Positions 1-64,000 of a stretch of DNA of 64,000 nucleotides are shown piece by piece (position 1 is the stretch's first letter; the number at the start of each line of letters is the position of its first letter). The stretch comes from a virus. Its lineage: Duplodnaviria > Caudoviricetes. Under the pieces are notes generated by a model. That model ran no database searches, had not been told where the DNA came from, and worked only from the letters and a program-made list of their open reading frames with translations. The translations under genes were made by a program, and so were the position numbers. The stretch is taken from positions 194,510-258,509 of the IMG/VR virus record IMGVR_UViG_3300033463_000005. One strand, given 5' to 3'.

Positions 1-53
1 GCTTTGTCAACAATAATTCCTTGCATGTCATTTTCATCCTTTCTGTTTTATCG

Positions 54-1088
54 TTACTTCAATCTTCCATCAGATGCTTCAGTGAGTTGTGGATACGCGA
101 TACCCATCAGCTCTTTCATTTGTGGATGTGCTTTACCAGTCTTCTCATGATACCGAAGATCAAGAATGTGCTGCCATTCATCTTCGGTTGCACACATCCA
201 GATGTCTGCCTTGATTGCATGCGGAAGAACATCGCGAGCAGCTTCTGGTTTTGCTCCGGCCGCGATGAGTTTTAGATAGCTTCTCTCAGCCATCTCCATA
301 CTCATTTCCCAAAGGACACTTCGAGTATGGTCCATGATGTCATTGAAGTATGGTTTTATGAATGTGAGTTCTCCACCAAATTTCTCCTTGCCATAGTTGC
401 AATATCGCGTACTTTCCATTGCAAACGAACATGGGCGGTGTCTTACCATCTCATGACTGACCCCTCGGTTCGTTGTGAACAGTATGATGTGTGGGAGCAT
501 ATGTGATAAGCAGCAATCTTCAACACCGTCATTTTTCATAGATTTAATGAATTCTTCTCGTGACATAAATTTGAATGGATTTGTCACATCTTCCGCTTTG
601 ATGTCATAATCAGAATAATGATGGTTTTCATCAAATTCTGCACAGAATTCATCATACATTGCATGGAAGATTTCCGGATATAATTCAGATAATCCCCATA
701 TGAAATCGAGTAATTCGGTTTTGCATTCTTCGACAAAATCATGTGTTGATTCATACTTTTGTGATGCATTAAATAAATACTTCAACCAATCGTAGAATGC
801 TCGAAGTGATCCAACCACATAATTGTCAATATGTCGAAGATACGATCCTTCTGATGTATCAAAAATGAAATTGAGCAAATCCAGATCAGTGATTTTGACA
901 TACACATGTCCGAATTCCAGCATGGCATGATGACCAGACTTGTACAGGTTGGCCACAAATTTAGTTGCTGAATCCTCGGTGATTCTGTCCTCGGACTTGT
1001 AGCAGGTTCTGCCAACCCGCTCGATAATTTGATACGGTGTCATGTTGCTCGTGTCAAGCAACACTGCATTTTGATCGATTACTTTCAT
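54..1088 (-). CDS. thyX: FAD-dependent thymidylate synthase ThyX
   Basis: ThyX motif HEMVRHRPCSFAMESTRY, N-terminal GRTCYKS..GHHAMLE, C-terminal EAARDVLP and LRY...AHPQM. Confidence 0.93.
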   Translation of the reverse strand: MKVIDQNAVLLDTSNMTPYQIIERVGRTCYKSEDRITEDSATKFVANLYKSGHHAMLEFGHVYVKITDLDLLNFIFDTSEGSYLRHIDNYVVGSLRAFYDWLKYLFNASQKYESTHDFVEECKTELLDFIWGLSELYPEIFHAMYDEFCAEFDENHHYSDYDIKAEDVTNPFKFMSREEFIKSMKNDGVEDCCLSHMLPHIILFTTNRGVSHEMVRHRPCSFAMESTRYCNYGKEKFGGELTFIKPYFNDIMDHTRSVLWEMSMEMAERSYLKLIAAGAKPEAARDVLPHAIKADIWMCATEDEWQHILDLRYHEKTGKAHPQMKELMGIAYPQLTEASDGRLK

Positions 1089-1645
1089 TTTCTCATTTCC
1101 TCTTCATTGTGTTTTTCTGAATAAATCATTGCGACATGTGCCTCAATGATATCGCAAGGCCAATCTTGGGGTTCCATATCATTAACATATTCTTTCATCA
1201 ACATCATGGTTATCATGTCAATGAGTGGTGTTGCATCTTCTCCAGAAATTGTTGCAACGCCATAATTTCTTCCCATTATAGAAATCTTCTGATAGATTTC
1301 ATACGCTGTCAAATCTTCCCAGTTTGGTACGTTGTGTTTATCGGAATAACAGCGCAAATGCCATTCCTTTGCAGGAAAGAAATCATCGTCTTGGATTCCA
1401 AATGTACCCCAATCATTCACCTCGAGAAAAACCTCGAATGTATTTGTATCAAGGGTTTTTCTTCGAACGATCATTGTGAATGGGATATCGTTATTCATGA
1501 AACCGAATGCTGACTGGAACATTGAAACATCACGTGTTTTAGCCAGTTCAGCAATAAACTCGGCTGTCATTTTGATCATTTCATCTGCTCGTGTATATGG
1601 CAGATTTATGAATTGAAAGTATTCAATTCGTTTGTCACTTGGCAT
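1085..1645 (-). CDS. hypothetical protein
   Basis: ORF in tightly packed minus-strand run; GGAGG RBS before ATG at 1645. Confidence 0.7.
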   Translation of the reverse strand: MPSDKRIEYFQFINLPYTRADEMIKMTAEFIAELAKTRDVSMFQSAFGFMNNDIPFTMIVRRKTLDTNTFEVFLEVNDWGTFGIQDDDFFPAKEWHLRCYSDKHNVPNWEDLTAYEIYQKISIMGRNYGVATISGEDATPLIDMITMMLMKEYVNDMEPQDWPCDIIEAHVAMIYSEKHNEEEMRK

Positions 1646-1656
1646 AAATTTCCTCC

Positions 1657-2019
1657 TCATAAATGTGGTGAATGTACCTGCATCTTTGCTTTAGAGAAAT
1701 CATTGCTTACTACATCGGAAATAGCACAAACAAGTCCTCGGTTAAGTTTCTCACCTTCATAGTGGAAGTTGTCGATGAAGTAGAGATACAACTTACTGGG
1801 AATCGTTTCTCCGTTCTGAAGTATTGCCTCACAATCATAGATCCCCTCCTCACGAGGGAAGGGATCTATCCAACAGAGATCAAAGCCATTCTTATCCGCA
1901 AGAATTCCGTGAAGATATACGAATGGTGTGATATTGGTTGTGACAATAATCCCGATTTTGTCAGGATCATCAGCTTGAGACAACCCATAAACTTTTATTA
2001 TGTCAGCCATAATTATCAC
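1657..2019 (-). CDS. hypothetical protein
   Basis: ORF packed with neighbours, GAAAGGTG RBS. Confidence 0.65.
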   Translation of the reverse strand: MIIMADIIKVYGLSQADDPDKIGIIVTTNITPFVYLHGILADKNGFDLCWIDPFPREEGIYDCEAILQNGETIPSKLYLYFIDNFHYEGEKLNRGLVCAISDVVSNDFSKAKMQVHSPHL

Positions 2020-2022
2020 CTT

Positions 2023-3888
2023 TCATGACAATCCCTCCAATAAAACGATCTTGGAAACAACGTTCGCAAGGAATGACTTGTATGTACAATTGGTCTTTTT
2101 GATTGTGTCAAAATATACCTTTGATCCAGTTCCTGATTTCAATTCAATCAATGGGTATGACCATGTTCCGGAACCAGATGATTTATGATCAAGCATCCGT
2201 ACACATACCTCTTGAGTTGCGTTATAAAATTTAATCTCGATTCCTGGAAGATTATCGTCAATTCTCTGTAGTCCGAATATAACTGTGAAGTAGTCAAAGT
2301 TTTCGAGTGTAACATACTCCATGAAATGTTTCTCGAATTCATATGCAGCAGTCTTGAACCGAGACTCTGCGAGAGTACACCACACGGAAGAATATATCGA
2401 CCTGTATACATCTTTATGCCAATCAATTTTAAGTTGGCTGAGAATCTGATCCGTCAGATAATCTTTTGTCGTGTACATCAGACTTCCGGACTCAACGAAT
2501 TTCTTGAGCTTCTTATCAACTAGAGAATCGATATGTGCTTCCATGTCAAGAATTGTTTTGACTTTGTTGTTCTTGTTGATGTTCTCATTACTGATGACAT
2601 TATCCGGGTCAATAGCATATGCTGTCATTCCGTCATCAGTAAAGAAGCATGGTCCACAGTGTTTCAATTCTGTATATTGCGTGCATTTTGCTGTCGTATA
2701 TGCTCTGAGTTTATCCATATCGAGTCTATCTTTCAATACCTCAGCAAGACACGCAATAAGGTACTTGTTTAACACATCATCAATTCCATTTTGTTCATAT
2801 TGCATGATATAAACACAAGTGGATTTATCAGCCAATCCAAGATCGTCGATTGTGATAATGTGTTCCTTTCCCAGAGATATCATAATAGTCTTCATGTATG
2901 GTGTATATGAAACCTCGAGCTTTAAAGATTTTGATGAAATGTTATTAGATTTTATAGCGTCAACCGAATATACCTGATGCGGTTTGTCACGTCTTATGTT
3001 GCCTACTTCTCTTATATTCCGGAGCCAGTCAACAACAACCTGGAATACTTCGTCACAACCAATCATCTTGTCTTCCTTGAGTCTATTAATAGCACCGATT
3101 GCTTCTTTGACAAAGTGATTACCACTATCAGTCGTTACAACATATTCGAGCTCTCTGGCGATGCGTTTGGCGATACTCACGCATTCTTTCATTGTGATGA
3201 TGTTGCCCGTGAGCTTCTCAAGGTGTTCACCATCAAGTTTGACTTCATGCCGGAATGGATAAATCCGGATTGGCGTGCAGCACGATTCGCCGAAATTAAA
3301 CCGAACCCAGACATCGTTACTGTGAACGCATTCCTTGTAGAAGTGTCGGAGAACATCAACACCGAGAGCATTCCACATATATGGCGCTTTCTTAATCACA
3401 AATTGTGTGTAGTCATTTCTTGGAATCACGTCACGCTGAACAAATTCCCCGGCACGCGTATCCATCAACTCATTCGTGTATGCATTGATTATGGCAACAA
3501 CATGTTCGAATGCCTGTCTGTTTTCCAGTTCCGTAAGTTCAACAGCATAATCACAGAACTTTTGAATGTTGCTCTTTATCGTTGTGAATATGAAGGAATT
3601 AATTTCATCACCATAGATACGGTAATTTCCGGCACCATCAATTGCAATATTTGCGTCCTTGTCGGAAACTGCCGAATGGAACACAAAATTGTATTCCGGA
3701 CAATCATCCGCTGGAATGATAATCCTCAACCAATAATCTATATTATGATGATTATCGGGGTTAACAAAATTGATATCGCGGCGGACTAGATCATCTTCTT
3801 TCATGATATATGGACTGTGTTCCCATTCTTCATCACGGAATATCTCCGTTAGAATCTTAAAGATTCTGCTTCGGTCCATCGGAATCAT
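2023..3888 (-). CDS. hypothetical protein (621 aa)
   Basis: long ORF, overlaps upstream stop by 4 nt. Confidence 0.8.
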   Translation of the reverse strand: MIPMDRSRIFKILTEIFRDEEWEHSPYIMKEDDLVRRDINFVNPDNHHNIDYWLRIIIPADDCPEYNFVFHSAVSDKDANIAIDGAGNYRIYGDEINSFIFTTIKSNIQKFCDYAVELTELENRQAFEHVVAIINAYTNELMDTRAGEFVQRDVIPRNDYTQFVIKKAPYMWNALGVDVLRHFYKECVHSNDVWVRFNFGESCCTPIRIYPFRHEVKLDGEHLEKLTGNIITMKECVSIAKRIARELEYVVTTDSGNHFVKEAIGAINRLKEDKMIGCDEVFQVVVDWLRNIREVGNIRRDKPHQVYSVDAIKSNNISSKSLKLEVSYTPYMKTIMISLGKEHIITIDDLGLADKSTCVYIMQYEQNGIDDVLNKYLIACLAEVLKDRLDMDKLRAYTTAKCTQYTELKHCGPCFFTDDGMTAYAIDPDNVISNENINKNNKVKTILDMEAHIDSLVDKKLKKFVESGSLMYTTKDYLTDQILSQLKIDWHKDVYRSIYSSVWCTLAESRFKTAAYEFEKHFMEYVTLENFDYFTVIFGLQRIDDNLPGIEIKFYNATQEVCVRMLDHKSSGSGTWSYPLIELKSGTGSKVYFDTIKKTNCTYKSFLANVVSKIVLLEGLS

Positions 3889-4511
3889 AAGTATTCATCC
3901 TCACTTTCATCAATAACGTCGACAGCATCGGTCATATCATCGTCGTCTTCTTCTTTTTTCGGTATAATCGTCATATTAGCTTCTTCAACGTTAGAGACCG
4001 CATCGATGAAGAGTCTATGGAATTCTTCAGCAGATATTTCTTCACAGCATTCATCGAGGAACCGAATGAATCTCTCATATGATGATGTTGTATCTTCGTA
4101 GAAAGTCGGAGATATGTATACAGGATATTCTTGATAACGAATATCTTGTTTTCCTGATAATAAATGACCAACAAACAATGACAGAACAGGGATATGTGTC
4201 GTGAGAATAGTGTCGGTCTCATCAGTATAACCTAGTATCATGAAGGCCATACTGCCTCGCATGATGAAAGGACAATATTTATGAGGTTTCATTCTATAAT
4301 GTTTTCCACGCATATCATTGATACACTGTTTGTGAAAACTCTCCAGTGTCTTTATACATGAGAGCTTCTTCTCGTGAAGTGGATCAAATATCTTTTCGGA
4401 TACTTCTCGCATCTTTTCTTCCTCAACTCGTTCAATAGAGTCGATCTCTTCTTGCAAATGCTTAAGCGTTTCAATAGGTGTCATCATTATTCCTCCTTCG
4501 TATTCGTTCAT
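3885..4511 (-). CDS. hypothetical protein with acidic tail
   Basis: ORF with AGGAGG RBS. Confidence 0.75.
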   Translation of the reverse strand: MNEYEGGIMMTPIETLKHLQEEIDSIERVEEEKMREVSEKIFDPLHEKKLSCIKTLESFHKQCINDMRGKHYRMKPHKYCPFIMRGSMAFMILGYTDETDTILTTHIPVLSLFVGHLLSGKQDIRYQEYPVYISPTFYEDTTSSYERFIRFLDECCEEISAEEFHRLFIDAVSNVEEANMTIIPKKEEDDDDMTDAVDVIDESEDEYL

Positions 4512-4528
4512 TATTGTTACCTCCTTAT

Positions 4529-4963
4529 TTAATCATCCATCAGTAAACCGAGTGCATTAATCATAACCCATATGGTGCTGATAACCCCACAAACATATGT
4601 GGTCACATCCCAGAATTGAGCAAATATAATTGTGAGGATTATGAATATGATTGGTGCGCCCCAAACTTTTAGAAATTGCAACCATGAAAAATGGAGTTTC
4701 GATGTCGAAGCCCCGAATACCACCCCACATGATTTACATGTATAACTTTCCCCTCTGGAGTGTCTTTTTATTACACCGAGAGTGTGTTTGATAACATGTG
4801 ATCCTGTGTAAATTGGGTCAAGTCCATTAAATTTAATATTTTCACTGGTGCAGTATGGACACAGATATACGAGCCGGTCCAAACACTCTTCTTCATTCGT
4901 CGTTGGCGGTTTGATTATTCGGATCTTCACCTTTGGTGGTTTCAATGGCACCATGTGTCTCAT
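4529..4963 (-). CDS. Zn-ribbon membrane protein
   Basis: CPYC...CKSC pairs and two C-terminal hydrophobic segments. Confidence 0.7.
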   Translation of the reverse strand: MRHMVPLKPPKVKIRIIKPPTTNEEECLDRLVYLCPYCTSENIKFNGLDPIYTGSHVIKHTLGVIKRHSRGESYTCKSCGVVFGASTSKLHFSWLQFLKVWGAPIIFIILTIIFAQFWDVTTYVCGVISTIWVMINALGLLMDD

Positions 4964-5009
4964 GCTCGGTTACCTCCTTCTTGTATATAACTCCAATTGA
5001 TACATTTTG

Positions 5010-5252
5010 TCATGTATGATTCGAAAACATATCGGCTGGTGCCGTATAATCATACTTTGATACATCCGTTATATCACCAGCGTGTTGTGGTGTATATGCC
5101 GATCCAAGAATCAACTTCCCAATCGGAATATCCATAATCTCGTCGAGATTTAGGTCATTGTCTACATCAATATTTCTTGTCACTTTCATATCAAACGGAT
5201 TGTCAATTCGAGTGGCGTGAATATCAATGGTTATCTGAAAACCTTTCATCAT
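5010..5252 (-). CDS. hypothetical protein
   Basis: coupled ORF, GAGGAGG RBS. Confidence 0.6.
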   Translation of the reverse strand: MMKGFQITIDIHATRIDNPFDMKVTRNIDVDNDLNLDEIMDIPIGKLILGSAYTPQHAGDITDVSKYDYTAPADMFSNHT

Positions 5253-5680
5253 TCTTCCTCCTCATCATCATAGTAATGGGCTCCAAAATTTTCCTCCGAA
5301 TATTCTGGAAATTTCCATCCAAATTTGCCATACACATCACCATCTTCATCAGGATACCTAATGAAATCAGACATGGATTTCTCATACTCTATCTCTTTGG
5401 GTCCGTCTGTCGAATATTGAATTATGGTATATTTGTATTTCTTGTTATATAATAAAGCCGGACAGTTTTCTTTGACCCATTCTTTAGGCGCGGTAATACA
5501 CCAGTTTGCCGACATGTCGATGTTACCAGAGAGAACAACAAGTTTATTTTTCTTACACCACTTATCATTAGAAAATGCGCGATGGTTTACCCATGAAATG
5601 AATGGTTCATCCAGTGGATAATCTCTTCCAGAAAACCAGTTGTTCAATTCGAAGTATACTAATTCAATATCACTCATCAT
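5249..5680 (-). CDS. hypothetical protein
   Basis: coupled ORF, GAGGAG RBS. Confidence 0.72.
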   Translation of the reverse strand: MMSDIELVYFELNNWFSGRDYPLDEPFISWVNHRAFSNDKWCKKNKLVVLSGNIDMSANWCITAPKEWVKENCPALLYNKKYKYTIIQYSTDGPKEIEYEKSMSDFIRYPDEDGDVYGKFGWKFPEYSEENFGAHYYDDEEEE

Positions 5681-5882
5681 TACTCCTCATTACTAATACA
5701 ATACTCTCCAGAATTCTATCCAGTTTATTGACATCACATTTGATCTCGAGACACAGAATTCTCATTTTAGTGATATCCATATCAAACGTTCCGTCTGATT
5801 TGATGTGACTCTTGAGAGCTCGTGCACAACCATCAATAGAATCGATTAACTCATATATTTTTTCATTGCGCATTATTATCAC
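5670..5882 (-). CDS. hypothetical protein
   Basis: coupled ORF, AAGGAG RBS. Confidence 0.6.
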   Translation of the reverse strand: MIIMRNEKIYELIDSIDGCARALKSHIKSDGTFDMDITKMRILCLEIKCDVNKLDRILESIVLVMRSNDE

Positions 5883-6226
5883 TCCTTATTTTTGATCACG
5901 AGATTGAATCCAGTGAATCTCGAATAGATTCCATTATGAGTATCGAATATCCCAATCGGGGAAGCATAGAAATCTGTTGCATATTTCAGATGTTCGTACA
6001 GCGGTGCTTCTTTAACACCGATGAACCAGCTGTCAGTGTCCAGGTAGAACATATCGATATGTGTTATTGGTTTACCATCTATTGACAACATGCATTGTTT
6101 GGCATCAATCATTGTGTGCAGCATACGCAGAAAATCACCGAGTGTTCCTTTATACCCCATTTCTGCCGGGAGTACGGATACCTTGATAGCAATCATGTTG
6201 TCCGAGAGAGTTACCTTACCAAACAT
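5879..6226 (-). CDS. hypothetical protein
   Basis: first ORF after AT-rich promoter motif, GGAGG RBS. Confidence 0.7.
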   Translation of the reverse strand: MFGKVTLSDNMIAIKVSVLPAEMGYKGTLGDFLRMLHTMIDAKQCMLSIDGKPITHIDMFYLDTDSWFIGVKEAPLYEHLKYATDFYASPIGIFDTHNGIYSRFTGFNLVIKNKE

Positions 6227-6278
6227 AACATTTCCTCCAGTGTAAAATTATTACTATGACCTATCACACAGGTCATTG

Positions 6279-6298
6279 CACATTAATAATATACGTAT
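6279..6298 (-). promoter_or_regulatory. putative phage early promoter (TATATTATTAATGTG type)
   Basis: copy of the recurrent motif ATA(T/C)(A/G)TATATTATTAA.GTG lying between a terminator and a gene start. Confidence 0.6.
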
Positions 6299-6316
6299 AA
6301 AAAATAAAAAAGAATA

Positions 6317-6334
6317 GGGGAGCATAAGCTCCCC
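6317..6334 (-). terminator. intrinsic terminator hairpin
   Basis: GGGGAGC-ATAA-GCTCCCC followed by T-tract on the minus strand. Confidence 0.7.
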
Positions 6335-6349
6335 CATATCTCACAATGT

Positions 6350-6781
6350 TTATTCGTCAGGGTGGACTTTTCCGTCCTCGTAATCATATGTGTCAGAGTG
6401 TTCCTCGTAGATATATGTTGCTTGACCTATATCATTATTGAAGAACTCTCTGAGGTCAAACCACTTGTCTCCCAGAATGTTGCCGATCTTTTTCACAGAT
6501 GCACTTCCGCGAACGCCGGTACAATCAATCCGACAGTATTTTCCGACAAGATCTTCCCATCTGGACACACCAACCGTATCCATGATTTTCATCATGGCGA
6601 CGATCGCAGAACCGTTACCTTTCCACGTCTTTGCTCCGAGATGGCCGACACCATTCTGGTATCCGCCGATACCACAGTTGAATGAGTCGGTTTTAACATG
6701 CACGTAGAATGTGAGAACCCCGTGATCAGCCATGGAAATCGTCACATCTACAATCTGCGCATTTTTTATATCTTGATTCAT
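6350..6781 (-). CDS. hypothetical phage protein
   Basis: ORF with GGAGG RBS. Confidence 0.75.
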   Translation of the reverse strand: MNQDIKNAQIVDVTISMADHGVLTFYVHVKTDSFNCGIGGYQNGVGHLGAKTWKGNGSAIVAMMKIMDTVGVSRWEDLVGKYCRIDCTGVRGSASVKKIGNILGDKWFDLREFFNNDIGQATYIYEEHSDTYDYEDGKVHPDE

Positions 6782-7014
6782 AGTGTTTCCTCCTCCTTAC
6801 GAATACTCTTCAGAGTAATAACCTGGTTTTCCCCAAGTATAAGTGGATGCATTTTTATGAGCTGATCTATCTCATGTTCTCCGTTTGGTTCGTAACCATC
6901 CGCAATTAATTCGGCATTATGATTGTGAAATGCTTCAACTGCAACAGAGTAATCGGTTGTAACGCATATAATATTTCTATCATATGCATCATCATATACA
7001 GTGGAAACATTCAT
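6778..7014 (-). CDS. hypothetical protein
   Basis: coupled ORF, GAGGAGG RBS. Confidence 0.6.
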   Translation of the reverse strand: MNVSTVYDDAYDRNIICVTTDYSVAVEAFHNHNAELIADGYEPNGEHEIDQLIKMHPLILGENQVITLKSIRKEEETL

Positions 7015-7026
7015 CCTTATTCCTCC

Positions 7027-7956
7027 TCATAATGTTCCGGAATGCTCAACATGAATTTTCATCATGTTTGCCCAGTATTCTGCATATGAACCCGGATTGC
7101 AGACGACCGTGAACATTCCACATCCTTCAAATGTGTCCTCATAGATCTTCTTGACAGAATCAGGAATCTTCACAATTGTCAAAGACTCGCAATTAGAGAA
7201 TGCTTTTCTGTCAATACGTTCGCAACCTTCCGTGATATACACGGCTTCTAGTTTCGTACAGTAAGCAAATGCTTCTTCCTCAATGCGTTTGATATTATTT
7301 TGAATAGATAATGTTTTGATTGCAGTTCCACAAGCATATCGCTCTGGAATTGAAGTCACATCGTAATTGAATGGAATTGGAACGTTCTCAAGATTTTCGC
7401 ATCCCGCGAATATTCTTTTTTCGATACCAGTGATATTTGAATTGTCGAGACCGCTTATTGTTTTCAATGCACTACATCCATAGAAAGCGCCTTCTTGGAT
7501 TTTCAATGTCGGATTGTTGTTGAATGTTACGGTTGTAAGACTTTGCAGGTAATGCATAGCCCAGCACTCAATAAGATGAACCGTGTTCGGTATCTCGATT
7601 GTTTCCACATTCGGAATGTATCCTGTTGGTCCACAAATAATACATGTATCATTTTTGATTATGATGTGTTTTGTTGTCTCAAGACAACGGAGGTCTGTTT
7701 TTGTAAATGGGCCAATTTCAACAGTCAATCTATCGTGTGAATATACCGTGGCTTCTGCGCGTTGACCAATAGCTTGCAATACATCATTGATTTCTCTTTG
7801 AGTATCACGCTCTATAGAAATGACATCAACGGTGAAATGGCGACCCCAACCGTCGCTGTCGGTTTTCTTTGTATCAATATATATCTCCGGGTATCCGTTT
7901 GATTCATAAAATTCTCTGCCGTTTTTTGCAGCAGGAACTTCAAACACCTTGATCAT
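7027..7956 (-). CDS. BspA-type leucine-rich repeat (LRR_5) protein
   Basis: repeats of I..xAF.xC..L..V.IP.xV..I (e.g. IEEEAFAYCTKLEAVYITEGCERIDRKAFSNCESLTIVKIPDSVKKI). Confidence 0.88.
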   Translation of the reverse strand: MIKVFEVPAAKNGREFYESNGYPEIYIDTKKTDSDGWGRHFTVDVISIERDTQREINDVLQAIGQRAEATVYSHDRLTVEIGPFTKTDLRCLETTKHIIIKNDTCIICGPTGYIPNVETIEIPNTVHLIECWAMHYLQSLTTVTFNNNPTLKIQEGAFYGCSALKTISGLDNSNITGIEKRIFAGCENLENVPIPFNYDVTSIPERYACGTAIKTLSIQNNIKRIEEEAFAYCTKLEAVYITEGCERIDRKAFSNCESLTIVKIPDSVKKIYEDTFEGCGMFTVVCNPGSYAEYWANMMKIHVEHSGTL

Positions 7957-7974
7957 AATTATTTCTCCTTCTTT

Positions 7975-8259
7975 CTATCCTTGATGAAATGTGACAGTTT
8001 CATCCACTGGTGTCACATCAATGTTGTCCGTACAAATTGTTGTTTTGCACGGATATTTACCATTGTTTGTCCGATAATTGTAGACCTTAAACTCATACTT
8101 ACGGTCGGAGAAATCAAATGTGCGAGACGGGAGCACATCTGCTCCCGTTCCATTCGTGTTTGTTTCCCATTTTGCTTCACAACAAAACTTGATTTGATAA
8201 TCACCATTTCCCGCTTTTTCAATGTTCTCAAGAATCGTTTTCAACTGACTCACTGTCAT
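7975..8259 (-). CDS. hypothetical protein
   Basis: GGAGG RBS before MTVSQLK start. Confidence 0.62.
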   Translation of the reverse strand: MTVSQLKTILENIEKAGNGDYQIKFCCEAKWETNTNGTGADVLPSRTFDFSDRKYEFKVYNYRTNNGKYPCKTTICTDNIDVTPVDETVTFHQG

Positions 8260-8264
8260 GTTCT

Positions 8265-8570
8265 TCAGCCTCCGTTGTACCAGTCGAATGCACCGGCAAT
8301 GATCATATGCCACAATCTGTCGGTAGTTCTAATCGCTCTATCTGTTCCTTCGCAATCCAGCAGAGTTATCTCATGCTTCTCACGAGGTCTCGGGTGAACG
8401 AAGATTCTGTATCCTTTGCTGAATAATTTACCATCACAGAAATACAATTGCGTTGTGTGTACATGTTCATGTCGTGTGATCTTCTTTTCAACTTTTTCAT
8501 ATGAATGCACGATTGGATATGAGTTCGGTACCTCATACAGATACAGATGAAACTCTGGATGGTCGCACAT
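8265..8570 (-). CDS. hypothetical protein
   Basis: packed ORF, GGAGG RBS. Confidence 0.6.
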   Translation of the reverse strand: MCDHPEFHLYLYEVPNSYPIVHSYEKVEKKITRHEHVHTTQLYFCDGKLFSKGYRIFVHPRPREKHEITLLDCEGTDRAIRTTDRLWHMIIAGAFDWYNGG

Positions 8571-8571
8571 T

Positions 8572-9048
8572 TTATTTTTCCTCCGTATTAAGAGATTGAT
8601 TAAGAATTCGATGGAATTCTTCCGCTCGTTTCATATCTTTATCCCAATCTTCCTTGGACGGTGGGACATACGGCGGAAGGTTACTCATGAATTCAGTAAA
8701 TGCCTCTTTTGAGCGAAGCTGTGGTGGAAGTGGTTTGACCTTAGCAGTTTCTTCGAGAACCTTACCGACAGCTTCCTCAATCGCGCCATACCACCCACCA
8801 TCAACGAGGTCTTTCATCATCGCAGACATATTTTCATTTTTAGCATGACTGTCGAGTGCTGTCTCAAGCTTTTCGACAAACTCGTCTTTGCTTAAGTCTT
8901 TCCACTCTTTCAGAAGTTGGTATCTGGATTTCCCGTAATAACCAGATACGATACACCATTCCTTCACCCATTCTTTGTAATCAGAATGTCGATTGAGTTT
9001 ATGTTTATGAATCAGGCGAGTTATCCTTTTACGTTTCTTCCAGTTCAT
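8572..9048 (-). CDS. hypothetical protein (basic MNWKKR N-terminus)
   Basis: coupled ORF; N-terminus resembles that of the upstream gene. Confidence 0.7.
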   Translation of the reverse strand: MNWKKRKRITRLIHKHKLNRHSDYKEWVKEWCIVSGYYGKSRYQLLKEWKDLSKDEFVEKLETALDSHAKNENMSAMMKDLVDGGWYGAIEEAVGKVLEETAKVKPLPPQLRSKEAFTEFMSNLPPYVPPSKEDWDKDMKRAEEFHRILNQSLNTEEK

Positions 9049-9356
9049 AGTGGTCTTCTTCCTTCCTGTAATTCAGATTCATACCAGTCTAATGCGAATC
9101 TGGCATTGTTTGTGATATACTTTAAGAATTTCTGCTCTTTGTCTGTGAACTTTGGACACTCCCCTTGGAAGTAAGTACACAGACAGTGCTCAGTACGGCT
9201 ACATTCAAAATCCCAACATACGCCGATAGCCTTAATCTTGACGAATTGGTTATAGTATCCCGGCGTAATCAGTTTCCGGTTTTTGTAGTAATAACCGTAT
9301 TTTGAATTGTATCTTCGTGTAATCTTACGAAGTCTGCACCGCTTCTTCCAGTTCAT
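9045..9356 (-). CDS. hypothetical protein (basic MNWKKR N-terminus, Cys-rich)
   Basis: coupled ORF. Confidence 0.62.
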   Translation of the reverse strand: MNWKKRCRLRKITRRYNSKYGYYYKNRKLITPGYYNQFVKIKAIGVCWDFECSRTEHCLCTYFQGECPKFTDKEQKFLKYITNNARFALDWYESELQEGRRPL

Positions 9357-9798
9357 TCAAACATCCCTTTCGTACACAGAATTCTCTTAACTCTGGGAGT
9401 AGAGTTGAATTGATATAATCTTCATGCAGGTCATACCAATCATTCCACATTAACTCAAAATACTTCGATTCTTCGAAACCAGTCATGGAGTCAGAAGCTC
9501 TGATTGCAAGTCGATACATCAGATATCTTTGCTTTAACGTCATTTCCTGCATATACTCCATCAGAGCTCTAACAAGATGACGTTCAGGACGATCCTTGTT
9601 TTCCGGTTTATCACAATCCGCAAGCGTTGCATTGACACACGCAATATCCAGGTTTTCATCATCAACAACGACATGCGCCATACCACCACATGAACACCCA
9701 TCCAATGTATAAATCATCCATGTCAACACGATGCAAATTTGCATATTTGGGTGCCATTGTACACGTTCAATATTTGTAGAATTCATTTTCTCATTCAT
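9325..9798 (-). CDS. hypothetical protein
   Basis: coupled ORF. Confidence 0.7.
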   Translation of the reverse strand: MNEKMNSTNIERVQWHPNMQICIVLTWMIYTLDGCSCGGMAHVVVDDENLDIACVNATLADCDKPENKDRPERHLVRALMEYMQEMTLKQRYLMYRLAIRASDSMTGFEESKYFELMWNDWYDLHEDYINSTLLPELREFCVRKGCLNELEEAVQTS

Positions 9799-10271
9799 AT
9801 CATGGCCTCTTTCAGTTTCCGGTCTACTTCCTCATGAACCCGACGTTTTTGTTCCGCAAACCATTCATCCTCAGAAATTTCAATGATGTATATGGGAAGG
9901 GTTTTCCCATCGTCTCTGAAGTCCTGAGGTGAAATTCCAATATTTCCTCTTCTCGGCATTCCATCGGACTGCATGATTCTTGCAGGTACCATCCATTCAT
10001 CAAATGTGCACCCACCAATCATCATCCATTGTTCTTTCGGAACATCGATGACAGTGAACCACTCGTCGCAGTGAGTCGGGTTCACAATATTTCCCATCTT
10101 TCGGAAATACCGACCAATGAGCGGTTTGAATATTTCCTTTACGGGGTCCGTGATTTTTGTATTGATATCCGAGATCTTATTCCTCAATTCATCAATCTCT
10201 TTCTCAAGGGCAAGTTTATCCTCAATAAGAGAACTCATGTCTTTAAATTCTTCATGTGTCATATTATTCAT
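9795..10271 (-). CDS. hypothetical protein
   Basis: coupled ORF, GAGGAAGG RBS. Confidence 0.7.
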   Translation of the reverse strand: MNNMTHEEFKDMSSLIEDKLALEKEIDELRNKISDINTKITDPVKEIFKPLIGRYFRKMGNIVNPTHCDEWFTVIDVPKEQWMMIGGCTFDEWMVPARIMQSDGMPRRGNIGISPQDFRDDGKTLPIYIIEISEDEWFAEQKRRVHEEVDRKLKEAMI

Positions 10272-10596
10272 CCTTCCTCTCTTTGATATAATAATCTTGA
10301 TAAAATTTTCTTATTTCTTCATGAAATGTCCTTTCAACCAGATCAAAATCAATTAGGACCTTGTCAGCATCATCCCAATCATCAGAATCTGGATGTTTCG
10401 GTTTATAGTTGTCCAATGTAATAGGGAAATTCCATTGCGGTTCTCCACCGCTGGGTTCACTGATATGTATTACAGGACATCTACTATTACCGAATGATTG
10501 CATACGAATATCAAAATCATATCCATGATTAATAAACTTATGATATCCCAAAACTTGTACTTCCGCCAGAGATACTCGTTCTTCCATATCAATCAC
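10264..10596 (-). CDS. hypothetical protein
   Basis: coupled ORF. Confidence 0.65.
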   Translation of the reverse strand: MIDMEERVSLAEVQVLGYHKFINHGYDFDIRMQSFGNSRCPVIHISEPSGGEPQWNFPITLDNYKPKHPDSDDWDDADKVLIDFDLVERTFHEEIRKFYQDYYIKERKDE

Positions 10597-10933
10597 ATCC
10601 CAATATCAATGTATTAAACTCCGCAGCGAAATACGATGTGTTGTAATGTTTTTCTTTGAATTGTTGATAAAATTTATCCAGACATTCAGTAGAGCAAATA
10701 TCATACCACTGAATGGAATCGATTGAATCATTGCCCCATTCACGATGTCCGGTATTGACACGGATATACACGGAATGTTCTTTGATTTCCTTTTTGCATA
10801 TATCACATGTGCAACCGGTTTCAAATATTTTTGTAAACTTATGTTTGATTATTTTACCGGTTGCTTTCTCTAATTTCTTGACTTCTTCCGGTGTATAATA
10901 TGCACACACCAATCTCTGTTTCATTCTTGCCAT
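10589..10933 (-). CDS. hypothetical Zn-binding protein
   Basis: CDIC...DICSTEC motif, GAAAGG RBS. Confidence 0.68.
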   Translation of the reverse strand: MARMKQRLVCAYYTPEEVKKLEKATGKIIKHKFTKIFETGCTCDICKKEIKEHSVYIRVNTGHREWGNDSIDSIQWYDICSTECLDKFYQQFKEKHYNTSYFAAEFNTLILGCD

Positions 10934-10949
10934 GTTACATCATCCTTTC

Positions 10950-11345
10950 TTAATCTGCAAAATTTCCGAACATTTCACGATTAAATGTGCCACCGTCTTC
11001 GATAATAATCGTGCGCGGTCCAGTATGTGTTGATAATCTGACAATACCAACTGTAGTACCCGAAAAACGTTTACCAACAACTTCCGACCATGAATACATC
11101 CGTTGTTGTTTTGTCGATGCATTCATTGCAAATGCATATTCACCGACAATATGTTCTGGTAATCTCCAACCAAATCCAGCAGGTTTGAAATATTGATTTG
11201 CTAAATGCTCATCAAATACTTCTTTCATGTTTGGTGGAATCTCAACATTTAGAACATCACCACGTTCACCCCGTCTCAATAAGATATCTCGGACAATATC
11301 AAGATCTTCTGTCAGGTTAATATCATATATTCCGATTTTCATCAT
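10950..11345 (-). CDS. hypothetical protein
   Basis: AGGAGG RBS before ATG 11345. Confidence 0.65.
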   Translation of the reverse strand: MMKIGIYDINLTEDLDIVRDILLRRGERGDVLNVEIPPNMKEVFDEHLANQYFKPAGFGWRLPEHIVGEYAFAMNASTKQQRMYSWSEVVGKRFSGTTVGIVRLSTHTGPRTIIIEDGGTFNREMFGNFAD

Positions 11346-11799
11346 GTTCCTCCTTATCAATGTCTTTGTCAATGGTTATAATATCAGAATCTTGTAATAA
11401 CATGAATCCTTTCATGTTCATTTCATCTTGGATGAATTTGAATAACCGCTGAAATATTTTAAAATCATATGAGTAAAATGGTTGCCCATAAAATTTATCT
11501 TTATAATTCTTCAATCGATTTGCATAGTATAATACACACCCGCGGTGCATAACAATGACTGGAAAATCGAAATCATCATAAAATGCAGTAATTGTACGTT
11601 GACCATTTGGATTTGAATAATAATTAACACGGATATATACCTCGGGGCTATCATGTTTTTCCATGTTGATATAGTTTATTTGAAAAATGAATCCGCCATG
11701 TGAACGAAATGTCCACGACGATGATATCAAACATTTCATTTCATCCATCATAATCGTGCGCTCCAAACATTCTTGGATCGTATATCTTGTAATTGGCAT
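11323..11799 (-). CDS. hypothetical protein
   Basis: GGAGG RBS before MPITRY. Confidence 0.68.
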   Translation of the reverse strand: MPITRYTIQECLERTIMMDEMKCLISSSWTFRSHGGFIFQINYINMEKHDSPEVYIRVNYYSNPNGQRTITAFYDDFDFPVIVMHRGCVLYYANRLKNYKDKFYGQPFYSYDFKIFQRLFKFIQDEMNMKGFMLLQDSDIITIDKDIDKEEHDENRNI

Positions 11800-11829
11800 A
11801 ATAAACCTCCATATGAAAATATAAAAATA

Positions 11830-11855
11830 GAATGGGGCGCACATGCGCCCCATTC
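11830..11855 (-). terminator. intrinsic terminator hairpin
   Basis: GAATGGGGCGC-ACAT-GCGCCCCATTC plus T-rich tail. Confidence 0.7.
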
Positions 11856-11856
11856 A

Positions 11857-12207
11857 TTATTCTTTATTCGAAGTTGGTTTTGCAGGTGTATAAAAGATAT
11901 TATATTGATTCCGAAGAATCCGAATACCCACTTCTACTTGGGTTTCTGATAGATATGCTTTTACCGTGAAATGAACATTTAATTCATTCACGATAATTGG
12001 GGCGGATTTATTCACCCAATATGATTTGGCGACTAACTCACCAGGTTTGTATCGTTTGATATAATCAATCATATCTTGTGCATTGAATTCTGTCTCTGAA
12101 CAAAATGTCAATGTTGACATGATACCACCACCCAATTCTGCACCAGATGATGTAACCATCGTGCATGGTAGTTGTTTAAACTCCCAATTGTTGATCTTCA
12201 TTTTCAT
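11857..12207 (-). CDS. hypothetical protein
   Basis: AAGGAG RBS. Confidence 0.62.
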   Translation of the reverse strand: MKMKINNWEFKQLPCTMVTSSGAELGGGIMSTLTFCSETEFNAQDMIDYIKRYKPGELVAKSYWVNKSAPIIVNELNVHFTVKAYLSETQVEVGIRILRNQYNIFYTPAKPTSNKE

Positions 12208-12523
12208 CGTCTCCTTTTTGCAATTCATAATTCATCCGTGATTCAAATTGAACCGGATTTATATGTGTTGTCTTTTGTGGATCCATAATTACATCAGAAA
12301 TTGTATCATTATCTGATAATTCTTTTAAATATTTGACAATACTATCATTTTCCATTCCCGGCATGCATTTATCAGATATCACGTCTCGTGCAATTTCATT
12401 GATTTTCCGCCTTGATGCATATGGACAATCATCATCGAAATCACACAAAGGTCCATCACTGGTGATACATTCTGGTGGACACAATCCACCGGGTGGATAT
12501 GGACATGGGAATTTTATAGGCAT
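12176..12523 (-). CDS. hypothetical protein, Cys/Pro-rich N-terminus
   Basis: AGGAGG RBS. Confidence 0.62.
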   Translation of the reverse strand: MPIKFPCPYPPGGLCPPECITSDGPLCDFDDDCPYASRRKINEIARDVISDKCMPGMENDSIVKYLKELSDNDTISDVIMDPQKTTHINPVQFESRMNYELQKGDDENEDQQLGV

Positions 12524-12524
12524 A

Positions 12525-12947
12525 TTATTTCCTCCTACGTTTCACAAAGAATGTCACAACATTTGTCGGTTCAAGAACATCAATCATGCCCGTTGTTTTA
12601 TTCACATAAAATTTTCGTCCAAATTCATATCGTGCTGCATGTGACCTACCAGCATGTTCATCCATACGTCCACGGACGTATACCGAGTGTAAAACAGCGC
12701 TTAATAGTTTTGATCCACATTTCATATCCATTGTGGAATATGATACATGATATGCATTTTCAAATACATAATACGGGATTCCTTCACGTAATAACATATC
12801 CCGAATCATTTCAACTGGATATGGTGTTCCCGGGATAATACTATTTTCAGAGAAGAACACTTTCAGTTTTGTCTCATACTGTTCTCGCAATTCTTTATTC
12901 TCGAGATAATGAGCTTCGTCATGTTTTGTTAAATCATGATTACGCAT
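12525..12947 (-). CDS. hypothetical protein
   Basis: AAGGAGG RBS. Confidence 0.7.
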   Translation of the reverse strand: MRNHDLTKHDEAHYLENKELREQYETKLKVFFSENSIIPGTPYPVEMIRDMLLREGIPYYVFENAYHVSYSTMDMKCGSKLLSAVLHSVYVRGRMDEHAGRSHAARYEFGRKFYVNKTTGMIDVLEPTNVVTFFVKRRRK

Positions 12948-12959
12948 AATAAACCTCCT

Positions 12960-13163
12960 TTATTCATCTTTCATGGAAGCACCGCATTTATCGCATGCAG
13001 TTGTTCGAACATCAGTAGGATAACCACAGATAGAACAATAGTATTTCTTAAACTTGAAACCCCTACTCTTTTGGATGAGAATATGCTGTATTGTTATTGT
13101 GTCCATACTTATTCTTGCAGCATATTCTTCAAGTGTCAACCATTCACCTTGCTGCACTATCAT
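12960..13163 (-). CDS. small Zn-ribbon protein
   Basis: CSICG...CDKCGASM, AGGAGG RBS. Confidence 0.68.
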   Translation of the reverse strand: MIVQQGEWLTLEEYAARISMDTITIQHILIQKSRGFKFKKYYCSICGYPTDVRTTACDKCGASMKDE

Positions 13164-13179
13164 ATTATCTTATCCTCCT

Positions 13180-13707
13180 TTAAGATGGCAACTGTGGTTT
13201 CTTGATTTTATTTCCAGCACCAAAATTCCAATCAAATGAAATTATCTTTTCAAATACTGTCATATCTCCCCCTACCATTAATTGTAATTTCATTGCATAT
13301 TGTTTGATGTTGATTTTATCAATATGATGCTTTACCAACGACAATACAGCATCATCAGATGAATCATCATCAAAGTTGATGAAATTAAATGCTAACATCT
13401 GATAGATTGTAAAATTCAATTCATCTTCTGTGAACATTTGTGCTGCTTCAATAAAGATGTAAATATTGAATTGTTTGTTTAATATTTCACATGTCGCCCA
13501 TAATCCATTTCGTGGTATAAACGGAAAGATACGACTCAAATCTTCTTGATGTGTGAAGTATACTTTGACTTTTGGCAACATTTCCAATGCACAAATAATT
13601 TCTTTCCATGTATGTTTCATGAATTTGTCATATGGAATAAATGGTTCACCGGTATCATCTCGGATTGGATGATACTTGGAATGTTTTATATATTTTGGAA
13701 TTATCAT
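13180..13707 (-). CDS. hypothetical protein
   Basis: coupled ORF. Confidence 0.68.
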   Translation of the reverse strand: MIIPKYIKHSKYHPIRDDTGEPFIPYDKFMKHTWKEIICALEMLPKVKVYFTHQEDLSRIFPFIPRNGLWATCEILNKQFNIYIFIEAAQMFTEDELNFTIYQMLAFNFINFDDDSSDDAVLSLVKHHIDKINIKQYAMKLQLMVGGDMTVFEKIISFDWNFGAGNKIKKPQLPS

Positions 13708-14114
13708 TCTTTCAAATCTCCCATCGAATCAATTATTATTTTATCATTTGGATCATCAATTAATCGAATTGCGTCTCTCCATATTTTGAATGTTATTATA
13801 AACTCACTTTCATAAATTGGCTTGGCATATTCATCGGTTTGACATTGTAATGGTAATTCTGTTGCATTTGGATCAAAAATTGTTCCTTTTATCTTCTCAA
13901 AAGATTCTGGTGAACCTGGTGTGACACCATAAAATGCTGTAGCACCACAGAATCTTTTACCTGTTTTATCCTTTTTAATCATAATTAAATCGGCATCTGG
14001 AAATTTTTCTTGTAAACATGACACGATTTTATGTTGCAATGTTTCATATCGATATCGTTTATATGTTTTAAAACCTCCACGTTTTTGGAGTTTCTTTTTC
14101 ATTCGTTTATTCAT
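13704..14114 (-). CDS. hypothetical protein
   Basis: first ORF after promoter motif. Confidence 0.68.
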   Translation of the reverse strand: MNKRMKKKLQKRGGFKTYKRYRYETLQHKIVSCLQEKFPDADLIMIKKDKTGKRFCGATAFYGVTPGSPESFEKIKGTIFDPNATELPLQCQTDEYAKPIYESEFIITFKIWRDAIRLIDDPNDKIIIDSMGDLKE

Positions 14115-14174
14115 AAATACATGCCGTCCTTTCAATAATTATTTGACAAGTTATGAATGATTCATTGACTTGTT

Positions 14175-14194
14175 CACGTTAATAATATATATTT
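14175..14194 (-). promoter_or_regulatory. putative phage early promoter
   Basis: minus strand AAATATATATTATTAACGTG. Confidence 0.62.
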
Positions 14195-14211
14195 AAACAG
14201 CAAGAAAAAAT

Positions 14212-14233
14212 ATGGGGCACATATGTGCCCCAT
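14212..14233 (-). terminator. intrinsic terminator hairpin
   Basis: ATGGGGCAC-ATAT-GTGCCCCAT plus T-tract. Confidence 0.7.
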
Positions 14234-14253
14234 GATATTACTTTGTCATCCTA

Positions 14254-14955
14254 TTATTCATAGAATATTTTTGGAAGACCTTTTGTCTTACGTATTTTAT
14301 CAAACGATTTTTTATGTTCTCTGATGACATTCATCATATCATCTTCCGTATGAAGTGTGATTCTAGTTCCATCATACATGGATAATACATTTGGAAACCA
14401 CTTCAACACGCGTGGTGAATTAAATGAGAATATGATCTGAACATCCGGTCTTCTTTTGATGACACGTTTTATTTTTCTCATGATCATGTCAATGTTATCA
14501 ATTGATAAACCGGAATCGATTTCATCCATCAGAATGACATGATCAATACCTTCTTCAATGTCATCCATGTCAAATCCTCGTAATAAATCATATGCTGAAT
14601 ATATGATAGCTTGTCCTTCTGACATTAATTTTGAATTGAATGATTTTGAGAACTGAAATGCTGAATTGAAATCACCCATGTATGAATCTTTTCCGGTTTT
14701 CACATTGTCTCTTGCATTCATATATGAAAAACATTTTGTTCGCCCTTCCACAGTAATTTTCAATGTTTTTTCTTTATCAAATCCATTTTTACAATAACCA
14801 TTTGTTTCAATTGCTGAAATGAATGTTGATTTTCCAATGCCATTTGGGCCAAACAATGGGATGACACGTTCTGTGAATTGTATCACATCCACTTTATCGA
14901 AGAAGAGAATCTTTGATAATTTCGTTTCAGGTATTACCTGAATTTCCTTCAGCAT
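14254..14955 (-). CDS. ABC-family (AAA_21-like) ATPase
   Basis: Walker A GPNGIGKS, signature SEGQ, Walker B ILMDEIDSGLS. Confidence 0.85.
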   Translation of the reverse strand: MLKEIQVIPETKLSKILFFDKVDVIQFTERVIPLFGPNGIGKSTFISAIETNGYCKNGFDKEKTLKITVEGRTKCFSYMNARDNVKTGKDSYMGDFNSAFQFSKSFNSKLMSEGQAIIYSAYDLLRGFDMDDIEEGIDHVILMDEIDSGLSIDNIDMIMRKIKRVIKRRPDVQIIFSFNSPRVLKWFPNVLSMYDGTRITLHTEDDMMNVIREHKKSFDKIRKTKGLPKIFYE

Positions 14956-15487
14956 TCATATTTCCTCCATTTTTGAAATACTCGTCCGGTTTCTTATTGG
15001 TTAACACCATCAAAGAACCGGCCAAATATGAAATTATCCAACCGAGTCTCATATTCAGTTCTCGATGATTTATATCATTCATATCCGGAACACCACTTGG
15101 TTTGAATTCATAATCTAATTCACCTGTTTCATCATCAAATTTTACGATGAAATCTACCTGGGGAAGATTTTCACCAAATACTTTATCACCCCATCGAAGA
15201 TTTTCGAAACATACACGAATCACATTGTGGTCTTCTGGACGAATGACAGTAAAGTGGTATGATTCATTTGCCAGTTTCCCGGTGATTGGATCCATATCAC
15301 GTTTCTCATCCGGGAAACATGTGATTGTACAACCCAACGCAGGACCATTGTCTCCATCCACATGTAAGAAGACAGTATCAATCTGCTCTGGTTTTATACC
15401 ACTCTGAACCATCAATCCGACACATGAACCAATTACTTGGTGGAATGACAATTCCGTCGCTTCATTTATACCGCCAAATCTGAACAT
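14927..15487 (-). CDS. hypothetical protein
   Basis: AGGAGG RBS, follows promoter motif at 15536-15555. Confidence 0.72.
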   Translation of the reverse strand: MFRFGGINEATELSFHQVIGSCVGLMVQSGIKPEQIDTVFLHVDGDNGPALGCTITCFPDEKRDMDPITGKLANESYHFTVIRPEDHNVIRVCFENLRWGDKVFGENLPQVDFIVKFDDETGELDYEFKPSGVPDMNDINHRELNMRLGWIISYLAGSLMVLTNKKPDEYFKNGGNMNAEGNSGNT

Positions 15488-15587
15488 TTTAAAATACCTC
15501 CTGTAAAATAATTAATTTGGATATCTGTTTGTATCCAAATTAATTATATACATATAAAAAATAAAAATGTAAGGGGACTATGTCCCC

Positions 15588-16664
15588 TTACATATTATCA
15601 GTTTTCTTTTCTTTGTTAATTTGATTCTCGTAGTCAGATAATTGTGTGGTGGCATCAATCCCATATTTATCCTTGATATATGTGATCAACGCCGGTATCG
15701 GTTGTGATGCGGTTTCAGAAACATTTCCTTCCACAATTTCATCAACCGATAATTGCAAATCATCTTCATCAACGATTTCGTTCAATTGGAATTTGATATT
15801 TGAATTCGTTGTCGAATTCATGATTCCACGATATGTCTCCATATCAGCTGTTGTTGATTGAATGATGAACCGGTGTGGAGTTTTGATTTCTTTGGCAATG
15901 TTTTCTCGCAATTGTTCCGGATTGGATATTTCAATCGTTTTGAATTCCATGGCAAATGGATTCCGATATGTTTCAACTTCATATTTATCATTACACAAAA
16001 AGAACACGTTTGGTTCATCTTCACCATATCGCCATTGTAACCATGGACCTGCATAAAACACATTATTTCCGAAATCCGTATATCCGTGATAATGCCCGAA
16101 TACACAGATATCAGAAATCTCACCCAATAATTCTGCAGAATGAATGATCTCGTATTTCGCCGATTTGCATGGATTCTTTGTTGTTGATGCAATTGGACCA
16201 TGTCCAACAATCAAATCATAATGTTTATCTTTGAAGAATTTATCATATGAGATATCATCACCATATTCTTGCGGAAGAAATAGTACATGTTTTCCATTAA
16301 ACAATACAACATCACAAGCATTCTCAATATAGAATACTTCCACGTTATCAATCTTTTGTAACATCGGGATGAAGATGTCGTATTGTTGTTGGTCATGCGT
16401 GTATGTCCCATGTACGAAATAAACAGGAACGTGTGTTCTGCCGTTTCTTCCACAGAAATTACATGCGAGATTTAATATGAAGAATGATGCAAATTTCATT
16501 TCATCGATTGTTAATTTATGATCAAACAGATCACCGGCAACGAAAATTGCATGACATTCTTCTTTGTGCTTTTTAATAATCCCCAGGAATTCGTTCAATG
16601 ATTTGAGAAAATCCTCTTTCGGTAGTTTTACGCCAAGATGTGTATCTGCAATGAATGCGTACAT
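15588..16664 (-). CDS. SbcD/Mre11-like DNA repair nuclease
   Basis: metallophosphoesterase motifs DTH, GDLFD, GTYTHD, GH, FGHYH, YAG, plus C-terminal cap domain. Confidence 0.85.
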   Translation of the reverse strand: MYAFIADTHLGVKLPKEDFLKSLNEFLGIIKKHKEECHAIFVAGDLFDHKLTIDEMKFASFFILNLACNFCGRNGRTHVPVYFVHGTYTHDQQQYDIFIPMLQKIDNVEVFYIENACDVVLFNGKHVLFLPQEYGDDISYDKFFKDKHYDLIVGHGPIASTTKNPCKSAKYEIIHSAELLGEISDICVFGHYHGYTDFGNNVFYAGPWLQWRYGEDEPNVFFLCNDKYEVETYRNPFAMEFKTIEISNPEQLRENIAKEIKTPHRFIIQSTTADMETYRGIMNSTTNSNIKFQLNEIVDEDDLQLSVDEIVEGNVSETASQPIPALITYIKDKYGIDATTQLSDYENQINKEKKTDNM

Positions 16665-17009
16665 TTATTCACCTTCCGTCTGTGATTGGATATTGTATAC
16701 TGGTTCTTGTGTGAAACGCATCTTAATTCCATACCGTTTGCATACATCAAATTCTGTTAAACATCCAGGGGATTCATTCCATCCTGGTAGGAAGAAACAT
16801 ACATCCGCATCTGCCAATAGCATAATGGAATGTCCTAACATCTTAACACGATTCCCAACAATGTCATCCGGTTTTGTGAAACTATCGATGAATTCCACTT
16901 CCGCGTCCTGTGGTAATTGCATACGAATCATTTGCATATTAAATTCTCTTGTTTTGATAATCTCTTCATCAGATAAACCTGCCATCGGTTGTGATATGAA
17001 AATTTTCAT
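16665..17009 (-). CDS. DUF4406 / nucleoside deoxyribosyltransferase-like protein
   Basis: KIFISQPMAG ... LADADVCFFLPGWNESPGCLTE pattern. Confidence 0.75.
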   Translation of the reverse strand: MKIFISQPMAGLSDEEIIKTREFNMQMIRMQLPQDAEVEFIDSFTKPDDIVGNRVKMLGHSIMLLADADVCFFLPGWNESPGCLTEFDVCKRYGIKMRFTQEPVYNIQSQTEGE

Positions 17010-17085
17010 AACAATCAACTCCTCTCAAATAAAAAATATATTTATTCGAAAATTATAAAAATGGTGGGCCGAAGCCCACCATTCA

Positions 17086-17784
17086 TCATGACGGCTTTCC
17101 ATCAACACGCGGATCATTTTTCCAAGGTTTATCAATGAAAACTGCAATGCGTTTATATTTCGGAAATTGATCTATTAACCAATTCAATTCCAATGGTTTC
17201 TCTCTTCCTCCAAAATATGCAACATCGATTTGATTATGGAAATGCGATATTTCTGATGCATAATATTTATGGCTTCCATGTATATGACCATGGATGTTCA
17301 ACTTGTTCTGATTATCTTGCGGACGATGTGAAAACAGTATATCATTCCATATAAACTTTGGAGTTACATATCTGAAACCGTTATCCAAATACCATTGATC
17401 ATCAAACAAATCATTGTTACCACGTGTCATAATTTTGATTCCTGGTATTTGTTGTAAGATGGATGATATCTCCTGTTTCTTCTCGATTTCTCCATCACAG
17501 ATATCTCCAAGAAAAATTAACAAATCATCATGATTGATAATCGACTGACAATTTTTGATAATGGTTTTAGTCTTGGGATTTTGGTAATTCGCTTTCGTAT
17601 CTTTATCAAATTTAATCAGATGCCAATCACTCATGAGATATACCTTATGTCCCGTATTCAAAGTTTTGTCAATTAAATTTGCAATTGATGTGGATTTCTT
17701 TGGGTCCGCATCCAGTATCTGTTGATTGATCTTATCTTCTTTCTTTCGGGAATATTCCTGTATGATTTGAATGAAATGATTCAT
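17086..17784 (-). CDS. calcineurin-like metallophosphoesterase
   Basis: SDWH, LGD, GNND, FSH, HGHIH motifs. Confidence 0.85.
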   Translation of the reverse strand: MNHFIQIIQEYSRKKEDKINQQILDADPKKSTSIANLIDKTLNTGHKVYLMSDWHLIKFDKDTKANYQNPKTKTIIKNCQSIINHDDLLIFLGDICDGEIEKKQEISSILQQIPGIKIMTRGNNDLFDDQWYLDNGFRYVTPKFIWNDILFSHRPQDNQNKLNIHGHIHGSHKYYASEISHFHNQIDVAYFGGREKPLELNWLIDQFPKYKRIAVFIDKPWKNDPRVDGKPS

Positions 17785-17862
17785 TGTCAACACCTCACAT
17801 ATGGATTTTATGTTTACCATTTTTGTGAAAAAAGAAGGGAGTCGGTTTGACTCCCTTCATCA

Positions 17863-19737
17863 TCAAAATGGTTGGACCAAAAAGTCATATGCTCCTTTGA
17901 TATCATAAATCGGAATATTCTTTGCTTTTGCTTTTTCTGTTTTTGCAGACGTATAACTCAAATCCGGTACAATGACAGCAACACAATCATTCGACCATCC
18001 TCCAACTTCATATCCAGACTCAATCAAAGCTTCAGTCAGATCTGCATCACGTGTTCCTGTCATGCAAATCTTTCCACCTTTTCCATATTGATAATCAACA
18101 CGCTTTAACCGTTTCGGTACCCACTCCATCATTGATTGAATTTCTTCTTTATTGCGCATATATCCATCAATGATTCGTTGCAGTTTCATAGTTCCAACAT
18201 TTGGAATATATCCAATCGTCATAATGTATTCCGGAAAACTACCATCCACCATCGAATGAATGATTTCATCATCTCCAACAACAGACAGGATTTGTTTCCA
18301 TGTCTTCTCATCCGTGTCGTTGAAAGATAATGCCCCGAGGAATCGTGGAAGTGTTGCTTCTTCCAAAGCTTTCGAGATTGAGTTGATGATGTTCAGAAAT
18401 GATTGATAACCAATACCTTCGACTTCTTGTGGAATGATATCATCATATGTATGCAGATCATATAGATCTTCAATCTTTGATAAAAATCCACCATCGTACA
18501 ATTTTGTGATAACACCTTTACCGACACCAACCATCTTCATCTTTTCTGCATGACGAATGATTGCACCGAGCTTCAATCCTTTGCAATTCGGATTGGAACA
18601 ACGTACAAGTCGATATGACAAATAATCCAGCTTTGCACCACAGATCGGACAATTCTGTGGAACCGGAATCGGATAATCACCATCATGATACGATTCCAAG
18701 AAATATGGCACGATGTTGTACATGATGCGAACCGTGTCATCATGGCGTAATTGCATATCCACAACACGTTGTAATGTGGATAATGTCACATGATCAACCG
18801 TAACCGTATCAAACTTTACTGGTTCCAGAATTGCAACAGGAGTGATTCTCCCTTGTTTTCCGAATTGATACTCAATTGATTTCAGCTTCGTCTCTTGCAC
18901 ATTATACAGAATCTTGATTGCGATTTCATATTCGGGACGTGTGAATACGACTGGTCCATCAAAGTGAATCATCGATGGAACCACACCATCAATTGAATAT
19001 GTCTTTTCGTTGATTTTAACTGTGGCGCCATCATCTAATCTCGCTTTGATAAATGATTCAATCCCTGTGTAATCATCACATCGACAAAATAGACACGTTG
19101 AAGATTCTGTCAATGGAGATGGGATGTATTGTCTTCCATCGATATACCCACGCAACGGAATCAATGACACATATCGAATCAAATCCATATTACGGGATGT
19201 AATTGCAGCAGCAACAACATCACGTGGACGTTTGTATATTTTACTTAAATCACTTTGGAAGAATGATTCGTGTGAAACAATTGCTTCGAATTTAATTGCC
19301 GTTGTTCCATCCCATACAAATGAACGAATCTCTTCCAATCGATTTTCGAATAACTCAGTCACATCGACTGAAGTCCCATCATCATAATCCCCTCTTGTGA
19401 AGAATCGATTGGTTCGTAAATCACATGCAACCGAACATCCGTCGAATTTTGGCTGTAAACAAATATCACCATTCCATGATTTTGATTCAATGTGGTCTTT
19501 ATATGTTTTCTGTCCCGGTCGCATCGGAATTGTACATCCATATACTTTCGGTAGTGTTCCGACGATATCATTGACTGCATCGGATTGCGTTTGTCTATTG
19601 AATGGACGTGCTGATTCTCCACCATGTTCTTTCAGATAATCTTCCAATAGTCTATCATATTCTTCGTCTGAAATGAGTGGATTGCCTTTTGAATACGCTT
19701 CAATGTATTTGTCCAATTCTTGTTTTGTGATTGACAT
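17863..19737 (-). CDS. ligA: NAD-dependent DNA ligase
   Basis: Y..GNPLISDEEYD domain Ia, KFDG adenylation motif, TRGD, IDGVV, OB fold GRITPVAILEPV, Zn finger CPICG...CSNPNC, HhH, BRCT-like C-terminus. Confidence 0.95.
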   Translation of the reverse strand: MSITKQELDKYIEAYSKGNPLISDEEYDRLLEDYLKEHGGESARPFNRQTQSDAVNDIVGTLPKVYGCTIPMRPGQKTYKDHIESKSWNGDICLQPKFDGCSVACDLRTNRFFTRGDYDDGTSVDVTELFENRLEEIRSFVWDGTTAIKFEAIVSHESFFQSDLSKIYKRPRDVVAAAITSRNMDLIRYVSLIPLRGYIDGRQYIPSPLTESSTCLFCRCDDYTGIESFIKARLDDGATVKINEKTYSIDGVVPSMIHFDGPVVFTRPEYEIAIKILYNVQETKLKSIEYQFGKQGRITPVAILEPVKFDTVTVDHVTLSTLQRVVDMQLRHDDTVRIMYNIVPYFLESYHDGDYPIPVPQNCPICGAKLDYLSYRLVRCSNPNCKGLKLGAIIRHAEKMKMVGVGKGVITKLYDGGFLSKIEDLYDLHTYDDIIPQEVEGIGYQSFLNIINSISKALEEATLPRFLGALSFNDTDEKTWKQILSVVGDDEIIHSMVDGSFPEYIMTIGYIPNVGTMKLQRIIDGYMRNKEEIQSMMEWVPKRLKRVDYQYGKGGKICMTGTRDADLTEALIESGYEVGGWSNDCVAVIVPDLSYTSAKTEKAKAKNIPIYDIKGAYDFLVQPF

Positions 19738-19762
19738 ATTAACCTCCTATACGAAATAGAAT

Positions 19763-19786
19763 GATGGGGCGCATATGCGCCCCATC
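19763..19786 (-). terminator. GC palindromic hairpin/terminator
   Basis: GATGGGGCGC-ATAT-GCGCCCCATC. Confidence 0.6.
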
Positions 19787-19793
19787 TCATCAT

Positions 19794-20057
19794 TTATAAT
19801 CCAAATGCTTTTGGACCGATTACTTGTGAAGGTGGTGGATTTGTAAGACCCGGTGTACAATGAGCAACCCATGGGGACATTGCATCAACTGCAGGAGTGT
19901 TTGGATTCTCATCGAAATTTACCGGAAATGGTTGACCAGTTCCTGTTGGAAAGTGACCCTTCTCCATGTCTTTCAGAATCGTTGTGAAATCGGTTGTTCC
20001 CGCATAATTATGCGCAGGCGTCATAATGGTTGATTGTCCGGATGAATAAATATCCAT
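19794..20057 (-). CDS. hypothetical protein
   Basis: AAAGGAGG RBS. Confidence 0.68.
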   Translation of the reverse strand: MDIYSSGQSTIMTPAHNYAGTTDFTTILKDMEKGHFPTGTGQPFPVNFDENPNTPAVDAMSPWVAHCTPGLTNPPPSQVIGPKAFGL

Positions 20058-20106
20058 AAACTCAACCTCCTTTCACAGTAATCATATATCTATATAAATA
20101 AAATTA

Positions 20107-23100
20107 TTACATCACAGATGTTGCATTGGCATTATTTACGCTTGCGGTTTTTCTTGCATCAGATTGTTTCATTTCTTCCCATGCAGTTCTGTTAATTTTA
20201 ACCAGCTCATTCATGTCGGAAGCCAATGCATTAACAAACGCTTTTGCACCTTTGACACAAACTTTCATACCATCGAGTGCGTCCTTATATGCACGCATAT
20301 TCGTTTGATCTTCTTTCACACTCTTCATACTATCTAGAATTGAAATCATGTTATTCAGAAGATGTTCCCACATTTTGTGCCAATCTTCTAATTTATTATA
20401 AATATTATCAGAACGATATTCTCCAGTCATTGGGTCAAATCCGCCAACTCTTCCACGATTATTAGTAACATTATTTGTACCGAAGCAGATTTTGTCCAAC
20501 CAGTCGGATGTTGCTTGGTCGATAACATATTTGATTCGTTCCAGATTTGTATGTTCAACGATTGAAATACCTTTTGCGATATTATCAAATTTCATCGGAC
20601 CCAATGCTTCAATTTTAGCCTGATCCAATCTTTTCTGACCATTACCGTTTTTAACTTGATTGCCGCAAAGATATGCCAAATGTTGAATGATCGTTGTGTA
20701 TTTAAGAAGACTCTCATCGTCTATGAGAGGCTGCCCAGCTCTGGCTTTTGGATTAAATAGATAGAAATGAACACCGTCTTTGAACAAAGCACTCCACGTA
20801 TGTCCATTCACATCATGAATCGTTTTATATTTATTCTTTTTGGATTTGATTTTGAAAATCAAATTCTTAAACTTTCTGATGATTTGTCCCAACAGTCTCA
20901 GCAAACCATTGAGAGCATTTCTTAAAATACCGATAACACCCTTTGGAGATTGCGTCCAGTCTCCACGAGACATATCAGAAGCACCGGGAGCGTTGATTGT
21001 TTCGGTGTAGAATCCTTCCATAAATGCACTGATATCACCGGATATTTTCTTTTTGTCAACTGATTTAGTTTCGAGAATTGTCATCATTTCATCGAAATTC
21101 TGCGAGAAGAATTCCATTGCCATTTCAGCAGTATGGACATCCTCGGTCAATTCTTCGATGTCAATATCTTCAACATCGTCATCATCAGAAACAGAACCAC
21201 GAATATGGAATTTATCAACCGCAGTATGCATTGCCGTTGTTTCATCCATACCCATCTCAAGAAGTTCTTCGTATTCCTTTTTGACATCAGGATCTTTTGG
21301 TTCATACTTTTCACCGGTCATTTCACATTTCGCAAACAACAATTGTTCCATGTGGAAACGTTCCTCGTTTGCAATATCTGCGTACAAACGACGAAGAACA
21401 TCCACATTGGTTTCTTTTGCACCATCCATGTATTCATTCATGGCATCAGCTTCAGAAGCCATCAATTTCATCAGAATTCCAATTTCTTTCGGATCATATT
21501 CATTTTGTTCATCTGATACATCGGAACCAAATTTACCGAGATCGATGTCATCTGTATTTACAGTTTCATCGGCATCGGTTTCGATTGTTGTTTTTTCTTC
21601 TTTGGTTTCCTCTTTCAACTCATCGTCATCCAGATCGATATCTCCGACGGTGATTTTTTCAACACTTTCTTCTGCTTCTTGAACAAAGCGGGACGGGATC
21701 ATGACATGCGCCTCCTTCACAGGTTTAAATGGTTTTGCGGTTCCATCATACATCATTTTTGTATGAGTGTATATCCAGTTCATGAATTCTTTGATGGGTG
21801 TACCATAATCAATCTTTTCGTCTGTATAATCCCAAACGCCAAAGTTGATTGGTTTGTTCTCCACATCAGCAGAACATTCTGCGACGTAATCAAAGATTTC
21901 ATTTAATGTGTTGAATGTACGGCGACGCATATGTCCCCATTCATCCGTAACACGCTTGAATGCTCCTTCGAGATAAATGAATTTTCCTTCATATGGAACG
22001 ACACAAATCGTATGTGTATTAATCGGTTTATTATTCGTCGTTGTAAACGACATGAAGTATTTTTTGTATGTTACACCATATGCTTGGAGATATCCAGCCT
22101 CATATTCCACAAAGTCAAAGCAGTTACCTCCACCGGCTTCATCAACTTCTTGACCAGAATGGAATACCCAATATTTATTGTAATCCGCGTCAGATACGTT
22201 TCCAGTCATCAAACGACCATCACGAATCAAACCATATTTGAGTCGTTTCAAATCGTTGGATAACCATTGGCAAACTTTGTCTGTTGAGTAATCAAACTTT
22301 GTCGATTTGCTTAATACCGATGGTGGAACAATCCATCTCCATTTGAATGTGAAGTATCTGCGATGATGCTTTTCGTTCTTTGCATTCTTAACCGTGGATT
22401 TCATTTTCATTGCGGAGATTTGATCAACACGAATGGTTCCATATAGTTTCATACGAACCGGTTCAGTGATCCAAACTTCACGCGTGACATTTGTGTCCCA
22501 TACTTTCTTTTCTTGGATCAACTGTTTTGTTGTTTTATGTTTGTAATCCTTGAATGGTTTTTCAGGGACGTACACATACATTTTGTCGAAACGCTCTGGT
22601 GTATCACGTTCCATGTTTACCATGATACCATTCAATGCACCCTCAATGGATGAAGAAAAACAAACACGTGGAGACGTATTGTCTTCAAAATAATTGTCAT
22701 TCGGATCATATGGATCCAAATATTCCGGAACACGTGGTTGGAATATCTGCCCATCGAAATGTGATTTTTGTGATACATGGAAAACCAGATTATCAGAGAA
22801 TGGGTTTACACCATTCTTGATATCCTGGAATGCTCCTTCTTGGATGGTGTCAATAAAACCCTCGGTGAATAACTCACGATATGGTCCGTGTCTAAAAGCA
22901 TTCTTTAATTTTTCAGGAACATAGTGGTTTGCCCAATCTTTTAGAACAGACTTGACAAGAATTCCAACCGATCGAATATCATTGAGTGCTTTCTTGTCTT
23001 CGGGTGTTTCAATTTTATATGGTAGATTTTTGACTTTCAAAAGTGGATTTGTTTCATATACATTTTTTGCAGTATCACGAATGTCTGTTAAAATGTTTAT

Positions 23101-24930
23101 CAATTCCTCATGCGGAAATGTAAAGGATCCTTCATGAATTTTCTTTCTGTCTTCTGGTAATTTATCAAAATCATTAATAACCCAAATGATACCACGAATT
23201 TGAATAATAGTTTCATCAAGAAGATCCCGCCATACTTCTGGCGCCGACACCGACATATCCCAATTATCATCGTTGCCGACATCAAATTCTTCAATGGATT
23301 TTATATTCCATGAACTTTCCGGAATGGATGCCCAATAATAATATAATTTTGACATTGCGAACAATATTTTGCTCGTCAATTTTGTTGTAAATGTTCCATC
23401 TTCCTCGTCAATTTCCCAATAGTCGTGATTGTCTGTAGAAGATTCTTGAAAGTTTTCTACATCAGGTCTGATGATATATCGAACCGTTACAGGTTGCACA
23501 TCCTTGATCGGGACTTCATTGAGATCAACGAGAAGAGCTTCTTTTGATTGATCCATCCATTCGTATTTTGCAACATGATCTTTTAATTTAGAAATATCAA
23601 TTGCATATATGAAACCATTACCAGTCAATTCAAATGGTTCAAATGATTTACCATCATAATCGTGAACACGAACATGGACAACCTTAAGAGGTTCATCAAG
23701 ACCATCCGTCTGGTTCCATTCATCATAATCCGAATTAAATGATCGGATTCCCATTCGATAGAGTTGTCTCACCCAAGGTCTATCGGCGGAAAAAATACTT
23801 GCAATGCCTTTGTAAGGTGTGATAAACAATTGTTTATCAATATCAATTTTGTCATTTAATTTCTTTGCACACCCAAAGTACACAATATCAGGTTTATAAT
23901 TTTGAATAGGGATCGGTTTGTCTGAAGCATAATTATCTTTTGCTGATTCTTGAACGGGATCATCGGACGCAATCATTCCATGATCTTTCGCATATTGTTC
24001 ATCTTCATCACAAAGCATTCCATGTTCTCTCATATATGGGATGTCTTTCGATTCATCCCACGGAACCAGCATTGTCATGGAATTCATTTTCGTTAACAAT
24101 GCTTTATTCAAAGGACGATCATCCAAACGACAGATGTATGATTCAGAGTAATCAATATTACCAAAATAATCATTGAATATTTTCAATGATGACATTGGTT
24201 CAAAGATTCCTTGTTGTGGGTCCAGAATGCTTGGGATGTTAAAACTGATCAACATGAATTCATGCCCACCGGTTCCACCATTCCATTTCACATGAACATA
24301 GAATCGAGCATTTGGCTGTGTCATGATCCAATCGTTCAGTTCTTGGAAATTCGGGAATTCTTTTCGATCCGGATTCATGACAATACTTTCACCATATACA
24401 TCGAATGCAGGATCACGTGGAGAATAGATTGGTCGTGGTAACACATTGATTCCACGGAAGTTTGCTTCTGCACACCATGTACACAGTTCACAATTCTGAT
24501 TTCCCGTTGGCGGTTTCTGATCTGCAACATATTTTGCATGAATCCGATTAGCAATACTTTTCGCCAATGCCAAAGGATCCGTTTGATTTGATACACCTTT
24601 TACACGTTTCATCAATTCGTCTTCTTCATAATATGGAGCCAATGTATGTGGAGGAGCATTTCCAATACTGGTTCCATCTGACATTGGGGGAACTTGTTCT
24701 TGTGCAAACAGTTTTACTTTCTTCCATCCAGATGTATCAAGATTATATTCACGGGCACGACGCAGTATTTTACGTGCCAAGGGCTTTCTATCAGCGCCCT
24801 TTGCATATCCAACTTTCTTTGCAGCATCTTCAATATGAGCAGCATCATTCAGTGGGAATTTACGTTTATCTGGAATTCCGAATTGGGAATCTTTTAAACT
24901 GTTTCGCTTTTCAGTTGACATTTTAGCCAC
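20107..24930 (-). CDS. large multi-domain (polyvalent) probable virion/head protein: papain-fold, ART-like, transglutaminase-like and ferritin-like modules
   Basis: ~1600-aa ORF; NCELCT...GHEF papain-like dyad; GNCFDFV...THT; EADAMNEY...EERFH di-iron ferritin motif; modules separated by QE[SAG]; GTG start after AAGGAG. Confidence 0.72.
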   Translation of the reverse strand: MAKMSTEKRNSLKDSQFGIPDKRKFPLNDAAHIEDAAKKVGYAKGADRKPLARKILRRAREYNLDTSGWKKVKLFAQEQVPPMSDGTSIGNAPPHTLAPYYEEDELMKRVKGVSNQTDPLALAKSIANRIHAKYVADQKPPTGNQNCELCTWCAEANFRGINVLPRPIYSPRDPAFDVYGESIVMNPDRKEFPNFQELNDWIMTQPNARFYVHVKWNGGTGGHEFMLISFNIPSILDPQQGIFEPMSSLKIFNDYFGNIDYSESYICRLDDRPLNKALLTKMNSMTMLVPWDESKDIPYMREHGMLCDEDEQYAKDHGMIASDDPVQESAKDNYASDKPIPIQNYKPDIVYFGCAKKLNDKIDIDKQLFITPYKGIASIFSADRPWVRQLYRMGIRSFNSDYDEWNQTDGLDEPLKVVHVRVHDYDGKSFEPFELTGNGFIYAIDISKLKDHVAKYEWMDQSKEALLVDLNEVPIKDVQPVTVRYIIRPDVENFQESSTDNHDYWEIDEEDGTFTTKLTSKILFAMSKLYYYWASIPESSWNIKSIEEFDVGNDDNWDMSVSAPEVWRDLLDETIIQIRGIIWVINDFDKLPEDRKKIHEGSFTFPHEELINILTDIRDTAKNVYETNPLLKVKNLPYKIETPEDKKALNDIRSVGILVKSVLKDWANHYVPEKLKNAFRHGPYRELFTEGFIDTIQEGAFQDIKNGVNPFSDNLVFHVSQKSHFDGQIFQPRVPEYLDPYDPNDNYFEDNTSPRVCFSSSIEGALNGIMVNMERDTPERFDKMYVYVPEKPFKDYKHKTTKQLIQEKKVWDTNVTREVWITEPVRMKLYGTIRVDQISAMKMKSTVKNAKNEKHHRRYFTFKWRWIVPPSVLSKSTKFDYSTDKVCQWLSNDLKRLKYGLIRDGRLMTGNVSDADYNKYWVFHSGQEVDEAGGGNCFDFVEYEAGYLQAYGVTYKKYFMSFTTTNNKPINTHTICVVPYEGKFIYLEGAFKRVTDEWGHMRRRTFNTLNEIFDYVAECSADVENKPINFGVWDYTDEKIDYGTPIKEFMNWIYTHTKMMYDGTAKPFKPVKEAHVMIPSRFVQEAEESVEKITVGDIDLDDDELKEETKEEKTTIETDADETVNTDDIDLGKFGSDVSDEQNEYDPKEIGILMKLMASEADAMNEYMDGAKETNVDVLRRLYADIANEERFHMEQLLFAKCEMTGEKYEPKDPDVKKEYEELLEMGMDETTAMHTAVDKFHIRGSVSDDDDVEDIDIEELTEDVHTAEMAMEFFSQNFDEMMTILETKSVDKKKISGDISAFMEGFYTETINAPGASDMSRGDWTQSPKGVIGILRNALNGLLRLLGQIIRKFKNLIFKIKSKKNKYKTIHDVNGHTWSALFKDGVHFYLFNPKARAGQPLIDDESLLKYTTIIQHLAYLCGNQVKNGNGQKRLDQAKIEALGPMKFDNIAKGISIVEHTNLERIKYVIDQATSDWLDKICFGTNNVTNNRGRVGGFDPMTGEYRSDNIYNKLEDWHKMWEHLLNNMISILDSMKSVKEDQTNMRAYKDALDGMKVCVKGAKAFVNALASDMNELVKINRTAWEEMKQSDARKTASVNNANATSVM

Positions 24931-25048
24931 GCATAGCAGCTCCTTTCTAAACAAAGTTACCGAGACGTTTCGATTGTCAAATAAACAACCGCATAAATAT
25001 GTGATATATTTTATATATCTATCCAATCTGAACGGAGTGTGAACCTAT

Positions 25049-26023
25049 ATGAATGAATTAATTCAATCGATTAAAACAGTGGATCGGTGTCTTGAATCAT
25101 CAGACTTTGAAGTCATTCAGAGTCTTTTGAATTGTTATTCAAAAGCAATGTCTGTATTGGAATATTGCGATGATACTACAGATGTTTCATCATTTGAGAT
25201 TTTCCAAGAGTCTTTTAAAGATGATTTGAAGAAACCTATTTTCGGCGATAAGAGTGAAAGTGTTGCAAAACGAATCCTTATGGTTTTGCCGCGTATTATC
25301 GCAAAACTTATCACGTTGCTAACAAATATGATTTCGCGTTTTAAAAAATCAGAAAAGCGGGCAGAGAAAACCGCTGAAGATATCAAACAAACAGTCGAAG
25401 ATATTCCGGAAGAATCTAAAGAAAAAACTATTATGCTTAATTTATACTATACACCAAATGTGACTGGTTTGGATTATGTCCATGAGATTCATAAAGCATA
25501 TGATGGTATCCAGGGTGTTGTTTTTGGTGCAATATTTACCCAAAAAGATGGAAACACAACTATTTCTAAATATTTGGAAATATTGCGAAATGAACGAGAT
25601 CTCGAAAGGATTGCACAGCGTCTACAAGGAATTGATACACTCACTCGTCTTGAAAAACGCTCACAAACTCTTACTGCCGATGACATAGCCAGATATGTCG
25701 AATCAATGTTGGATGAATCGGACGAAGAGTCTATAGATGTTATAATAGAATATATGACCAAGGATTTAAAAGAAATCAAATCCATGATTGAACGAGAAGT
25801 GTCCAATGTAGATAACCAAAACATGAACCCAAAATATGCAGCGCGTGATAGAACTTCTAGTAGACGGAAATGGAGATTCCATTCACCAGAAGAAATTCAG
25901 CGGGTTATTGATTTCATCTCACAAATTGTCAGTCAATTATCCGAGTTTCAAGCAAAATATTGGAAAATGAAAACTGACGATCTCAATGAACTGCAACGTG
26001 GCGCTGATGCATTAATAAAATAA
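25049..26023 (+). CDS. putative internal head protein
   Basis: FQES motif followed by amphipathic helix (ILMVLPRIIAKLITLL) similar to the C-terminal part of the 1600-aa protein. Confidence 0.6.
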   Translation: MNELIQSIKTVDRCLESSDFEVIQSLLNCYSKAMSVLEYCDDTTDVSSFEIFQESFKDDLKKPIFGDKSESVAKRILMVLPRIIAKLITLLTNMISRFKKSEKRAEKTAEDIKQTVEDIPEESKEKTIMLNLYYTPNVTGLDYVHEIHKAYDGIQGVVFGAIFTQKDGNTTISKYLEILRNERDLERIAQRLQGIDTLTRLEKRSQTLTADDIARYVESMLDESDEESIDVIIEYMTKDLKEIKSMIEREVSNVDNQNMNPKYAARDRTSSRRKWRFHSPEEIQRVIDFISQIVSQLSEFQAKYWKMKTDDLNELQRGADALIK

Positions 26024-26034
26024 AAAAAAACGAT

Positions 26035-26063
26035 TAGATGAGGGGCATGAAGCCCCTCATCTA
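26035..26063. terminator. bidirectional terminator-like hairpin
   Basis: TAGATGAGGGGC-ATGAA-GCCCCTCATCTA between convergent genes. Confidence 0.65.
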
Positions 26064-26225
26064 AAATATTAAATATTTATGTAGCGATATAACTTGATAA
26101 ATCATTAATGATATCATCCATATCAGATGATTTGATTGCACCCATCACATTTCGTAAATTTGTTATAATAAATTGCTGAGGGGCACTTGCCCCTCAGCAA
26201 CTCATCATTTGTTCATATCAGTTGA

Positions 26226-26483
26226 TCAGTCAAAGAATCTACCGGGCTTCGGAGACAGGGGTGGTTCAGGCTGCTTGTAGCCGAGAGCAAGATCAGAATC
26301 CTCGATGTCAATATCGAACTGACCACTCTTCAGAGAGTTGTTGCCGCCAGAAACGATGGATTCCGGATTGAACGATGTGAACTTCGCAGCAAAGAGATCG
26401 GCATAACGAGAAGATGCTGCATCATAGCTTTCCTGCACGACCGGATCAGTGCTCATTGGATCGAACTCGAAATCATTACGCAT
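26226..26483 (-). CDS. small putative virion protein
   Basis: AAGGAG RBS, VQES motif, high-expression codon usage. Confidence 0.65.
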   Translation of the reverse strand: MRNDFEFDPMSTDPVVQESYDAASSRYADLFAAKFTSFNPESIVSGGNNSLKSGQFDIDIEDSDLALGYKQPEPPLSPKPGRFFD

Positions 26484-26496
26484 GATGAATTCTCCT

Positions 26497-27885
26497 TTAC
26501 ATTGAATTTGTTTGATCCTTACCGTAAAGATCAGTCAACAATTGGTTGATATACAACTGGTTGATTGTGATGATCAAACGGTAAGTATTCGCGTAGTTTA
26601 CGTTCTGGAATTTTAGTGTCCTAGTCGCCCAGTCCACATAATATCCATCACGTATCAATGAATGATTTTCTCTCATATCAACATGAACGAATAACTCTGG
26701 ATTCATTTTATGTTGAAGATGATAGTCAATCATTTTATTGATTGTTTGTCCAAAGATACTTCCGATATTGACTTCCGTTTCACCCCAGTCCAGCTTAATG
26801 ATTGGACGTGAATGAATCTTCCATCCATATAGCAACGGAAAATCTTTTTCATTGAAAACATCAGAAAAGATTGGTATAGAAATTGCACCTGGGGTTGGTT
26901 CAATCATCCGATACGGGCCTGGGTTCGGAACTGACAAATCAAACATACCAATTGTATTGAATTCACATTCAATTGTGAATGTAATTGGACAGTCTGATTC
27001 CGCCTGACCAATCTTTGTGACATTTGTGTAGTTTAGCTCATGCATCCGACACAACAGTGACGTCATATAATATGAATAGAATGCATCTTTGTGTCGTCCC
27101 GATGAGAATCGATACGATACAGGATACATCGAATTCATATTCAAATAATCCACAAATTGTGACACATTTCCTTCTGCGTCTTTAACAGGAATTCCCGCAT
27201 AACGAGAAATCTCCATTAAGAACCCATCAGGAAGAGCCATTTCCAGTGCAGTGTCGATATCAAAGTATTGCCCATTTGTTGGAATTTTATTGATGAGATA
27301 GGAAGCCCATCGCAATTGTTCCATAGCGGAACGGAATGACAGTACGAAATCAAAATACATGATCACACGATTGATCTTCCCACGCCATTCGATTCCCTTC
27401 CGTTTGTCAAAGAATAACTTTTCCATTTCGGAGCGATTCTGAAACCGATTTGATGTGGTTGACCAAAGTGTGGTCGCATAAGATCCCGCAGCAAGTCGAT
27501 GATCCAGACCACTGAGAGAAATACGAGGATTCACAACACAGATTGGATATGGTTGTGTACGAATTTGTTTTGGAGTATGCCTTAGCTGACGATGCGCAAT
27601 TGTGGTAGATGGTAAAGCAGTTGCGAATGTATTGGAAGGAAACAGGTCCAGAACAAACTGCAATAGAATCGCAGTCACATTTCCAACAGTATGCGCCATA
27701 TCAGTACCAGACTGACATGCCAATGATAACTCATAACCATGTCGATGATATTCTGGTGATAGGGAATTATACTGATAAGAATATCCGGGATGCTGTTCCT
27801 CCAAATTGGTTTTACCCTCATTGAAATTATTTGCATTATCCCGATTCGGATGCATATCATCGTAATGTGTCATTGTTGCTGACAC
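26497..27885 (-). CDS. putative virion structural protein
   Basis: 462-aa ORF in structural block, beta-rich; function not recognised. Confidence 0.6.
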   Translation of the reverse strand: MSATMTHYDDMHPNRDNANNFNEGKTNLEEQHPGYSYQYNSLSPEYHRHGYELSLACQSGTDMAHTVGNVTAILLQFVLDLFPSNTFATALPSTTIAHRQLRHTPKQIRTQPYPICVVNPRISLSGLDHRLAAGSYATTLWSTTSNRFQNRSEMEKLFFDKRKGIEWRGKINRVIMYFDFVLSFRSAMEQLRWASYLINKIPTNGQYFDIDTALEMALPDGFLMEISRYAGIPVKDAEGNVSQFVDYLNMNSMYPVSYRFSSGRHKDAFYSYYMTSLLCRMHELNYTNVTKIGQAESDCPITFTIECEFNTIGMFDLSVPNPGPYRMIEPTPGAISIPIFSDVFNEKDFPLLYGWKIHSRPIIKLDWGETEVNIGSIFGQTINKMIDYHLQHKMNPELFVHVDMRENHSLIRDGYYVDWATRTLKFQNVNYANTYRLIITINQLYINQLLTDLYGKDQTNSM

Positions 27886-28304
27886 CTCGCGATCAATACC
27901 GCCAAAACGGACGTGAATTTTTCGATATTATAATATCGAATAAACGGGAAGTCGAATTGTGTAATCGACGGACACCGATTCAGAATCATCAATGGTCGCC
28001 ACATGTTTGTGAGACCATAACGATCATATGCACATAGCTTCGGATTTCGTGTGTATTTCGGATCAAACTTTTCGACTGTATACATATCTGGATAGGATTC
28101 CAGTATACGATAGAATTTCAAAGGAAGATACGAAATCACGACATCCCACGTATGTTCATTCAATGTATCATCAACCAACAATTGTTCTTCCCGAGATAAT
28201 CTCACGGAGGTGGAAATATTTTCCAATGTGAAGAGATCGGATCTGATGTATGCAAGCAATGAGGGCAGCAATGTTTTTTCATCAGAGGTCATTGGATCTC
28301 TCAT
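27870..28304 (-). CDS. baseplate wedge-like (T4 gp53/LysM-like) protein
   Basis: YTRNPKLCAYDRYGLTNMWRPLMILN resembles the gp53-family motif RPxxxAYxxYGxxxxWxxxxxxN. Confidence 0.6.
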   Translation of the reverse strand: MRDPMTSDEKTLLPSLLAYIRSDLFTLENISTSVRLSREEQLLVDDTLNEHTWDVVISYLPLKFYRILESYPDMYTVEKFDPKYTRNPKLCAYDRYGLTNMWRPLMILNRCPSITQFDFPFIRYYNIEKFTSVLAVLIARCQQQ

Positions 28305-28319
28305 CTCCTCTCATGAAAT

Positions 28320-28604
28320 TTATTGTACACGGACATACATTTGAAAGATGTCATTATCATCACAGACCAGCGTCGCTTTGTAATCACCATTTGGATTTTG
28401 AATCATTCGAGATTCATTTAGAATTCGAATCGGAAGTTTGAATAACTCCGTTAACTCAATGGATCCAGATTGATAATTAACAGAAGAGAACACTGGGGAT
28501 ACAATCTCAATGATATCACCATCTTTGATTGTATCCCGTGTACGTATGATACATGTTGATGTATGAGGGATGGAAATCGTCATATCACGATTTTGTAGTA
28601 ACAT
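28320..28604 (-). CDS. hypothetical protein
   Basis: packed ORF. Confidence 0.62.
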   Translation of the reverse strand: MLLQNRDMTISIPHTSTCIIRTRDTIKDGDIIEIVSPVFSSVNYQSGSIELTELFKLPIRILNESRMIQNPNGDYKATLVCDDNDIFQMYVRVQ

Positions 28605-28632
28605 GGTTCATCTCATCCCTTTCTTTCATACA

Positions 28633-29769
28633 TTACTCGGCTGCACCTTCACCATCATCGGCAATGCCTTCGGACTGACCGGTTGCAATCTTGCCGAGTG
28701 CAGAGACAGCATCAGAGAATGCCTTGACAACTGCATCAGCGGTGTTTGAGACATCGCTTGCCCAGGTCTTGACATTGTCGTTGATCTTCTGGAACTTCGC
28801 GGAGATCTTCTTCTGAGTACCAGCCTTAGACTGACCATGACGGACCTCTTCAGCAGTACAGAGAGACTTGATGAAGTTCTCGGCACCAGCCTTCTTGGTC
28901 TTGGAAGCAGCCTTAACGATACCAGCAGAAACCTGCTGTGCAACGTAGGTGTAGGTGATGAGCTCAGCAATATCCTCAGCGTCAGCGTTCTTGGTTGTGG
29001 AGATGCCCTTAACAGCCGGGAAGGAAGAACCCTTCAGAAGCTGCTTGTAGAGCGCATTCACATCCGGAACACCACCCTGATCGAAGCCAGTCTTCGGATC
29101 ATTTGCAGCATACTTATCAGATGCGAAGAAGCCCTTCAGCATCTTGACAAAGCTCTGATCGAAAGACAGAACTTCCTGGACAGTTGGATCCTCAATGCAA
29201 TCACCAATGCCCATGCCGAAGACAGAAGCGAGACGAGCCATGCAGTTACCATAGCTGAAGATCAGCTTCTCAGCTTCAGATGCAGTCGGGAAGATACCCT
29301 TTGCAAAAGTGATAGCATTCTTGGACTTACGGTTGGTTGCGAAATCACGAACCAGCGCCTGTGCAAGTGGTTTTGCAAATGCGATCATGAAGTTACCAGT
29401 GTTCGCAGCAGAAGCGGAAATACCATACTTCTTGCCGAGACCAATAATAGCCTTCATGTCACGATCAGCAGCAGTTTTCACCTTCTTGGCATTCTCAAGA
29501 ACGACATCGTAGAAACCGATCAGTTCCTGAGCAACAGCCTCTGTTGCGAGACCGACAGCCTTGTCCGGTTCGGTCGGAAGACCTGCTTCCTCAGCCTCGG
29601 TAGCGGCTTCCTGAATAATTGCAGAATTTGCCGGAAGTTCAGCGAGCTTCGCAGCATACTCGAAAATCGCAGAAGAAACGTTAACCTTACCCAGTGCCTC
29701 CTTTGCATGGACATCGTGCATAGAGGCATCACCAGTGTCAAGGTCAAGCATGATTTCAGAAAATTTCAT
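28633..29769 (-). CDS. abundant Ala-rich putative virion protein
   Basis: strong codon bias, IQEA motif near N-terminus, GAAAGG RBS. Confidence 0.72.
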   Translation of the reverse strand: MKFSEIMLDLDTGDASMHDVHAKEALGKVNVSSAIFEYAAKLAELPANSAIIQEAATEAEEAGLPTEPDKAVGLATEAVAQELIGFYDVVLENAKKVKTAADRDMKAIIGLGKKYGISASAANTGNFMIAFAKPLAQALVRDFATNRKSKNAITFAKGIFPTASEAEKLIFSYGNCMARLASVFGMGIGDCIEDPTVQEVLSFDQSFVKMLKGFFASDKYAANDPKTGFDQGGVPDVNALYKQLLKGSSFPAVKGISTTKNADAEDIAELITYTYVAQQVSAGIVKAASKTKKAGAENFIKSLCTAEEVRHGQSKAGTQKKISAKFQKINDNVKTWASDVSNTADAVVKAFSDAVSALGKIATGQSEGIADDGEGAAE

Positions 29770-29869
29770 ACTAGCATTTTCCTTTCTCATAGTGATTATA
29801 TTCACACGATGTTATATGATAAGAGCCCCCTAATATCATACGACTCCGTGTAAATTACAATTTGGTTTG

Positions 29870-30193
29870 TTATACGGTCGAATCGTCCCGTAATTGCATT
29901 TTATAAGAATCAATTAATTGATTTGCTTGATTCTTATATTTGTTGATCAGTTCGGTTCTGATTTTGCGATGATCCATTCCTGCACGAACCAATGCAGCAT
30001 AATCAGGATCAGATTCTTGTTTTGCTAACATCAATGCGACAACAGATACTGCGATGTTGTTTGCAGTATCCTCGGTCAAATGAATTGTATTTTTTACATC
30101 AATTCCTTGTTGTGATGCAAGCTCTTGCAATTGTTGGTTTTCATGTAAACGTTTCATGATCAATCCAACTTTTGCAATGATGTCATCATTCAT
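29870..30193 (-). CDS. hypothetical protein
   Basis: GGAGG RBS. Confidence 0.7.
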   Translation of the reverse strand: MNDDIIAKVGLIMKRLHENQQLQELASQQGIDVKNTIHLTEDTANNIAVSVVALMLAKQESDPDYAALVRAGMDHRKIRTELINKYKNQANQLIDSYKMQLRDDSTV

Positions 30194-30332
30194 GTGAATA
30201 CCTCCAATCTACAGAGTATTATCATAACGTGAATTAATATAGTATGAAGGGGCATGAAGCCCCTTCTGCGTATTAATTATTTTTATACATATATAATTGA
30301 TATGTAATATCTGAATGAAAGGAGATGTTGTT

Positions 30333-30530
30333 ATGAATCCATCCCAAATGATGAATGTGTGGAACCCGTTCAGTCGATCCACACAAACATCATCCGAGAT
30401 TGTCCATTCCATTACGAATGTTGACAATACTTGTGTCAACCGTAATATCATGGATGCTTTGCATGTGGCGACGTGCAAAGCGATTGTTGACAAGAATTCA
30501 TCAACAATCGAGAAACCGTGGATACGGTAA
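30333..30530 (+). CDS. small hypothetical protein
   Basis: AAAGGAG RBS and upstream TATATAATTGATATG promoter-like motif. Confidence 0.5.
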   Translation: MNPSQMMNVWNPFSRSTQTSSEIVHSITNVDNTCVNRNIMDALHVATCKAIVDKNSSTIEKPWIR

Positions 30531-30586
30531 ACAAGAAAAAAAGAAATTGATACTTTCATATCAATTTCTTTTTTCATATTGTTCTA

Positions 30587-30844
30587 TTAAAATGGTATTT
30601 CATCTTGATATGAGATGATTTCATTTGCATTTGTGATTAATGAATCATATTGACGATTCATCAGTTGTCTTGCATAATATTCCAATTCATTTAAGATTTT
30701 AACATCCCGATCTTCTTGTAGATAGATATGTTTTCTGTATACTGTGACAAGTTCCAAAAGTTGTCTTGCATAGAAATCAATGTCTGATACATATAATTTC
30801 ATAAGTGGTTTATTCTTTGCATCTTTATTGTGATAAATATCCAT
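30587..30844 (-). CDS. hypothetical protein
   Basis: GGGAGG RBS. Confidence 0.65.
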   Translation of the reverse strand: MDIYHNKDAKNKPLMKLYVSDIDFYARQLLELVTVYRKHIYLQEDRDVKILNELEYYARQLMNRQYDSLITNANEIISYQDEIPF

Positions 30845-30941
30845 TATGAATCCCTCCCATATGAAAAACTCACAATTAGAATATGAGTTGATTCGTATTC
30901 TTCATACCAATTATATATTTATCAAGAAAGGAATTTTGATT

Positions 30942-31505
30942 ATGTTTGATATTGATAATCACGAGAAGATTATGGAGTTGATTTCAGCAAAACATCCAGA
31001 TGCATATGTCATTCCCATTTACGTTCAGTTGTATCATGAACGTTATGGAATTGATGAGTTGAAAGAGGTGAAACAATTTAATCCCGCAGGATTTCGTGTT
31101 GGATTTGGAGCAAAGATTTCTATGTTTGACAAACATTCTTTTCCACCTGATAAAATGTTTGCTTATGAGATTGAGACAGTATTCTCTCATTTTAATGATA
31201 AATTGAATACAGATGAAAAGTTTGTTGTGTTTTCAACAATTATTGTGAAAGAAGAGAAACCTGTTGGTGAAGAATACTCTGTAACAATATCACCTGAATC
31301 AAAAATAAATCCAGAAGCATTTATATATCCTGAAGCATTCTATAACAAACAATCCGTTGTACATTCAGTTGTTGATGAACAGATTGAATACTATTATAAT
31401 CAATTGAAGGAATTCTTGAAAAAGCAATATGAGACAATTCGTAGACAAATTATTGCTGCGGATATTGCAGAAAATTCCATTCAAAATGAAGATAAAAATG
31501 GATGA
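30942..31505 (+). CDS. hypothetical protein
   Basis: GAAAGGA RBS before MFDIDN. Confidence 0.7.
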   Translation: MFDIDNHEKIMELISAKHPDAYVIPIYVQLYHERYGIDELKEVKQFNPAGFRVGFGAKISMFDKHSFPPDKMFAYEIETVFSHFNDKLNTDEKFVVFSTIIVKEEKPVGEEYSVTISPESKINPEAFIYPEAFYNKQSVVHSVVDEQIEYYYNQLKEFLKKQYETIRRQIIAADIAENSIQNEDKNG

Positions 31506-31636
31506 AAAAATTTTTTGAAAATTCATATATATATTCTTTTATTGGCGAAGCCAATAATTATTATATTATATTATATATAACACGTATAGCATAGGCGAAT
31601 TTTCGCGCTGAAAATACTTGTGTTTGGAGGTGTATT

Positions 31637-32596
31637 ATGACAAATGGAGAATTCAAACGGACATTATTAGAAACCGGATTATTTCATAAAACGGGGAATG
31701 GATTGTGGTTCCGATGTGACACATGTCCATTCTGCGGTGATATCAAAAAACACATGTATGTTTTAATCAAATTAGCTGATGACACACCTGTATTATATCA
31801 TTGCTTCAAATGTAATTCTCATGGAGTTATGAATCAATCATTTTTGAATTATTTCGGAATCGATAATTTGAAAATTCCGAAATGGAATTGTCGAAAGGTT
31901 CATTGTAACTCTAGAGATGAAATATCATCATTTGAAATACTTGATGAAATCAATCATGCTAATATGATTAACATTGGGATGGATTACATTCAGAAACGTG
32001 TTGGAATTCGTCCAGACATTGATCAATTAAAATCGTTCTGTATGATTGGAAATCCATATGGGTATGTTCAGGATTTCATCGGAGGGAATGGTTATGGTTT
32101 AAAGAATCGATTATGGTTCCAACTTGTGAATGGTTGTATGGTTGGTCGATTATATGATTCAGATGAAGGTGACCGATGGAAGAAATATACCGGCAATACG
32201 CAAACGACTATTCCAGGTATTTACATGATCAAAAATGGTATTGACACATATCAGACCATCAATGTGTGTATCTGTGAAGGTGTCATGGATGCAATCGGAT
32301 TATATTATAATGGTAATATAGCCAATGGATTGTTCATTGCATGTTTGGGTCGTGATTATGGTCTTGGAATGAAGTATGCGTTGGATATGGGTATATTCGG
32401 TGAATCTGTTCAGATTCGATTCTATTTGGATTCAGATGTAGATGATGTGAAATTACCACCTGGATATGATCGATTATTCAAATCCATATCGTATTATAAA
32501 AACACATCTGCAAAAGATTATGGTATTCCGATCGATTTATTATCGATTGAGAAAATACAAAATTCTTATGAAAGCCAAAGGAGACAAACGAAATGA
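31637..32596 (+). CDS. DNA primase (Zn-ribbon + TOPRIM)
   Basis: CPFCGD...HMY...HCFKC zinc-binding domain; TOPRIM CEGVMDAI and YLDSD; KDYG. Confidence 0.85.
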   Translation: MTNGEFKRTLLETGLFHKTGNGLWFRCDTCPFCGDIKKHMYVLIKLADDTPVLYHCFKCNSHGVMNQSFLNYFGIDNLKIPKWNCRKVHCNSRDEISSFEILDEINHANMINIGMDYIQKRVGIRPDIDQLKSFCMIGNPYGYVQDFIGGNGYGLKNRLWFQLVNGCMVGRLYDSDEGDRWKKYTGNTQTTIPGIYMIKNGIDTYQTINVCICEGVMDAIGLYYNGNIANGLFIACLGRDYGLGMKYALDMGIFGESVQIRFYLDSDVDDVKLPPGYDRLFKSISYYKNTSAKDYGIPIDLLSIEKIQNSYESQRRQTK

Positions 32597-32925
32597 AATT
32601 CAATTTGATCGATGTGTTGATGTATTTACAGAAACACAACAGCAACGGGTTCCATGTGAACAACGTAACAGAAATCAAGAGATTCGACGTTGGTTATCGT
32701 GGAGATGGTGAGTATGACACCGTGTGGAAGATTGGGTTGATCAATTCCAAAATGTCCGTTGTGTTAATTCAGGATGGACGTATGCAATCATTGACAACAT
32801 TCTCGGATTGGAAACATGTTGGGTCGAAACTCATATTTGATTTCCATATGACACCAAAGGATGTTGCGACGATATTGGAATTGGAAAATCCCGATGATAT
32901 TTCACAATGTTTTGAACGGAGATGA
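32593..32925 (+). CDS. hypothetical protein
   Basis: coupled to primase, AAGGAG RBS. Confidence 0.68.
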   Translation: MKFNLIDVLMYLQKHNSNGFHVNNVTEIKRFDVGYRGDGEYDTVWKIGLINSKMSVVLIQDGRMQSLTTFSDWKHVGSKLIFDFHMTPKDVATILELENPDDISQCFERR

Positions 32926-32929
32926 TCCA

Positions 32930-33106
32930 TTGAAACAACCAAATCAAAAAATTGAAATAATCATAATGATTATAACATGGATTCTGTTGATTGGTGGTAT
33001 TGTAATGATGGGTTTCGGTTTATTCAATGGGATTATCTGGTTATTCATTACTGGAATGATTGTGGAAATCATTTCGTGGTTACTTGCCACTGCATTTATT
33101 GATTAG
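32930..33106 (+). CDS. small membrane protein
   Basis: two hydrophobic helices; TTG start inferred. Confidence 0.55.
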   Translation: MKQPNQKIEIIIMIITWILLIGGIVMMGFGLFNGIIWLFITGMIVEIISWLLATAFID

Positions 33107-33119
33107 GAGGAAATGGAAG

Positions 33120-34121
33120 ATGAGACCAAGTAAGGAAGAATACTATCTGAATATTGCGAGAGTTGTTGCATCTCGTTCCACATGTTTGAGAAGAAACTAT
33201 GGTGCGGTCATTGTGAAAAATGACCGCATCGTTTCGACTGGATATAATGGTGCACCCCGTAATGATCCAAACTGTTGTGATATTGGAACATGTAAACGAA
33301 TTCAGAATAATGTTCCACATAATACCGGAGACTATTCGGATTGTTGTTCTGTCCATGCAGAACAGAATGCCATTATTCATGCAAATTATGAAGACATGCG
33401 TGACGCTGTCATGTATTTGGTTGGGGTTGATCCGAATACAAATGCATTAATTCCGGAAATTTCGTGTTGTCCGATTTGTCATAGGATGGCAAAGAATGCT
33501 GGACTGGTTTCTGTTGTCACACCATATTCTCACATTGTCTTGTCTGGAAAAAGTGTTGATAACATTTTACAACAAGAAACGATAACAGACACTGGAATAT
33601 CGGATACTGAAGAAGAGATAGAGCAGTTTGAAGATATGATGGAATCTTCTTATTGGGAAGATTACATGAAAGCATACTATAAACTGGAAATGTATTATGA
33701 TTCCCTATTAACGGCAGAATTTATTGAGAATCTTGCATATGTATTATATCTCAAAAATATGTCTGGTATGTATGCAGAACGAATCGGAATCGAGTGGAAT
33801 GATGGGAATTCTGATGAATTGATTCGTCAATTGAATTGTTGTCATTTGTATGTGGCAATTGATTCATTAAATGTGATTACGGCAGATGAAGATGTATCAT
33901 TCTTGACATTCGAAATCAAATATAACCGTGGTCCGAAACGATTGTATCGGGTTACATGCACAAATGCATTCTTGGAACAAATCGAACCATTGTTTGCATT
34001 CTTCCGTCATAAGATGCGAATTCGATTTAAAACACTTCATGATGATCAAACGATTTCACCGGAGTTACCATCTATCAAATATATGATGGATCATGCCAGA
34101 TACAAACGAGAACACAAATAA
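33120..34121 (+). CDS. dCMP deaminase with C-terminal extension
   Basis: RSTCLRR.YGAVIVK, TGYNG, HAEQNAI and CPIC zinc motifs; ~190 aa extra C-terminal region. Confidence 0.88.
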   Translation: MRPSKEEYYLNIARVVASRSTCLRRNYGAVIVKNDRIVSTGYNGAPRNDPNCCDIGTCKRIQNNVPHNTGDYSDCCSVHAEQNAIIHANYEDMRDAVMYLVGVDPNTNALIPEISCCPICHRMAKNAGLVSVVTPYSHIVLSGKSVDNILQQETITDTGISDTEEEIEQFEDMMESSYWEDYMKAYYKLEMYYDSLLTAEFIENLAYVLYLKNMSGMYAERIGIEWNDGNSDELIRQLNCCHLYVAIDSLNVITADEDVSFLTFEIKYNRGPKRLYRVTCTNAFLEQIEPLFAFFRHKMRIRFKTLHDDQTISPELPSIKYMMDHARYKREHK

Positions 34122-34162
34122 TATGATGGGGCGGATATCCGCCCCATATTTTTTATTTTTGA

Positions 34163-34182
34163 AAATATATATTGTTAATTTG
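34163..34182 (+). promoter_or_regulatory. putative phage early promoter
   Basis: AAATATATATTGTTAATTTG after GGGGCGG-ATAT-CCGCCCC terminator. Confidence 0.6.
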
Positions 34183-34236
34183 ATACAACATGAATGATTG
34201 TATCAAAACGAAAACATTTTACAGGAGGAAACAAAA

Positions 34237-35544
34237 ATGACAAATTCTCATTCTCAATTCGGCGACGGGATTCGCGCTGCAATTGAAGCAGTGGCACTCC
34301 AGAATGCTGCCAGACTCACATTGAATAAAAATGTGAGGGACGCATTCAAACGTCTGGGTGATTATCAAATCAATCCGGATGAAACCACCATCTCGGGTTA
34401 CAAGAGATGGACAGAGTTTATCAAGCGATACAAAACCGTGTGGGATGAAACATCATGCGGTTATGAGCTTGATAAATTAACAGCAGAGATTGAAAAATTG
34501 AATGCTGAATACATCAATAAATTGGGTGCAATTCTTGATGAATACAGCAAAGCATCGGTGGGAGTGTCGTTTCAGGATAAAAAGACAGATGCTCCGAGAG
34601 TGAGCACGCCCACCACAACGGATTCTAAAACTAAAAAGCCATACATCATTCATCGGGATGAGAAACCGGCAAAAGATGAAAGTCCGATCATCGTTAAGAA
34701 CGAAGGGGTGAAATCAGAACCGATTCCGAAAAAGGAAGATGCGTCATCACCTGCATCTGACAAGCCGGTTATTTCGCCTCTGAATCCTTGTAAATTAGAC
34801 AAGGATGCACGACCCATTGATTGGGTTCATTCGATTCCGGGCACAAAGTATATGATTTATCCGAGTGGAAAAATCATTAATCGGTATCGGGCGCTCCCCG
34901 TTTATCCGTATAAGCATAACGGAAAATGGGTTGTGAAACTCATCGGAGATACCCGTCCTGACCGAGTGAATCCGACATCGTTGGAATTTACTGTCGAGGA
35001 ACTCGTGAAGCGGGCATTTCCGACACTGCCGAAACCGGAAGATGTAAGACCGACCGCGAACGGTCGTGTTCGTATCGAAGATGTCACAACACCGCTTACC
35101 AAAAAGACGGTTGAAGCAGAATCTTCGAAAACATCTGAATCGAATGATCCCTCGCCGTCTGACATGTGCAGATTCATCACATGTTATCCGGAGATTCCTT
35201 TTGACAAATATCTCGTATCGAGAGATGGTCGAGTATTTAATAAATACTCCCATTCATATTTGGCATTCTCGGATAACGTGGCAAATCCGTCACGCAAGAA
35301 GAACCAGCACGCCTTTGCATATGTAAGCCTAAACTCCAGTAAAGGCGGCAAGGGCGAAACTCGTGGTGACGGTCCGGCAACCGAAGTTCGCGCAAACCTG
35401 GCACATGTCCTTCTGTGCACCTTCTATTACAAGAAGGATACTGACCCGCGGAAATTTCTTAATGGAAGAAAGATCAGAATGATTGATCCTTCCAAGGGTT
35501 GGAGACTTGACAATATTGATATGAGTTCGGTGGGAGAGATTTAA
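34237..35544 (+). CDS. protein with two NUMOD4-like repeats (degenerate HNH-family)
   Basis: IPGTKYMIYPSGKIINR and KYLVSRDGRVFNKY motifs; no intact HNH. Confidence 0.6.
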   Translation: MTNSHSQFGDGIRAAIEAVALQNAARLTLNKNVRDAFKRLGDYQINPDETTISGYKRWTEFIKRYKTVWDETSCGYELDKLTAEIEKLNAEYINKLGAILDEYSKASVGVSFQDKKTDAPRVSTPTTTDSKTKKPYIIHRDEKPAKDESPIIVKNEGVKSEPIPKKEDASSPASDKPVISPLNPCKLDKDARPIDWVHSIPGTKYMIYPSGKIINRYRALPVYPYKHNGKWVVKLIGDTRPDRVNPTSLEFTVEELVKRAFPTLPKPEDVRPTANGRVRIEDVTTPLTKKTVEAESSKTSESNDPSPSDMCRFITCYPEIPFDKYLVSRDGRVFNKYSHSYLAFSDNVANPSRKKNQHAFAYVSLNSSKGGKGETRGDGPATEVRANLAHVLLCTFYYKKDTDPRKFLNGRKIRMIDPSKGWRLDNIDMSSVGEI

Positions 35545-35599
35545 TATCTCTCCCTCGCTTACATATTGATATTCCATATCAAAAGGAGGAGTCCTATAT

Positions 35600-37294
35600 A
35601 TGAGCAGAATTTCAAAAGAAGTGTCCGAACGACAAAAGACATTTGGTAATGAAATGCCGGATCTGAAAATCGTTCGAAACTTTATGAATGGGATTTCATA
35701 TAAACTCGATCCCATTCAGACCCTGAAGATGATTGCCGCTTCATCCATCTTCGGTGAACCTTCCTACTATCGGGAAGGTGGTCTGAAAGAGAAGAAAATC
35801 ACATTTAAAACAGAGGAAAAGTGTGATATCAAACCTCTGTTCAAAGATATGATTCTCAATAAGACTACCACAGAGGTATTTGAAGAAGCAATTGATGCAG
35901 CACTGGAGTATGACTTCGGTGCAACAATTCAACTTGCAATTGAATTGCGTGAGAAGTATCTCATGCGGTTGAATCCGCAAGTCATCATGGTTCGTGCCGC
36001 AATCCATCCTAGTAGAAAGGAATGGACAAAACACCATAAAGGTGAATTCATCACGGCAAACAACCGCGTGATGAAACGTGGTGATGAACCAGCAACCCAA
36101 CTGGCGTATTTTATCTATGTTACCGGATCGAAAGCCAATATGCCATCGATTCTGAAACGGTCGTTGGCTGCAAGACTCGGAACATTGACAAAATACGAAG
36201 TCAACAAGTATAAGAATTCCGAAATGGGTATGATTAATACCGTGCGTATTGTTCATGCAAATTCGGATGTTCTGAACGAGTTGATGGAGACAGGTTCCGT
36301 GTCAGTTGGCACGGAAGAAAAAACGTGGGAGAATCTTCTCTCGGATGGAATGTCATGGAAAGACCTAGCATTGCAGGTATATGCCGGTAATATTAAACTC
36401 CCTGCAATGGCATTGATCAGAAACCTTCGAAATATCTTTATGGCATTTGCTGCAGATAATTCGGTAAAACCCGAAGTATATCAGTTTTTCCATGATAAAC
36501 TCATCAAAGATGTCCCGTATGCCAGACAGTTCCCGTTCCGATACAAATCGGCATATAATGCGATTGAATCTTCGCCATTACCAATTGCAATCAAGTATCC
36601 GTTACTGGATACATTGTCGCAGTGCGTGGATTTATCAATTGATAATATGCCGCATTTGATGGGAACAACCGTTTGCTTGACGGATAATTCGGGTTCTGCA
36701 TGGGGCGGCTTCACCTCGGAATTCGGATCAGTTTGTGTTGCAAACATTGATAACCTTTCATCTGTGATTGCCGCAAAAGCATCCGATGCAGGTATGGTTG
36801 TGAAGTTCGGTGATAACTTCATCGAATATCCAATCTCCCGTCGTGATTCGGTTTTGACACAGGTTAAACCGATTGATGCCCGCGGTAGTTCTGATGTGGG
36901 TGGTTCCACGGAAGGTGGAATCTGGAAGTTCATGAAGAAAGCGATTACCGAAAAGATTCATTTCGATAATCTGTTTATCTTCTCCGATCAGCAAGCCGGT
37001 ACAGGCGGGTTGTATGGAACTTCCGAAGATATGTACGAATACTGCCAGAAAGGATACAATGTCCGTAGCAGAATGATTGATGTATTCGCACTCATCAATG
37101 CATATCGCAAGGCGGTCAATCCAAGACTGAATGTATTCTCGGTCCAGACTGCTGGATATAATAACCTTGTTATTCCGACCATGACATATCGGACAGCTAT
37201 GCTCACGGGTTGGACTGGTAAGGAGGTTTCATTCGCTGCTGAGTACATCAGACAGTGGGATGCAATCGAAATGAAATCTGGCAATAATATGTGA
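35600..37294 (+). CDS. Ro60/TROVE domain RNA-binding protein (Rsr-like)
   Basis: N-terminal NFMNGISY...FGEPSYY, TWE..LS, ALIRNLRNI, QFPFRY..AY TROVE motifs; vWA MIDAS DNSGS and IFSDQQ; C-terminal GW. Confidence 0.92.
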   Translation: MSRISKEVSERQKTFGNEMPDLKIVRNFMNGISYKLDPIQTLKMIAASSIFGEPSYYREGGLKEKKITFKTEEKCDIKPLFKDMILNKTTTEVFEEAIDAALEYDFGATIQLAIELREKYLMRLNPQVIMVRAAIHPSRKEWTKHHKGEFITANNRVMKRGDEPATQLAYFIYVTGSKANMPSILKRSLAARLGTLTKYEVNKYKNSEMGMINTVRIVHANSDVLNELMETGSVSVGTEEKTWENLLSDGMSWKDLALQVYAGNIKLPAMALIRNLRNIFMAFAADNSVKPEVYQFFHDKLIKDVPYARQFPFRYKSAYNAIESSPLPIAIKYPLLDTLSQCVDLSIDNMPHLMGTTVCLTDNSGSAWGGFTSEFGSVCVANIDNLSSVIAAKASDAGMVVKFGDNFIEYPISRRDSVLTQVKPIDARGSSDVGGSTEGGIWKFMKKAITEKIHFDNLFIFSDQQAGTGGLYGTSEDMYEYCQKGYNVRSRMIDVFALINAYRKAVNPRLNVFSVQTAGYNNLVIPTMTYRTAMLTGWTGKEVSFAAEYIRQWDAIEMKSGNNM

Positions 37295-37312
37295 TTTTCA
37301 CATCACATATGT

Positions 37313-37402
37313 ATAGTTGCGATGCGGTGTAATCGGTTACTTCGCCATTTGTTCTAAAAATGATACGAGATCATATACCGGTTATGATATTCTCGCAACT
37401 AT
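37313..37402 (+). ncRNA. candidate Y-like RNA (Ro60-associated module copy 1)
   Basis: terminal stem ATAGTTGCGA/TCGCAACTAT, GATGCGG-helix-TACTTC ... helix-ATATTCTC; starts 19 nt after the Ro60 stop. Confidence 0.65.
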
Positions 37403-37406
37403 CATC

Positions 37407-37492
37407 GTATCAATATTATGATGCAGCCGCATGGGTTACTTCACCTGCATAAATGAATAATACCTGTGTATTTATTCTCATAATGTTGATAC
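37407..37492 (+). ncRNA. candidate Y-like RNA (module copy 2)
   Basis: terminal stem GTATCAATATTATGA/TCATAATGTTGATAC with GATGCAG..TACTTC..TATTCTC. Confidence 0.65.
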
Positions 37493-37496
37493 AAAT

Positions 37497-37570
37497 GCCC
37501 CGGTACCCGAATTGGCATAGGGAGCGGTCTCAAACACCGTGTTTTGTCGGTTCAAGTCCGACTCGGGGTA
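37497..37570 (+). tRNA. tRNA-Leu(CAA), short variable arm
   Basis: acceptor GCCCCGG/TCGGGGT, anticodon arm GCGGT-CTCAAAC-ACCGT, T-loop TTCAAGT. Confidence 0.8.
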
Positions 37571-37674
37571 CTAACTGATGCATGGCATAGATGTTTGCTC
37601 CAAGCATCTATCATCAGTTATCGCGGAATGTATATATGCGGGCATTGCGCCCGCATATATACTATTTCCTTTTG

Positions 37675-38835
37675 CCATGTGTAATGTAATTGTATAGATT
37701 GGAGTGTGTAGTATGAGTTGTGGTGAAGCAGAGTACTGTGAAACCTAGTCGTGTGATGGCATAGTGCATTCACGTTCGTTTTGTTCAGGTGGAGTGGGGT
37801 ATGGTAAAGCATGGTTGTGTGCAGGCATGTGCTAGTGCAGCAGGGTCGTGTTCTACTATGTTCAGGTGAAGCATGGTTATGTTCGGCTACGTTTAGGCGA
37901 AGCAGGGTCTTGTTTCATTGCGTTACGGTGAAGCAAGATGCTGTTCGGCTATGTGGTGGCAAAAGCAAGGCAGTGTCCTATTATGTTCGGGCGGAGCTAG
38001 TCATGTTCTATTACGTCTAGTCCTGGTATGGTTAAGTGGGGAGCTGTACATTGATGGTTTGATCAAGTGATATGCGGTGAAGCATTGGCAACGTGGAGTG
38101 ACGTGGAGAACTGTCTCGTCACGGCGTGCGCTATAACGTATGGTGACGGCAAAGCAACGTAGTGCGCGTCCATGCGACGGTTTAGTACCGAGCAGCCTAC
38201 CTATGTAATGGAACTGTCGAGTCGTGTCACGCAGAGTTCAGTATTTGTGGGGGACTGTACAGTTGAGAAAGGCAATGTTCTGGCAGGGAACGGTCAGGTA
38301 GTATTGTGTTTAGGTGGAGTAAGGTCGCGTTTTGTTTAGGCGGAGTAGCGTGAAGTTCAGTACAGTTCTGGAAACGTAACGTGACGTAACAAAGCGTCTG
38401 GAACATTGATGCAACGGTTCGGTGCCGTAGTGGTGGTTTGTGCTGTGTCGCTATTGTGTTGTCCTGCGAGGGAACGTGGGGGCAGCGTTCGGTTGTGCCC
38501 CGTATCGCAAAGGCAAGGCACGGTAGTGCGCATCCTATGTGTAGGTGGAGTCTCGTTGCGAGAGGCAACGCTTTGTTATGGTTTGGCTTAGCCACATATT
38601 ATTTCGATACAGTATGGGTTTAATCTGGAGCTGTGATGGAACGGCACTGTTTAGCAAGGCAGTGTCAGGGTTATCCTATGCGTTGTAGAACCAAGCGATG
38701 GAAATGTTATGGTCAGTGTACTGCCGTAACGTCGTGGTATTGTGAGGTAGCGTCATGTAATGCTTAGGCAACGCCGTGTAACACAATGTCACGTCCCATT
38801 TCGTCATGGAACCGCGCTGTACACACAGTATGGCA
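37675..38835 (+). repeat. non-coding pentamer-periodic array 1 (NN-xRY units, ~31-nt super-repeat GGYRAAGC)
   Basis: GGYRA(A)AGC-like anchors at 37865, 37896, 37927, 37958, 37990 (31,31,31,32 nt apart) separated by pentamers such as ATGGT TATGT TCGGC TACGT; G/T-rich, no credible ORF. Confidence 0.85.
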
Positions 38836-38911
38836 TCTGCCACAAAGTATGTAATCCGACATTTTGAAATATAAATGTCGGATATGCATACTCTATATTA
38901 CTTATGTAAAT

Positions 38912-38985
38912 CGGGGTTTAGCTCAGATGGTACGAGCGCCTGGTTTGGGACCAGGAGGCCATCGGTTCGAGACCGATATCCCCGA
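38912..38985 (+). tRNA. tRNA-Pro(TGG)
   Basis: CGGGGTT acceptor, CCTGG-TTTGGGA-CCAGG anticodon arm, TTCGAGA T-loop. Confidence 0.88.
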
Positions 38986-38990
38986 CTCGT

Positions 38991-39131
38991 CATTCATTCA
39001 GTTGATGCAGTGAATCAAGATACTTCGGTTAATAATATTATTGGAAAAATATTTATAAGGTTCAAATCCTTAAACACCCCAGCGATAGTTGGAGTGACAT
39101 ATTCTTGGTTCGATATTCTCAACAATGAATG
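38991..39131 (+). ncRNA. candidate YrlA-like RNA (module copy 3 enclosing a T-arm)
   Basis: GTTGATGCAG-TGAATCAAGA-TACTTC ... TAAGG-TTCAAAT-CCTTA ... TCTTGGTTC-GATATTCTCAAC. Confidence 0.65.
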
Positions 39132-39140
39132 TTTGACAAC

Positions 39141-39306
39141 TGTCATCAATATAAGTGTAATTGGCATTGGTGAGAACGCCGTTGTGAGATGTGGAATTAA
39201 AGAACATCTATTAGTGTATATGGCAAACTGCAGATTGTCATATATGCCACAATTCGCGGGCATGGGTCGAATAACTACCCCGAAATTACAAACTGTATTG
39301 ATGACA
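39141..39306 (+). ncRNA. unknown structured RNA
   Basis: 11-bp closing stem TGTCATCAATA/TATTGATGACA enclosing internal hairpins. Confidence 0.4.
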
Positions 39307-39309
39307 AAT

Positions 39310-39403
39310 GGTCATGTCTTCTAGTGGCAAGATACTTCATACATTGCAAGGCGCCCTTGTATTGTGTATGATAGAGACTCCGGTTCGATTCCGGACGTGA
39401 TTT
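39310..39403 (+). ncRNA. tRNA-like RNA with long hairpin in place of the anticodon arm
   Basis: acceptor GGTCATG/CGTGATT, D-loop TAGTGG, T arm TCCGG-TTCGATT-CCGGA; TCATACA..CAAGG-CGC-CCTTG..TGTATGA hairpin. Confidence 0.6.
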
Positions 39404-39487
39404 TCGTGGCATAGTTACACACGTCGATACATATCGATGCAACCAGTGTGTGGTTGCGGCTATGTCACGTACCAACGATATTCATTT

Positions 39488-39659
39488 ATACAAGTATGCA
39501 AGTGGTCATAAGCGGCTCACGTAAGTGAGAGGACACCTAATAAAAATACTCGTTCATGATTTCTCGTCCACTTATGTGGCGATGCAGTTGAATGGGTTAC
39601 TTCGATTACATATAATTGATCACATTATGTGTACGCGGGTTCGAATCCCGCCTTGTATA
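39488..39659 (+). ncRNA. tRNA scaffold carrying permuted Y-like module (copy 4)
   Basis: acceptor ATACAAG/CTTGTAT, D-loop AAGTGG, T arm GCGGG-TTCGAAT-CCCGC; insert ACTCGTTCA-TGATTTCTCG..CGATGCAG-TTGAATGGGT-TACTTC. Confidence 0.68.
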
Positions 39660-39673
39660 TATGAATATCTATG

Positions 39674-39809
39674 GGAGGATTAGCTCAGTTGGTAGAGCAC
39701 GAAACATAACTCGTTGCGTTATTCTCGGGACCCAAAGTGCCCGATGCAGTGTGATGAGTTACTTCGCATATGGCGCGCGTGGTCGTAGGTTCGAGTCCTA
39801 CATCCTCCG
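39674..39809 (+). ncRNA. tRNA scaffold carrying permuted Y-like module (copy 5)
   Basis: GGAGGAT/ATCCTCC acceptor, canonical D arm TAGCTCAGTTGGTAGAGC, T arm GTAGG-TTCGAGT-CCTAC; insert AACTCGTTGCG-TTATTCTCGGG..CCCGATGCAG-TGTGATGAGTT-ACTTC. Confidence 0.75.
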
Positions 39810-39827
39810 TTCTAAAATTTATAAGAT

Positions 39828-39900
39828 GTGACATTAGCTTAGTTGGTAAAGCAATCGCCTTTTAAGCGATAGAGCATGGGTTCAAGTCCCATATGTCACA
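39828..39900 (+). tRNA. tRNA-Lys(TTT)
   Basis: GTGACAT/ATGTCAC acceptor, ATCGC-CTTTTAA-GCGAT. Confidence 0.9.
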
Positions 39901-39910
39901 TTAATTATAA

Positions 39911-39986
39911 TCCCGCATAGTTCAGTCGGTAGAACGGCGGACTGTTAATCCGTATGTCGTAGGTTCAAGTCCTACTGCGGGAGCCA
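39911..39986 (+). tRNA. tRNA-Asn(GTT)
   Basis: TCCCGCA/TGCGGGA acceptor, GCGGA-CTGTTAA-TCCGT, encoded CCA. Confidence 0.93.
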
Positions 39987-40330
39987 TCGTCGTCGAAGGC
40001 ATTGTCTTCGCCGACAAAAAGAAGTTCCATCCGACCAAAATCGGGAAAAAGAATTAGCGCCAGAATTCTTGGGTTATTGTCTGCCGCGATATTTCCTGCC
40101 TGGGTGAAATAGCGTCCTAGGTGAAGAACTGATGAGTGCACGCATCGGCATGTGTAGTTCTCAGAAGAGGTCTTCAACACGTGCAACACGTAGAGAAATC
40201 TCCGGCCAAGGGTCCTGGTTTCCGGATCAAGATTTCTCAACCGCACCGAAATCCGCGGCGCGGTAGATTAGGGCCCAAAATAGTAGAGGTGTGTTGAAGC
40301 GGGTACTTTAATCAGTTCTCGTGGAGCACC
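39987..40330 (+). ncRNA. unknown GC-rich structured RNA
   Basis: nested helices AGAACTGA/TCAGTTCT, CTTCAACAC/GTGTTGAAG, GAGAAATCT/AGATTTCTC; no ORF. Confidence 0.55.
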
Positions 40331-40334
40331 TCGG

Positions 40335-40429
40335 GGTGTATTAGCTCAGTGGGTAGAGCGCCAGTTCGTGGTTAGTGACTATGTCCTCATGAACTGTAGA
40401 GGTCGCGGGTTCGAGCCCCGTATACACTC
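40335..40429 (+). ncRNA. tRNA-like RNA with expanded anticodon arm
   Basis: GGTGTAT/ATACACT acceptor, canonical D and T arms, 9-bp CAGTTCGTG/CATGAACTG stem with 17-nt loop. Confidence 0.62.
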
Positions 40430-40434
40430 TTTAT

Positions 40435-40514
40435 TCCCGCATAGCTCAGACGGTAAAGAGCATAGCGAGCGGCCGTTAACCGCTAGGTCGTAGGTTCAAG
40501 TCCTACTGCGGGAA
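40435..40514 (+). tRNA. atypical tRNA-Asn(GTT) (insertion after D arm, C33)
   Basis: same acceptor and T arm as the 39911 tRNA; AGCGG-CCGTTAA-CCGCT; ~6 extra nt between D and anticodon stems. Confidence 0.62.
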
Positions 40515-40527
40515 CCGTTTCAATTAG

Positions 40528-40552
40528 TGAGGGGACCTTCGGGTCCCCTCAT
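40528..40552 (+). terminator. intrinsic terminator
   Basis: TGAGGGGACC-TTCG-GGTCCCCTCA then T-rich tract. Confidence 0.75.
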
Positions 40553-40573
40553 AAAAATTTTTATTTTTTTTTT

Positions 40574-40593
40574 AAATATATATTATTATAGTG
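40574..40593 (+). promoter_or_regulatory. putative phage early promoter
   Basis: AAATATATATTATTATAGTG, near-identical to 41597-41616. Confidence 0.65.
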
Positions 40594-40642
40594 ATGCAAT
40601 ACAAGAATTTGCATCAGAAAAAATATTTAGGAGGAATATACT

Positions 40643-41545
40643 ATGTCAAAACCGCATAATGAAAAGAGAGTTGAATTTGTATCAGCTCGCATCAAAGATC
40701 TGCAGGATACAATTGCGGCACTGCAGAAAATTCTTGACAATCCTGACATAGGCGAAAAACGAGTAGTTGAAGAACTCGGGTTAGACTTTGCGAAATATCG
40801 TCGCTTCGTTTATGATCTTACCTGGATAAACAAAGCGACAGTATCCGCAAATGTAACTGATATGAAGCCAATCAAAAACTGTGTAACATGCTGCTGGCAA
40901 GAATTGTTGTGGTTGGATATATGTCGTTGCAACTCGGCTAATATAGCTGTGGCGCCAACAGACACAGTTGAAACGATTGACAACATCATTTCGGAATTGT
41001 CCGAAAGAGAGCAATTGGTTATACATATGCGATTCGAGGAAGGTTTGTTCCTCGATGAATGTGCTAAAAGGATTGGTGTAACTCGCGGACGTGCTGGTGA
41101 GATTTTGAAACGGGCAGAGACGAGAATCAAATACAAGTATGACAGACTCAGACTTGGCGATGGTAAATATGGAACCATCATCGGAATGCAACGCCGATTG
41201 GAAGACGATCTCGAGATCAAAATAAAAAGAGAGATCATCGAGAAGTTGGACTGCAGAATCGAATCTCTTGCAGCCCTAATAAAGGATGCGTATAATACTA
41301 TAAATGGCGCTGAAGAAAAACAAAAAGAATCGACTTCCTATGTGAGACTATTGCGTTATACCCCGCTTGAAAATCTGGAATTATCGGTAAGATCATATAA
41401 TTGTCTGAAGCGAGCGGGATACAAATGTCTCAATGATTTCTGTGACAAAACTCTCACCGATATTAAGAAAATAAGGAACATTGGTAGGAAATCATACGAA
41501 GAGATTGTTGAGAAGCTCACAGAAGTGGGCATATGTTTGGAATGA
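40643..41545 (+). CDS. sigma-70 region-4 HTH fused to RNA polymerase alpha-CTD
   Basis: LSEREQLVIHMRF..GLFLDECAKRIGVTRGRAGEI (sigma r4); PLENLELSVRSYNCLKRAG...KIRNIGRKSYEEI (alphaCTD). Confidence 0.85.
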   Translation: MSKPHNEKRVEFVSARIKDLQDTIAALQKILDNPDIGEKRVVEELGLDFAKYRRFVYDLTWINKATVSANVTDMKPIKNCVTCCWQELLWLDICRCNSANIAVAPTDTVETIDNIISELSEREQLVIHMRFEEGLFLDECAKRIGVTRGRAGEILKRAETRIKYKYDRLRLGDGKYGTIIGMQRRLEDDLEIKIKREIIEKLDCRIESLAALIKDAYNTINGAEEKQKESTSYVRLLRYTPLENLELSVRSYNCLKRAGYKCLNDFCDKTLTDIKKIRNIGRKSYEEIVEKLTEVGICLE

Positions 41546-41596
41546 TAAATAAATTATTTATAGGAGCCTTTATGGCTCCTATATTTTTTTATTTTT

Positions 41597-41616
41597 GAAT
41601 ATATATTATTATAGTG
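41597..41616 (+). promoter_or_regulatory. putative phage early promoter
   Basis: GAATATATATTATTATAGTG after TAGGAGCC-TTTAT-GGCTCCTA terminator. Confidence 0.65.
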
Positions 41617-41667
41617 ATGCAAGTAAAGAAGTTTGCATCATAAACATTTAATGAGGAGGAACACAAA

Positions 41668-42771
41668 ATGATATTTCTTAAAAACATGCCGGAAAGTGAC
41701 AAGCTTCTAAAATATCTAAAACCATTATCATCTCCACCAACAGACGTTGTATCATTTATAAATGAGAAAGAGATGACAAAGTTCTATGAACTTATGCTTC
41801 CATCTGACTGTATCATCGATACGGAAATAACTGGAGAAGAGATGCAAAGTTTGTTGAAACAATTTGGGTATGATGATTATGAGGGAGCAAGCCTCACAAA
41901 AAGAGAACGGCGAATTCCACTTGACTTTGTCGTTGCAAATACAATACCATTGAAAACCATCGAAATATCATGGTTCGATGAAGATGGGGATCAATATATA
42001 ACTCAAAAACTATGTTTGTCTGAAGATGTTACGGTGATGAGATTTGATGAATCTTTATTGGACACGGACCCTACCATGGTTTACACAATCATCGATCATA
42101 CAACATTATCGGATTTAAGACATTACATCAGTACAAAAACCAACGAAGATCTTGACACGATGCGATTTATCATTGGATCAATGGAAATCTCTCGCCACAT
42201 AAATGATGTCGGTGGATCTATGCGATGTTTAATCGTCGCATTCTATGATTCATTCGAAGTTGGTATTAATCCAATCATCGACAAAATTACCGCATATGAT
42301 AAAACACGAATGAATACAATATCTGATGGAAACATTTCTATGGAAGAAGCTGAAGTTATCACATTAGCGGCAACATTGTCTGAAGACATCACAGATGCAT
42401 TGGCTTCTTTTTACTCTGTGAATGTTGGATTGTTGAATCCGGTGATACAAGAAGTGTATCAGAAAAAGACTTCCAGGATTGCGCAAGAGAGTCACACATT
42501 CAAAAAGTATCCCGACAAAAAGAAGAAAATCAGGTATGTGAAAAAGCATCTAATAACGATGTTGGATGTTGAACACGAATTTGCAAAACGCGGATTTGTT
42601 AGAAAATCGATGATCTGGTATGTTACCGGTCATTGGCGTGAATACAAGTCTGGAAAGAGAATATTCATCCAAGGATATTGGAAAGGTGCATTGCGTCATT
42701 CCAAGGATGATGTTATCCCGAATCTTGAACCAAGAGAACGGGAACTGGTGATACCTGAAAAGAGCGAATAA
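41668..42771 (+). CDS. hypothetical phage protein
   Basis: 367-aa ORF, GAGGAGG RBS, C-terminal WYVTGHWR..KSGKRIFIQGYWKG motif. Confidence 0.78.
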   Translation: MIFLKNMPESDKLLKYLKPLSSPPTDVVSFINEKEMTKFYELMLPSDCIIDTEITGEEMQSLLKQFGYDDYEGASLTKRERRIPLDFVVANTIPLKTIEISWFDEDGDQYITQKLCLSEDVTVMRFDESLLDTDPTMVYTIIDHTTLSDLRHYISTKTNEDLDTMRFIIGSMEISRHINDVGGSMRCLIVAFYDSFEVGINPIIDKITAYDKTRMNTISDGNISMEEAEVITLAATLSEDITDALASFYSVNVGLLNPVIQEVYQKKTSRIAQESHTFKKYPDKKKKIRYVKKHLITMLDVEHEFAKRGFVRKSMIWYVTGHWREYKSGKRIFIQGYWKGALRHSKDDVIPNLEPRERELVIPEKSE

Positions 42772-42817
42772 ATGCTAATCATAAATAACTAGTGAAATTA
42801 AATGAAGGGAGAAGCAA

Positions 42818-43306
42818 ATGAAAAAGCCTAGTAAAGAAGATATGGTATTAATACCAATTATAATTTTCGGAGTTGTCATGATGATACTAACAATAATCTC
42901 AGATCATGGTAAATCCAAAACAAACGTAATTGAGGAAACAACTATCACTGAGTCAGATACAACAACGACAACAACGACAACAGAAGTGCCACAGACGACT
43001 ACAACAGAAAAGGTTACAACGACAACTACTACCACTACGACATCAACTGTTGTAACCACAACAACAACAGATGTTACAACAACGACATCAACCACGACAA
43101 CAACGGAAACATCCAAATTGATGACATATGATATTTTACAAAGAATCGAAATCATCAATATTTTATTGGATGAGACAAAATATGAGCGTTTAATTAAAAA
43201 GGATCCGTCCAAATTAACCAATGATGAACATTTGGAATTATACTATTATAATTCATTGGTGATGGAACGGAAACAACTTCGGGAATATCTCGATAAAAAC
43301 AAATAA
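42818..43306 (+). CDS. membrane-anchored Thr-rich protein
   Basis: N-terminal TM helix then ~55-aa poly-Thr linker. Confidence 0.75.
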   Translation: MKKPSKEDMVLIPIIIFGVVMMILTIISDHGKSKTNVIEETTITESDTTTTTTTTEVPQTTTTEKVTTTTTTTTTSTVVTTTTTDVTTTTSTTTTTETSKLMTYDILQRIEIINILLDETKYERLIKKDPSKLTNDEHLELYYYNSLVMERKQLREYLDKNK

Positions 43307-43319
43307 GGAGGAAGATGTA

Positions 43320-45953
43320 ATGGAAACTTCTCTTGATCTTATTGGCGTAGCACTCCGCTTTGTTAAATATGTAGATTTTGCGAATACTTTACATAGATAT
43401 GCAATATTTGAAATTGGTCGCGTTGGTGGCAATATAGAACTAAAAGCACTTGAAAAAGCATACGCATCTCAGTTATGTCAAATACCTGGTGACCTGACGA
43501 ATGGTATCCTACAACAAAAGCAAGTACATGATAACTCTGGATGTTATACGGTGCGCCTTTGTCTGTTCATTGGCAATATTTTGGACGGGGCAGACCTGAT
43601 CGAGAAGGGGAGCGATGCAACGAAAGTAACCATCACTTATGAAACCGGTAATATACGACCATCATTGAAAAGCATTAAACGCATGACCGCCTATGGTAGA
43701 CCGTGGTTTGAACGCTATCCTGTCGACTGGGATGCAACGGAAGAGACGGAAGCGTTCAAGAATAAACTCGAGGTACTTGCACACCTGTTCGAAGATTTTC
43801 CTCATGCAACAAGGTGTGCAAATATAACTCATAAAAACACTCTGGCGTTTCTTGCAGTACGGCTCGGCCATATTGTCTTTGACATTGGCCGAGGGCGATT
43901 CGTCACAATTGTCCAACAAAAACACGAACCTGAATTGCTAGACCTGATTCTTACTGACACATCAGTGAATCAAGTCTGGATTTTGAACCAGGTATCTTCA
44001 ATTGTTGAAGATGAAAAACCCTGGTGGTGGAGTTCAGGATTCCCATATGTCAGGGGTGAAGACATTTTGTCAGAAATTGCCGCATTGCAGATAGACATCG
44101 TAACATTTCTGGCAGAGCGCAAAGACCGCTATCAGAAACTTGCGGCTCATATTCTGGAAAATCATGAGGATTCTACGTCTGCTGACACAACAAAGACAGA
44201 GGAGGAAAATGCAATGAATTCCGAAAAAATCGAGTTCCCGGAAAGTGCCCCGAAGAAATGGGTGTCACTGTATGGTGATCTCCACGAACTTTTCTCAACG
44301 TGGTGTCGAAAGCGTGGAGCGACACTGGAAGAATTTGTGTGCTCACATGGCGGTTTTCCGGATTATCCACAAGGCATTTATTTCAATATATTGAGGAAAT
44401 TCTCCTCAGAGTCAAAAGATAAATTAAGGTTCACAGTTCATTATGACGATACGTTTAAAACTGTCGCAATCAGATTCTTTGCATACAACATTGAGTCTTT
44501 TCACGTAACCACTCCGAAAGAACGGCTTCAGATCAGAAGTATCACATTTTGTGAACCTATATTCAAAAGCTTTATTGGAGATAAACCCTCCGAGCATCAG
44601 ATTTATTGTTCACAAACAAATGGGGACCCAGAAAGCAAAACCAGTGCTGACTGGAAACCGGTTGACGTCATTCGGGAATATTTCGGTAAAGAATTTCTCG
44701 ATAAGATTGGTGAAATCTTTGCGAAATATGTTCCGAAGGAGACAGCCATCTTCGAACCCGGGATTATTCTGAAATGGGAACTCTGTTCGGAATACAAGTT
44801 CTTCAATGAACTTCGGACGGAGATCGACAGATACTTCAAACGCTGGTTTTCGGAAGATGTATCTGTGTCACAAATCATTTTCTCTGAAAACAAGGTTGCA
44901 TGGGAAATCCAAATGACCGATGATAGAAAATATCGGGCAGAGTTGACACATGACACAAATCGCAATACTGCGATTTGTGTCCATGACGATATACTGAGAT
45001 TCTTCAAACAGGGAACTGGATTCGTAGAAAGAAAACTCGCTATGTATGAGCTTGACTATGAATTCGGTGAAAGTTTCTATCACGGAATAAAACGTATCTA
45101 TGAATATATCCGTATGCAGGTATTAAACATTGTCAACGCAGAAACACAGAAATCGACATTGCCGAAATTGGCATTGTCAGAAGAAGAACCCTATATCTTG
45201 CCGAAAGAAGAATTCAAAAAGATAACCGAGGATCTTAAGAAACTCGCTGAATCAACATCTAAGGAGGAAAAGAAAATGAATGAAAAGAAGGAATTTAACG
45301 CATTCGGAGAAGTTCTGAAAAGACTTGCCGAAAGATTGACAACGGAGACACAGGAATCAAAAACTGATGATCCGATATTCCCGCATTTCTCAACATCCAA
45401 GGACGGAGTGAAACTTGTGACTATACCGTGGGATGTTTATCGTAATATGACGAACACTCAGTATGGTATGACCACTACAATAGTGAAAGATCGCGCTTCA
45501 ATGATAATGAATGCGTTCTGGAATCCTAAAACCGGTGTCGCAACTATTCTCTGGGCGGATGGTTCGAAGACCATGTCAAAGCCCATGGAAGGAACCACTC
45601 CGGATCCGGAAATCGGATTTGCCATCTGCATTGCAAAGAAGATAATGGGTGGAACCCAGAATAAATGGAGAAAGTGGTTGAAGAGCACCATCGAAGCATC
45701 TACAGCTTCCGCCAAGAAGAAAAGTGACAAGAGTCGTATCAAGCTGGAGAAACAGGCTCGTGCACGTCTTGATGCTCAGCAGATCACAGAACCGTCTGAT
45801 GTTCAACTTACAGAAATGATTGAGACAATCATCAAAGAAAATGCAACACGAAACAGACCAAATGTTTCTGTTAAGTTCATTGACCATTCGTATGACGTAC
45901 TTGATAAGCCGGCTCCTAAAAAGAGACCCGGCAGAAAGAAGAAAACCAACTAA
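43320..45953 (+). CDS. large hypothetical protein with conserved C-terminal phage domain
   Basis: 877-aa ORF; ATILWADGSKT...DPEIGFAICIAKK domain. Confidence 0.8.
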   Translation: METSLDLIGVALRFVKYVDFANTLHRYAIFEIGRVGGNIELKALEKAYASQLCQIPGDLTNGILQQKQVHDNSGCYTVRLCLFIGNILDGADLIEKGSDATKVTITYETGNIRPSLKSIKRMTAYGRPWFERYPVDWDATEETEAFKNKLEVLAHLFEDFPHATRCANITHKNTLAFLAVRLGHIVFDIGRGRFVTIVQQKHEPELLDLILTDTSVNQVWILNQVSSIVEDEKPWWWSSGFPYVRGEDILSEIAALQIDIVTFLAERKDRYQKLAAHILENHEDSTSADTTKTEEENAMNSEKIEFPESAPKKWVSLYGDLHELFSTWCRKRGATLEEFVCSHGGFPDYPQGIYFNILRKFSSESKDKLRFTVHYDDTFKTVAIRFFAYNIESFHVTTPKERLQIRSITFCEPIFKSFIGDKPSEHQIYCSQTNGDPESKTSADWKPVDVIREYFGKEFLDKIGEIFAKYVPKETAIFEPGIILKWELCSEYKFFNELRTEIDRYFKRWFSEDVSVSQIIFSENKVAWEIQMTDDRKYRAELTHDTNRNTAICVHDDILRFFKQGTGFVERKLAMYELDYEFGESFYHGIKRIYEYIRMQVLNIVNAETQKSTLPKLALSEEEPYILPKEEFKKITEDLKKLAESTSKEEKKMNEKKEFNAFGEVLKRLAERLTTETQESKTDDPIFPHFSTSKDGVKLVTIPWDVYRNMTNTQYGMTTTIVKDRASMIMNAFWNPKTGVATILWADGSKTMSKPMEGTTPDPEIGFAICIAKKIMGGTQNKWRKWLKSTIEASTASAKKKSDKSRIKLEKQARARLDAQQITEPSDVQLTEMIETIIKENATRNRPNVSVKFIDHSYDVLDKPAPKKRPGRKKKTN

Positions 45954-45966
45954 TTAGATGATAAAT

Positions 45967-45986
45967 GGGGGCGCATATGCGCCCCC
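45967..45986 (+). terminator. GC palindromic hairpin/terminator
   Basis: GGGGGCGC-ATAT-GCGCCCCC. Confidence 0.65.
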
Positions 45987-46024
45987 TGATTTTATCATTA
46001 ACAACATAATTATTTTAATTTTAA

Positions 46025-46044
46025 AAATATATATTATTAATGTG
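46025..46044 (+). promoter_or_regulatory. putative phage early promoter driving the RAMP-like gene
   Basis: AAATATATATTATTAATGTG followed by 5' hairpin AATAAAGAGG/CCTCTTTATT. Confidence 0.62.
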
Positions 46045-46271
46045 AAATAAAGAGGATAAACCACGCAGTTGGTAGTTCCTCTTTATTATGGTCATCTCCG
46101 ATAATCCCAGAAGTTATCGGTTATGATAGATTCGATGTGGGTAGTAGCAAATCAGATGACAATGATTTGTGAATCATACCACCGCGATATGCGCACGTGT
46201 CATTGTACCGTATCATCAATCTGCGGTATATAAATGGATTGAACATCATTTATAGGTTAGGAGAAAAAATT

Positions 46272-47099
46272 ATGGCAGCGAAGAAAGCAACTACTGAGAC
46301 AACTGCAACCACCGAGAAGAAGGGCGTGCTCAAGACATATGAACTGCCCGTTCACATCACATTCATGGAAGGTGTTCTGGGTACACTTCCGAACGACAAA
46401 GAGATTCTCAACAGCTTCATTACGTCGAAATCGGCAGATGCGGTTTCCCGCACGGATGAAATCGAAGCAGTCGGTATCGAAGAAGTTATTGAGAAGGGAA
46501 AGACGGTATTTCCGCGTGATGCGGAAGGCAGACCCTTCATCTATGACTATCAGTTGAAGGGGTTCTTCAAAGAGAAGTGCTCCTTCTTGAAGAACATCAA
46601 CGGAACAGAGTCGGCGAAGATGACGGCGTTTAAGAAGAAGATTGATGGTCTCTTCTTCATCAAAGACCGCCGGAATCCGATCACAATCACTGACGGTCTG
46701 AGCATTGAATCCTGCCAGAGACCGCTGCGTGCAGAAACCGCACAGGGTCCGAGAGTTTCTCTTGCGAATTCGGAAGAGATTCCTGTCGGATCTGAATGCG
46801 ATTTCACGGTTCTTGTCTTTGACAAATCCCATATTGATATTGTCAAAGAATGGCTGGAGTACGGTATCGTACACGGCACGGGTCAGTGGAGAAATTCCGG
46901 TAAGGGACGTTTCATCTGCGAATTCGGCGAAGTCTCCGAAGGCGAAATGACCTATGCCGAGCACATTAAGCGTGCAAAGGCGGCCATCAAAGCCGAAGTT
47001 GCCCAGAAGATTCTGGAGCAGCAGGAAAAAGAAGCCGAGAAGAAACGTCAGCGGGAAGCTGCTGAAGCAGAAAAGGCCGCAAAGAATGCCGGTAAATAA
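46272..47099 (+). CDS. stand-alone RAMP/Cas7-like RNA-binding protein
   Basis: beta1-Gly VHITFMEGVLG; PFIYDYQLKGFFKE (Cas7/Csm3 P.I....LKG motif); thumb QRPLRAETAQGPRVSL; EEIPVGSECDFTV; Gly-rich loop YGIVHGTGQWRNSGKGRF; AGGAG RBS; strong codon bias. Confidence 0.82.
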   Translation: MAAKKATTETTATTEKKGVLKTYELPVHITFMEGVLGTLPNDKEILNSFITSKSADAVSRTDEIEAVGIEEVIEKGKTVFPRDAEGRPFIYDYQLKGFFKEKCSFLKNINGTESAKMTAFKKKIDGLFFIKDRRNPITITDGLSIESCQRPLRAETAQGPRVSLANSEEIPVGSECDFTVLVFDKSHIDIVKEWLEYGIVHGTGQWRNSGKGRFICEFGEVSEGEMTYAEHIKRAKAAIKAEVAQKILEQQEKEAEKKRQREAAEAEKAAKNAGK

Positions 47100-47177
47100 A
47101 TCATAAATCGTAAAGCCCCGTATTTTATGTATGATACGGGGCTTTACATTCATATACACTTGAAAGGAGGAATATGA

Positions 47178-49418
47178 ATGCCCGATAAAAATGATTGTTT
47201 TTCTTCGGTTATGAAAGAAATAAACAACCCATACAAAGCATGTGTGGATAAAATCTACACAATGATCGAGGACACAATTTGGTTGTCTTTAAACCGGGAG
47301 AAAGCACTGTATTCAATGTACTACCCTGATGAAACATCAACTGGTAGAAAGACTGAATTTACCATGAGAAAGAGTGATAAACAATTCGGTCTATATCGGA
47401 CAAATGATTATGTCGCTGGCATAATCGATGTATGGAATGGAAGTAAGGTTCATATTCCATACACGTATACCGTAAAACCGGATGACCATATTTCCATCCA
47501 AAGATGGAACACATATGATCATGAAAATGGCATTTCAAAATGCCACATTCAGTGTTTAATCAATGATGTGAATGCCAAATTATTGGAGCATTTCAGTAAA
47601 TTGTTGATTAAACCTGCACGGTGTACAACATTCGATGATGTATGGAATACAGTCATTTCATATATCAGTAAGTATTGTTCGCGGTCGATCACATGGATGA
47701 AACTGGAATCGACCAAGAATGACGAACGTACCCGAATCACAATTTCGGAACAGTATCGGAATGTTGACAAGCACATTGATGTCATGACAATCAGTGTCAT
47801 TGATCGAGATCTGCTTATGACAATTCCGGCTGTTGAAGTTGTCAGCACATATGGAGCAGAATATTACAAACAGATTCTGCAGTTTGCTGGTCAACTATCT
47901 CGGATTCTTTGTGACTGTCAAGATGAAGGGATTATCAAGAAACCGGATGCCGACATCAATATGACGATGGGGATAATTCGGATGTGTTGTGTGGTGCCTG
48001 GATGTAGCTGGATTACGATCACACAAAATCCAAAACTTGCAATTGTAAAATGTGGCGGTGTCGAAATGCTTCGACACGATATAATTGATAGGGACAATAT
48101 TATCACAACAATCACAGAAGAAGCATTTTGCGATGAAATACATCTTGGAACGGTATATCGGTTGATCAATCATTTGATATGTTCATTTGGATATACTCAT
48201 ATTAAATTTGACATGTCCACTGTCAACTATCAAAAGATATATGAGTTCATTCATACGTATTTATATCAGCATCTATCGAATTCCGATCTTTGCAAGTATT
48301 GTGCAGTATGTGATACGGATATGTCTACAATTATATTTGATGAACGTGATATTCCAAAAAAGGAATTATTGCGAATCCAATATACAGATATCGGATTGAA
48401 ACTGATTCTTTGTTCGGATTTAAAAACACCTCTCCGAGTAAATACAAATTGGAAGATCAAACACATACTTCCAATTTTGAGAGAATTCTGGGAATATTCC
48501 AAATATCCAGAACCAGTTGTCACCAGTGAAGAAATCGGTTATCCCGATGATATAACGGAGGAAAAGAAAATGAAAACTACAATCACAAAGGAATTCATGC
48601 AAAAAGAATTCCTGAAACTGTGCGGAATTATTCAGAATGAAATTCAACCGATATTGAATGATGTCGCCCTGCTGGGTGGCGATTGGGCTAATGCTGGTAC
48701 TGCGGGATTGATGTGTTGGAGTGTGTATCATGCCGCGTCGTATCGGAATCGGAATATCGGTGCCCGCCTATTAAATGATGATACTTTGGCAGTGTGGAGT
48801 GGTGAAAAACACAACCATGTCATAGAAATCAGATTTTCAACAGACTATACACATGGCTTTTATATTCGGATTGATGATCTGAAACGTCATCAAATGCATG
48901 AACCGATCACTGCTAATTTCTTCGAGACTTTATATGACAAATGCATTAATGCGTTTGACGACGATCTGTGGGAAGAAATTGGTTATCCAAATGATATAAA
49001 GCCTGATATTGATGAATCCGATGACATGTATAAACTATGGCAGTACTTCGGTAAGACCTATTTACGTGATCCAAAACTAAAAACATTTCTTCCATATGCA
49101 CCATCCTTTGAAAATGTAGATCGTCTGGTATTCAATGGACCGGCGACAATTGTCTATTGGAAGGATGGCACAATGACAGTTGTCAAAGCTACAAAGGGTG
49201 AGACAATTGATCCCGAAAAGGGATTCGCAATGGCAGCACTCAAGAAGGTAAATGGCAATACTGCCAATTACATGAGAAAGCTGTCAAAGCTTTTTAAGAA
49301 AGCAGAAATCATCGAACCCACAAGGAAGAAGAAGGCCAAGAAGAAGAACACCGATATTGTAACAACTGCCAAAACACCGAAGAAAACAACCAAGCAGAAG
49401 GTTGAGCCAAAAGGGTGA
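47178..49418 (+). CDS. large hypothetical protein with conserved C-terminal phage domain
   Basis: 746-aa ORF; FNGPATIVYWKDGTMTVVK...DPEKGFAMAALKK domain; internal repeat EEIGYP(D/N)DI. Confidence 0.8.
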   Translation: MPDKNDCFSSVMKEINNPYKACVDKIYTMIEDTIWLSLNREKALYSMYYPDETSTGRKTEFTMRKSDKQFGLYRTNDYVAGIIDVWNGSKVHIPYTYTVKPDDHISIQRWNTYDHENGISKCHIQCLINDVNAKLLEHFSKLLIKPARCTTFDDVWNTVISYISKYCSRSITWMKLESTKNDERTRITISEQYRNVDKHIDVMTISVIDRDLLMTIPAVEVVSTYGAEYYKQILQFAGQLSRILCDCQDEGIIKKPDADINMTMGIIRMCCVVPGCSWITITQNPKLAIVKCGGVEMLRHDIIDRDNIITTITEEAFCDEIHLGTVYRLINHLICSFGYTHIKFDMSTVNYQKIYEFIHTYLYQHLSNSDLCKYCAVCDTDMSTIIFDERDIPKKELLRIQYTDIGLKLILCSDLKTPLRVNTNWKIKHILPILREFWEYSKYPEPVVTSEEIGYPDDITEEKKMKTTITKEFMQKEFLKLCGIIQNEIQPILNDVALLGGDWANAGTAGLMCWSVYHAASYRNRNIGARLLNDDTLAVWSGEKHNHVIEIRFSTDYTHGFYIRIDDLKRHQMHEPITANFFETLYDKCINAFDDDLWEEIGYPNDIKPDIDESDDMYKLWQYFGKTYLRDPKLKTFLPYAPSFENVDRLVFNGPATIVYWKDGTMTVVKATKGETIDPEKGFAMAALKKVNGNTANYMRKLSKLFKKAEIIEPTRKKKAKKKNTDIVTTAKTPKKTTKQKVEPKG

Positions 49419-49479
49419 ACGAACCAATATTTTAGAAGAGTTTCAAAATGGGTGCCATATGGCACCCATTCTCTTCGTT

Positions 49480-50590
49480 GTAAAGTATAAGTATTGGTCT
49501 TGTATGAATCTGTGCTGATATGTACTGGTAGAGTAGGGTTATGTGGCGAGGTGTAGATGATTCGTCGTGTAACGTCTAGGTTTGGTATGCCATGATCATG
49601 TCATCCGCGTCCAGGTACGGTCAGGCTTCACATGTTAACGTGATACAATGCATCGGTGAAGTCCTGTAATGTTTAGCTGTGATGATTGTAATGGATTCGT
49701 CATGCAACGCCAAGGCAAAGTGTTATGATGATTAGTGACAGACGGTGTCGGTGAAGTGCGGCGAGGAAGCGTATGATTTCGCATGGGTTTGACAAGGTGG
49801 AGGAATGTGGAACAACGCGTTGGTTTTGTTTGGTTTAGTAATGCAAAGGCAACGTGGGGCTGGGTTTGGTTTGATTCGGTTTGGTAACGGCCTAGATAGG
49901 TTATGTCTCGTATGTCGGTGTTCCGGTGCAGTCCAGCAGAGCAGTGTCAGCACTGTCCTGGTATCGTGTGGCAACTCGAAGTTACGATATGATTCGCGAT
50001 TGTAAGGCAAGGTATGATGATGCTTTGGCAAAGAGAAGCGATGTCGGATCTCGTGGGGTTTTGTGCCGGTGAGGCGTCGTTTAGTTTCACACCGTGTCGG
50101 TACTGAAAAGTTAGACTATGTAGCGGCATAGTCATACGATGTTTGGGCTGTGTTTATCAGTGTGCTGGTTCTGCAAAGTAAAGTGGTGTCCTGTATGGTG
50201 TTGGTGATGTGCAGAATAGTGATGTTTCGGCGTTGTAAGGCTGTGCGGAACATCGTGTTGGTACAGTGTCGAAGGCTTGTGTTGTGTCGGTGTGGTGTTG
50301 TGACATCTCATATCGTAGCGTGGGGTATGGTGTATCCTAGTTTGTATAGGCACCGTACTCTCCCGTTTCATACCGCGAAGTTATGTGATGGCGCCGTAAT
50401 GTCAAACTACGTGGCGTCCGGTCCTGGCAAAGCTCACTCTTGTGCAGTAAAGGTTTGGCACTGTCATATTGAGTGCTGTGCTGGCAACGTACCATTCTGC
50501 ATCATATCGTGTTGGTATGGTGACGATGCGTTGCGTACAGTTGCACAAGGTTACGCCGAGGTAAATCATGGCCTAATTATGCAATGACCG
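49480..50590 (+). repeat. non-coding pentamer-periodic array 2
   Basis: e.g. 49856-49885 GGGGC TGGGT TTGGT TTGAT TCGGT TTGGT; 50287-50331 TCGGT GTGGT GTTGT GACAT CTCAT ATCGT AGCGT GGGGT ATGGT; GGYRAAGY-like anchors. Confidence 0.82.
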
Positions 50591-50646
50591 CAAACCAACA
50601 AAATATTTCGCAGAGTATCACAACTATAAGATACTCTGCGAAATAT

Positions 50647-50728
50647 GTCTGCATGGCGAAATTGGCAGACGCGTAGGATTTAGGTTCCTATGTCGAAAGA
50701 CGTCTCGGTTCAAATCCGAGTGCAGACA
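50647..50728 (+). tRNA. tRNA-Leu(TAG)
   Basis: GTCTGCA/TGCAGAC acceptor, TAGGA-TTTAGGT-TCCTA, long variable arm. Confidence 0.9.
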
Positions 50729-50735
50729 CTCATAT

Positions 50736-50768
50736 GCCGCTGTGGCGAAATTGGTAGCACATGACAGA
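50736..50768 (+). pseudogene. 5' half of interrupted tRNA-Leu(TAA)
   Basis: GCCGCTG-TGGCGAAATTGGTAG...ACAGA; pairs with the 3' half at 51417-51467. Confidence 0.75.
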
Positions 50769-50782
50769 AAGGAGGTGATAAC

Positions 50783-51328
50783 GTGAATAATTATGATGAT
50801 ACAAATTTATATGCAATTTTTGATGCATTTATGAAATATGGTGATTTTTATCCACATGAGATACCAGGATTTCCTGGCTATTATATCAATAGATTTGGAA
50901 TTATGTTTGATAAAAATAGAAATGAAATTGAACCATACCAATATCCAAATCAATATAAAATGGTATATTTAACTGATCAATACGGGAATCATCGTGTTTT
51001 TGGAATCCATCAACTTGTTGCAATGACATTTGATCCAGATTGGTTTCCAGGTTGTATTGTCCATCATATAGATGGAAACAAATACAACAATAATGATTGG
51101 AATTTAGAATGTATGAGTCGTGCACAACATACATCAATGCATAATCCATTACGTTATATTGATAAAATCGAGACATGTGATATTTGTGGTAAAAAATTTA
51201 TATGGAAAGCAAGCACTCAACAATATTATTATTCCGATATAAAGCGTGGTGTTCATCGTATTAAAACATGCTCACCAAGTTGTCAGTCATATGCTGGTCG
51301 AATGACACAACTAGGTCGAGCATATTAA
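50783..51328 (+). CDS. HNH homing endonuclease (NUMOD4-HNH)
   Basis: IPGFPGYYINRFG, IHQLVAMTF, VHHIDGNKYNNNDWNLE, C-terminal Zn motif. Confidence 0.9.
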   Translation: MNNYDDTNLYAIFDAFMKYGDFYPHEIPGFPGYYINRFGIMFDKNRNEIEPYQYPNQYKMVYLTDQYGNHRVFGIHQLVAMTFDPDWFPGCIVHHIDGNKYNNNDWNLECMSRAQHTSMHNPLRYIDKIETCDICGKKFIWKASTQQYYYSDIKRGVHRIKTCSPSCQSYAGRMTQLGRAY

Positions 51329-51334
51329 ATATTT

Positions 51335-51416
51335 GGCCCCGTATTCGAATAGGCAGAGAAGACGAACTTAAAATTCGTTGTCGTAAGACGTGTGGGTTCA
51401 AGTCCCATCGGGGCTA
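51335..51416 (+). tRNA. tRNA-Leu(TAA)
   Basis: GGCCCCG/CGGGGCT acceptor, ACGAA-CTTAAAA-TTCGT, variable arm. Confidence 0.85.
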
Positions 51417-51467
51417 TTAAAATCTGTTGCCGGATACGGCGTACCGGTTCAAATCCGGTCAGCGGCA
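51417..51467 (+). pseudogene. 3' half of interrupted tRNA-Leu(TAA)
   Basis: TTAAAA-TCTGT-variable arm-ACCGG-TTCAAAT-CCGGT-CAGCGGC-A. Confidence 0.75.
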
Positions 51468-51475
51468 TTCTCATT

Positions 51476-51509
51476 GGGCTTGTAGCGCAGTCGGTTAGCA
51501 CTACCGCCT
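51476..51509 (+). pseudogene. 5' half of interrupted tRNA (Ile-like)
   Basis: GGGCTTG-TAGCGCAGTCGGTTAGCAC-T-ACCGC-CT; pairs with 52122-52158. Confidence 0.7.
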
Positions 51510-51525
51510 ATATAGCATACTCAAT

Positions 51526-51598
51526 GGGTCGATAGCATAAAGGTAAGTGCCCCTGTCTCATAAACAGTATTATCCGGGTTCGAATCCCGGTCGACCCA
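51526..51598 (+). tRNA. tRNA-Met/Ile2(CAT)
   Basis: GGGTCGA/TCGACCC acceptor, CTGT-CTCATAA-ACAG, CCGGG-TTCGAAT-CCCGG. Confidence 0.82.
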
Positions 51599-51632
51599 TA
51601 CTAATTATTTCTAATATAATGGAGGTTACATC

Positions 51633-52109
51633 ATGAATAATTTAGACACAAACGTGACCGGATTACTAACAGAAATGCAAGTTCAACGAGAATTCATAAA
51701 ACGCGGTTTTGGAGTTTCTGTTCCATTAAACCCATCTGAGCGATATGACTTAATCGTTGACGCATTTGGTGGATTATTCAAAGTCCAAGTAAAAACAGCA
51801 ATTGATCTCGAATCAGATGATGGTTTTATGATATATACATCATCTGTTCACAAAAAACATGGTGTGTGGGACAGAAAATGTTATGACGAAAATGAGGTTG
51901 ATTTGTTTGCAACCGTACATAATGACACTGTTTACGTTATCCCATATCCCGATGCCGGAACAATGTCACAGATAACACTTAGAACAAAACCAACCAAAAA
52001 TGGTCAAGAGATTAATATTCATTATGCTGATCACTATGAATTGGATAACGTAATAGGCAGATGGAATAATTTAACTGATTCTAATAAGCAACAACTGCTT
52101 ATTGAATAA
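51633..52109 (+). CDS. PD-(D/E)XK homing-type endonuclease
   Basis: G..TE...FIKRG..VSVP....RYDLIVD......VQVKT...Y...EVDLFA pattern. Confidence 0.85.
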   Translation: MNNLDTNVTGLLTEMQVQREFIKRGFGVSVPLNPSERYDLIVDAFGGLFKVQVKTAIDLESDDGFMIYTSSVHKKHGVWDRKCYDENEVDLFATVHNDTVYVIPYPDAGTMSQITLRTKPTKNGQEINIHYADHYELDNVIGRWNNLTDSNKQQLLIE

Positions 52110-52121
52110 GGGCTCGCTGGA

Positions 52122-52158
52122 AAGCGGTTGGTCCTGGGTTCGAGTCCCAGCGAGCCCA
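52122..52158 (+). pseudogene. 3' half of interrupted tRNA (Ile-like)
   Basis: AA-GCGGT-TGGTC-CTGGG-TTCGAGT-CCCAG-CGAGCCC-A. Confidence 0.7.
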
Positions 52159-52210
52159 TCATGTAATATATTTTCAACGGTATATTACATATGAATATAG
52201 AAATGAATAT

Positions 52211-52296
52211 GCCTGAATGTCCGAGCGGTCGAAGGAGGCGGTCTTGAAAACCGTTAGACGAAAGTCTCGTGGGTTCGAATCCTACTTCAGGCGCCA
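52211..52296 (+). tRNA. tRNA-Ser(TGA)
   Basis: GCCTGAA/TTCAGGC acceptor, GCGGT-CTTGAAA-ACCGT, variable arm, G73, CCA. Confidence 0.92.
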
Positions 52297-52664
52297 CTTG
52301 CGGGTATTCATTTCGTTGTCCTTTCAAAATTAAACCTTATAATCCGTGTGGTTTACAAGTGGAGATTTCTCCATGGAGGTTTACACACCTCGAACTTTCC
52401 CGTATGTGCACATACGGTTGATATACCAAAACCGGTTGGTTGATACCATAGATGATCACTATGGTGCGGTATTATTAATAAACATTGAATCCGCTTAATA
52501 TCCCACAAACCATCGATGTGACTCGGAAACGAAAGGATCCATACAAGAACTTTATGAACATATTGTGCCGTTCATGAAGAGGTTAATCCGGACACGACTT
52601 CTATCGATAATTGCCCCATAGTTTTCGGTCTATGGGGAATCAATATAAACATGGAGGAATGAAT

Positions 52665-52853
52665 ATGACAACAAATTCAACAAAAACAACCGTCAAAGGT
52701 GGAGTATCGTTTCTCGAATTACTACAGCTTGCATTGATTGTTTTGAAGTTGTGTAAAATCATTACATGGAGTTGGTGGTGGGTGTTAGCACCGACTTGGA
52801 TTCCAATTCTGATTCTGATATTGGTTGTAATCGTTGTTATGAAACAAAAATGA
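52665..52853 (+). CDS. small membrane protein
   Basis: GGVSFLELLQLALIVLKLCKIITWSWWWVLAPTWIP motif, GGAGG RBS. Confidence 0.75.
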   Translation: MTTNSTKTTVKGGVSFLELLQLALIVLKLCKIITWSWWWVLAPTWIPILILILVVIVVMKQK

Positions 52854-52974
52854 TAATTGATGGTGGTGGTCATCCTGTGACGGTACAAATGTAGACCTTG
52901 CGTACGAAGTCATCTACTGTATTCGTGACAAAGTATGTGTGATATGGGTGTATTCAATTCCATCACCACATTAT

Positions 52975-53047
52975 GCTGGATTAGCTCAGTTGGTAGAGCG
53001 GCTGATTTGTAATCAGCAGGTCGGGGGTTCAAGTCCGTCATCCAGCT
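52975..53047 (+). tRNA. tRNA-Thr(TGT)
   Basis: GCTGGAT/ATCCAGC acceptor, GCTGA-TTTGTAA-TCAGC. Confidence 0.92.
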
Positions 53048-53051
53048 TCAA

Positions 53052-53373
53052 CCTGTGTTGAGCATATCTCAACCAAACGATCTAATGGTATGGGTTACAG
53101 TTTCAACGAGGTTACCATATCGAAAAAAAAAGGGTTCCAGGATGGGGTCCCTGGAAGCTGTATTCAGTCGCGAATGGTACGGCCGATGTTTAGGGAGGCA
53201 AGCATACAAACCTTCCACTCGTGGTGAAAGAGACGGGTTTCACTCATGGGGATTGATCACCCTGTGTAGATAGCTTTGATCATCCTATATAAGCCGGCTT
53301 GACGGGGTCGTAGTGTATCAGATGCTCGCGGTGAGGGAACAACCGCCAGCCAATCAACCAGATACATCCGTCA
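53052..53373 (+). ncRNA. unknown structured RNA between tRNA-Thr and tRNA-Gln
   Basis: GC-rich, multiple helices (GTTGAG/CTCAAC, TTCCAGG/CCTGGAA, TGACGG/CCGTCA, TGTATC/GATACA); no credible ORF. Confidence 0.45.
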
Positions 53374-53381
53374 TTTTTGGG

Positions 53382-53456
53382 TGGGGTATCGCCAAGTGGA
53401 AAGGCGCCAGACTTTGACTCTGGTATTCGTAGGTTCAAATCCTGCTACCCCAACCA
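53382..53456 (+). tRNA. tRNA-Gln(TTG)
   Basis: TGGGGTA/TACCCCA acceptor, CCAGA-CTTTGAC-TCTGG, CCA. Confidence 0.92.
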
Positions 53457-53502
53457 ATCACATGGGTTTGGCATACCATGTGGTACTTCCTGTAAATGAG
53501 TT

Positions 53503-53524
53503 GTGGGGCGCATATGCGCCCCAC
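53503..53524. terminator. GC palindromic hairpin between convergent units
   Basis: GTGGGGCGC-ATAT-GCGCCCCAC. Confidence 0.65.
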
Positions 53525-53542
53525 TCTCATCACTCTTATTTT

Positions 53543-56500
53543 TTATACATTATTCCAGTTACCGGTCTCCCGATTATAAATCTTCAATTCTGTTTCATCT
53601 TCTTGTGTTTTGTCGTTGATGATCAATGTTTTGTAATTCACGATTTTACCCATATCATTTTCAACATTCCCAATATTCACCAAATCGGATCCACGTAAAA
53701 TTTGCATTTTTGTTGGTGTGAATTCATTTTGGTTTTCATCAATTCCGCGCAGTTTGAATTGATGTGTTTCCGGGAACACCAATCTCCATGAACCGTGTGG
53801 TTGATGTGTTGGGATGGAACCGATTATGAGATCTTGCATTGGGACATATTTTGATGTGTATGGTTGTGTTTGTGTCGTAACATCAAATGGTGAATTAACC
53901 ATGATATTGAATAACAATCTTCCATCAGAATCAACCAATGTTACAGTACCATGTGTTGATGTTGTGATTTCGACATCACTCCATGTGAGTGTTTCTTTTT
54001 TGATGTATAATTCACGTGTATCCGCGTTCATATAATACTTCTCATGTGTTGTTGATGTTGGTTCAAACATCCAAACCATCGGGCCAAGTTGGTCCACACA
54101 CCACGTGACGGTTGTTTGTGGATTTGTATGAACGTATCTGGTATCTACATATTCGGATGGAAGCAATGATGTGTCTGATTGTGACATCAGATTATTTAAT
54201 GAACGACGAATGATTCCACATGTGAATTGTTTATCCGCCATATCATTCGACAACCACTTCCATACCAGATATGAATCATACTGGTCCAACTTTGCATCTT
54301 CAACTGCTTTGATGACACCGTTCGTATTGTGCTGTTCTGCAGTCAATGTAACAAATCCATGACAATAGAATTTATTAATGTCAACCGGCGTTCTCACATC
54401 ATCCGGAATGAGCAACGGGATGGTATCTTGTGAAATGACATTGATTGAAGTTGCGGATGCAAATGATTTGATATTGATCGTTGTGTTGTCTTGTAATTTT
54501 GATACAGTGAATTCTCTGACAGATGGCAGGAAGGAATTGATATATGCATCACGAGGTGTCACATCGCCATCTTTTCGGATTGTGTCGGAATTATTTGCAT
54601 ATGCAATTTGTTCGATCTTCTCCCATGTACCAACAGCACCAGAAACACGATATTGATATAACCAAATACCATCCGATTCTTTTACCAATGCACATAATCC
54701 TTTGACAACATTTCCTTTGACTGGCAACAGTTGATCAAAGTTTTGAATCATAAATGACAATTTCAAGCCACGTCCGGTTGAATTACCAATCGGAGATGTG
54801 CCATATGGGACTGTCATGCCATAATTCGGATCATACAAATCAAAGTTCGACAAATTGATTTGTGTATGTGCATCAGATGGTGCAATTGTAACATCTGTGA
54901 CACCACCATTTTCATCTACCGCATTCACAATATAATTGAATGCAAAACCACCGATGACAACAATACCGACATCTGAAACGACATAATCAGTACCATGGTT
55001 TGAGATTTGATGTAATGTGACATTTTGTGGATCGACAAATGGATTCAAATTTGAAAGCTCTCTGAAATCATTATGCGCATACAAATCAACACGTTGCAGA
55101 TTTTCAAATGAATCAAAGATATATGCATTCGATTGTGTTTCCGAATCTTCCGTATAAATCGGATCACCATTCACATCGACATGTGTTGGACGAACCCATT
55201 TATCACGTGTACCATTATACAGATAATCCTTGTCGTCTGCGGTAAAACTCGCATATGACCGAATATATTTTTTGTCAACAACCGATGTTGGTGCCAATCC
55301 GGAAATATTCGTTAACTGCATAACGGATGTTGGTATATCACAAATACGAGCCAATGTTCTTGCAGGTTTTGGGAATTCTGCAGTTGCATTGTTCTCATAT
55401 TTAATATCATCATTCGATAACAGATAAACACGTCCGATTGACAGCGCGTTTGTCTCATCTGTTCCTGGATACAAACGATCTTTACCAGGATCGAAAATCA
55501 ATCCGGCGATTTGTCGTGTCGATTGATCTTCTGGTTGATATGTCGGGGTATTATGCAACGCATAAATTGACATATGTTGAGCAACACCGTTGGCTTCATC
55601 ATTCTGAATCCATTCAGGTAATCCTTCCAGATTCTGAATATCATGTGGATATCTTGGTTCACCTTCATCTGTATGAGAAGATTTCATCTGCATACCGACA
55701 AAACCCGCATCTGTTGTATTCGGTTCAAACGCGATTGATTGATCCAATTGAATATCAAATGCCGGTTTCAATGGATTGTGATATTCATACAAATTTGATT
55801 CGAATGTTTCAACCGGAATGATATACATTCCGGAATCCGCATCATATGTCCAACCAACATTCTGCGTCATCGTGATAATGTTATCACCATTCATGTTGAT
55901 TCCGATATTATGCGTATCATCCGTTGAATAGAATTCGATTGTTCCGATTGGCTTTGTAAAATCGGTATTATTTTGATCAAATGTGCCGGACACCGGTGCA
56001 CAACGAATCACCCAATCTGTCAAATCTCCGGATGGAACAGACCCCAATCTTGTACCAGTGCATGGATACACATTCACTTGATATCGGGTTTTATTGCCTG
56101 CATGTCCAATCTCCAATAATCTGGAATGATCATACAAATGATCCGAATCTTGTGATGGATCGTACATGTCGATATTTGTGAATGTTACGGATGGTCCTTG
56201 ATTTGTTGCATTCGATGTAAACCAGAAGAATGGTAAACCGATCATATTTGAATCTGCAAATAGATCTGAATACATGATCAATTCATTGGATGCATATTTT
56301 CGTTGAATTGGAAATGGTTGTAAATTCGATTCCGCTGGATAATAATATCTTGGATCCAATGATGACTGATGTGAATCCGGATCAGTCCAATCCAATCCCG
56401 CTTGTTCTCCATCATCAAATTCATCGATGTCATTGATACACCACAAACGCGGTGGTGTATTGGTTTTATACCATTTATATGAATACACGTTTGATGAATC

Positions 56501-56920
56501 TGTGCTTGTTGACATCGGAATATACACAGTATTCAACATCCATAACAACAGACCATAATTGCGGTCTTTATTATAGATATTATATTTGATAGAATCAATG
56601 GTTGAACGTCGCAAACCATTCAATTCTGTGATATGTGGGAGATTGGCTCTAGAAAATCCCAAAGATTCATCGACATTGTCAAACCGGTATTCGATTTCGT
56701 CGAATACCGGATCAACAACGGAAGTCTTTTCTGATTCAACAATCACATGATCACCAAGATTGTGAACCGTACCGATGAACGTAGCACCAGTTTCTGAATC
56801 CTGAACATTTTTGGTTTTGTCAGTTTTCAATAACCAGTGTTTCCGTTCTTGGTTCATGATCAAAGCCAACCCAGATGCACCCAAATACCAATTGATTTTA
56901 TTCGGGGTTTTCAATGTCAT
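53543..56920 (-). CDS. large putative virion (tail/baseplate) protein, paralog A
   Basis: 1125 aa, D/T/N-rich beta protein; shares the YENNAT...RTLARICDIPTS block with the next gene. Confidence 0.7.
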   Translation of the reverse strand: MTLKTPNKINWYLGASGLALIMNQERKHWLLKTDKTKNVQDSETGATFIGTVHNLGDHVIVESEKTSVVDPVFDEIEYRFDNVDESLGFSRANLPHITELNGLRRSTIDSIKYNIYNKDRNYGLLLWMLNTVYIPMSTSTDSSNVYSYKWYKTNTPPRLWCINDIDEFDDGEQAGLDWTDPDSHQSSLDPRYYYPAESNLQPFPIQRKYASNELIMYSDLFADSNMIGLPFFWFTSNATNQGPSVTFTNIDMYDPSQDSDHLYDHSRLLEIGHAGNKTRYQVNVYPCTGTRLGSVPSGDLTDWVIRCAPVSGTFDQNNTDFTKPIGTIEFYSTDDTHNIGINMNGDNIITMTQNVGWTYDADSGMYIIPVETFESNLYEYHNPLKPAFDIQLDQSIAFEPNTTDAGFVGMQMKSSHTDEGEPRYPHDIQNLEGLPEWIQNDEANGVAQHMSIYALHNTPTYQPEDQSTRQIAGLIFDPGKDRLYPGTDETNALSIGRVYLLSNDDIKYENNATAEFPKPARTLARICDIPTSVMQLTNISGLAPTSVVDKKYIRSYASFTADDKDYLYNGTRDKWVRPTHVDVNGDPIYTEDSETQSNAYIFDSFENLQRVDLYAHNDFRELSNLNPFVDPQNVTLHQISNHGTDYVVSDVGIVVIGGFAFNYIVNAVDENGGVTDVTIAPSDAHTQINLSNFDLYDPNYGMTVPYGTSPIGNSTGRGLKLSFMIQNFDQLLPVKGNVVKGLCALVKESDGIWLYQYRVSGAVGTWEKIEQIAYANNSDTIRKDGDVTPRDAYINSFLPSVREFTVSKLQDNTTINIKSFASATSINVISQDTIPLLIPDDVRTPVDINKFYCHGFVTLTAEQHNTNGVIKAVEDAKLDQYDSYLVWKWLSNDMADKQFTCGIIRRSLNNLMSQSDTSLLPSEYVDTRYVHTNPQTTVTWCVDQLGPMVWMFEPTSTTHEKYYMNADTRELYIKKETLTWSDVEITTSTHGTVTLVDSDGRLLFNIMVNSPFDVTTQTQPYTSKYVPMQDLIIGSIPTHQPHGSWRLVFPETHQFKLRGIDENQNEFTPTKMQILRGSDLVNIGNVENDMGKIVNYKTLIINDKTQEDETELKIYNRETGNWNNV

Positions 56921-56935
56921 GTCACTCCTTTGCGA

Positions 56936-59900
56936 TTATTTTTGTTTCCATGTTCCATTTTGGAAAACATACATGCTATTATTGAGAATCAATAACGTAT
57001 TTTCGGAAATGTCAACATCACCATCATACATTCTGAATTGATTCAAATCAATCGTAGATGCAGTTTCCAATCTGAATACAAACATTGGTTGTGCTTTCTC
57101 ATGAACATTGTCGAGTGTGACATTTTCATGGAAAACATCAATTACTGGAATAAATGATCCAATCGGATCGTCGGTAGGTAAATCGGAAATTGATGCATTT
57201 TTACTATGATACAACTGGAGGTTATTAATATCAAACACTGAATCAGAATATGTATTTGCAATACAATAATTGATCAGATCCGATTTCAATGTATCAAGAC
57301 CTTCATATTTGATATTGCCATTGGCAATATCTGTTTCCAAATCCGATGCAACAAACGGATGGATGACGCGATAAATATCATTCGTTTGTGGTGGAATCAA
57401 CAAAACATCCGTTTGATATGTTTCTCCAGAAACATACGGTGCTGTCGTGTATATCATGTGAGCAATGGTATCATCACCAAATGTTTCACGGATATAATCG
57501 ATTACTTCATCGACCGTGTAACCATTCAATTCATTCCGCAAACCATCCAATTCTTTCATATGTGCAAAATGATCAAATCGATACACATTAAATGCCAGAT
57601 GATCACTGTCATACAACGACACATATCCATCTGGAATATCGTTTGGATCAAACAGATCCTTCATGTTAAATGGAATCGATTTTGTCAACGTTGTGAAACT
57701 GACATTGTGATCGTACTCATTCTTCGTGTATTGACATGGGTTGTAAACATATGGGATTGGTTTTTGATCAATCGTATTGAATTTCAAACCGTTCCATCCC
57801 ATGTCATATGATGACACATTCAGATTTGTTCTCGCAGGAAATTCCAAATCATGATCGAGATAATCATACTTTGTTCGAAGCACATCATATTTTGTCATGT
57901 CGATCGATGGAATTAATGCTATAAATGAATTCCATGTATTCAATCCAAAGTTTGAAATATGCTGTGCCAAGTTTTCACCATTTGTCAATTTCGCATATGT
58001 CACATATGCATCCATATTGTGTTCATTCGAATCTGTTGTGATGGTACGCTGATTGACAATATCCAATAAGTCAACAAAGTTTGTTGACACGAATATGTTA
58101 TATGTCATAACACGACACCAATCACGTCGTTCGATATATGTTTCCGTATCGTCATACACTGGATTTCCAATATCTAAATCACCAGTAAATGCCAAACGAT
58201 GTTCTTCATCCCATGTGTGATGAAGTGTATCATATGGAATTAATGTAACACCAAATCGGATTGGATCATAAATAAACGTATAAATTGATTTATCAAGATC
58301 TCGTTCGCGAATTGGTGTGAATTGGTTCCATATAGTCTGTTGGATTTCCCATTGTAATATTGCGCCATCACCAATACCAGTGATGGTTGACAATGGATAT
58401 GTTGATATTCTTCCATTGAAATTCGCCATAGGAATATCAAATTGAGGCAATGATTCATTTCCCGGAATCGATGGATCCAGTGACAAATGGAATGTAAGAA
58501 TGCTTTGTGTCACATCTTCAGATATTGTATCGACAACGCCACGGAAGAAAATACCTCCGACATTAAATCCAAACTCGTCACCAACTTCATATCCACTTCC
58601 ACCATTTGCAATGGAGATTGTGTATTGCAAATTGTCGCCGAATTGAATTACGTCACGTTGTATCGTATATGTACCGCATTGATTCTGAATCACTTCATCT
58701 GTTGCCGACGATTCTAAATCGTGTAATGTCGGAATGTATTGATAATCCGAAGATTGATATAAAACGAAATGATCGCTTCTGGGATGATTCCATAGTTGAT
58801 CAAATTGATCATCATTCCACGACGCATACTGACGTGTGTATTGATCATCAATGACAAATGTCGGTGCGACTCCAGAGATACTTTGTAATTGCATGAATGA
58901 TGTTGGAATATCACAGATGCGAGCCAATGTCCGTTCTGCACGCGGATACTTTGTGGTAGCATTATTTTCATATGCGATCGGATCGTTTGTAATTAGATAA
59001 CCGCGACCAAACTCCATATCTGGATCATATGAAATCATGCCCAATGAGAATCGACGATTTCCATGATAAACAAATGGTTTCTTTGTATGATATTTAGGAA
59101 TCGTTTTATCACCGAAATGATTATTATCAATATATGCAATGTTTGTTAAGTAATTCAAATTTGATACAATTTTACTTTCATCTGTGATATATTGACGATC
59201 ATACGAATATACCAAAACCGGTTCCATATCATCGATGATATCATTCACGTCAGTTTGTGGAACAGATGAATCCAATATAATCGCCGCAGTCTGTTTCTTT
59301 GTCGCACGTTGATTCTGTTGATTGGCGTCATCGCGAATTGCATACATTTCAACGTGTGCGTGATGTAGTGTGCGATCCAAGAAATATTGATAGTATGGTG
59401 GTAACCCGTCGAAGTCACTCAAATTATAGATGATTCCATTTTTCTTGATCACAGAATGGTCAGAATAATCCGATGTGAAATCAATGTGAATACCACTCCG
59501 CATTCCAGTTGTTTGTGTTTCATACGGAATGTAATATTGCTTGCTGAATATAACATTGAATGCAGCAATACATGCAGGGTTTGGATTTGATTCTGTCGTG
59601 ATGTTTTGATTGAAATCTTCCAATGCAATCAACGCATATGTTTGGTTGTTGAAAGTTTCACCATCGTAATCATAATCACCCGGAGCAGGTTCATGGAAAA
59701 TCCATTGTGGTTCTAATTCACATAATGTGATTTTTGTATCGATTGCATCCCATGTGATTTCTTGTGATGCAATTGGTGCAACATGATATACGTCACCAGC
59801 AAATTGAACGAATTCGATTCGTTCAACCGCAACAGAATAATTCTTTTGAATTGCGTATGGTTGTTTATAAAATTTACCATATGCTTTGATGTACCATGTT

Positions 59901-60700
59901 GCAGACGGGTCTGATGATGATGGTATATTCTCATCACCGTAGATGTATGGGAATAGTTGCACAACATGTTGACCATTTGTTCCAATCGTCAGCAAGGAAC
60001 GATTGTATTGATCATCATTTCCAATCCATCGAATTTCCGGGAAGCGAATATCGGATGTCGAACATATCCATATGAACGGTAATTCGGAATATGATTTCAA
60101 ATCAACCGTAATCAATGTTGCGCCATCAAATGAATCAATCAAGTCTTCTGTCATATTATTTCTTGCAAAATAATAAGTAGCATGATGATCTTCGTTATTT
60201 GATCCATCGATGTATAGCTCATATTCCACACCATCAATGAGAAGCTTTGGATTTGTAAACGTCTTTACAAAATTGGATTTTCTTGTGTAGAAATCGCCAT
60301 CTGCTTCTGCACGCATAATTACAACACTTGTCAAATTTTGAAATTTCAATTGATATATGTGATTGGATAGCATTGTATCTGATTTGACACATGCCATCAT
60401 CATGTGTTGTTGTTCGTATGTGTCAATGAAATCAGCATATTTCAATTGAAAATAATATCTGAATGTATCATTCAGATAATGTCCATCCAATGGCGGATGA
60501 TTCATTTCCATCTTTTGCGATTCCAATAACATTTCAGAACCAAAATTTTTCACGATACCAACATACTTCAAACCGTTCAAATCAGTCAATCCGAATGACT
60601 GACGTGTATGCTGTTCATACAATTTTTTGGAAAGTTGTAAGAATGTCCGTAATGCATCAGGAGATGTATACGGGGTTTTTGTAATCACTCGTTCGGGCAT
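56936..60700 (-). CDS. large putative virion (tail/baseplate) protein, paralog B
   Basis: ~1254 aa; shared block plus the ISIANGGSGYEVGD motif. Confidence 0.7.
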   Translation of the reverse strand: MPERVITKTPYTSPDALRTFLQLSKKLYEQHTRQSFGLTDLNGLKYVGIVKNFGSEMLLESQKMEMNHPPLDGHYLNDTFRYYFQLKYADFIDTYEQQHMMMACVKSDTMLSNHIYQLKFQNLTSVVIMRAEADGDFYTRKSNFVKTFTNPKLLIDGVEYELYIDGSNNEDHHATYYFARNNMTEDLIDSFDGATLITVDLKSYSELPFIWICSTSDIRFPEIRWIGNDDQYNRSLLTIGTNGQHVVQLFPYIYGDENIPSSSDPSATWYIKAYGKFYKQPYAIQKNYSVAVERIEFVQFAGDVYHVAPIASQEITWDAIDTKITLCELEPQWIFHEPAPGDYDYDGETFNNQTYALIALEDFNQNITTESNPNPACIAAFNVIFSKQYYIPYETQTTGMRSGIHIDFTSDYSDHSVIKKNGIIYNLSDFDGLPPYYQYFLDRTLHHAHVEMYAIRDDANQQNQRATKKQTAAIILDSSVPQTDVNDIIDDMEPVLVYSYDRQYITDESKIVSNLNYLTNIAYIDNNHFGDKTIPKYHTKKPFVYHGNRRFSLGMISYDPDMEFGRGYLITNDPIAYENNATTKYPRAERTLARICDIPTSFMQLQSISGVAPTFVIDDQYTRQYASWNDDQFDQLWNHPRSDHFVLYQSSDYQYIPTLHDLESSATDEVIQNQCGTYTIQRDVIQFGDNLQYTISIANGGSGYEVGDEFGFNVGGIFFRGVVDTISEDVTQSILTFHLSLDPSIPGNESLPQFDIPMANFNGRISTYPLSTITGIGDGAILQWEIQQTIWNQFTPIRERDLDKSIYTFIYDPIRFGVTLIPYDTLHHTWDEEHRLAFTGDLDIGNPVYDDTETYIERRDWCRVMTYNIFVSTNFVDLLDIVNQRTITTDSNEHNMDAYVTYAKLTNGENLAQHISNFGLNTWNSFIALIPSIDMTKYDVLRTKYDYLDHDLEFPARTNLNVSSYDMGWNGLKFNTIDQKPIPYVYNPCQYTKNEYDHNVSFTTLTKSIPFNMKDLFDPNDIPDGYVSLYDSDHLAFNVYRFDHFAHMKELDGLRNELNGYTVDEVIDYIRETFGDDTIAHMIYTTAPYVSGETYQTDVLLIPPQTNDIYRVIHPFVASDLETDIANGNIKYEGLDTLKSDLINYCIANTYSDSVFDINNLQLYHSKNASISDLPTDDPIGSFIPVIDVFHENVTLDNVHEKAQPMFVFRLETASTIDLNQFRMYDGDVDISENTLLILNNSMYVFQNGTWKQK

Positions 60701-60803
60701 ATGATCATCTCCTTCGAAATAAAAATTTTTCAACACATATACTATTTTTCTGAACGGGATAGAAACATTATATTACTATCCACATTTCAGAAAGGAATGA
60801 TGA

Positions 60804-62444
60804 TTGATGATTGATTACGTGTTAAAAAAGATGGAGAATCCCTTGAGCGGGATTCGAGTTGACCTTGGTGTTGATCAACCATTATGGAAGTATGTCAAAA
60901 AAGCAGTCCAGGATATTGAAGTATTAAACATCCTTGGATTATATCGATACGACAGAACAATCGATCCCCCATACATTCATGTCGTCAATTGGATGTGGGA
61001 TCCACATCCATTAGCAGAAGAGATACAATATCGCCGGCGTGAAACCGGCGATAAGCTTTCAACAAAATCGATTGGAGATACTCGTATCGGTATTCTGGAA
61101 TTTGATATTATATGTGGAGCACGTGATAAGAATCGAAATATCATACAACAGGTTGTTCATAATAAACTCTATGTTCCAATTGAAGATGAACATGGAAATT
61201 ATTTGCTGGACAATCAGTTGTATTCTGAATATCAGCTCGTTGACAAACTTCTGTATCCGTCTGGTAATAATTCATTCACACTGAAATCATTGTTGCCAGT
61301 CGTCATTCAGTTTGTTGATTCAACGGAATCTTCCATGGACAATTATCTTGTCACGGCAAAAATTGGCATGGTGAAAATCTTCACAACCATGGAACCGATT
61401 TTGGCATGCTTTATGCATATACCGGGTCCGCTGTGCTATCTCGGCGTATACCCAATATTACAGTTCTGTGACCATGTCCGTCAGCAGGATAAAGACGAAT
61501 ATGAGTATTTCCAACCAATCAAAGATCGTGATATCTATATTCGAGCATATCGAAAAGGCTTGGAACAATTCGAGTATGTTCGGACAATTTTGGTCATGGC
61601 AATGTCTCTGATTGAGAAATACGATCCTGCAACACTGGACGAATTAAACTCACCTGAATGGTGGATTTATCAATTATCTTATTATGACAATATTATTGAA
61701 CATCGCGGTTCCTGTCATGAAATGCATGTTGCAAGAATGCTTGATACAATTTCTGCAAATGTATTACCAATTCCGGACATTGACAAACGTAACATGATTG
61801 CATTATTGCGGTATGTATTGCAAACAGAATTCACAGATGTCAACATCTATTCCTATGAAAATAAACGTTTAAGACTGAACGAAGTCATTTCAACAATTGT
61901 CACTGCTGAAGTATCAGAGAAATTGAAAAAGATGTTTAAATATGGAATGCTTCTGAAGATGGTTGATATGGAGCCTGCTGTCAAATTCCGTCCGGATTTG
62001 ATTCTGAAGAATATCTATAAACTTGGAACAGTACATGTGACTGACTTTGCAAATGATTTGGATTATCCACAACATCTACGCTTCACAAAGAGGGGTCCGA
62101 ATTCGCTCGGCCGACTTGATAATCATAAGATCAACTTCGTTCATAGACAATTACACCCCAGCATGATTGGTGTCATTGATCTATTGGATTATTCAAAGGA
62201 TGTTGGACAATCCGGCATGATTTCTCCATGGGCAGATATCTCGGCATTGTCCGAAGTCAATACAAACAAATATCCAAATATCAAATACGATCTCTTCAAC
62301 TTCATTCAACAAGAATTTCCAAATCCCGGTATACGATTCAATTGTAATAATATTGAAGAGTATAATCGGTTGTTGGATAAGCTTGTGTGGAGAGCATACA
62401 TGAATATTGAATATCATGTGAATCCGGAGGAAGAATCGAAATGA
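60804..62444 (+). CDS. phage multisubunit RNA polymerase beta-like subunit (N-terminal part)
   Basis: ENKRLRLNE, RFTKRGPNSLG and RQLHPSMIGVIDL...GQSGMISP resemble RpoB KRxR, fork-loop GPGGL and RDVHPSHYGRIC motifs; split-RpoB size typical of phiKZ/AR9-like phages. Confidence 0.78.
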   Translation: MMIDYVLKKMENPLSGIRVDLGVDQPLWKYVKKAVQDIEVLNILGLYRYDRTIDPPYIHVVNWMWDPHPLAEEIQYRRRETGDKLSTKSIGDTRIGILEFDIICGARDKNRNIIQQVVHNKLYVPIEDEHGNYLLDNQLYSEYQLVDKLLYPSGNNSFTLKSLLPVVIQFVDSTESSMDNYLVTAKIGMVKIFTTMEPILACFMHIPGPLCYLGVYPILQFCDHVRQQDKDEYEYFQPIKDRDIYIRAYRKGLEQFEYVRTILVMAMSLIEKYDPATLDELNSPEWWIYQLSYYDNIIEHRGSCHEMHVARMLDTISANVLPIPDIDKRNMIALLRYVLQTEFTDVNIYSYENKRLRLNEVISTIVTAEVSEKLKKMFKYGMLLKMVDMEPAVKFRPDLILKNIYKLGTVHVTDFANDLDYPQHLRFTKRGPNSLGRLDNHKINFVHRQLHPSMIGVIDLLDYSKDVGQSGMISPWADISALSEVNTNKYPNIKYDLFNFIQQEFPNPGIRFNCNNIEEYNRLLDKLVWRAYMNIEYHVNPEEESK

Positions 62445-62983
62445 GAATCAATTACAAACTCTTTCGTGGATCTATCGATAAAAAGCTTTCAATCACGTAT
62501 TCTTACATGTATGAACCAACGGGAGATTTCCAAACCATTGTTCAACGTGAAAATGGTACGGTGACAATTCTTCCATCATTTGGAATCAGTATCGCACATG
62601 GTTTTGAACAGGACCACATTTATATTGTATCAAATCAATACTACGTATTCTCATCATTATTGGAGAAAGCGGTGAAGTTGATTTCTGATCATTTGTATGA
62701 GATATTTCCGAATGTTGGTCATACGGAATTTGAAATTGATGCAAAGACATTGGAACGATTTCAAACAGAGAAAGCAATTGCAATTGACGGGATTACAATG
62801 ATTCCAGCCGTTTGGGTTGATGAAACAAATCAATGCTTCCCAGGTATTCAAATTAATACATTAAAATTCGGATCAATTAAGATTCCATTACAAGAAGCGA
62901 TTCCAATCAGTTTACTGTTAAAGAATTTTGATCCGCATGCAGCATCGTTAACAATGCTTCGGATTTGTGGACGGATAGAGTGA
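62441..62983 (+). CDS. hypothetical protein
   Basis: coupled to the RNAP subunit gene. Confidence 0.72.
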   Translation: MRINYKLFRGSIDKKLSITYSYMYEPTGDFQTIVQRENGTVTILPSFGISIAHGFEQDHIYIVSNQYYVFSSLLEKAVKLISDHLYEIFPNVGHTEFEIDAKTLERFQTEKAIAIDGITMIPAVWVDETNQCFPGIQINTLKFGSIKIPLQEAIPISLLLKNFDPHAASLTMLRICGRIE

Positions 62984-62985
62984 TA

Positions 62986-63013
62986 ATGTGGGCGGGGATA
63001 TCCCCGCCCACAC
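62986..63013. terminator. bidirectional terminator hairpin
   Basis: ATGTGGGCGGGG-ATAT-CCCCGCCCACA between convergent genes. Confidence 0.65.
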
Positions 63014-63014
63014 A

Positions 63015-63998
63015 TTACATTCTTGATGTTCCGAGGAATCTGTTTGCAGAATCCCAGAAGTCGGATGACAGAGCGGTACCAATATGATGCAACAAATTTT
63101 TTCCATTGGATGCAGCAAGAATTGCTTTTGTGACCAAACGCATGGAACCATTTACACGATATTTATCAACACCGCAACACTGTGCAATGTAATCAAACAT
63201 CGTATGGTTATTTAACATAATCGAAGTTTTATCCATTGGAGATGTCATTAAGCAATGCTGTAAATCTGTAACAGAAATCGTCATATCAACTGACAAAGGA
63301 TATCCATAAACAGAGACATCATTACCATCCGGATTCTTCGATATTGTCAATCCAGTAACCATACCAAGACGTGTACCCCATAAACCCGGAATGTTACATT
63401 GAATAATCGGTGGATAACTATACGATGCACCGGAATTCTTTGACATCTTCGGAAGAACCATTCCCAATGCGAAGAACATTGGGACAAGAATCTCTGTCAA
63501 ATAAGAATATGGATCACCGCCGGATGCACGAAGTTTTACCGTTAAAGCAACTTCAGAACCATTCGATGTATGCTTTTGGAATATGAGCGGATAGATTGTG
63601 TGGTCACCCTTGAATGAACGCAACATGGATGACGCAATACCCGCAGTAAATCGACCAGCGGATCCGAGTTGTGACATGATTGATTCTGCCGCAGTAACAG
63701 CATTATCCGCCAAATTAATAATTTTGTCTGCCGCACCAACTGCACCTTGTGATGAACTTGTAATGAATGCAATTTCATTACCATATGATTCACCAGTGTT
63801 GATGACAGACGAATATATCATGGATTCTCCGACTTGGTTGTTATATGATTCTTGGATAGATTTCGGATCAATCATAAATGAAATGTATTGTGACGTGTCA
63901 CCATTCTGTGAATCAAGCTCCTGAGCGGAACCCAAACTCTTGCATGGAGTAACAAACCTGTAGTTTGCCCAAACATCATCAGTGTCGCTTGCTTCAGA
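63015..63998 (-). CDS. putative tail/baseplate structural protein (5' truncated by window edge)
   Basis: frame stays open to the window end; tube-initiator-like layout (YPLIF...YSYPPII...G.PLSVDMTISVTDL). Confidence 0.6.
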   Translation of the reverse strand, partial: SEASDTDDVWANYRFVTPCKSLGSAQELDSQNGDTSQYISFMIDPKSIQESYNNQVGESMIYSSVINTGESYGNEIAFITSSSQGAVGAADKIINLADNAVTAAESIMSQLGSAGRFTAGIASSMLRSFKGDHTIYPLIFQKHTSNGSEVALTVKLRASGGDPYSYLTEILVPMFFALGMVLPKMSKNSGASYSYPPIIQCNIPGLWGTRLGMVTGLTISKNPDGNDVSVYGYPLSVDMTISVTDLQHCLMTSPMDKTSIMLNNHTMFDYIAQCCGVDKYRVNGSMRLVTKAILAASNGKNLLHHIGTALSSDFWDSANRFLGTSRM

Positions 63999-64000
63999 TG

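What the first reader, a model, noticed from the sequence alone, without database searches (positions are those of the whole stretch)
35600..39809. Phage Ro60/TROVE gene followed by five copies of a covarying Y-RNA-like module
Seen: immediately after the Ro60 stop, and again in the tRNA cluster, a module recurs five times (37313, 37407, 38991, 39488, 39674). One strand is GATGC(A/G)G-[helix]-TACTTC and the other is [helix']-N2-4-(A/T)TTCTC. The flanking motifs are conserved while the helix sequences differ yet keep pairing (GTAATCGGT/ACCGGTTAT; GCATGGGT/ACCTGTGT; GAATCAAGA/TCTTGGTTC; TGAATGGGT/ACTCGTTCA; GTGATGAGTT/AACTCGTTGC), which is compensatory covariation. Known: bacterial Ro60 (Rsr) binds Y RNAs encoded next to it through a bulged helix. 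Inference: a family of phage Y RNAs whose Ro-binding motif differs from the vertebrate GGUCCGA/UUGACC consensus.
Basis: partly seen in the sequence, partly recalled or inferred. Interest (0 to 1): 0.8.

Follow-up and report, generated by a model that had tools for sequence, protein, structure and literature searches.

The report
Phage Ro60 gene with Y-RNA array
A 258-kb gut or rumen-type phage encodes a Ro60 ring protein followed by five small RNAs that share one conserved two-helix "handle" and carry different tRNA-derived pieces: a real, widespread variant of the known Ro60/Y-RNA particle that Rfam's YrlA model does not detect at its threshold.

Summary
The 5' motif GATGCRG-N10-TACTTC occurs five times in the window and in the whole 258.5-kb genome, where chance predicts none. 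All five lie on the + strand within 2.5 kb after the gene at 35600-37294. Each has a cognate 3' strand followed by (A/T)TTCTC.

The gene is a true Ro60: its predicted fold matches only Ro60 structures over its full length.

The module is not a local oddity. A covariance model built from it finds 202 hits in 74 loci holding relatives of this gene. All are on the gene's strand and most abut it. The same holds in whole phage genomes and in Bacillota genome assemblies. Both helices covary strongly.

The handle is a diverged form of the bacterial YrlA Ro60-binding module, but Rfam's YrlA model stays below its threshold.

The cargo varies: anticodon-arm look-alikes, T arms, and whole tRNA shapes. 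Copies 4 and 5 are a rare circular permutation, in which the handle is capped and inserted into an otherwise normal tRNA-like cloverleaf.

Ro60 binding is inferred, not shown.

This scan has reported the same kind of Ro60 array before on other phage DNA.

I class it as a new variant of a known kind.

The parts
35600..37294 (+). Ro60 ortholog (TROVE HEAT-repeat ring plus vWA domain), 564 aa
   Evidence: Pfam TROVE scores 26.3 bits against a cut-off of 23. phmmer matches the Thermus phage phiLo Ro60 (9KOP/9L5Y) at E=1.1e-7. The AlphaFold model has pLDDT 81 and pTM 0.79. Its first 12 listed Foldseek matches are all Ro60 structures (phiLo, D. radiodurans Rsr, human, Xenopus), with E from 1e-15 to 2e-8 over about 500-600 aligned columns. 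The DxSxS residues D362, S364 and S366 are invariant in 24 relatives.
37313..37402 (+). Y-like RNA 1: handle closed by an outer helix, with an anticodon-arm-like hairpin as cargo
   Evidence: R1 scores 75.8 bits. The minimum-free-energy fold is the handle. Its elements are:
- P1: 37313-37322 with 37393-37402
- GATGCGG: 37321-37327
- P2: 37328-37337 with 37377-37386 (10/10 bp)
- TACTTC: 37338-37343
- ATTCTC: 37389-37394

The cargo is UUCG/CGAG enclosing a 5-bp stem with the 7-nt loop GUUCUAA.
37408..37491 (+). Y-like RNA 2: handle closed by a 12-bp outer helix, with a short cargo
   Evidence: R1 scores 61 bits. GATGCAG is at 37420-37426, TACTTC at 37437-37442, the P2 3' strand at 37462-37469 and ATTCTC at 37474-37479. 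The unit lies 5 nt after RNA 1 and 5 nt before tRNA-Leu(CAA) at 37497-37571.
37630..37662 (+). Intrinsic terminator closing the unit Ro60 - RNA 1 - RNA 2 - tRNA-Leu
   Evidence: A 14-bp stem with 7 G-C pairs followed by a T-rich tail.
38991..39131 (+). Y-like RNA 3: handle closed by an outer helix, with a T-arm-like hairpin and further hairpins as cargo
   Evidence: R1 scores 46.6 bits. The minimum-free-energy fold is the handle. GATGCAG is at 39004-39010, and P2 pairs 39011-39020 with 39103-39112 (10/10). ATTCTC is at 39115-39120. The T-arm-like AAGGTTCAAATCCTT lies inside the cargo. The unit starts 4 nt after tRNA-Pro (38912-38986).
39488..39659 (+). Y-like RNA 4: permuted form, a tRNA-like scaffold with open acceptor ends and a capped handle inside
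   Evidence: The acceptor stem ATACAAG/CTTGTAT pairs 7/7, and the T arm is at 39635-39651. The handle elements are:
- P2 3' strand: 39548-39556
- TTTCTC: 39560-39565
- capping hairpin: 39566-39580
- GATGCAG: 39581-39587
- P2 5' strand: 39588-39597 (9/9)
- TACTTC: 39598-39603

R2 scores 68.4 bits. ARAGORN and Rfam's tRNA model do not call it a tRNA.
39674..39809 (+). Y-like RNA 5: permuted form, a cloverleaf with canonical acceptor, D and T arms and a capped handle inserted after the D arm
   Evidence: Rfam tRNA scores 46.5 bits with a 76-nt insertion in the anticodon-arm position. The handle elements are:
- P2 3' strand: 39709-39718
- ATTCTC: 39721-39726
- cap: 39727-39742
- GATGCAG: 39743-39749
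- P2 5' strand: 39750-39759 (10/10)
- TACTTC: 39760-39765

R2 scores 66.5 bits.

Best explanation
These are five Y-RNA-like partner RNAs of the phage's own Ro60 protein. Each has two parts.

The first part is a constant handle. It consists of an outer helix P1 that ends in G-C and A-U pairs, an internal loop (5' UGCRG facing 3' NN-AUUC), a roughly 10-bp helix P2, and then the invariant UACUUC. This is a diverged form of the YrlA Ro60-binding module and is the inferred docking site for the Ro60 ring.

The second part is a variable cargo grafted on the far end of P2. It mimics tRNA or parts of tRNA: an anticodon-arm-like hairpin in RNA 1, a T arm in RNA 3, and whole cloverleaves in RNAs 4 and 5.

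The RNAs are transcribed with the Ro60 gene and the tRNA cluster. Only 4-5 nt separate RNAs 1-3 from their nearest neighbour (each other or a tRNA), and 14-17 nt separate RNAs 4-5 from theirs. They are therefore probably released by the tRNA-processing enzymes.

By analogy with Rsr-Y RNA-PNPase particles, the cargo most likely tethers Ro60 to, or lures, proteins that recognise tRNA.

Shown here: the motif, its covariation, its exclusive linkage to Ro60 genes, and the tRNA-like nature of the cargo. Inferred: Ro60 binding, processing, and the tether or decoy role.
For: - Ro60 identity of the gene.
- Five copies against 0 expected, and none elsewhere in the 258-kb genome.
- Sequence pattern in relatives: in 79 viral loci with relatives of the gene, the strict 5' pattern occurs 90 times on the gene's strand, 0 on the other strand and 1 in reversed sequence.
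- Model R1 in viral loci: 202 hits at E<=0.1 in 1.16 Mb, all on the + strand, in 66 of 74 sources. Five of the eight sources without a hit are cut off just upstream of the gene.
- Whole genomes: all hits lie next to or within about 10 kb of the gene in genomes of 156-386 kb.
- Independent set of GTDB assemblies: 55 of 56 hits are on the gene's strand, beside it.
- Unbiased scan of 2.9 million viral contigs: 34 pattern matches in 33 stretches, and 16 of them have the Ro60 gene within the fetched stretch. Among matches with no Ro60 gene there, most have poorly paired helices.
- Covariation: 83.7% of cells are paired against 58.3+-1.6 in shuffles. The covariation score is 0.648 against 0.204, reached by 0 of 500 shuffles, and slid controls stay at or below 0.153. 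Cognate against non-cognate partners score 0.856 against 0.555+-0.016 for P2, and 0.881 against 0.528+-0.023 for P1.
- No other neighbouring protein of the window is conserved with the module.
- Relation to YrlA: relatives have units with a T arm, capped acceptor and D arm that Rfam YrlA hits at 37 bits. The 5' heptamer varies as GAUGCRG or GAAGCRG, and the latter fits the published GNCGAAN0-1G motif (PMC4201824).
- Phage Ro60 binding genome-encoded Y-like RNAs has been shown experimentally for Thermus phage phiLo (PMC12135203).
- A terminator follows tRNA-Leu.
Against: - There are no binding, expression or end-mapping data.
- Rfam YrlA stays below its gathering score of 69 bits. It reaches 25.8 bits in the window, and only on a chimeric alignment, and at most 37 bits in relatives.
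- The window's copies lack the published CGAA core.
- Linkage could reflect co-transcription with tRNA clusters rather than physical binding, although the same linkage holds in bacterial chromosomal contexts without tRNA arrays.
- In one relative (G003) the units lie 8-9 kb from the gene.
- No RtcB, Rnl2-type ligase or CCA-adding enzyme gene was found in this phage, so an RNA-repair context is not supported here.
Confidence: 0.8

Rival explanations
1. The handle is a processing or stability element of the polycistronic tRNA and small-RNA transcript, or the binding site of a host factor. Under this view it sits near Ro60 genes only because both live in tRNA operons, and Ro60 does not bind it.
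For: The units are separated from tRNAs and from each other by only 4-17 nt. The two stacked helices with an internal loop could be a nuclease substrate. No binding data exist.
Against: The linkage is to the Ro60 gene, not to tRNAs in general. The second tRNA block of the window (50647-53456) has no unit. In whole genomes, no model hit lies more than about 10 kb from the Ro60 gene. The module also accompanies the gene in bacterial chromosomal contexts, such as Acetatifactor muris and loci holding a T-box or lysine riboswitch. The invariant loop sequences resemble the published Ro60-recognition motif.
Confidence: 0.1
2. Copies 4 and 5 are not two tRNA-like RNAs. Instead they form one YrlA-type RNA spanning 39581-39734. 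It would be built from the 5' strand of copy 4, the T arm of the first scaffold, the D arm of the second, and the 3' strand of copy 5.
For: Rfam YrlA aligns 39609-39723 at 25.8 bits. R1 aligns 39573-39734 at 29.3 bits. The two P2 strands can cross-pair over 8 bp, as read from the sequence.
Against: This reading has no outer helix and no acceptor-like hairpin. The segment CTTGTAT...GGAGGAT between the T and D arms is not self-complementary. In the permuted reading, by contrast, both acceptor stems pair 7/7, both caps close and extend the G-C and A-U pairs, and the cognate P2 strands pair 9/9 and 10/10. The same capped design recurs in four other viral contigs (loci L123, L131, L141, L193), in three of five cases inside a tRNA-like scaffold. 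Chen et al. warn that tandem tRNAs give exactly this false YrlA signal.
Confidence: 0.05
3. The module is an intron-like or self-cleaving insertion that interrupts tRNA genes and is removed to yield working tRNAs.
For: In copy 5, removing the insert would join CG to CGC-AUAUGGC-GCGCG, giving a 5-bp stem with a 7-nt loop. In several relatives an intact anticodon-type hairpin follows UACUUC.
Against: About 200 of the units are free-standing, closed by their own outer helix, and many have no tRNA body at all. Only 7 units, 5 of them distinct, are of the inserted type. No Rfam ribozyme or intron family matches. The loop left in copy 5 would have the anticodon AUG, which is not standard. The phage has no RtcB or Rnl2-type ligase gene.
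Confidence: 0.03

Closest known systems
Bacterial and phage YrlA-type Y RNAs bound by Rsr/Ro60 (Rfam RF02553; Chen et al. 2014, PMC4201824; Wang et al. 2018, bioRxiv 10.1101/312249)
   Same: - Encoded beside a Ro60 gene on the same strand.
- Modular build: a stem with a large internal loop, then a second helix, then a conserved UA, then a tRNA-like effector domain.
- Some relatives have the same order of T arm, capped acceptor and D arm.
- The 5' loop motif GA(A/U)GC overlaps GNCGAAN0-1G.
   Different: - Scores stay below Rfam's threshold, at 25.8-37 bits against 69.
- The window's copies have GAUGCRG, without the CGAA core.
- UACUUC and AUUCUC are nearly invariant, while the outer helix varies freely.
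- The phages carry arrays of 5-8 units, not one or two.
- The cargo is often only an anticodon-arm look-alike.
- Two copies here have free acceptor ends, which YrlA lacks.
Thermus phage phiLo Ro60 with Yrl1 and Yrl2 (Nucleic Acids Res 2025, PMC12135203; PDB 9KOP, 9L5Y)
   Same: A phage-encoded Ro60 whose partner RNAs are encoded next to the gene. It is the best sequence and fold match of the window's protein. Binding was shown there by gel shift and cryo-EM, and a complex with host PNPase was assembled.
   Different: Protein identity is only 18%. phiLo has two RNAs with a CGAA bulge, no tRNA-like cargo was reported, and the genes sit upstream of Ro60. No array and no permuted forms were described.
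Deinococcus radiodurans Yrn1
   Same: The Ro60-binding stem takes the place of the tRNA acceptor stem, and an anticodon-arm-like hairpin lies between the D- and T-like arms. Several relatives' first units have this design, and tRNA finders call them tRNAs (L129 at 9681-9751, L137 at 9668-9739, L126 at 9740-9808).
   Different: The handle sequence differs, and none of the window's five copies has this orientation.

Membership tests
Ro60 / Rsr (TROVE plus vWA) | HEAT-repeat ring (TROVE domain) followed by a von Willebrand A domain | tested here: met
   Pfam TROVE scores 26.3 bits against a cut-off of 23. The model has helices at residues 82-348 and then an alpha/beta domain at 353-561. Its first 12 listed Foldseek matches are all Ro60 structures over their full length, and vWA domains follow.
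Ro60 / Rsr (TROVE plus vWA) | MIDAS-type DxSxS motif in the vWA domain | tested here: met
   D362, S364 and S366 are invariant in 24 aligned relatives, as are T437 and D463.
Ro60 / Rsr (TROVE plus vWA) | Binds Y RNA on the outer face of the ring | not testable with these tools
   This needs a gel-shift, pull-down or structural experiment.
YrlA (Rfam RF02553) | Reaches the family's gathering score of 69 bits | tested here: not met
   The window reaches 25.8 bits, on an alignment that joins two neighbouring scaffolds. Nothing reaches the threshold in 8 phage loci and 10 bacterial loci. The best related units score 37.0 and 36.6 bits.
YrlA (Rfam RF02553) | Encoded within 4 kb of the Ro60 gene on the same strand (criterion of Chen et al. 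2014) | tested here: met
   All five copies lie 19 to about 2,500 nt after the stop codon, on the + strand. The same holds across relatives.
YrlA (Rfam RF02553) | 5' motif GNCGAAN0-1G | tested here: not met
   The window's copies read (N)GAUGCRG. The related heptamer GAAGCRG occurs in 60 of 149 family members. The motif is therefore related but not met in the window.
YrlA (Rfam RF02553) | Effector domain is a circularly permuted tRNA: T arm, then capped acceptor stem, then D arm | tested here: not met
   None of the five window copies has this order. RNA 3 has only a T-arm-like hairpin, and RNAs 4 and 5 are unpermuted with open acceptor stems. The feature is met in relatives, for example L129 at 10027-10162 and 10169-10315, and Acetatifactor muris L268.
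Y RNA in the general sense | The 5' and 3' ends pair to form the stem that carries the Ro60 site, and the variable module lies in the loop | tested here: met
   This is met for RNAs 1-3, where the minimum-free-energy folds give the handle. It is not met for RNAs 4-5, where the stem is capped and the ends lie in the acceptor stem.
tRNA (for RNAs 4 and 5) | Cloverleaf with a 5-bp anticodon stem and a 7-nt loop directly after the D arm | tested here: not met
   RNA 5 has acceptor, D and T arms (Rfam tRNA, 46.5 bits), but 76 nt fill the anticodon-arm position. ARAGORN calls neither RNA a tRNA.

The most novel reading that the evidence does not exclude
The array is a set of programmable tRNA decoys or adaptors. 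Each handle loads one Ro60 ring, and each cargo (an anticodon-arm look-alike, or a whole tRNA shape with free acceptor ends) lures or tethers a particular tRNA-recognising protein. Candidates include a host anticodon nuclease used in anti-phage defence, a tRNA-modifying enzyme, or an exonuclease. The phage would thereby protect or remodel the tRNA pool. The permuted RNAs 4 and 5 would be matured like tRNAs by RNase P and 3' processing, and perhaps CCA-tailed. That would make them the first Y RNAs with a tRNA-like free 3' end.
Probability: 0.2. Interest if true: 0.85.

Novelty: new variant of a known kind. Interest (0 to 1): 0.62.

Why it matters
Ro60 and Y RNAs are known from animals, bacteria and a few phages, but what the tRNA-like part of bacterial Y RNAs is for remains open.

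This family offers a natural experiment. One constant handle carries dozens of different tRNA-derived cargoes, from bare anticodon arms to complete cloverleaves, and in two circular permutations. It sits beside one protein in hundreds of large phages and Bacillota genomes.

The family gives three practical things:
- a covariance-model definition for RNAs that current annotation misses;
- a short, testable binding site: GAUGCRG, UACUUC and AUUCUC around a 10-bp helix;
- a direct way to ask whether phage Ro60 particles act on the tRNA pool or on tRNA-targeting defences.

Tried and rejected
1. A simple pattern scan of viral contigs for the 5' motif alone gave only single matches on either strand, probably chance, and was useless. 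A longer three-part pattern worked.

2. The search for related loci with the single protein found nothing. It worked with an alignment.

The closest relatives of the protein (66-67% identity, P0002-P0004) could therefore not be inspected, and conservation of copies 4 and 5 in near relatives is unknown.

4. Known ribozymes and introns: I compared the motifs with hammerhead, twister, pistol and hairpin cores from memory, and no Rfam family matched. This reading is rejected.

5. An RNA-repair context: no RtcB, Rnl2-type ligase or CCA-adding enzyme gene is present in the genome.

6. A model of the permuted form (R2) found no further strong examples beyond its 7 training sequences. Its other hits are mostly junctions of tandem units.

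7. I asked whether the anticodon-arm look-alikes are recent copies of the same phage's tRNAs. The loops and the adjoining pairs agree, but the stems differ, so they are not recent copies.

8. The supplements of Chen et al. 2014 and two reviews by the Wolin laboratory were not held. I could not check whether Bacillota or large-phage examples were already listed there.

Full report
**Observation.** The pattern GATGCRG-N10-TACTTC occurs five times in the window, at 37321, 37420, 39004, 39581 and 39743, all on the + strand. Shuffles give 0.00 expected. The same five are the only ones in the whole 258,509-base phage genome. Each has a cognate complementary strand followed by 2-4 nt and (A/T)TTCTC, with 8-10 of 8-10 positions paired.

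In copies 1-3 the two strands are closed by an outer helix, and ViennaRNA returns exactly this fold as the minimum-energy structure. In copies 4 and 5 the order is swapped and a small hairpin caps the outer helix.

**The protein.** The gene at 35600-37294 gives only a weak Pfam TROVE hit of 26.3 bits. It does match the Ro60 of Thermus phage phiLo by sequence. Its predicted structure (pLDDT 81) has Ro60 structures as all 12 of its first listed matches: phiLo, Deinococcus Rsr, human and Xenopus. These cover both the helical ring and the vWA domain. The DxSxS metal-site residues are invariant in 24 relatives. It is a Ro60 ortholog.

More than 2,000 relatives exist in public data, many on contigs of 140-285 kb.

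**Linkage to the gene.** I fetched 79 viral loci encoding relatives of 43-56% identity. The strict 5' pattern occurs there 90 times on the gene's strand, 0 times on the other strand and once in reversed sequence. Most copies lie directly after or before the gene, and up to seven stand in tandem.

A covariance model R1, built from 25 short units, finds 202 hits at E<=0.1 in 74 sources, all on the gene's strand. Sixty-six of the 74 sources have at least one hit, and five of the eight sources without one are cut off just upstream of the gene.

In whole genomes the hits are confined to the neighbourhood of the gene:
- the own genome has three strong hits, all beside the gene;
- a 170-kb genome has 7 of 7 within 1 kb after the gene;
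- a 156-kb genome has 4 of 4 adjacent;
- a 386-kb genome has 8 hits, all within about 10 kb;
- in one 250-kb genome the units lie 8-9 kb away.

In an independent set of bacterial assemblies from GTDB, 55 of 56 hits are on the gene's strand and next to it.

A three-part pattern scanned over all 2.9 million viral contigs gave 34 matches in 33 stretches. Sixteen have the Ro60 gene in the fetched stretch, and these have well-paired helices. Among the matches with no Ro60 gene there, most pair poorly. A few pair well: one of these (L236) lies on a contig that does carry the gene, and three others are short 4-5-kb fragments.

None of nine other proteins encoded around the window's gene is conserved in those loci, apart from one locus matching the deaminase-like ORF.

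**Covariation.** On alignment A2, 83.7% of cells form pairs against 58.3+-1.6 in shuffles. The covariation score is 0.648 against 0.204, reached by 0 of 500 shuffles, and structures slid by 1-3 columns give at most 0.153. Sixteen of 19 pairs change on both sides.

In an anchored test on 62 non-redundant units, cognate strands pair at 0.856 for the inner helix and 0.881 for the outer helix. Non-cognate partners give 0.555+-0.016 and 0.528+-0.023.

**Anatomy of the handle.** The outer helix P1 is free in sequence but always ends in G-C and A-U, formed by the GA of GAUGCRG and the UC of AUUCUC. Next comes an internal loop, 5' UGCRG facing 3' NN-AUUC. Then comes helix P2 of about 10 bp, and then UACUUC.

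Across 149 family members the 5' heptamer is GAUGCAG (50), GAAGCGG (35), GAAGCAG (25) or GAUGCGG (10). UACUUC and AUUCUC dominate at the other two sites. GAAGC fits the GNCGAAN0-1G motif that Chen et al. proposed as the Rsr recognition element of YrlA. YrlA has the same layout of helix, AUGC-containing loop, helix and conserved UA.

Some relatives carry units with a T arm, capped acceptor and D arm, which Rfam's YrlA model hits at 37 bits. But nothing reaches YrlA's gathering score of 69 bits in the window, in 8 phage loci or in 10 bacterial loci. The handle is thus a diverged YrlA-type module that Rfam's YrlA model does not detect at its gathering threshold.

**Cargo.** In the 149 units, hairpins with a stem of at least 5 bp and a 7-nt loop of the anticodon type (Y-U-NNN-R-N, T loops excluded) occur 38 times against 3.2+-1.6 in shuffled cargo. 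T-arm-like hairpins occur in 46 units. The commonest loops read as Lys UUU (8) and Asn GUU (7). Twenty-four of 38 have U at the third anticodon position. These hairpins share the loop and adjoining pairs with real tRNAs of the same phages but differ in the stems.

The five window copies carry the following cargo:
- RNA 1 carries UUCG/CGAG around a 5-bp stem with loop GUUCUAA.
- RNA 2 carries a short loop.
- RNA 3 carries a T-arm-like hairpin and others.
- RNA 4 carries a scaffold with a 7-bp acceptor stem, a GNRA hairpin, a 9-bp hairpin and a T arm.
- RNA 5 carries canonical acceptor, D and T arms.

**The permuted form.** In RNAs 4 and 5 the handle is capped and sits between the D arm and the hairpin that precedes the T arm. 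This is the same junction where the handle joins the cloverleaf in the YrlA-like relatives, so the two forms are circular permutations of one design.

I found the capped form only seven times (five distinct) in 1.37 Mb of Ro60 loci, and three of the five are inside tRNA-like scaffolds.

The alternative reading is a single YrlA-like RNA spanning 39581-39734, suggested by weak Rfam and R1 hits. It lacks an outer helix and an acceptor hairpin. It is also the tandem-tRNA artefact that Chen et al. describe. I reject it.

**Context.** The Ro60 gene, RNA 1, RNA 2 and tRNA-Leu are followed by a strong terminator at 37630-37662. The spacers separating RNAs 1-3 from their nearest neighbour (each other or a tRNA) are 4-5 nt, and those around RNAs 4-5 are 14-17 nt. 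This suggests release by tRNA-processing enzymes, which is an inference. All 12 tRNA genes of the phage lie in this window. No RtcB, Rnl2-type ligase or CCA-adding enzyme gene was found.

**Distribution.** The same protein family and handle occur in assemblies of Ruminococcus, Oscillospiraceae, Lachnospiraceae and others. These include the cultured Acetatifactor muris DSM 23669, which has one YrlA-shaped unit, and a 743-kb contig of a Bacillus isolate, which has four units. Some loci hold chromosomal markers, namely a T-box or a lysine riboswitch. The handle is therefore not phage-specific. What marks the large phages is the expansion to arrays of 5-8 units with varied cargo.

**Mechanism.** The best-supported reading is that the handle docks Ro60 and the cargo mimics tRNA. 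The cargo would then tether or lure tRNA-recognising proteins, as Y RNA tethers Rsr to PNPase in Deinococcus and, in vitro, in phage phiLo. Shown here are the motif, its covariation, its linkage and the nature of the cargo. Not shown are binding, transcript ends and any partner. A decoy role against tRNA-cutting defence nucleases is attractive but speculative.

**Novelty.** Phage Ro60 genes with neighbouring Y-like RNAs are in print: 22 phages in Chen et al. 2014, phiLo in 2025, and a mention for jumbo phages in PMC7824862. I found no description of this handle, of the arrays, of anticodon-arm cargo or of the permuted tRNA-embedded form. The paper library is incomplete, however.

Earlier notes of this scan describe the same kind of array on other phage genomes and the permutation in this window. 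My analysis reached the same picture from the sequence data.

Noticed in passing
window 37675-38835: A G/T-rich, ORF-poor repetitive stretch of about 1.2 kb lies between RNA 2/tRNA-Leu and tRNA-Pro/RNA 3. Earlier notes of this scan (e1-5666447, e1-5666448) read this and a second array at 49480-50590 as guide-RNA arrays of a CRISPR-related phage system. I did not test this.
   Followed up: no
window 39310-39403, 40335-40429, 40435-40514: Further tRNA-like genes have abnormal anticodon or D regions. One has a T arm at 39379-39395 but is called by no tRNA finder. A 95-nt Rfam tRNA hit has a 27-nt insertion in the anticodon loop. An 80-nt hit has 8 extra nt in the D loop. None carries the handle.
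   Followed up: partly
L126 5881-6524; L128 4335-4976; L140 6650-6773; L128 11077-11123: Related phages carry ROOL RNA (277-284 bits) 1.5-3 kb upstream of the Ro60 gene. They also carry DUF3800-I and DUF3800-XI RNAs in the same tRNA-rich region.
   Followed up: no
L123 5770-5950; L193 7170-7350: This permuted unit sits in a class-II-type tRNA scaffold. It has a long variable arm, an anticodon-type hairpin with GUA (Tyr-like) but A in place of U33, and a 3' end that reads ACCA after the acceptor stem. It might be matured, and possibly charged, like a tRNA.
   Followed up: partly
L307 3114-3781 (Bacillus sp. Brlt_9, 743-kb contig); L268 3753-3889 (Acetatifactor muris DSM 23669): Cultured bacteria carry the same Ro60 family with the same handle: four units upstream of the gene in the Bacillus, and one YrlA-shaped unit in Acetatifactor. 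These are tractable organisms for testing binding.
   Followed up: partly
window 33060-34121 and 40643-41545: A 353-aa protein with a cytidine/deoxycytidylate deaminase domain lies two genes upstream of Ro60. A 300-aa protein combines sigma-70 region 4 with an RNA polymerase alpha C-terminal domain and follows the tRNA cluster. Neither is conserved with Ro60 in relatives, apart from one locus (L124) that matches the deaminase-like ORF.
   Followed up: partly
L129 9681-9751; L137 9668-9739; L126 9740-9808; L128 9748-9809: In several relatives the first unit after the Ro60 gene is called a tRNA by ARAGORN or Rfam (Ser UGA or Lys UUU). There the handle's inner helix serves as the acceptor stem, and UACUUC takes the place of U8-A9 plus the D stem. 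This is a third way of joining handle and tRNA.
   Followed up: partly

Follow-up and report, generated by a model that had tools for sequence, protein, structure and literature searches.

A probable VIPR system with tail-less, staggered guide arrays in the tRNA cluster of a gut-type jumbo phage

The genome of a gut-type jumbo phage (an IMG/VR virus record of 258,509 bp, 96% complete) carries, within the 64,000-nt stretch analysed here (the window), a locus that we assign with a probability of about 0.85 to VIPR, in its form with tail-less, staggered arrays. VIPR is a CRISPR-related system class described in 2026 preprints, and the resemblance to it proposed in a preliminary description of this DNA is supported here. 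The assignment is supported by the fold of the protein, by its G-loop and by the co-occurrence of protein and array across the family, and the locus has a viral location. Against it stand the weak sequence homology to characterised Vipr proteins, the distance of the arrays from vipr, the absence of the vipr-proximal arrays of relatives, and the lack of a recognised vap gene and of a convincing target. As this kind of VIPR has already been published, the locus constitutes a new example without being a new discovery. The preliminary description had also seen neither a CRISPR array nor any other cas gene, and both observations held: TRF detected no repeat-spacer array within the window, and Pfam and PADLOC gave no cas match in the nine neighbouring ORFs. 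The combination of a repeat-spacer array with Cas5 and a large subunit, which marks class 1 CRISPR-Cas, was not found at the locus. A near-DNA search of the region against GenBank phages gave no match.

Autocorrelation of the two arrays (Table 1), measured against mononucleotide shuffles, revealed the predicted peaks at 5 and 31 nt in both tracts, with z = 9.0 and 8.3 at lag 5 and z = 10.9 and 5.8 at lag 31 for arrays 1 and 2, respectively. The peaks drifted in both arrays (5, 10, 15/16, 21, 26 and 31), signals of 3 nt or 10.5 nt were absent, and two neighbouring ORFs gave a flat autocorrelation. In sliding scans, covering both the window and the whole genome, a strong 5-nt signal appeared only in these two arrays. 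A phase-tracking HMM described the step as NNN-G-Y, with G at 86% and Y at 91% (T 64%, C 27%), the base before G-Y being T in 34%, A in 23%, C in 23% and G in 20% of cases. The constrained part is therefore GY and the base preceding it is nearly free. The 5-nt unit claimed previously stands. The arrays do not follow the canonical GGY/NN unit; as NNN-G-Y equals the YNNNG alternative given by the VIPR authors, this is compatible with membership of the class.

By far the commonest phase slip was the gain of one base at G|GY (55 of 81 slips), which recurs at the GGY junction after 4–8 steps and accompanies unit lengths of 5k+1 nt: 31 nt (18 units), 36 nt (8), 26 nt (6), 21 nt (4) and 41 nt (3). 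Units of 31 nt were the most frequent, and a 31-nt period was also detected by TRF at 37839-37908. The units, 21–46 nt long, abut directly. No recurring 3' tail, and no Rfam match to one, was found between them, nor did Rfam detect a hammerhead or any other family in the arrays; vrRNAs of ~100 nt with a structured, conserved 3' tail, as in type II (SUSP1-like) systems, are thus not what they contain. Of the features that had been taken as signs of divergence, the degenerate anchor, the 31-nt super-period and the placement of detached arrays in tRNA operons are all real, but the first two were already in print, and a degenerate anchor with staggered units proved to be the norm across the whole protein family.

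Table 1. Features of the putative VIPR locus (positions within the window)
Feature	Position	Strand	Description
tRNA-Leu(CAA)	37497..37571	+	5' neighbour of array 1; order kept in L002, L004, L005
Hairpin, 14-bp, GC-cored	37630..37662	+	immediately 5' of array 1
vrRNA array 1	37675..38835	+	~31 staggered units, 227 NNN-GY steps, without conserved tail
Hairpin closing array 1	38846..38892	+	precedes tRNA-Pro
tRNA-Pro(UGG)	38912..38986	+	3' neighbour of array 1; order kept in relatives
vipr gene	46272..47099	+	275-aa minimal RAMP, ATG, AGGAG ribosome-binding site
Hairpin, 10-bp	49447..49470	+	immediately 5' of array 2; doubles as transcript end of 746-aa gene
Leader motif CGTTGTAAAGT	49476..49486	+	start of array 2; common to three array starts in relatives
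vrRNA array 2	49480..50590	+	~30 staggered units, 217 steps
Example guide, 8 steps	50515..50556	+	free triplets match Cys-rich, HTH-bearing ORF, 23/24 bases; candidate target
Hairpin, 17-bp, closing array 2	50603..50646	+	abuts tRNA-Leu(UAG)
tRNA-Leu(UAG)	50647..50729	+	3' of array 2, 57 nt beyond array end

The structural model of Vipr (pLDDT 79) showed the RAMP fold that had been anticipated for this ORF, with an RRM core, a thumb hairpin at about residues 146–170, a G-loop at 202–214 and a 45-residue C-terminal helix rich in K, E and A. Foldseek searches of the PDB gave type VII Cas7 and Csm3 as the best matches (E 2.5e-8, probability 1.0), and VIA-align ranked Csm3 highest with Z 12.6, followed by 12.3 and 12.2, its best 24 matches all being RAMPs. 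Vipr shares 55% identity with the BFVD entry 'Cas system-associated RAMP superfamily protein', and neither Pfam nor PHROGs has a model matching Vipr.

The G-loop GTGQWRNSGKGRF aligns with GVGDWRPRFGRF of the solved SUSP1 Vipr (PDB 36pp), the two proteins having G-x-G-[D/Q]-W-R-x2-3-G-R-F in common in both alignments. Homology to the clade of characterised Vipr proteins is weak at the sequence level, with hhalign of the two family profiles giving E 6e-4 and a probability of 28% over 96 columns, and 36pp was not among the matches listed by Foldseek PDB or VIA-align. In SUSP1 Vipr, the first G of GGY is read by D177 and H17, and the second G and Y by W178/R138 and R179 (10.64898/2026.04.26.720927). 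Here an invariant Q205 takes the place of D177 and T38 aligns with H17, W206 and R207 being retained. As judged from the alignment, these changes fit an array that keeps G-Y and loses the first G, and the replacements of D177 by Q and of H17 by T may be a residue-level reason for the G-Y rather than G-G-Y anchor of this clade.

Vipr homologues form 1,603 clusters at 50% identity. The co-occurrence scan, in which the SUSP1 pentamer RNAs were recovered as positive control, found a strong pentamer tract adjoining the homologue in 78 of 80 bacterial-genome loci and beside it in all six metagenome loci (L002-L007), bearing out the expected pairing of homologue and array. Across the family, 26 arrays slip mainly by one base and have median unit lengths of 18–36 nt, mostly 26–31. 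Guide content is hypervariable and not common to relatives at 59–61% Vipr identity. When orthologous guides from L002, L004 and L005 were compared, the anchor G proved the least variable position, with changes of 1.3–2.2% against 2.8–9.2% for the free bases.

Array 1 is 7.4 kb and array 2 is 2.4 kb away from vipr, and both lie within the tRNA cluster: array 1 directly behind a TROVE gene, between tRNA-Leu and tRNA-Pro and amid tRNA-like and Y-RNA-like elements, and array 2 ending at a tRNA-Leu. The order TROVE gene, tRNA-Leu, array, tRNA-Pro ... vipr ... array, tRNA-Leu is conserved in three related phages, whose long distal array likewise extends to a tRNA-Leu. Arrays also flank vipr directly in the relatives, and these two vipr-proximal arrays are absent from this phage. 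In the hairpin closing array 1, relative L002 retains the loop TTTGAAATATAAA and has a changed stem sequence with preserved pairing. The leader motif was also considered as a general promoter of the genome and rejected, with 3 sites genome-wide at ≤1 mismatch. That arrays keep their place beside tRNA genes hints at a route by which the guides may mature. As to neighbouring genes, no vap gene was recognised near vipr, the 877-aa and 746-aa proteins flanking it gave no informative family or fold and no lead in the ESM Atlas, and the 226-aa gene found downstream in relatives has no homologue in this phage genome.

By analogy with published systems, the arrays would be transcribed from the + strand, probably within tRNA-operon transcripts, and Vipr protomers would bind the RNA at one per 5-nt step, the G-loop and thumb pockets holding the G-Y anchor and the free bases being displayed. 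The extra G at GGY junctions would break the register, so that a long RNA could yield ~60 separate short filaments of 4–8 protomers, most often 6. Each filament might then attach to double-stranded DNA that its guide matches, in a competing phage, satellite or prophage, and block transcription there. Such blocking on DNA has been shown for type II VIPR; for this phage, RNA binding, processing, DNA targeting and silencing are all proposed by extension.

Searches of the phage's own genome, its relatives, IMG/VR and JGI metagenomes yielded no convincing target. Guides of the window, decoded by seven rules, showed no excess of matches over shuffled guides in the own genome and related loci, and the same held when the guides of relatives were searched in this genome under the NNN and NNx rules. 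In IMG/VR pattern scans with eight guides, three had no match and five had matches. The marginal candidate, a Cys-rich, HTH-bearing ORF matched by guide 50515-50556, occurs in 10 IMG/VR contigs, with a p of ~0.018 that is not significant over five guides, and small basic ORFs matched by guide 50168-50203 (20 of 21 bases) are likewise kept only as candidates. For guide 50515, 55 of 116 matches fell in a recurring conserved element found on separate contigs, mostly of 4–8 kb, where it lies outside any open frame; it was treated as a chance match. Two scans of JGI metagenome contigs (a 12-step pattern and an exact 24-mer) gave no match.

These matches bear on a variant of the VIPR reading in which each 5-nt step reads three contiguous target bases (NNN, no skip), as opposed to two with one skipped in the published systems, so that a six-step guide would specify 18 bp rather than 12. 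The position before G-Y is nearly unconstrained and varies between orthologous guides about as fast as the second free base, the matches of guides 50515-50556 (third bases 7 of 8) and 50168-50203 lie in coding sequence and small basic ORFs, and 12 specified base pairs appear insufficient for unique targeting. However, the per-guide probabilities (0.018, 0.13, 0.59, 0.96 and 0.54) are jointly not significant, the exact 24-mer is missing from the JGI contigs, and no further guide matches the contigs hit by guide 50515-50556. Array 1 has 1 sense-frame stop triplet against 9.4 expected, but relatives show no stop depletion, and across the family most of the depletion (z -7) comes down to a symmetric deficit of TAG/CTA that is general in natural DNA; stop depletion was accordingly rejected as a decisive test. 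We consider three-base reading rather unlikely on balance. Less likely still is the fuller proposal that guides of the G-Y clade are codon-by-codon copies of rival genes, read as three contiguous target bases per step, with the ~60 guides possibly freed by cellular tRNA-processing enzymes and without a dedicated tail or ribozyme.

Other explanations concern what the arrays and filaments do. Action on RNA, or recruitment of a target-destroying nuclease, instead of transcription silencing on DNA would be in line with the RNA-targeting nature of the closest solved folds (Csm3, Cmr4 and type VII Cas7), with the nucleases of VIPR types III-V and with HNH genes nearby; yet these HNH proteins score as homing endonucleases located among tRNA genes, and across relatives no nuclease is syntenic with vipr, which makes it improbable. 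That the arrays act chiefly as decoys or as guides that redirect the Vipr of rival phages, in the manner of solo vrRNAs in satellites and vipr-less phages, and do not primarily guide the phage's own protein, has a documented precedent in one preprint, where solo vrRNAs hijack a foreign Vipr (10.64898/2026.10.15.759431), and the arrays are indeed detached from vipr here. As the Vipr of the phage is intact and its predicted anchor-reading residues suit the G-Y anchor, and as relatives also keep arrays directly beside vipr, we regard this as very improbable. The arrays might finally be unrelated to the RAMP, being spacer or cargo RNAs of a tRNA/Ro60 (TROVE) cluster, or a DNA-level structural repeat. 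The TROVE gene directly before array 1 and the surrounding tRNA-like and Y-RNA-like elements would favour this, but pairing of the homologue with the same grammar in the 78 loci of other genomes, the lack of a TROVE gene in prophage L006 (the single locus among these with genes listed) and the lack of 3-nt or 10.5-nt signals or of an Rfam family in the arrays render it extremely improbable. The VIPR assignment leaves the published picture of the class unchanged and provides a class only months old with a well-dissected example from a jumbo phage. It shows short, tail-less, register-shifted guides to be the normal form in one very large Vipr family, found in gut bacteria and phages.

Compared with known systems, the locus is most like the VIPR kind with YNNNG repeats and staggered, tail-less vrRNA arrays already described in bioRxiv 10.64898/2026.04.26.720920. 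In both, a minimal RAMP stands alone in a virus, the 5-nt steps combine a fixed part with a free part whose bases are hypervariable, and tail-less guides adjoin each other with the register shifted by one base; unlike there, each array here exceeds 1.1 kb, lies kilobases from vipr and sits in a tRNA cluster behind hairpins, with no vap gene recognised. The type II system of Escherichia phage SUSP1 (PDB 36pp; KT454805 28474-29061) shares the RAMP architecture, the G-x-G-[D/Q]-W-R ... G-R-F G-loop and the pentamer RNAs. In SUSP1 these RNAs flank the gene as four guides with strict GGY/NN steps, in ~100-nt vrRNAs of 9–16 steps with a pseudoknotted tail, and vap1 adjoins vipr, whereas the phage described here has only the G-Y anchor, tail-less units of 4–8 steps, ~60 guides, replacements of D177 and H17 and the 45-residue C-terminal helix. 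The non-canonical WGT/NN and TGH/NN VIPR arrays found by a genomic language model (bioRxiv 10.64898/2026.10.21.760802) resemble those here in the degenerate first anchor base (WGT/NN) and the adjoining Vipr-like fold, but their motifs are stated to repeat 10 times, whereas phase slips split the present arrays into short units. The Cas7 backbones of class 1 CRISPR systems (Csm3, Cmr4 and type VII Cas7) share the fold, the thumb, the G-loop and one protomer per fixed RNA step; the locus described here differs in lacking a repeat-spacer array and, in its vicinity, genes for Cas5, Cas6, Cas10 or adaptation, and in having a 5-nt step with sequence-specific anchors in place of their 6-nt step.

The source contig, a single sequence of 258,509 bp with 38.8% G+C of which the window forms the last 64 kb, is classed as a virus in IMG/VR and rated 96% complete. 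Two ORF-poor tracts in it, array 1 and array 2, showed strong autocorrelation at 5 nt (z 9.0 and 8.3, respectively) and a 31-nt super-period (z 10.9 and 5.8), both as claimed in the preliminary description. No autocorrelation signal was found at lag 3 within the arrays, the adjoining genes gave a flat autocorrelation with no 5-nt periodicity, and no comparable periodic signal was detected elsewhere when the window and the whole genome were scanned. The claimed absence of a CRISPR array was also borne out, as TRF found none of the repeat-spacer type in the window. Coordinates of the features are collected in the table.

Features of the locus, in window coordinates
Feature	Position	Remarks
TROVE / Ro60-like RNA-binding protein, 564 aa	35600-37294	PHROG 850 E 4e-35; Pfam TROVE E 5.5e-6
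Array 1	37675-38835	ORF-poor, + strand
tRNA-like gene with long insert, entered together with the YrlA match	39609-39809	3' of TROVE gene
Two adjoining tRNA-like genes	40334-40516	ARAGORN: unassignable, 4-base and 2-base "anticodons"; Rfam: both tRNA, 43.7 and 52.2 bits
300-aa protein	40643-41545	Sigma-70 region 4 (E 7e-10) and RNA polymerase alpha C-terminal domain (E 9e-22)
877-aa protein	43320-45953	Flanks vipr
vipr	46272-47099	+ strand
746-aa protein	47178-49418	Flanks vipr
Array 2	49480-50590	ORF-poor, + strand
Two homing-endonuclease-like genes, one HNH	50783-51328, 51633-52109	Among tRNA genes, directly 3' of array 2

The grammar of the arrays was resolved with a phase-tracking HMM, revealing a step of the form NNN-G-Y (pyrimidine 91%, G 86%). 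By far the main phase slip was one extra base at the G|GY junction (55 of 81 slips), and because of these single extra bases the units are 5k+1 nt long, with 31 nt as the most frequent length (18 units), followed by 36, 26, 21 and 41 nt. Units with at least four steps number about 31 in array 1 and about 30 in array 2. The same grammar was present in 26 arrays of the family (G anchor, chiefly one-base slips, median unit of 18-36 nt, mostly 26-31), so the super-period and the degenerate anchor, previously regarded as a local divergence, are real but constitute the family norm. A purine-rich array at 10627-10860 of the prophage locus L006, which carries a short (208-aa) Vipr homologue, has an anchor G without a following pyrimidine, and therefore the second anchor base varies within the family (GY, GM, Gn).

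The vipr ORF starts at an ATG located 8 bases 3' of an AGGAG ribosome-binding site and encodes 275 residues that matched no Pfam or PHROG family. Its AlphaFold model, built on 31 homologues (pLDDT 79), retrieved type VII Cas7 and Csm3 with Foldseek (E 2.5e-8, probability 1.0), and the best 24 chains in VIA-align were all RAMPs (Z 12.6, 12.3 and 12.2 for the top ones), confirming the RAMP/Cas7-like fold first proposed from sequence hallmarks. Moreover, the family profile found the G-loop of type VII Cas7 and of Csm4 among PDB sequences (E 0.002-0.003), and the top BFVD match (55% identity) was already annotated there as a RAMP-superfamily protein. The homologue family comprises 3,428 clusters at 90% identity and 1,603 at 50%. 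A typical member has around 197 residues, the N-terminal tail and the K/E/A-rich C-terminal helix being additions in the window Vipr and its closest relatives. The expectation that homologues elsewhere would be accompanied by similar arrays held: a strong pentamer tract touched the homologue gene in 78 of 80 bacterial-genome loci, most of the hosts belonging to gut Clostridia and some to Coriobacteriia or Bacteroidota, and such a tract was present in all six metagenome loci fetched.

Three of these loci are related phage contigs (L002, L004 and L005), with Vipr proteins 59-61% identical to that of the window and a conserved order: TROVE gene, tRNA-Leu(CAA), array, tRNA-Pro, more tRNAs, several genes, a large protein, array, vipr, array, a 226-aa gene, an array of 1.4-2.1 kb and tRNA-Leu. 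The window retains both tRNA-flanked distal arrays of this layout and lacks both proximal ones and the 226-aa gene, whose place is occupied by the 746-aa gene. Each array start is preceded, about 10 nt 5', by a GC-rich hairpin; four starts (array 2 and three in the relatives) begin with CGTTGTAAAGT, and array 1 with a divergent version of it. Another hairpin lies at the 3' end of each array, abutting the tRNA, and in array 1 compared with L002 its loop is kept while the stem has changed in sequence yet still pairs. No guide content common to the window and the relatives, or to arrays 1 and 2, was found; in guides common among the relatives, the anchor G is the least-changing position. The related phages have four to five arrays each (in L002 at 851-1900, 9401-9675, 10851-11100 and 11801-13200, and likewise in L004 and L005), totaling ~3 to 4.2 kb and roughly 100 or more guides, many of them common to L002, L004 and L005 apart from a few point changes.

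All three related phages have the TROVE gene in a syntenic position. Within 2.5 kb past it there is a weak Rfam match to YrlA, a Y-RNA-like family (25.8 bits, under the gathering score). The relatives carry an HNH gene at the same place as the homing-endonuclease-like genes of the window. The fusion of sigma-70 region 4 with an alpha C-terminal domain is unusual among phage transcription factors. The 877-aa and 746-aa proteins matched no family or fold (poor Atlas models, pLDDT 0.41-0.43). In the relatives a single protein of 1,087-1,350 aa is encoded upstream of vipr, and it has a short C-terminal module in common with both.

Guides gave no matches above shuffled controls against their own phage genome or the relatives. 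Eight scans of IMG/VR, with patterns of two bases and a wildcard, produced matches for five of eight guides. In ten contigs, guide 50515-50556 matched 23 of 24 bases of a Cys-rich ORF that gives a weak HTH signal, among them 7 of the 8 positions skipped under the published rule. Guide 50168-50203 matched 20 of 21 bases of small basic ORFs. By simulation, these two had p values of 0.018 and 0.13, respectively, and the remaining three 0.54-0.96; taken together, the five fall short of significance. No further guide matched the contigs hit by these two, and the exact 24-mer of guide 50515-50556 was absent from JGI metagenome contigs. A highly conserved element of ~40 nt (L191:2044-2081 and 54 other IMG/VR loci within L088-L203, on 55 separate viral contigs mostly of 4-8 kb) came up solely because it matched a pattern by chance. 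Array 1 contains 1 stop triplet versus 9.4 expected; this depletion is absent in the relatives, and the family-wide one is mostly a symmetric TAG/CTA deficit. A step may specify two or three target bases, these results favouring neither.

VIPR, described in 2026 preprints, pairs a minimal RAMP (Vipr) with vrRNAs made of GGY/NN steps, each bound by one protomer, the RNP skipping every third target base on DNA and silencing rival mobile elements. We compared the locus with the type II reference, Escherichia phage SUSP1 (KT454805), in which our periodicity scan recovered the published vrRNA regions. Profile-profile comparison of the two Vipr families was weak (E 6e-4, probability 28%), and both alignments paired their G-loops, G-V-G-D-W-R-P-R-F-G-R-F in SUSP1 and G-T-G-Q-W-R-N-S-G-K-G-R-F in the window. 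In the cryo-EM structure of SUSP1 Vipr the first G of GGY is contacted by D177 and H17, the second by W178 and R138, and the pyrimidine by R179 (10.64898/2026.04.26.720927). The W and R of the G-loop are invariant in the window family, where an invariant Q205 occupies the D177 position and, in a low-confidence alignment, a nearly invariant T38 that of H17. Such replacements would match the expectation for a clade that keeps G-Y and has its first anchor position freed.

No vap gene, the accessory gene adjoining vipr in known systems, was recognised in the window by Pfam/PHROG and ESM Atlas searches. The fold, the alike G-loops and the family-wide co-occurrence support the identification as VIPR, to which the preliminary description had already likened the locus. 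Sequence and predicted fold support the locus as another VIPR, of a kind already published. The VIPR authors' preprint lists NNNGG, YNNNG and NNNNG as alternative units and describes staggered arrays, whose successive vrRNAs adjoin so that each begins where the previous one ends, offset by 1 nt (10.64898/2026.04.26.720920), and a later preprint adds WGT/NN and TGH/NN anchors (10.64898/2026.10.21.760802); together, these published variants already cover features of the window locus.

What the first reader, a model, noticed from the sequence alone, without database searches (positions are those of the whole stretch)
38991..39809. tRNA/Y-RNA chimeras in both circular permutations
Seen: at 39674-39809 a textbook tRNA (7-bp acceptor, canonical D arm, T arm) has its anticodon loop replaced by the Ro-associated module in swapped order, with the ATTCTC strand first, a capping hairpin, then the GATGCAG..TACTTC strand. 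39488-39659 has the same design. At 38991-39131 the module is instead at the RNA ends and encloses a T-arm (TAAGG-TTCAAAT-CCTTA). Known: YrlA RNAs are tRNA mimics with the Ro-binding stem at the termini. Inference: this locus shows both topologies. The un-permuted forms keep a free acceptor end, so they could be RNase P/CCA-processed or even aminoacylated Ro60 tethers, or anticodon-less decoys against host tRNA-cleaving defences. They may also represent an evolutionary intermediate between tRNA and YrlA.
Basis: partly seen in the sequence, partly recalled or inferred. Interest (0 to 1): 0.8.

Follow-up and report, generated by a model that had tools for sequence, protein, structure and literature searches.

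The report
tRNA-framed Y RNAs beside phage Ro60
Two small RNA genes in a giant phage's tRNA cluster are complete tRNA bodies whose anticodon arm is replaced by the docking helix for the phage's own Ro60 protein. This is the known bacterial "YrlA" Y RNA with normal tRNA strand order and a free acceptor end, a recurrent form I did not find described in print.

Summary
Element D (39674-39809) and element C (39488-39659) are un-permuted tRNA scaffolds. Each has a 7/7-paired acceptor stem, a D arm and a T arm. In place of the anticodon arm they carry a capped bulged helix: AUUCUC strand, hairpin cap, then GAUGCAG-N9-UACUUC strand. The same handle closes the ends of element A (38991-39131), of two simple Y RNAs (37313-37402, 37411-37488) and probably of element B. 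All lie downstream of a Ro60/TROVE gene (35600-37294).

The handle motif occurs four times in the 258.5-kb genome, all in this locus. Public scans gave 35 distinct scaffold-type relatives with strong covariation, and Ro60 homologues wherever enough contig is held. Canonical permuted YrlAs are commoner in the same phages, and Bacillus phage G has only those.

In relatives, 18 of 35 carry the tRNA-His acceptor signature (AUG leader, G-1:C73), against 4 of 113 ordinary tRNAs, all four tRNA-His. Encoded CCA follows each locus's tRNA habit. Loops of permuted YrlAs often read C73-CCA-spacer-AUG. This fits the published dimeric-tRNA origin model.

Most likely these are Ro60 tethers matured like tRNAs. 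Binding, processing and charging are untested. I class it as a new variant of a known kind. This scan found the same design earlier in another phage (e1-5339959).

The parts
35600..37294 (+). Ro60/TROVE-like protein gene (564 aa)
   Evidence: Pfam TROVE, E=5.5e-6. PHROG 850 'RNA-binding protein', E=4e-35 over aa 21-547. Thermus phage phiLo Ro60 structures 9KOP/9L5Y, E=1e-7. 47% identical to Bacillus phage G gp540.
37313..37402 (+). Y1: simple Y RNA with the handle at its ends. Helix 1 is AUAGUUGCG/CGCAACUAU, the loop is AUGCGG opposite AUAUUCU, helix 2 is 10 bp, then UACUUC.
   Evidence: Sequence. The MFE fold reproduces the design, z=-2.8.
37411..37488 (+). Y2: second simple Y RNA with a terminal handle.
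   Evidence: The fold is weaker (z=-1.0).
37630..37662 (+). Terminator-like hairpin ending the Ro60-Y1-Y2-tRNA-Leu unit
   Evidence: 14-bp stem followed by a T run. Consensus scan only.
38991..39131 (+). Element A: handle at the RNA ends, enclosing T arm 39056-39072 and hairpin 39075-39096, with no D arm (YrlB-like).
   Evidence: MFE -36.7, z=-3.9; coordinates.
39295..39491 (+). Element B (tentative): terminal stem, degenerate handle (UGACA in place of UGCAG), UACUUC at 39333, T arm at 39379-39395. Its 3' strand overlaps C's acceptor by 4 nt.
   Evidence: z=-3.9. It lacks the canonical internal loop in the MFE fold.
39488..39659 (+). Element C: un-permuted, class-II-like tRNA scaffold with a capped handle.
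- Acceptor 39488-39494 with 39652-39658.
- D region 39497-39514.
- Extra hairpin 39516-39529.
- Helix 2, 39548-39556 with 39589-39597.
- Loops 39557-39564 and 39582-39587.
- Helix 1 plus cap, 39565-39581.
- UACUUC 39598-39603.
- Long variable arm 39608-39632.
- T arm 39635-39651.
- A73 at 39659.
   Evidence: 7/7 acceptor pairs. CM R1 95.6 bits, but C is a seed member.
39674..39809 (+). Element D: un-permuted, tRNA-Asn-like scaffold with a capped handle.
- Acceptor 39674-39680 with 39802-39808.
- D arm 39683-39698.
- Helix 2, 39708-39718 with 39750-39760.
- Loop UUAUUCU 39719-39725.
- Helix 1 plus cap, 39726-39743.
- Loop AUGCAG 39744-39749.
- UACUUC 39760-39765.
- T arm 39785-39801.
- G73 at 39809.
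- Leader UAUG.
   Evidence: Rfam tRNA 46.5 bits with a 76-nt insertion. Module MFE -19.6. The body is nearest to tRNA-Asn. Leader.
40527..40552 (+). Terminator-like hairpin ending the tRNA / Y-RNA polycistron
   Evidence: 11-bp stem, 7 GC pairs. Consensus scan only.

Best explanation
C and D are Y RNAs of the phage's own Ro60 protein, built on intact, un-permuted tRNA bodies.

Anatomy. The anticodon arm is replaced by the Ro60 handle. The handle is a roughly 10-bp helix 2, then an asymmetric internal loop (GA[U/A]GC[A/G]G opposite [A/U]UUCUC), then a short helix 1 closed by a variable cap. A conserved UACUUC sits one helical turn away from the loop.

Maturation. The RNAs lie inside a tRNA polycistron and keep a 7-bp acceptor stem, the D/T elbow nucleotides and a discriminator. 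They are therefore most likely cut out by RNase P and the 3' tRNA-processing enzymes, and given CCA like their tRNA neighbours.

Function. Ro60 then binds the handle, while the tRNA-shaped upper half presents an elbow and a free acceptor end to a tRNA-binding partner. The RNA thus tethers or gates Ro60, as YrlA does.

Relation to YrlA. Topologically this is YrlA with the chain break moved from the Ro stem to the acceptor stem. The adjacent pair C-D shows how a head-to-tail pair of such genes yields a permuted YrlA: strand A and T arm of the first, spacer, then D arm and strand B of the second.

What is shown and what is inferred. Shown: anatomy, recurrence, covariation and linkage to Ro60 genes. 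Inferred: Ro60 binding, the processing route and the tether function.
For: 1. Anatomy and chance.
2. Ro60 gene directly upstream.
3. The handle is shared with Bacillus phage G, whose Ro60 is 47% identical. Phage G has at least 7 copies, including a canonical YrlA at L001:3779-3935.
4. 35 distinct scaffold-type relatives have 7/7 acceptor pairs, drawn from viral, genome and metagenome collections.
5. Covariation on 32 distinct sequences: 90.7% of cells paired, against 69% in shuffles and about 40% when the partners are slid. 25 of 29 pairs show double changes. Acceptor and T stems are 100% paired. The 10-sequence set agrees, and RNAalifold predicts the same helices on its own.
6. The isolated module of 7 sequences folds by MFE into the same helix 2 / loop / helix 1 / cap design.
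7. A TROVE gene is present in all 5 other viral contigs tested. Ro60 homologues (25-66% identical; most 45-57%) lie in 49 loci that were fetched by RNA pattern alone.
8. The cis reading is favoured. C and D folded together keep their own acceptors. Cis handle duplexes are -20.7 and -18.9 kcal/mol, against -11.7 for the trans duplex (C's strand A with D's strand B).
9. tRNA-like treatment. There are no terminators between tRNA-Pro and 40527. In relatives, encoded CCA follows each locus's own tRNA habit.
10. Precedent. M. smegmatis YrlA is cut by RNase P and receives CCA (PMC4201824). Phage phiLo Ro60 binds phage Y-like RNAs and host PNPase (PMC12135203).
Against: - No transcript, end-mapping or binding data exist for this uncultured phage.
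- The handle differs from the published GNCGAAN0-1G motif by one base in this window.
- Rfam's YrlA model does not reach threshold on any element. Its best score is 25.8 bits against a gathering score of 69, and that match spans the C/D junction.
- It is unknown whether Ro60 tolerates a capped helix 1.
- C's D arm is degenerate.
- The covariation alignments were fitted to a model built from my own structure, so they lean towards it.
- The phage encodes no CCA-adding enzyme or RtcB, so processing must rely on the host.
Confidence: 0.7

Rival explanations
1. The real RNA is one canonical, permuted YrlA read across the junction. It would run from strand A and T arm of C, through the spacer, to the D arm and strand B of D. 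On this reading the flanking halves are leftovers.
For: Rfam's YrlA model aligns 39609-39723 in exactly this way (25.8 bits, E=0.009). Eight base pairs are possible between C's strand A and D's strand B.
Against: - The score is far below the gathering score of 69. Chen et al. 2014 warn that dimeric tRNAs give such false positives.
- The helix 1 sequences of C and D differ, and each pairs only with its own partner.
- Both acceptor stems pair 7/7 in cis.
- The trans duplex is -11.7 kcal/mol, against -20.7 and -18.9 in cis.
- In other contigs the scaffold type stands alone beside ordinary tRNAs, for example L036:4634-4767.
Confidence: 0.05
2. C and D are tRNA genes with an intervening sequence that is removed to give decoding tRNAs, or they are decaying tRNA pseudogenes.
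For: Rfam's tRNA model hits D. Phage tRNA clusters do hold interrupted and degenerate tRNAs.
Against: - Removing the insert leaves no 5-bp anticodon stem or 7-nt loop. Only 2 bp (CG/CG) remain in D.
- The insert is conserved and covaries in 35 sequences from many environments.
- It is the same handle that closes ordinary Y RNAs next to Ro60.
- At about 76 nt the insert is too short for a group I intron. I saw no bulge-helix-bulge motif by eye.
Confidence: 0.03
3. They act independently of Ro60, as sponges or decoys for host tRNA-targeting defence proteins or tRNA-modifying or processing enzymes. The handle would serve some other partner.
For: The tRNA elbow and acceptor end are intact. Phages are known to counter tRNA-cleaving defences with their own tRNAs (my own knowledge, not tested here).
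Against: - There is no anticodon loop, which is the usual target of anticodon nucleases.
- The handle co-occurs with Ro60 genes wherever enough contig is available.
- The same handle closes RNAs that have no tRNA part at all (Y1, Y2).
Confidence: 0.1

Closest known systems
YrlA (Y RNA-like A; Rfam RF02553; Chen et al. 2014, PMC4201824; Wang et al. 2018, 10.1101/312249)
   Same: - Encoded beside Ro60.
- A bulged Ro-binding helix with a CGA[A/U]G-type 5' strand.
- A tRNA-like domain with T arm, D arm, variable region and acceptor-like stem.
- The Ro helix attached where the anticodon stem would be.
   Different: - In YrlA the chain ends are in the Ro helix and the acceptor-like stem is closed by a loop. 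The authors describe these as 'circularly permuted tRNAs'.
- In C and D the Ro helix is capped and the ends are in a true 7-bp acceptor stem with a discriminator.
- The Rfam model does not reach threshold.
[quoted passage not shown]
   Same: A Ro60-bound tRNA mimic with a free, CCA-bearing acceptor end.
   Different: There the free end arises by cutting a permuted precursor, giving a two-piece RNA. Here a one-piece molecule is encoded directly in tRNA order.
Bacillus phage G Y RNAs (closest Ro60, 47% identity; L001)
   Same: The same three-part handle (GA[A/U]GCGG ... [A/U]AUCUC ... UACUUC), with several copies near Ro60 and tRNAs.
   Different: Phage G has only terminal-handle forms, including one canonical permuted YrlA. 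The scaffold model finds none in its 497 kb.
Dimeric-tRNA origin model of YrlA (Sim and Wolin 2018, as cited in 10.1101/312249)
   Same: The adjacent pair C-D and the C73-CCA-spacer-AUG loops of permuted relatives match a T arm from a first unit and a D arm from a second.
   Different: The model starts from ordinary tRNAs. The data here suggest the Ro handle already sat in the anticodon arm before duplication.
tmRNA, and engineered 'tRNA scaffold' RNA expression (my own knowledge)
   Same: A tRNA acceptor/T framework carries a foreign functional RNA in place of the anticodon arm. tmRNA is charged through an anticodon-independent identity pair.
   Different: There is no mRNA-like part and no SmpB link. 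Charging is not shown here.

Membership tests
Y RNA / YrlA (RF02553) | Encoded next to a Ro60/TROVE gene | tested here: met
   Ro60 lies at 35600-37294, and the RNAs lie 0.02-2.5 kb downstream on the same strand. Relatives show the same linkage.
Y RNA / YrlA (RF02553) | Bulged helix with the 5'-strand motif GNCGAAN0-1G | tested here: inconclusive
   C reads GGCGAUG and D reads CCCGAUG, each one substitution away. Relative L065 reads ACGAAG. The architecture of helix, asymmetric loop and helix is met.
Y RNA / YrlA (RF02553) | tRNA-like domain with T and D arms and tertiary-pair nucleotides | tested here: met
   D aligns to the Rfam tRNA model, with U8, A14, G18G19, the UUCGA T loop and C48 in place. 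C is weaker in the D arm.
Y RNA / YrlA (RF02553) | Chain termini in the Ro-binding stem, with the acceptor-like stem closed by a loop | tested here: not met
   C and D have a capped Ro helix and open 7-bp acceptor stems. Elements A, Y1 and Y2 do meet this feature.
Y RNA / YrlA (RF02553) | Rfam gathering score (69 bits) | tested here: not met
   The best score is 25.8 bits, across the C/D junction. Phage G's canonical YrlA also scores only 36.2 bits.
Y RNA / YrlA (RF02553) | Physical binding by Ro60 | not testable with these tools
   Needs EMSA or co-immunoprecipitation.
tRNA (RF00005) | Cloverleaf scoring above the Rfam gathering score | tested here: met
   D scores 46.5 bits against 29. C is not reported by Rfam.
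tRNA (RF00005) | Anticodon stem-loop able to decode | tested here: not met
   ARAGORN calls neither element. Rfam places a 76-nt insertion where the anticodon arm should be.

The most novel reading that the evidence does not exclude
The free acceptor end is used: many family members are aminoacylated without an anticodon. 18 of 35 relatives carry the bacterial tRNA-His identity set (AUG leader, G-1:C73, plus CCA where the locus encodes it) on bodies that are not tRNA-His-like. Six carry G3:U70, the Ala determinant. Several, including C in this window, are class II bodies. A charged Y RNA would couple the phage Ro60 particle to a synthetase, EF-Tu or the ribosome, much as tmRNA is coupled. For the window's own C and D the signature is incomplete: D has the G-1 leader but G73.
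Probability: 0.2. Interest if true: 0.9.

Novelty: new variant of a known kind. Interest (0 to 1): 0.7.

Why it matters
- Y RNAs are the obligate partners of Ro60 from bacteria to humans, yet what the tRNA-like half of bacterial YrlA does is unknown.
- A widespread natural form with tRNA strand order, a real acceptor end and, in many members, a synthetase identity signature makes that question testable. Does the particle use tRNA enzymes, CCA or charging?
- It also supplies the missing step for the proposal that YrlA arose from tandem tRNA genes.
- It is a natural version of the engineered 'tRNA scaffold' trick for making stable RNAs.
- Current annotation misses these genes. Rfam calls D a tRNA and ignores C.

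Tried and rejected
- A protein-pattern search for the Ro60 in viral contigs found nothing. RNA patterns worked instead.
- The MAFFT alignment A1 mis-registers helix 2 in four sequences. I realigned with a covariance model, which biases towards my structure. I therefore also report per-sequence MFE folds and RNAalifold.
- My first count of encoded CCA in neighbouring tRNAs used a faulty boundary finder and is wrong. replace it. CCA is not specially enriched in scaffolds; it simply follows the locus habit.
- I considered a conserved 8th pair at -1:73 for all members (31 of 35). The control killed this: 89 of 113 ordinary tRNAs also 'pair' there, because U-1 and A73 are both common. Only the G-1:C73 subset stands.
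- I tested whether G-1:C73 scaffolds are simply tRNA-His derivatives. Their D/T bodies are nearest to Asn, Pro, Lys and Phe, not His.
- No RtcB or CCA-adding enzyme is encoded in the phage.
- Two reviews (Sim and Wolin 2018; Sim et al. 2020) are not held, so I cannot exclude that they mention such forms.
- Metagenome records cannot be searched whole.
- BLAST of the region against phages matches only the ordinary tRNAs.

Full report
**What is there.** The window is the last 64 kb of a 258.5-kb, roughly 96%-complete uncultured phage contig.
- An ORF at 35600-37294 is a Ro60/TROVE protein. It matches Pfam TROVE (E=5.5e-6) and PHROG 850 over its whole length (E=4e-35). It matches the solved Ro60 of Thermus phage phiLo (E=1e-7). 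It is 47% identical to Bacillus phage G gp540.
- From its stop codon to 40640 there is no convincing ORF. The stretch holds tRNAs and tRNA-like genes instead.
- Terminator-like hairpins at 37630-37662 and 40527-40552 divide it into two units. The first is Ro60-Y1-Y2-tRNA-Leu. The second is a later tRNA polycistron that contains elements A, B, C and D.

**The handle.** One three-part module recurs.
- Helix 1 comes first, then an asymmetric internal loop with GAUGC(A/G)G on one strand and (A/U)UUCUC on the other.
- A helix 2 of about 10 bp follows, with UACUUC directly after its GAUGCAG-side strand.
- ATGCAG-N10-TACTTC occurs four times in the whole genome, all on the + strand within 37421-39765. 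About 0.03 would be expected.
- Helix sequences differ between copies but keep pairing.
- The motif GNCGA[U/A]G resembles the published Ro60-binding 5'-strand motif GNCGAAN0-1G (PMC4201824).
- Phage G has at least seven copies of the same handle around its Ro60 gene, written GA[A/U]GCGG ... UACUUC.

**Two topologies.**
- In Y1 (37313-37402), Y2 (37411-37488), A (38991-39131) and probably B (39295-39491), helix 1 is the terminal stem, as in every described Y RNA. A and B enclose a T arm.
- In D (39674-39809) and C (39488-39659) the order is: acceptor 5' strand, D arm, AUUCUC strand, capped helix 1, GAUGCAG strand, UACUUC, variable region, T arm, acceptor 3' strand, discriminator.
- Rfam's tRNA model scores D at 46.5 bits, with 76 nt inserted where the anticodon arm belongs. 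All elbow and core nucleotides are present. No anticodon stem-loop exists or would remain if the insert were removed.
- C is a class-II-like body with a long variable arm and one extra hairpin.

**Cis or trans?** Rfam's YrlA model weakly aligns the T arm of C plus the D arm of D (25.8 bits, gathering score 69). That would be the canonical permuted reading across the junction. I reject it for four reasons.
- Each acceptor stem is 7/7 paired with its own partner.
- Helix 1 of C and helix 1 of D are each self-complementary but not cross-complementary.
- C and D folded together keep both cloverleaf frames.
- The trans handle duplex is -11.7 kcal/mol, against -20.7 and -18.9 in cis.

**Recurrence elsewhere.**
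- Pattern scans of viral, genome and metagenome collections were followed by a covariance model built from seven examples. Together they gave 35 distinct scaffold-type sequences with 7/7 acceptor pairs.
- On 32 distinct aligned sequences, 90.7% of cells pair. Column shuffles give 69% and slid partners about 40%. 25 of 29 pairs show double changes. Acceptor and T stems are 100% paired, the D stem 97.6%, helix 1 98% and helix 2 76.5% (the smaller set is).
- That alignment is fitted to my model, so I add two independent checks. MFE folds of seven isolated modules all give helix 2 / loop / helix 1 / cap. RNAalifold recovers the acceptor, D, helix 2 and T helices.
- A TROVE gene is present in all five other viral contigs tested. 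Homologues of this Ro60 (25-66% identical; most 45-57%) lie in 49 loci fetched by RNA pattern alone.
- Canonical permuted YrlAs are commoner in the same data. Phage G has no scaffold-type copy. This genome has only C and D.

**Acceptor-end signatures in relatives.**
- 18 of 35 scaffolds, with 12 different acceptor stems, have G at -1 opposite C73. Only 4 of 113 ordinary tRNAs from the same loci do, and all four are tRNA-His (Fisher 3e-10, not corrected for relatedness).
- All 18 have AUG at -3..-1, as do the four real tRNA-His genes. None of 109 other tRNAs has it.
- Their D/T bodies are not His-like.
- Six scaffolds have G3:U70.
- Encoded CCA is present where the locus's tRNAs encode it and absent where they do not.
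- In this window, D has the UAUG leader but G73 on an Asn-like body. C has U-1:A73. Neither encodes CCA.
- A supposed general -1:73 pair was discarded after the tRNA control.

**Link between the topologies.**
- In 40 permuted YrlAs with 7/7 AS (acceptor-stem-like) stems, the loop often reads discriminator-CCA-spacer-AUG before the 5' strand. One example is ATTCCCG-C-CCA-uuuaug-CGGGAAU in L011. Phage G's YrlA has A-CCA.
- These loops look like the 3' end and the leader of two adjacent scaffold-type genes fused together.
- This fits the published view that YrlAs are circularly permuted tRNAs that arose from dimeric tRNA transcripts (10.1101/312249).
- It adds that the Ro handle may already have occupied the anticodon arm before duplication. 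The C-D tandem is that configuration.

**Mechanism.** What is shown is structure, conservation and Ro60 linkage. The rest is inferred.
- RNase P and 3'-end enzymes release C and D from the tRNA transcript.
- Ro60 binds the capped handle.
- The tRNA half recruits a tRNA-binding partner.
- The phage encodes no RtcB or CCA-adding enzyme.

**Novelty.**
- The papers I could search describe only terminal-stem Y RNAs. Two reviews were not available.
- This scan reported the same design earlier in another large phage (e1-5339959).
- I class it as a new variant of a known kind.

Noticed in passing
window 37313-37402 and 37411-37488: Two simple Y RNAs with the same handle lie directly after the Ro60 stop codon. 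They are not part of the finding's coordinates.
   Followed up: yes
window 39295-39491: Element B is a strongly folding RNA (z=-3.9) with a T arm, UACUUC and a degenerate handle (UGACA). Its 3' stem strand overlaps C's acceptor by 4 nt, so processing of B and C may compete.
   Followed up: partly
window 37675-38835: A kilobase of short degenerate repeats (GGUGAAGCA-like units) lies between the two RNA units. I did not test that.
   Followed up: no
window 40334-40430 and 40435-40516: A tRNA scaffold whose anticodon arm is a 27-nt-longer hairpin without the Ro handle. Next to it is a tRNA-Asn paralogue with an 8-nt D-loop insertion and C33. Similar non-Ro inserts occur at L065:5727-5854 and L067:14619-14722.
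   Followed up: partly
window 39987-40330: An ORF-less stretch of about 340 nt between tRNA-Asn and the next tRNA-like gene, with no Rfam match.
   Followed up: no
window 40643-41545: A 300-aa ORF combines sigma-70 region 4 (E=7e-10) with an RNA polymerase alpha C-terminal domain (E=9e-22). This is an unusual fusion.
   Followed up: no
L011, L006, L100, L117, L013 and L001:3779-3935: Loops of the acceptor-like stem in permuted YrlAs often read C73/A73-CCA-spacer-AUG. They look like a fused tRNA 3' end and leader, which suggests these RNAs too may be cut by RNase P.
   Followed up: partly
L067:13548-13681, L154:756-888, L155:989-1121, L065:5367-5495: Scaffold-type Y RNAs with G3:U70, mostly with A73. 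This is the alanine identity pair. Only two independent lineages carry it.
   Followed up: partly

What the first reader, a model, noticed from the sequence alone, without database searches (positions are those of the whole stretch)
49480..50590. Array 2: second pentamer array with the same flanking architecture
Seen: the same NN-xRY code (GGGGC TGGGT TTGGT TTGAT TCGGT TTGGT at 49856-49885; nine consecutive RY-ending pentamers at 50287-50331) and GGYRAAGY-like anchors. By eye it shares no long identical stretch with array 1. Like array 1, it starts after a GC palindrome (TGGGTGCC-ATAT-GGCACCCA, ~49449-49468) and ends in a 17-bp hairpin (50603-50646) abutting a tRNA. Inference: the arrays are co-transcribed with tRNA clusters and may use host RNase P/Z cleavage of the neighbouring tRNAs to be released. 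Two non-identical arrays suggest a diversified repertoire rather than a recent duplication.
Basis: partly seen in the sequence, partly recalled or inferred. Interest (0 to 1): 0.82.

Follow-up and report, generated by a model that had tools for sequence, protein, structure and literature searches.

The report
VIPR guide-RNA array, jumbo phage
The G/T-rich "pentamer array" is real and is most likely a kilobase-long guide-RNA array of a VIPR system (a CRISPR-related phage silencing system described in 2026 preprints); its Cas7-like protein gene lies 2.4 kb upstream, so this is a new example of a known kind, with an unusual 31-base punctuation.

Summary
Observation confirmed. Bases 49477-50600 form one continuous lattice of about 216 G-Y-N-N-N units. 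The period is 31/6 = 5.17 nt, not 5: about every sixth unit is a hexamer G-Y-N-N-N-G. Only this tract and array 1 (37680-38830) carry the signal in the 258.5-kb phage genome.

The ORF at 46272-47099 folds as a Cas7/Csm3-type RAMP (Z 13.2) and has a G-loop, GTGQWRNSGKGRF. This matches the VIPR systems of bioRxiv 10.64898/2026.04.26.720920: a lone RAMP protein (Vipr) plus pentamer-repeat guide RNAs, with YNNNG variants mentioned.

Of 80 bacterial-genome loci encoding homologues of this protein, 74 have an adjacent same-strand array. Their median period is 5.150, and the pooled mean unit is 5.1667 nt. The published SUSP1 guides, used as a control, give period 5.0.

Arrays 1 and 2 cannot be aligned to each other. 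Arrays also turn over completely between relatives whose flanks are 87-95% identical.

Not shown: transcription, processing (the tRNA/RNase P idea), the pairing rule and the targets. My gapped-target searches found nothing.

The same grammar was noted earlier in this scan in another jumbo phage (e1-5524881). Verdict: new member of a known kind; the 31/6 punctuation and the continuous kilobase arrays between tRNAs are the parts worth following.

The parts
49447..49470 (+). GC-rich 10-bp hairpin followed by a T-rich tail, directly upstream of array 2. It looks like the terminator of the 746-aa gene, or a 5' boundary of the array transcript.
   Evidence: Analogous hairpins precede array 1 (37630-37662) and the arrays of L003 and L005.
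49477..50600 (+). Array 2: a continuous lattice of about 216 units, G-Y-N-N-N with a G-Y-N-N-N-G hexamer about every sixth unit (period 5.165 nt). Candidate VIPR guide-RNA (vrRNA) array.
   Evidence: Composition is G 31%, T 31%, C 16.5%. No Rfam family matches. No excess folding energy: z = 0.13.
50603..50646 (+). Perfect 17-bp hairpin with a 10-nt loop, closing array 2 and abutting the tRNA.
   Evidence: Read directly: the arms ATATTTCGCAGAGTATC and GATACTCTGCGAAATAT are exact reverse complements.
50647..50729 (+). tRNA-Leu(tag), first gene of the downstream tRNA cluster. Its 5' end would define the array's 3' end if RNase P cuts there (inference only).
46272..47099 (+). Candidate vipr gene: a 275-aa lone Cas7/Csm3-like RAMP with the G-loop GTGQWRNSGKGRF, a long beta-hairpin (146-170) as candidate thumb, and a C-terminal Lys/Glu/Ala-rich helix.
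   Evidence: AF2 model, pLDDT 80.8. Foldseek finds Csm3 and type VII Cas7 at E about 4e-8. VIA-align gives Z 13.2 to Csm3 and 12.9 to Cmr4. The family has 3,428 homologues, mostly 197-210 aa, with no Pfam domain. The G-loop aligns with that of SUSP1 Vipr.
47178..49418 (+). 746-aa gene between vipr and array 2, function unknown. It is a possible accessory gene by position only.
   Evidence: No Pfam hit and a weak PHROG 'tail protein' hit. It is not homologous to the gene at the same position in L051. It shares a 48-aa C-terminal module with the 877-aa gene upstream of vipr.
37680..38830 (+). Array 1: the sister array with the same grammar (period 5.150), lying between tRNA-Leu(caa) and tRNA-Pro(tgg).
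   Evidence: Syntenic arrays occur in L003, L004, L005 and L051.

Best explanation
Array 2, like array 1, is a guide-RNA (vrRNA) array of a phage VIPR system whose protein, a small Cas7-like RAMP (Vipr), is encoded at 46272-47099 on the same strand.

The published mechanism, taken by analogy, runs as follows. The array is transcribed, and Vipr protomers polymerise along it, one per repeat. Each protomer clamps the constant bases (here G-Y) and exposes the variable bases. The variable bases pair discontinuously with DNA of a competing mobile element and silence it.

Shown here: the lattice itself; the RAMP fold and G-loop of the neighbouring protein; the clade-wide co-occurrence of homologues of this protein with same-strand arrays of the same 31/6 grammar; and the hypervariability of the arrays.

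Inferred: transcription, Vipr binding, DNA targeting and any processing.

This clade departs from the characterised type II systems in three ways. It has one constant G instead of GG, leaving three variable bases. It has an extra G about every sixth repeat (31 nt per six repeats). Its arrays run for hundreds of bases, over 1.1 kb here, without tails.

I suggest, as inference, that the extra G is tied to the six-protomer helical turn reported for the Vipr-vrRNA filament, or that it marks the junction between abutting short guides.
For: (1) The lattice is real and confined to two tracts of the genome.

(2) The ORF at 46272-47099 is a Cas7-type RAMP. Foldseek E is about 4e-8 to Csm3 and type VII Cas7, and Z is 13.2/12.9/12.5 over residues 19-228. 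It has the G-loop GTGQWRNSGKGRF. None of the eight neighbouring ORFs scanned matches a cas family.

(3) Published VIPR systems consist of a lone RAMP plus RNAs of tandem pentamers with constant GGY and variable NN, encoded mainly by phages. The Methods list the variants NNNGG, YNNNG and NNNNG, and array architectures vary (10.64898/2026.04.26.720920).

(4) Co-occurrence. 74 of 80 genome loci with a homologue have an adjacent array with G>C on the vipr strand, median period 5.150. All 7 Vipr-positive loci among L001-L059 have arrays. The 47 TROVE-bearing loci with no Vipr hit show no array signal.

(5) Clade grammar. 3,851 units have a mean length of 5.1667 nt. The sixth base of hexamers is G in 563 of 608. 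Runs of pentamers between hexamers peak at 5.

(6) Control. The known SUSP1 vrRNAs are picked up by the same scan at period 4.93-5.0.

(7) The hhalign alignment to SUSP1 Vipr is colinear over 170 columns. It pairs GVGDWR with GTGQWR: W178/R179, which hold G2 and Y3, are kept, while D177 and H17, which hold G1, become Q205 and T38. That fits a repeat that has lost the first G (with residue roles from 10.64898/2026.04.26.720927).

(8) The arrays are hypervariable between relatives whose flanks are 87-95% identical.
Against: Sequence homology to a published Vipr is weak: hhalign probability is 10% with E 0.003, and the profile finds nothing in the SUSP1 genome.

No target was found. None of the nine gapped pairing rules tried beat shuffled controls in a 1.6-1.7 Mb local database. 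Two exact 10-unit patterns from array 2 had no hit in IMG/VR.

The array lacks the roughly 100-nt unit and conserved 3' tail or pseudoknot of characterised vrRNAs. In this phage the arrays are separated from vipr by 2.4 kb and 7.4 kb and by terminator-like hairpins. No conserved accessory (vap) gene was identified.
Confidence: 0.85

Rival explanations
1. The arrays are transcribed and bind Vipr-type proteins, but they act as decoys or sponges rather than as this phage's own guides. They could titrate or redirect the Vipr of rival phages, as satellites do with solo vrRNAs, or buffer the phage's own Vipr.
For: Orphan and redirecting vrRNAs are documented (10.64898/2026.10.15.759431). The arrays here lie far from vipr and are very long. 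No target was found.
Against: The phage carries its own vipr on the same strand. In 74 of 80 relatives the array lies within about 3 kb of vipr, mostly directly flanking it. Hypervariability of the N positions fits guides better than a generic sponge.
Confidence: 0.07
2. The tract works as DNA, not RNA. It would be a phased protein-binding or structural array, since 31 bp is three turns of B-DNA, for example for a nucleoid or packaging protein or for replication.
For: 31/6 = 5.17 nt is half of 10.33 bp. There is no excess RNA folding energy.
Against: There is strong strand asymmetry (G 31% against C 16.5%) and all units are direct repeats. There is no 10.3-nt Fourier component. The array is always on the vipr strand, with G skew positive in 99% of 88 segments. 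In L122, the one prophage array read base by base, the lattice starts at the vipr stop codon like a 3' extension of its mRNA.
Confidence: 0.04
3. It is a decaying tandem repeat with no function, or an unrecognised coding region.
For: TRF finds a local 31-nt tandem unit in array 1. Long spurious ORFs occur in the tract, for example 50150-50587.
Against: The lattice is conserved while the sequence is not, both across relatives and across a clade of dozens of genomes. There is no 3-nt periodicity peak. Neutral decay would erase a 31/6 lattice.
Confidence: 0.02

Closest known systems
VIPR systems with alternative repeats (YNNNG, NNNNG) and 'staggered' vrRNA arrays (bioRxiv 10.64898/2026.04.26.720920, Methods and fig. 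S17-S18 legends)
   Same: A lone RAMP protein outside any CRISPR locus. An adjacent same-strand array of 5-nt units with one or two constant bases and variable bases. Phage or prophage encoded. [quoted passage not shown]
   Different: I could read only the text and legends, not the figures or data tables. So I cannot tell whether the GG hexamer every sixth unit (31/6), the continuous 0.4-1.2 kb length or this gut clade are described there. The words hexa-, jumbo and tRNA do not occur in the main text.
Type II VIPR of Escherichia phage SUSP1 (KT454805.2: vipr 28474-29061, vrRNAs 27500-28030 and 29061-29511, minus strand)
   Same: A Cas7-like protein with a GxG[D/Q]WR G-loop. G/T-rich pentamer repeats on the gene's strand. 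Variable bases interleaved with constant ones.
   Different: SUSP1 has a strict 5.0-nt period, NN-GGY units, 12-16 repeats per RNA, and its own promoter and hairpin/pseudoknot tail for each roughly 100-nt RNA. Here there is a single constant G plus Y, three variable bases, an extra G about every sixth unit, more than 200 repeats without tails, and a 275-aa protein with an added C-terminal helix.
Class 1 CRISPR Cas7 backbone filaments (Csm3, Cmr4, Cascade Cas7)
   Same: The protein fold (Z 10-13). The principle of one protomer per short RNA segment, with a thumb that flips bases at a fixed interval.
   Different: CRISPR uses a 6-nt interval on a contiguous spacer flanked by repeats, together with Cas5, Cas6, Cas10 or Cas8 partners and an adaptation module. 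None of these is present here.
Earlier scan finding e1-5524881 (another jumbo phage: 'G every 5th base, punctuated by GG-hexamers')
   Same: The same grammar and the same reading (a VIPR guide array with the Cas7-like gene at a distance).
   Different: It is a different genome. I did not examine it, so the link rests on its note only.

Membership tests
VIPR (Vipr + vrRNA) | Lone RAMP protein (RRM core, glycine-rich loop, thumb) with structural similarity to Cas5/6/7 at Z of 6 or more, not in a CRISPR locus | tested here: met
   Z is 13.2 to Csm3, 12.9 to Cmr4 and 12.5 to type VII Cas7. Foldseek E is about 4e-8. The G-loop is GTGQWRNSGKGRF and there is a beta-hairpin at 146-170. None of the eight neighbouring ORFs scanned matches a cas family, and Rfam lists only tRNAs.
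VIPR (Vipr + vrRNA) | Sequence homology to published Vipr proteins (X1U2U4 family; SUSP1 Vipr) | tested here: inconclusive
   hhalign of the 55-sequence profile against SUSP1 Vipr is colinear over 170 columns and E is 0.003, but probability is only 10%; the G-loop motifs align. The profile finds no hit in the SUSP1 genome. X1U2U4 was not available to me.
VIPR (Vipr + vrRNA) | Tandem pentanucleotide repeats with constant GGY (or a related consensus) alternating with hypervariable bases, on the vipr strand | tested here: met
   The lattice is G (0.89), Y (0.94), N-N-N, of the YNNNG type named in the paper's Methods. It is hypervariable between relatives. It lies on the same strand as vipr here and in 99% of 88 array segments of the clade. 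Deviation: about 16% of units are hexamers.
VIPR (Vipr + vrRNA) | Discrete vrRNAs of about 100 nt with 9-16 repeats and a conserved structured 3' tail (type II architecture) | tested here: not met
   The lattice is continuous for about 216 units, with no tail-length interruption. The same holds in prophage L122. SUSP1 shows the tail clearly. The paper allows other architectures, so this excludes type II-like organisation, not VIPR membership.
VIPR (Vipr + vrRNA) | Arrays physically associated with vipr | tested here: met
   Array 2 starts 2.4 kb downstream of vipr and array 1 ends 7.4 kb upstream. In 74 of 80 genome loci the array lies within about 3 kb of vipr, mostly directly flanking it.
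VIPR (Vipr + vrRNA) | Accessory vap gene with a predicted DNA-interacting function next to vipr | tested here: inconclusive
   The downstream 746-aa gene has no Pfam domain. It is not homologous to the 226-aa gene at that position in L051.
VIPR (Vipr + vrRNA) | vrRNAs are expressed and co-purify with Vipr | not testable with these tools
VIPR (Vipr + vrRNA) | Variable bases match natural DNA targets under a gapped (1-nt skip) rule, typically in rival mobile elements | tested here: inconclusive
   None of the nine gapped rules tried beats shuffled unit order in 1.6-1.7 Mb of held sequence. Two exact 20-base gapped patterns gave 0 hits in IMG/VR. The databases searched may simply lack the targets.
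CRISPR-Cas (class 1) | Repeat-spacer array plus a multi-gene cas operon (Cas5/Cas6/large subunit, Cas1-Cas2) | tested here: not met
   There is no repeat-spacer structure. Only one RAMP gene is present, and none of the eight neighbouring ORFs scanned matches a cas family.

The most novel reading that the evidence does not exclude
This large gut-associated Vipr clade uses a distinct grammar that the papers' readable text does not describe. Each protomer would hold one G-Y and present three variable bases, and one extra G would punctuate the RNA every six protomers (31 nt, pooled mean unit 5.1667). That equals one helical turn of the published six-protomer Vipr-vrRNA filament. A transcript of 0.4-1.2 kb would then either be coated as one very long filament or be read or cut as abutting 31-nt modules. 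In the jumbo-phage lineage the arrays have moved into tRNA clusters, so that tRNA processing enzymes would define their ends.
Probability: 0.3. Interest if true: 0.7.

Novelty: new member of a known kind. Interest (0 to 1): 0.45.

Why it matters
VIPR systems are a newly reported class of RNA-guided DNA recognition, proposed to predate CRISPR. Only type II systems have been studied mechanistically in the text I could read.

This locus shows that a jumbo phage of the gut carries about 450 repeat units in two arrays. That is far more guide capacity than the 9-16-repeat RNAs studied so far.

Its clade has thousands of homologues in gut Clostridia and Coriobacteriia, and some in Bacteroidales bins. 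It obeys a precise 31-nt-per-six-repeat rule with a single constant G.

If the rule reflects filament geometry or guide boundaries, it gives a direct handle on two questions. The first is how long arrays without tails are measured or cut. The second is whether three bases per protomer are read.

The residue substitutions at the G1-binding positions (D177 to Q, H17 to T, from a low-confidence alignment) give a testable structural explanation for the altered repeat.

Tried and rejected
1. Known large phage RNAs near tRNAs (GOLLD, ROOL) and every other Rfam family. The window at gathering thresholds gave only tRNAs. Array 2 at E up to 10 gave nothing meaningful.

2. DNA similarity to 50,697 phage records: none for either array.

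3. A thermodynamically structured RNA. For array 2 (49700-49999) z is +0.13 on the plus strand and +1.37 on the minus strand. For array 1, z is -2.6, largely from local tandem copies.

4. Association with the Ro60/TROVE gene next to array 1. 45 IMG/VR loci and 2 ENA loci with TROVE homologues have no arrays, so the arrays track vipr, not TROVE.

5. Regular 31-nt spacing of the GGYRAAG anchor: this holds only locally, at 37865-37927.

6. Targets. Nine gapped rules were tried against held sequence, including 80 vipr neighbourhoods. There was no excess over shuffled unit order, and the small excess for one rule was low-complexity CAA/CGA repeats. Two exact gapped patterns from array 2 in IMG/VR gave 0 hits.

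7. The idea that the variable triplets are sense codons. Stop triplets are depleted in arrays 1 and 2 (P = 0.0005 and 0.017). Across 7,848 units, however, the depletion is of TAG, CTA and TAA but not TGA, which is ordinary TA/CTAG avoidance and not a codon signal.

8. A conserved vap gene: not found.

10. A sigma-70-type promoter for array 2: no convincing match. Array 1 has a 9/12 match at 37672-37700.

11. Two script calls failed. The vipr check was redone for loci L001-L059 only.

Full report
**The observation.** The tract is as described. The quoted pentamers, the GC palindrome at 49449-49468 and the perfect 17-bp hairpin at 50603-50646 abutting tRNA-Leu(tag) at 50647 are all at the stated coordinates. 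The region is G/T-rich (G 31%, T 31%, C 16.5%). It contains only short ORFs of the kind expected by chance.

A Fourier analysis gives one dominant peak at 5.17 nt, with power 10.9 against a mean of 0.73, and its harmonic at 2.58 nt. There is no 3-nt or 10-nt peak. G autocorrelation peaks at lags 5, 10, 15/16, 21, 26, 31, 36 and beyond, out past 100 nt. That is the signature of a 31/6 period.

Across the whole 258.5-kb phage genome, of which the window is the last 64 kb, only arrays 1 and 2 carry this signal.

A cyclic Viterbi segmentation resolves array 2 into about 216 units: 181 pentamers, 31 hexamers and 3 others. The profile is G (0.89), Y (0.94), N-N-N. Printed out, the lattice is continuous from 49477 to about 50600. 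Almost every hexamer reads G-Y-N-N-N-G, i.e. an extra G before the next G-Y. Runs of pentamers between hexamers cluster at 4-6.

**What it is not.** Rfam has no match except tRNAs. There is no DNA similarity to deposited phages. The plus-strand RNA is no more stable than shuffled sequence. Arrays 1 and 2 share nothing alignable.

**Relatives.** The TROVE/Ro60 gene next to array 1 gave access to related jumbo phages from gut metagenomes. The closest ones, L003/L004 and L005, have 67% TROVE identity. They carry an array with the same period at the syntenic place between tRNA-Leu(caa) and tRNA-Pro(tgg).

The array sequence itself cannot be aligned. Between L003 and L005 the flanks are 87-95% identical, and identity stops where the lattice begins. 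More distant TROVE-bearing phages (47 loci) have no arrays. The arrays are therefore fast-evolving in sequence, conserved in grammar, and not tied to TROVE.

**The literature lead.** A full-text search for periodic pentanucleotide phage RNAs returned bioRxiv 10.64898/2026.04.26.720920. It describes VIPR systems: a small RAMP protein (Vipr), usually an accessory gene (vap), and vrRNAs. The vrRNAs consist of 9-16 YNNGG repeats in which constant GGY alternates with hypervariable NN, followed by a structured tail. The NN bases pair with double-stranded DNA, skipping every third target base, and silence rival phages and satellites.

The Methods mention variant repeats NNNGG, YNNNG and NNNNG. [quoted passage not shown]

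The companion structure paper reports one protomer per repeat and a right-handed filament with six protomers per turn in the RNA-bound state. G1 is read by H17 and D177, G2 by R138 and W178, and Y3 by R179 and a narrow pocket (10.64898/2026.04.26.720927).

**Testing the lead: the protein.** The ORF at 46272-47099 (275 aa, preceded by AGGAGA) ends its core with GTGQWRNSGKGRF. It has 3,428 homologues, mostly 197-210 aa, and no Pfam domain.

An AlphaFold model built on 55 homologues (pLDDT 80.8) matches Csm3, Cmr4 and type VII Cas7 over residues 19-228. Z is 13.2, 12.9 and 12.5, and Foldseek E is about 4e-8.

I located the published SUSP1 system in KT454805.2. A 195-aa gene at 28474-29061 is flanked by G/T-rich arrays. 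Profile-sequence alignment of my family to that protein is colinear over 170 columns. It superposes GVGDWR on GTGQWR, but at low confidence (probability 10%, E 0.003). A direct profile search of the SUSP1 genome finds nothing.

In that alignment the residues that hold G2 and Y3 (W, R) are kept, and the two that hold G1 (D177, H17) are replaced by Q205 and T38. This fits a repeat in which only the second G and the pyrimidine are constant. This is an inference from a weak alignment.

**Testing the lead: co-occurrence.**
- A related jumbo phage (L051, Vipr 61-64% identical) has arrays after its TROVE gene, just upstream of vipr, and downstream of vipr plus one gene. This is the same layout as here.
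- A 45-kb temperate phage (L053) and three deposited faecal phages (L057-L059) have arrays directly beside their 200-aa vipr homologue.
- A scan of one genome per prokaryotic species returned 140 loci with a homologue, of which the best 80 were kept. They come mostly from gut Clostridia (Oscillospiraceae, Ruminococcus, Faecalibacterium, Lachnospiraceae) and Coriobacteriia, with some bins labelled Bacteroidales.
- Of those 80 loci, 74 have an adjacent array. G exceeds C on the vipr strand in 99% of 88 segments. The median period is 5.150 (IQR 5.135-5.165) and the median length about 400 nt.
- Pooling 37 arrays (3,851 units) gives 82.8% pentamers and 15.8% hexamers, with a mean unit of 5.1667 nt. 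The sixth base is G in 563 of 608 hexamers, and pentamer runs peak at five.
- As a control, the SUSP1 vrRNAs give period 4.93-5.0 with the same code, and by eye are strict NN-GGT pentamers followed by a hairpin tail.
- In prophage L122 the lattice starts at the vipr stop codon and runs 730 nt to the next gene without any tail.

**Interpretation.** Array 2 is, with high probability, a vrRNA array of a VIPR system. The grammar of this clade differs from the characterised type II in three ways: one constant G rather than two, an extra G about every sixth unit, and continuous arrays.

The exact 31/6 ratio equals one extra nucleotide per six protomers, and six protomers make one turn of the published binary filament. 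I propose, as inference only, that the extra G either accommodates filament geometry or marks the junction of abutting guides. It may be what the paper calls staggered arrays with 1-nt overlap. I could not see the figures or data tables, so I cannot say whether this is already described. The main text contains no 'hexa', 'jumbo' or 'tRNA'.

**The tRNA idea.** In the jumbo lineage both arrays sit between tRNAs: here, in L003, and in L051, where the second array ends 18 nt before a tRNA-Leu. Prophage members have no tRNAs nearby. tRNA flanking is therefore a lineage feature, compatible with RNase P/Z defining the ends, but it is not needed by the family. It remains untested.

**Targets.** I extracted the variable bases unit by unit and searched held sequence on both strands. 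That sequence comprised the phage genome and all fetched loci, including 80 vipr neighbourhoods, with the arrays masked. I tried nine combinations of informative positions and target step. No rule beat a control with shuffled unit order, and the only excess was low-complexity CAA/CGA matches. Two exact 10-unit gapped patterns from array 2 had no match in IMG/VR. So there is no evidence of self-targeting, and the pairing rule and targets remain open.

An apparent depletion of stop triplets among the variable bases of arrays 1 and 2 dissolved on the larger set into TAG/CTA/TAA avoidance.

**Relation to earlier scan notes.** VIPR systems have been reported many times in this scan. One earlier report (e1-5524881) describes the same 'G every fifth base, GG-hexamer' grammar in another jumbo phage. 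I did not re-examine that genome.

**Verdict.** It is a new member of a known, very recently described kind. The features worth following are the clade-wide 31/6 punctuation, the single-G repeat with matching G-loop substitutions, and the kilobase arrays embedded in tRNA clusters.

Noticed in passing
window 37300-37470 (also L005 1864-2010, L003 11693-11860, L051 541-700): Directly after the TROVE/Ro60 gene (35600-37294) lies a roughly 160-nt non-coding stretch conserved at 78% among four jumbo phages. It has a long closing stem, TAGTTGCGA...TCGCAACTA, and a duplicated GATGC..GGTTACTTC motif. This is a candidate phage Y RNA, the RNA partner of Ro60. Rfam gives no match.
   Followed up: partly
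window 39674-39809 and 40334-40516: Unusual tRNA-like genes. ARAGORN calls two adjacent tRNAs with a 4-base (gtgg) and a 2-base (cg) anticodon. Rfam's tRNA model also matches a 136-nt stretch at 39674-39809 that ARAGORN does not call, possibly an intron-containing or interrupted tRNA.
   Followed up: no
window 40643-41545: A 300-aa protein combines sigma-70 region 4 with a C-terminal domain of the RNA polymerase alpha subunit (Pfam E 9e-22). This is an odd fusion for a phage transcription factor.
   Followed up: no
window 43320-45953 and 47178-49418; L051 5615-9394: The two large genes flanking vipr share a C-terminal module of about 48 aa (W-x-DG-[ST]-x-T...DPE-x-GFA, 50% identity, E 8e-9). 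The same module is 54% identical at the end of the 1,259-aa gene upstream of vipr in L051. Its function is unknown and a link to the VIPR locus is possible.
   Followed up: partly
L001 6092-6768 and L002 5970-6807: In more distant relatives without arrays, the same tRNA-Leu(caa) to tRNA-Pro(tgg) gap holds a different 680-840-nt ORF-free stretch. The two share blocks (for example CCACCGGAGATCGGGAATCATTATACGGCGTTG) and have no Rfam match. This may be another large non-coding RNA occupying the same slot.
   Followed up: no
L003 12240-12876: The array of this relative is split by an inserted small gene with a threonine-rich repeat. The lattice resumes immediately after it.
   Followed up: no
L109 5576-6000: Beside its 5.15-period arrays, this locus has a 425-nt segment with a strong 4.915-nt period (power 19). 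It may be a second kind of repeat array.
   Followed up: no
window 50783-51328 and 51633-52109: An HNH endonuclease gene and a PD-(D/E)XK endonuclease gene are interspersed among the tRNA genes downstream of array 2. L005 has an HNH gene inserted between the Y-RNA-like element and tRNA-Leu. These look like homing endonucleases shuffling this region.
   Followed up: no
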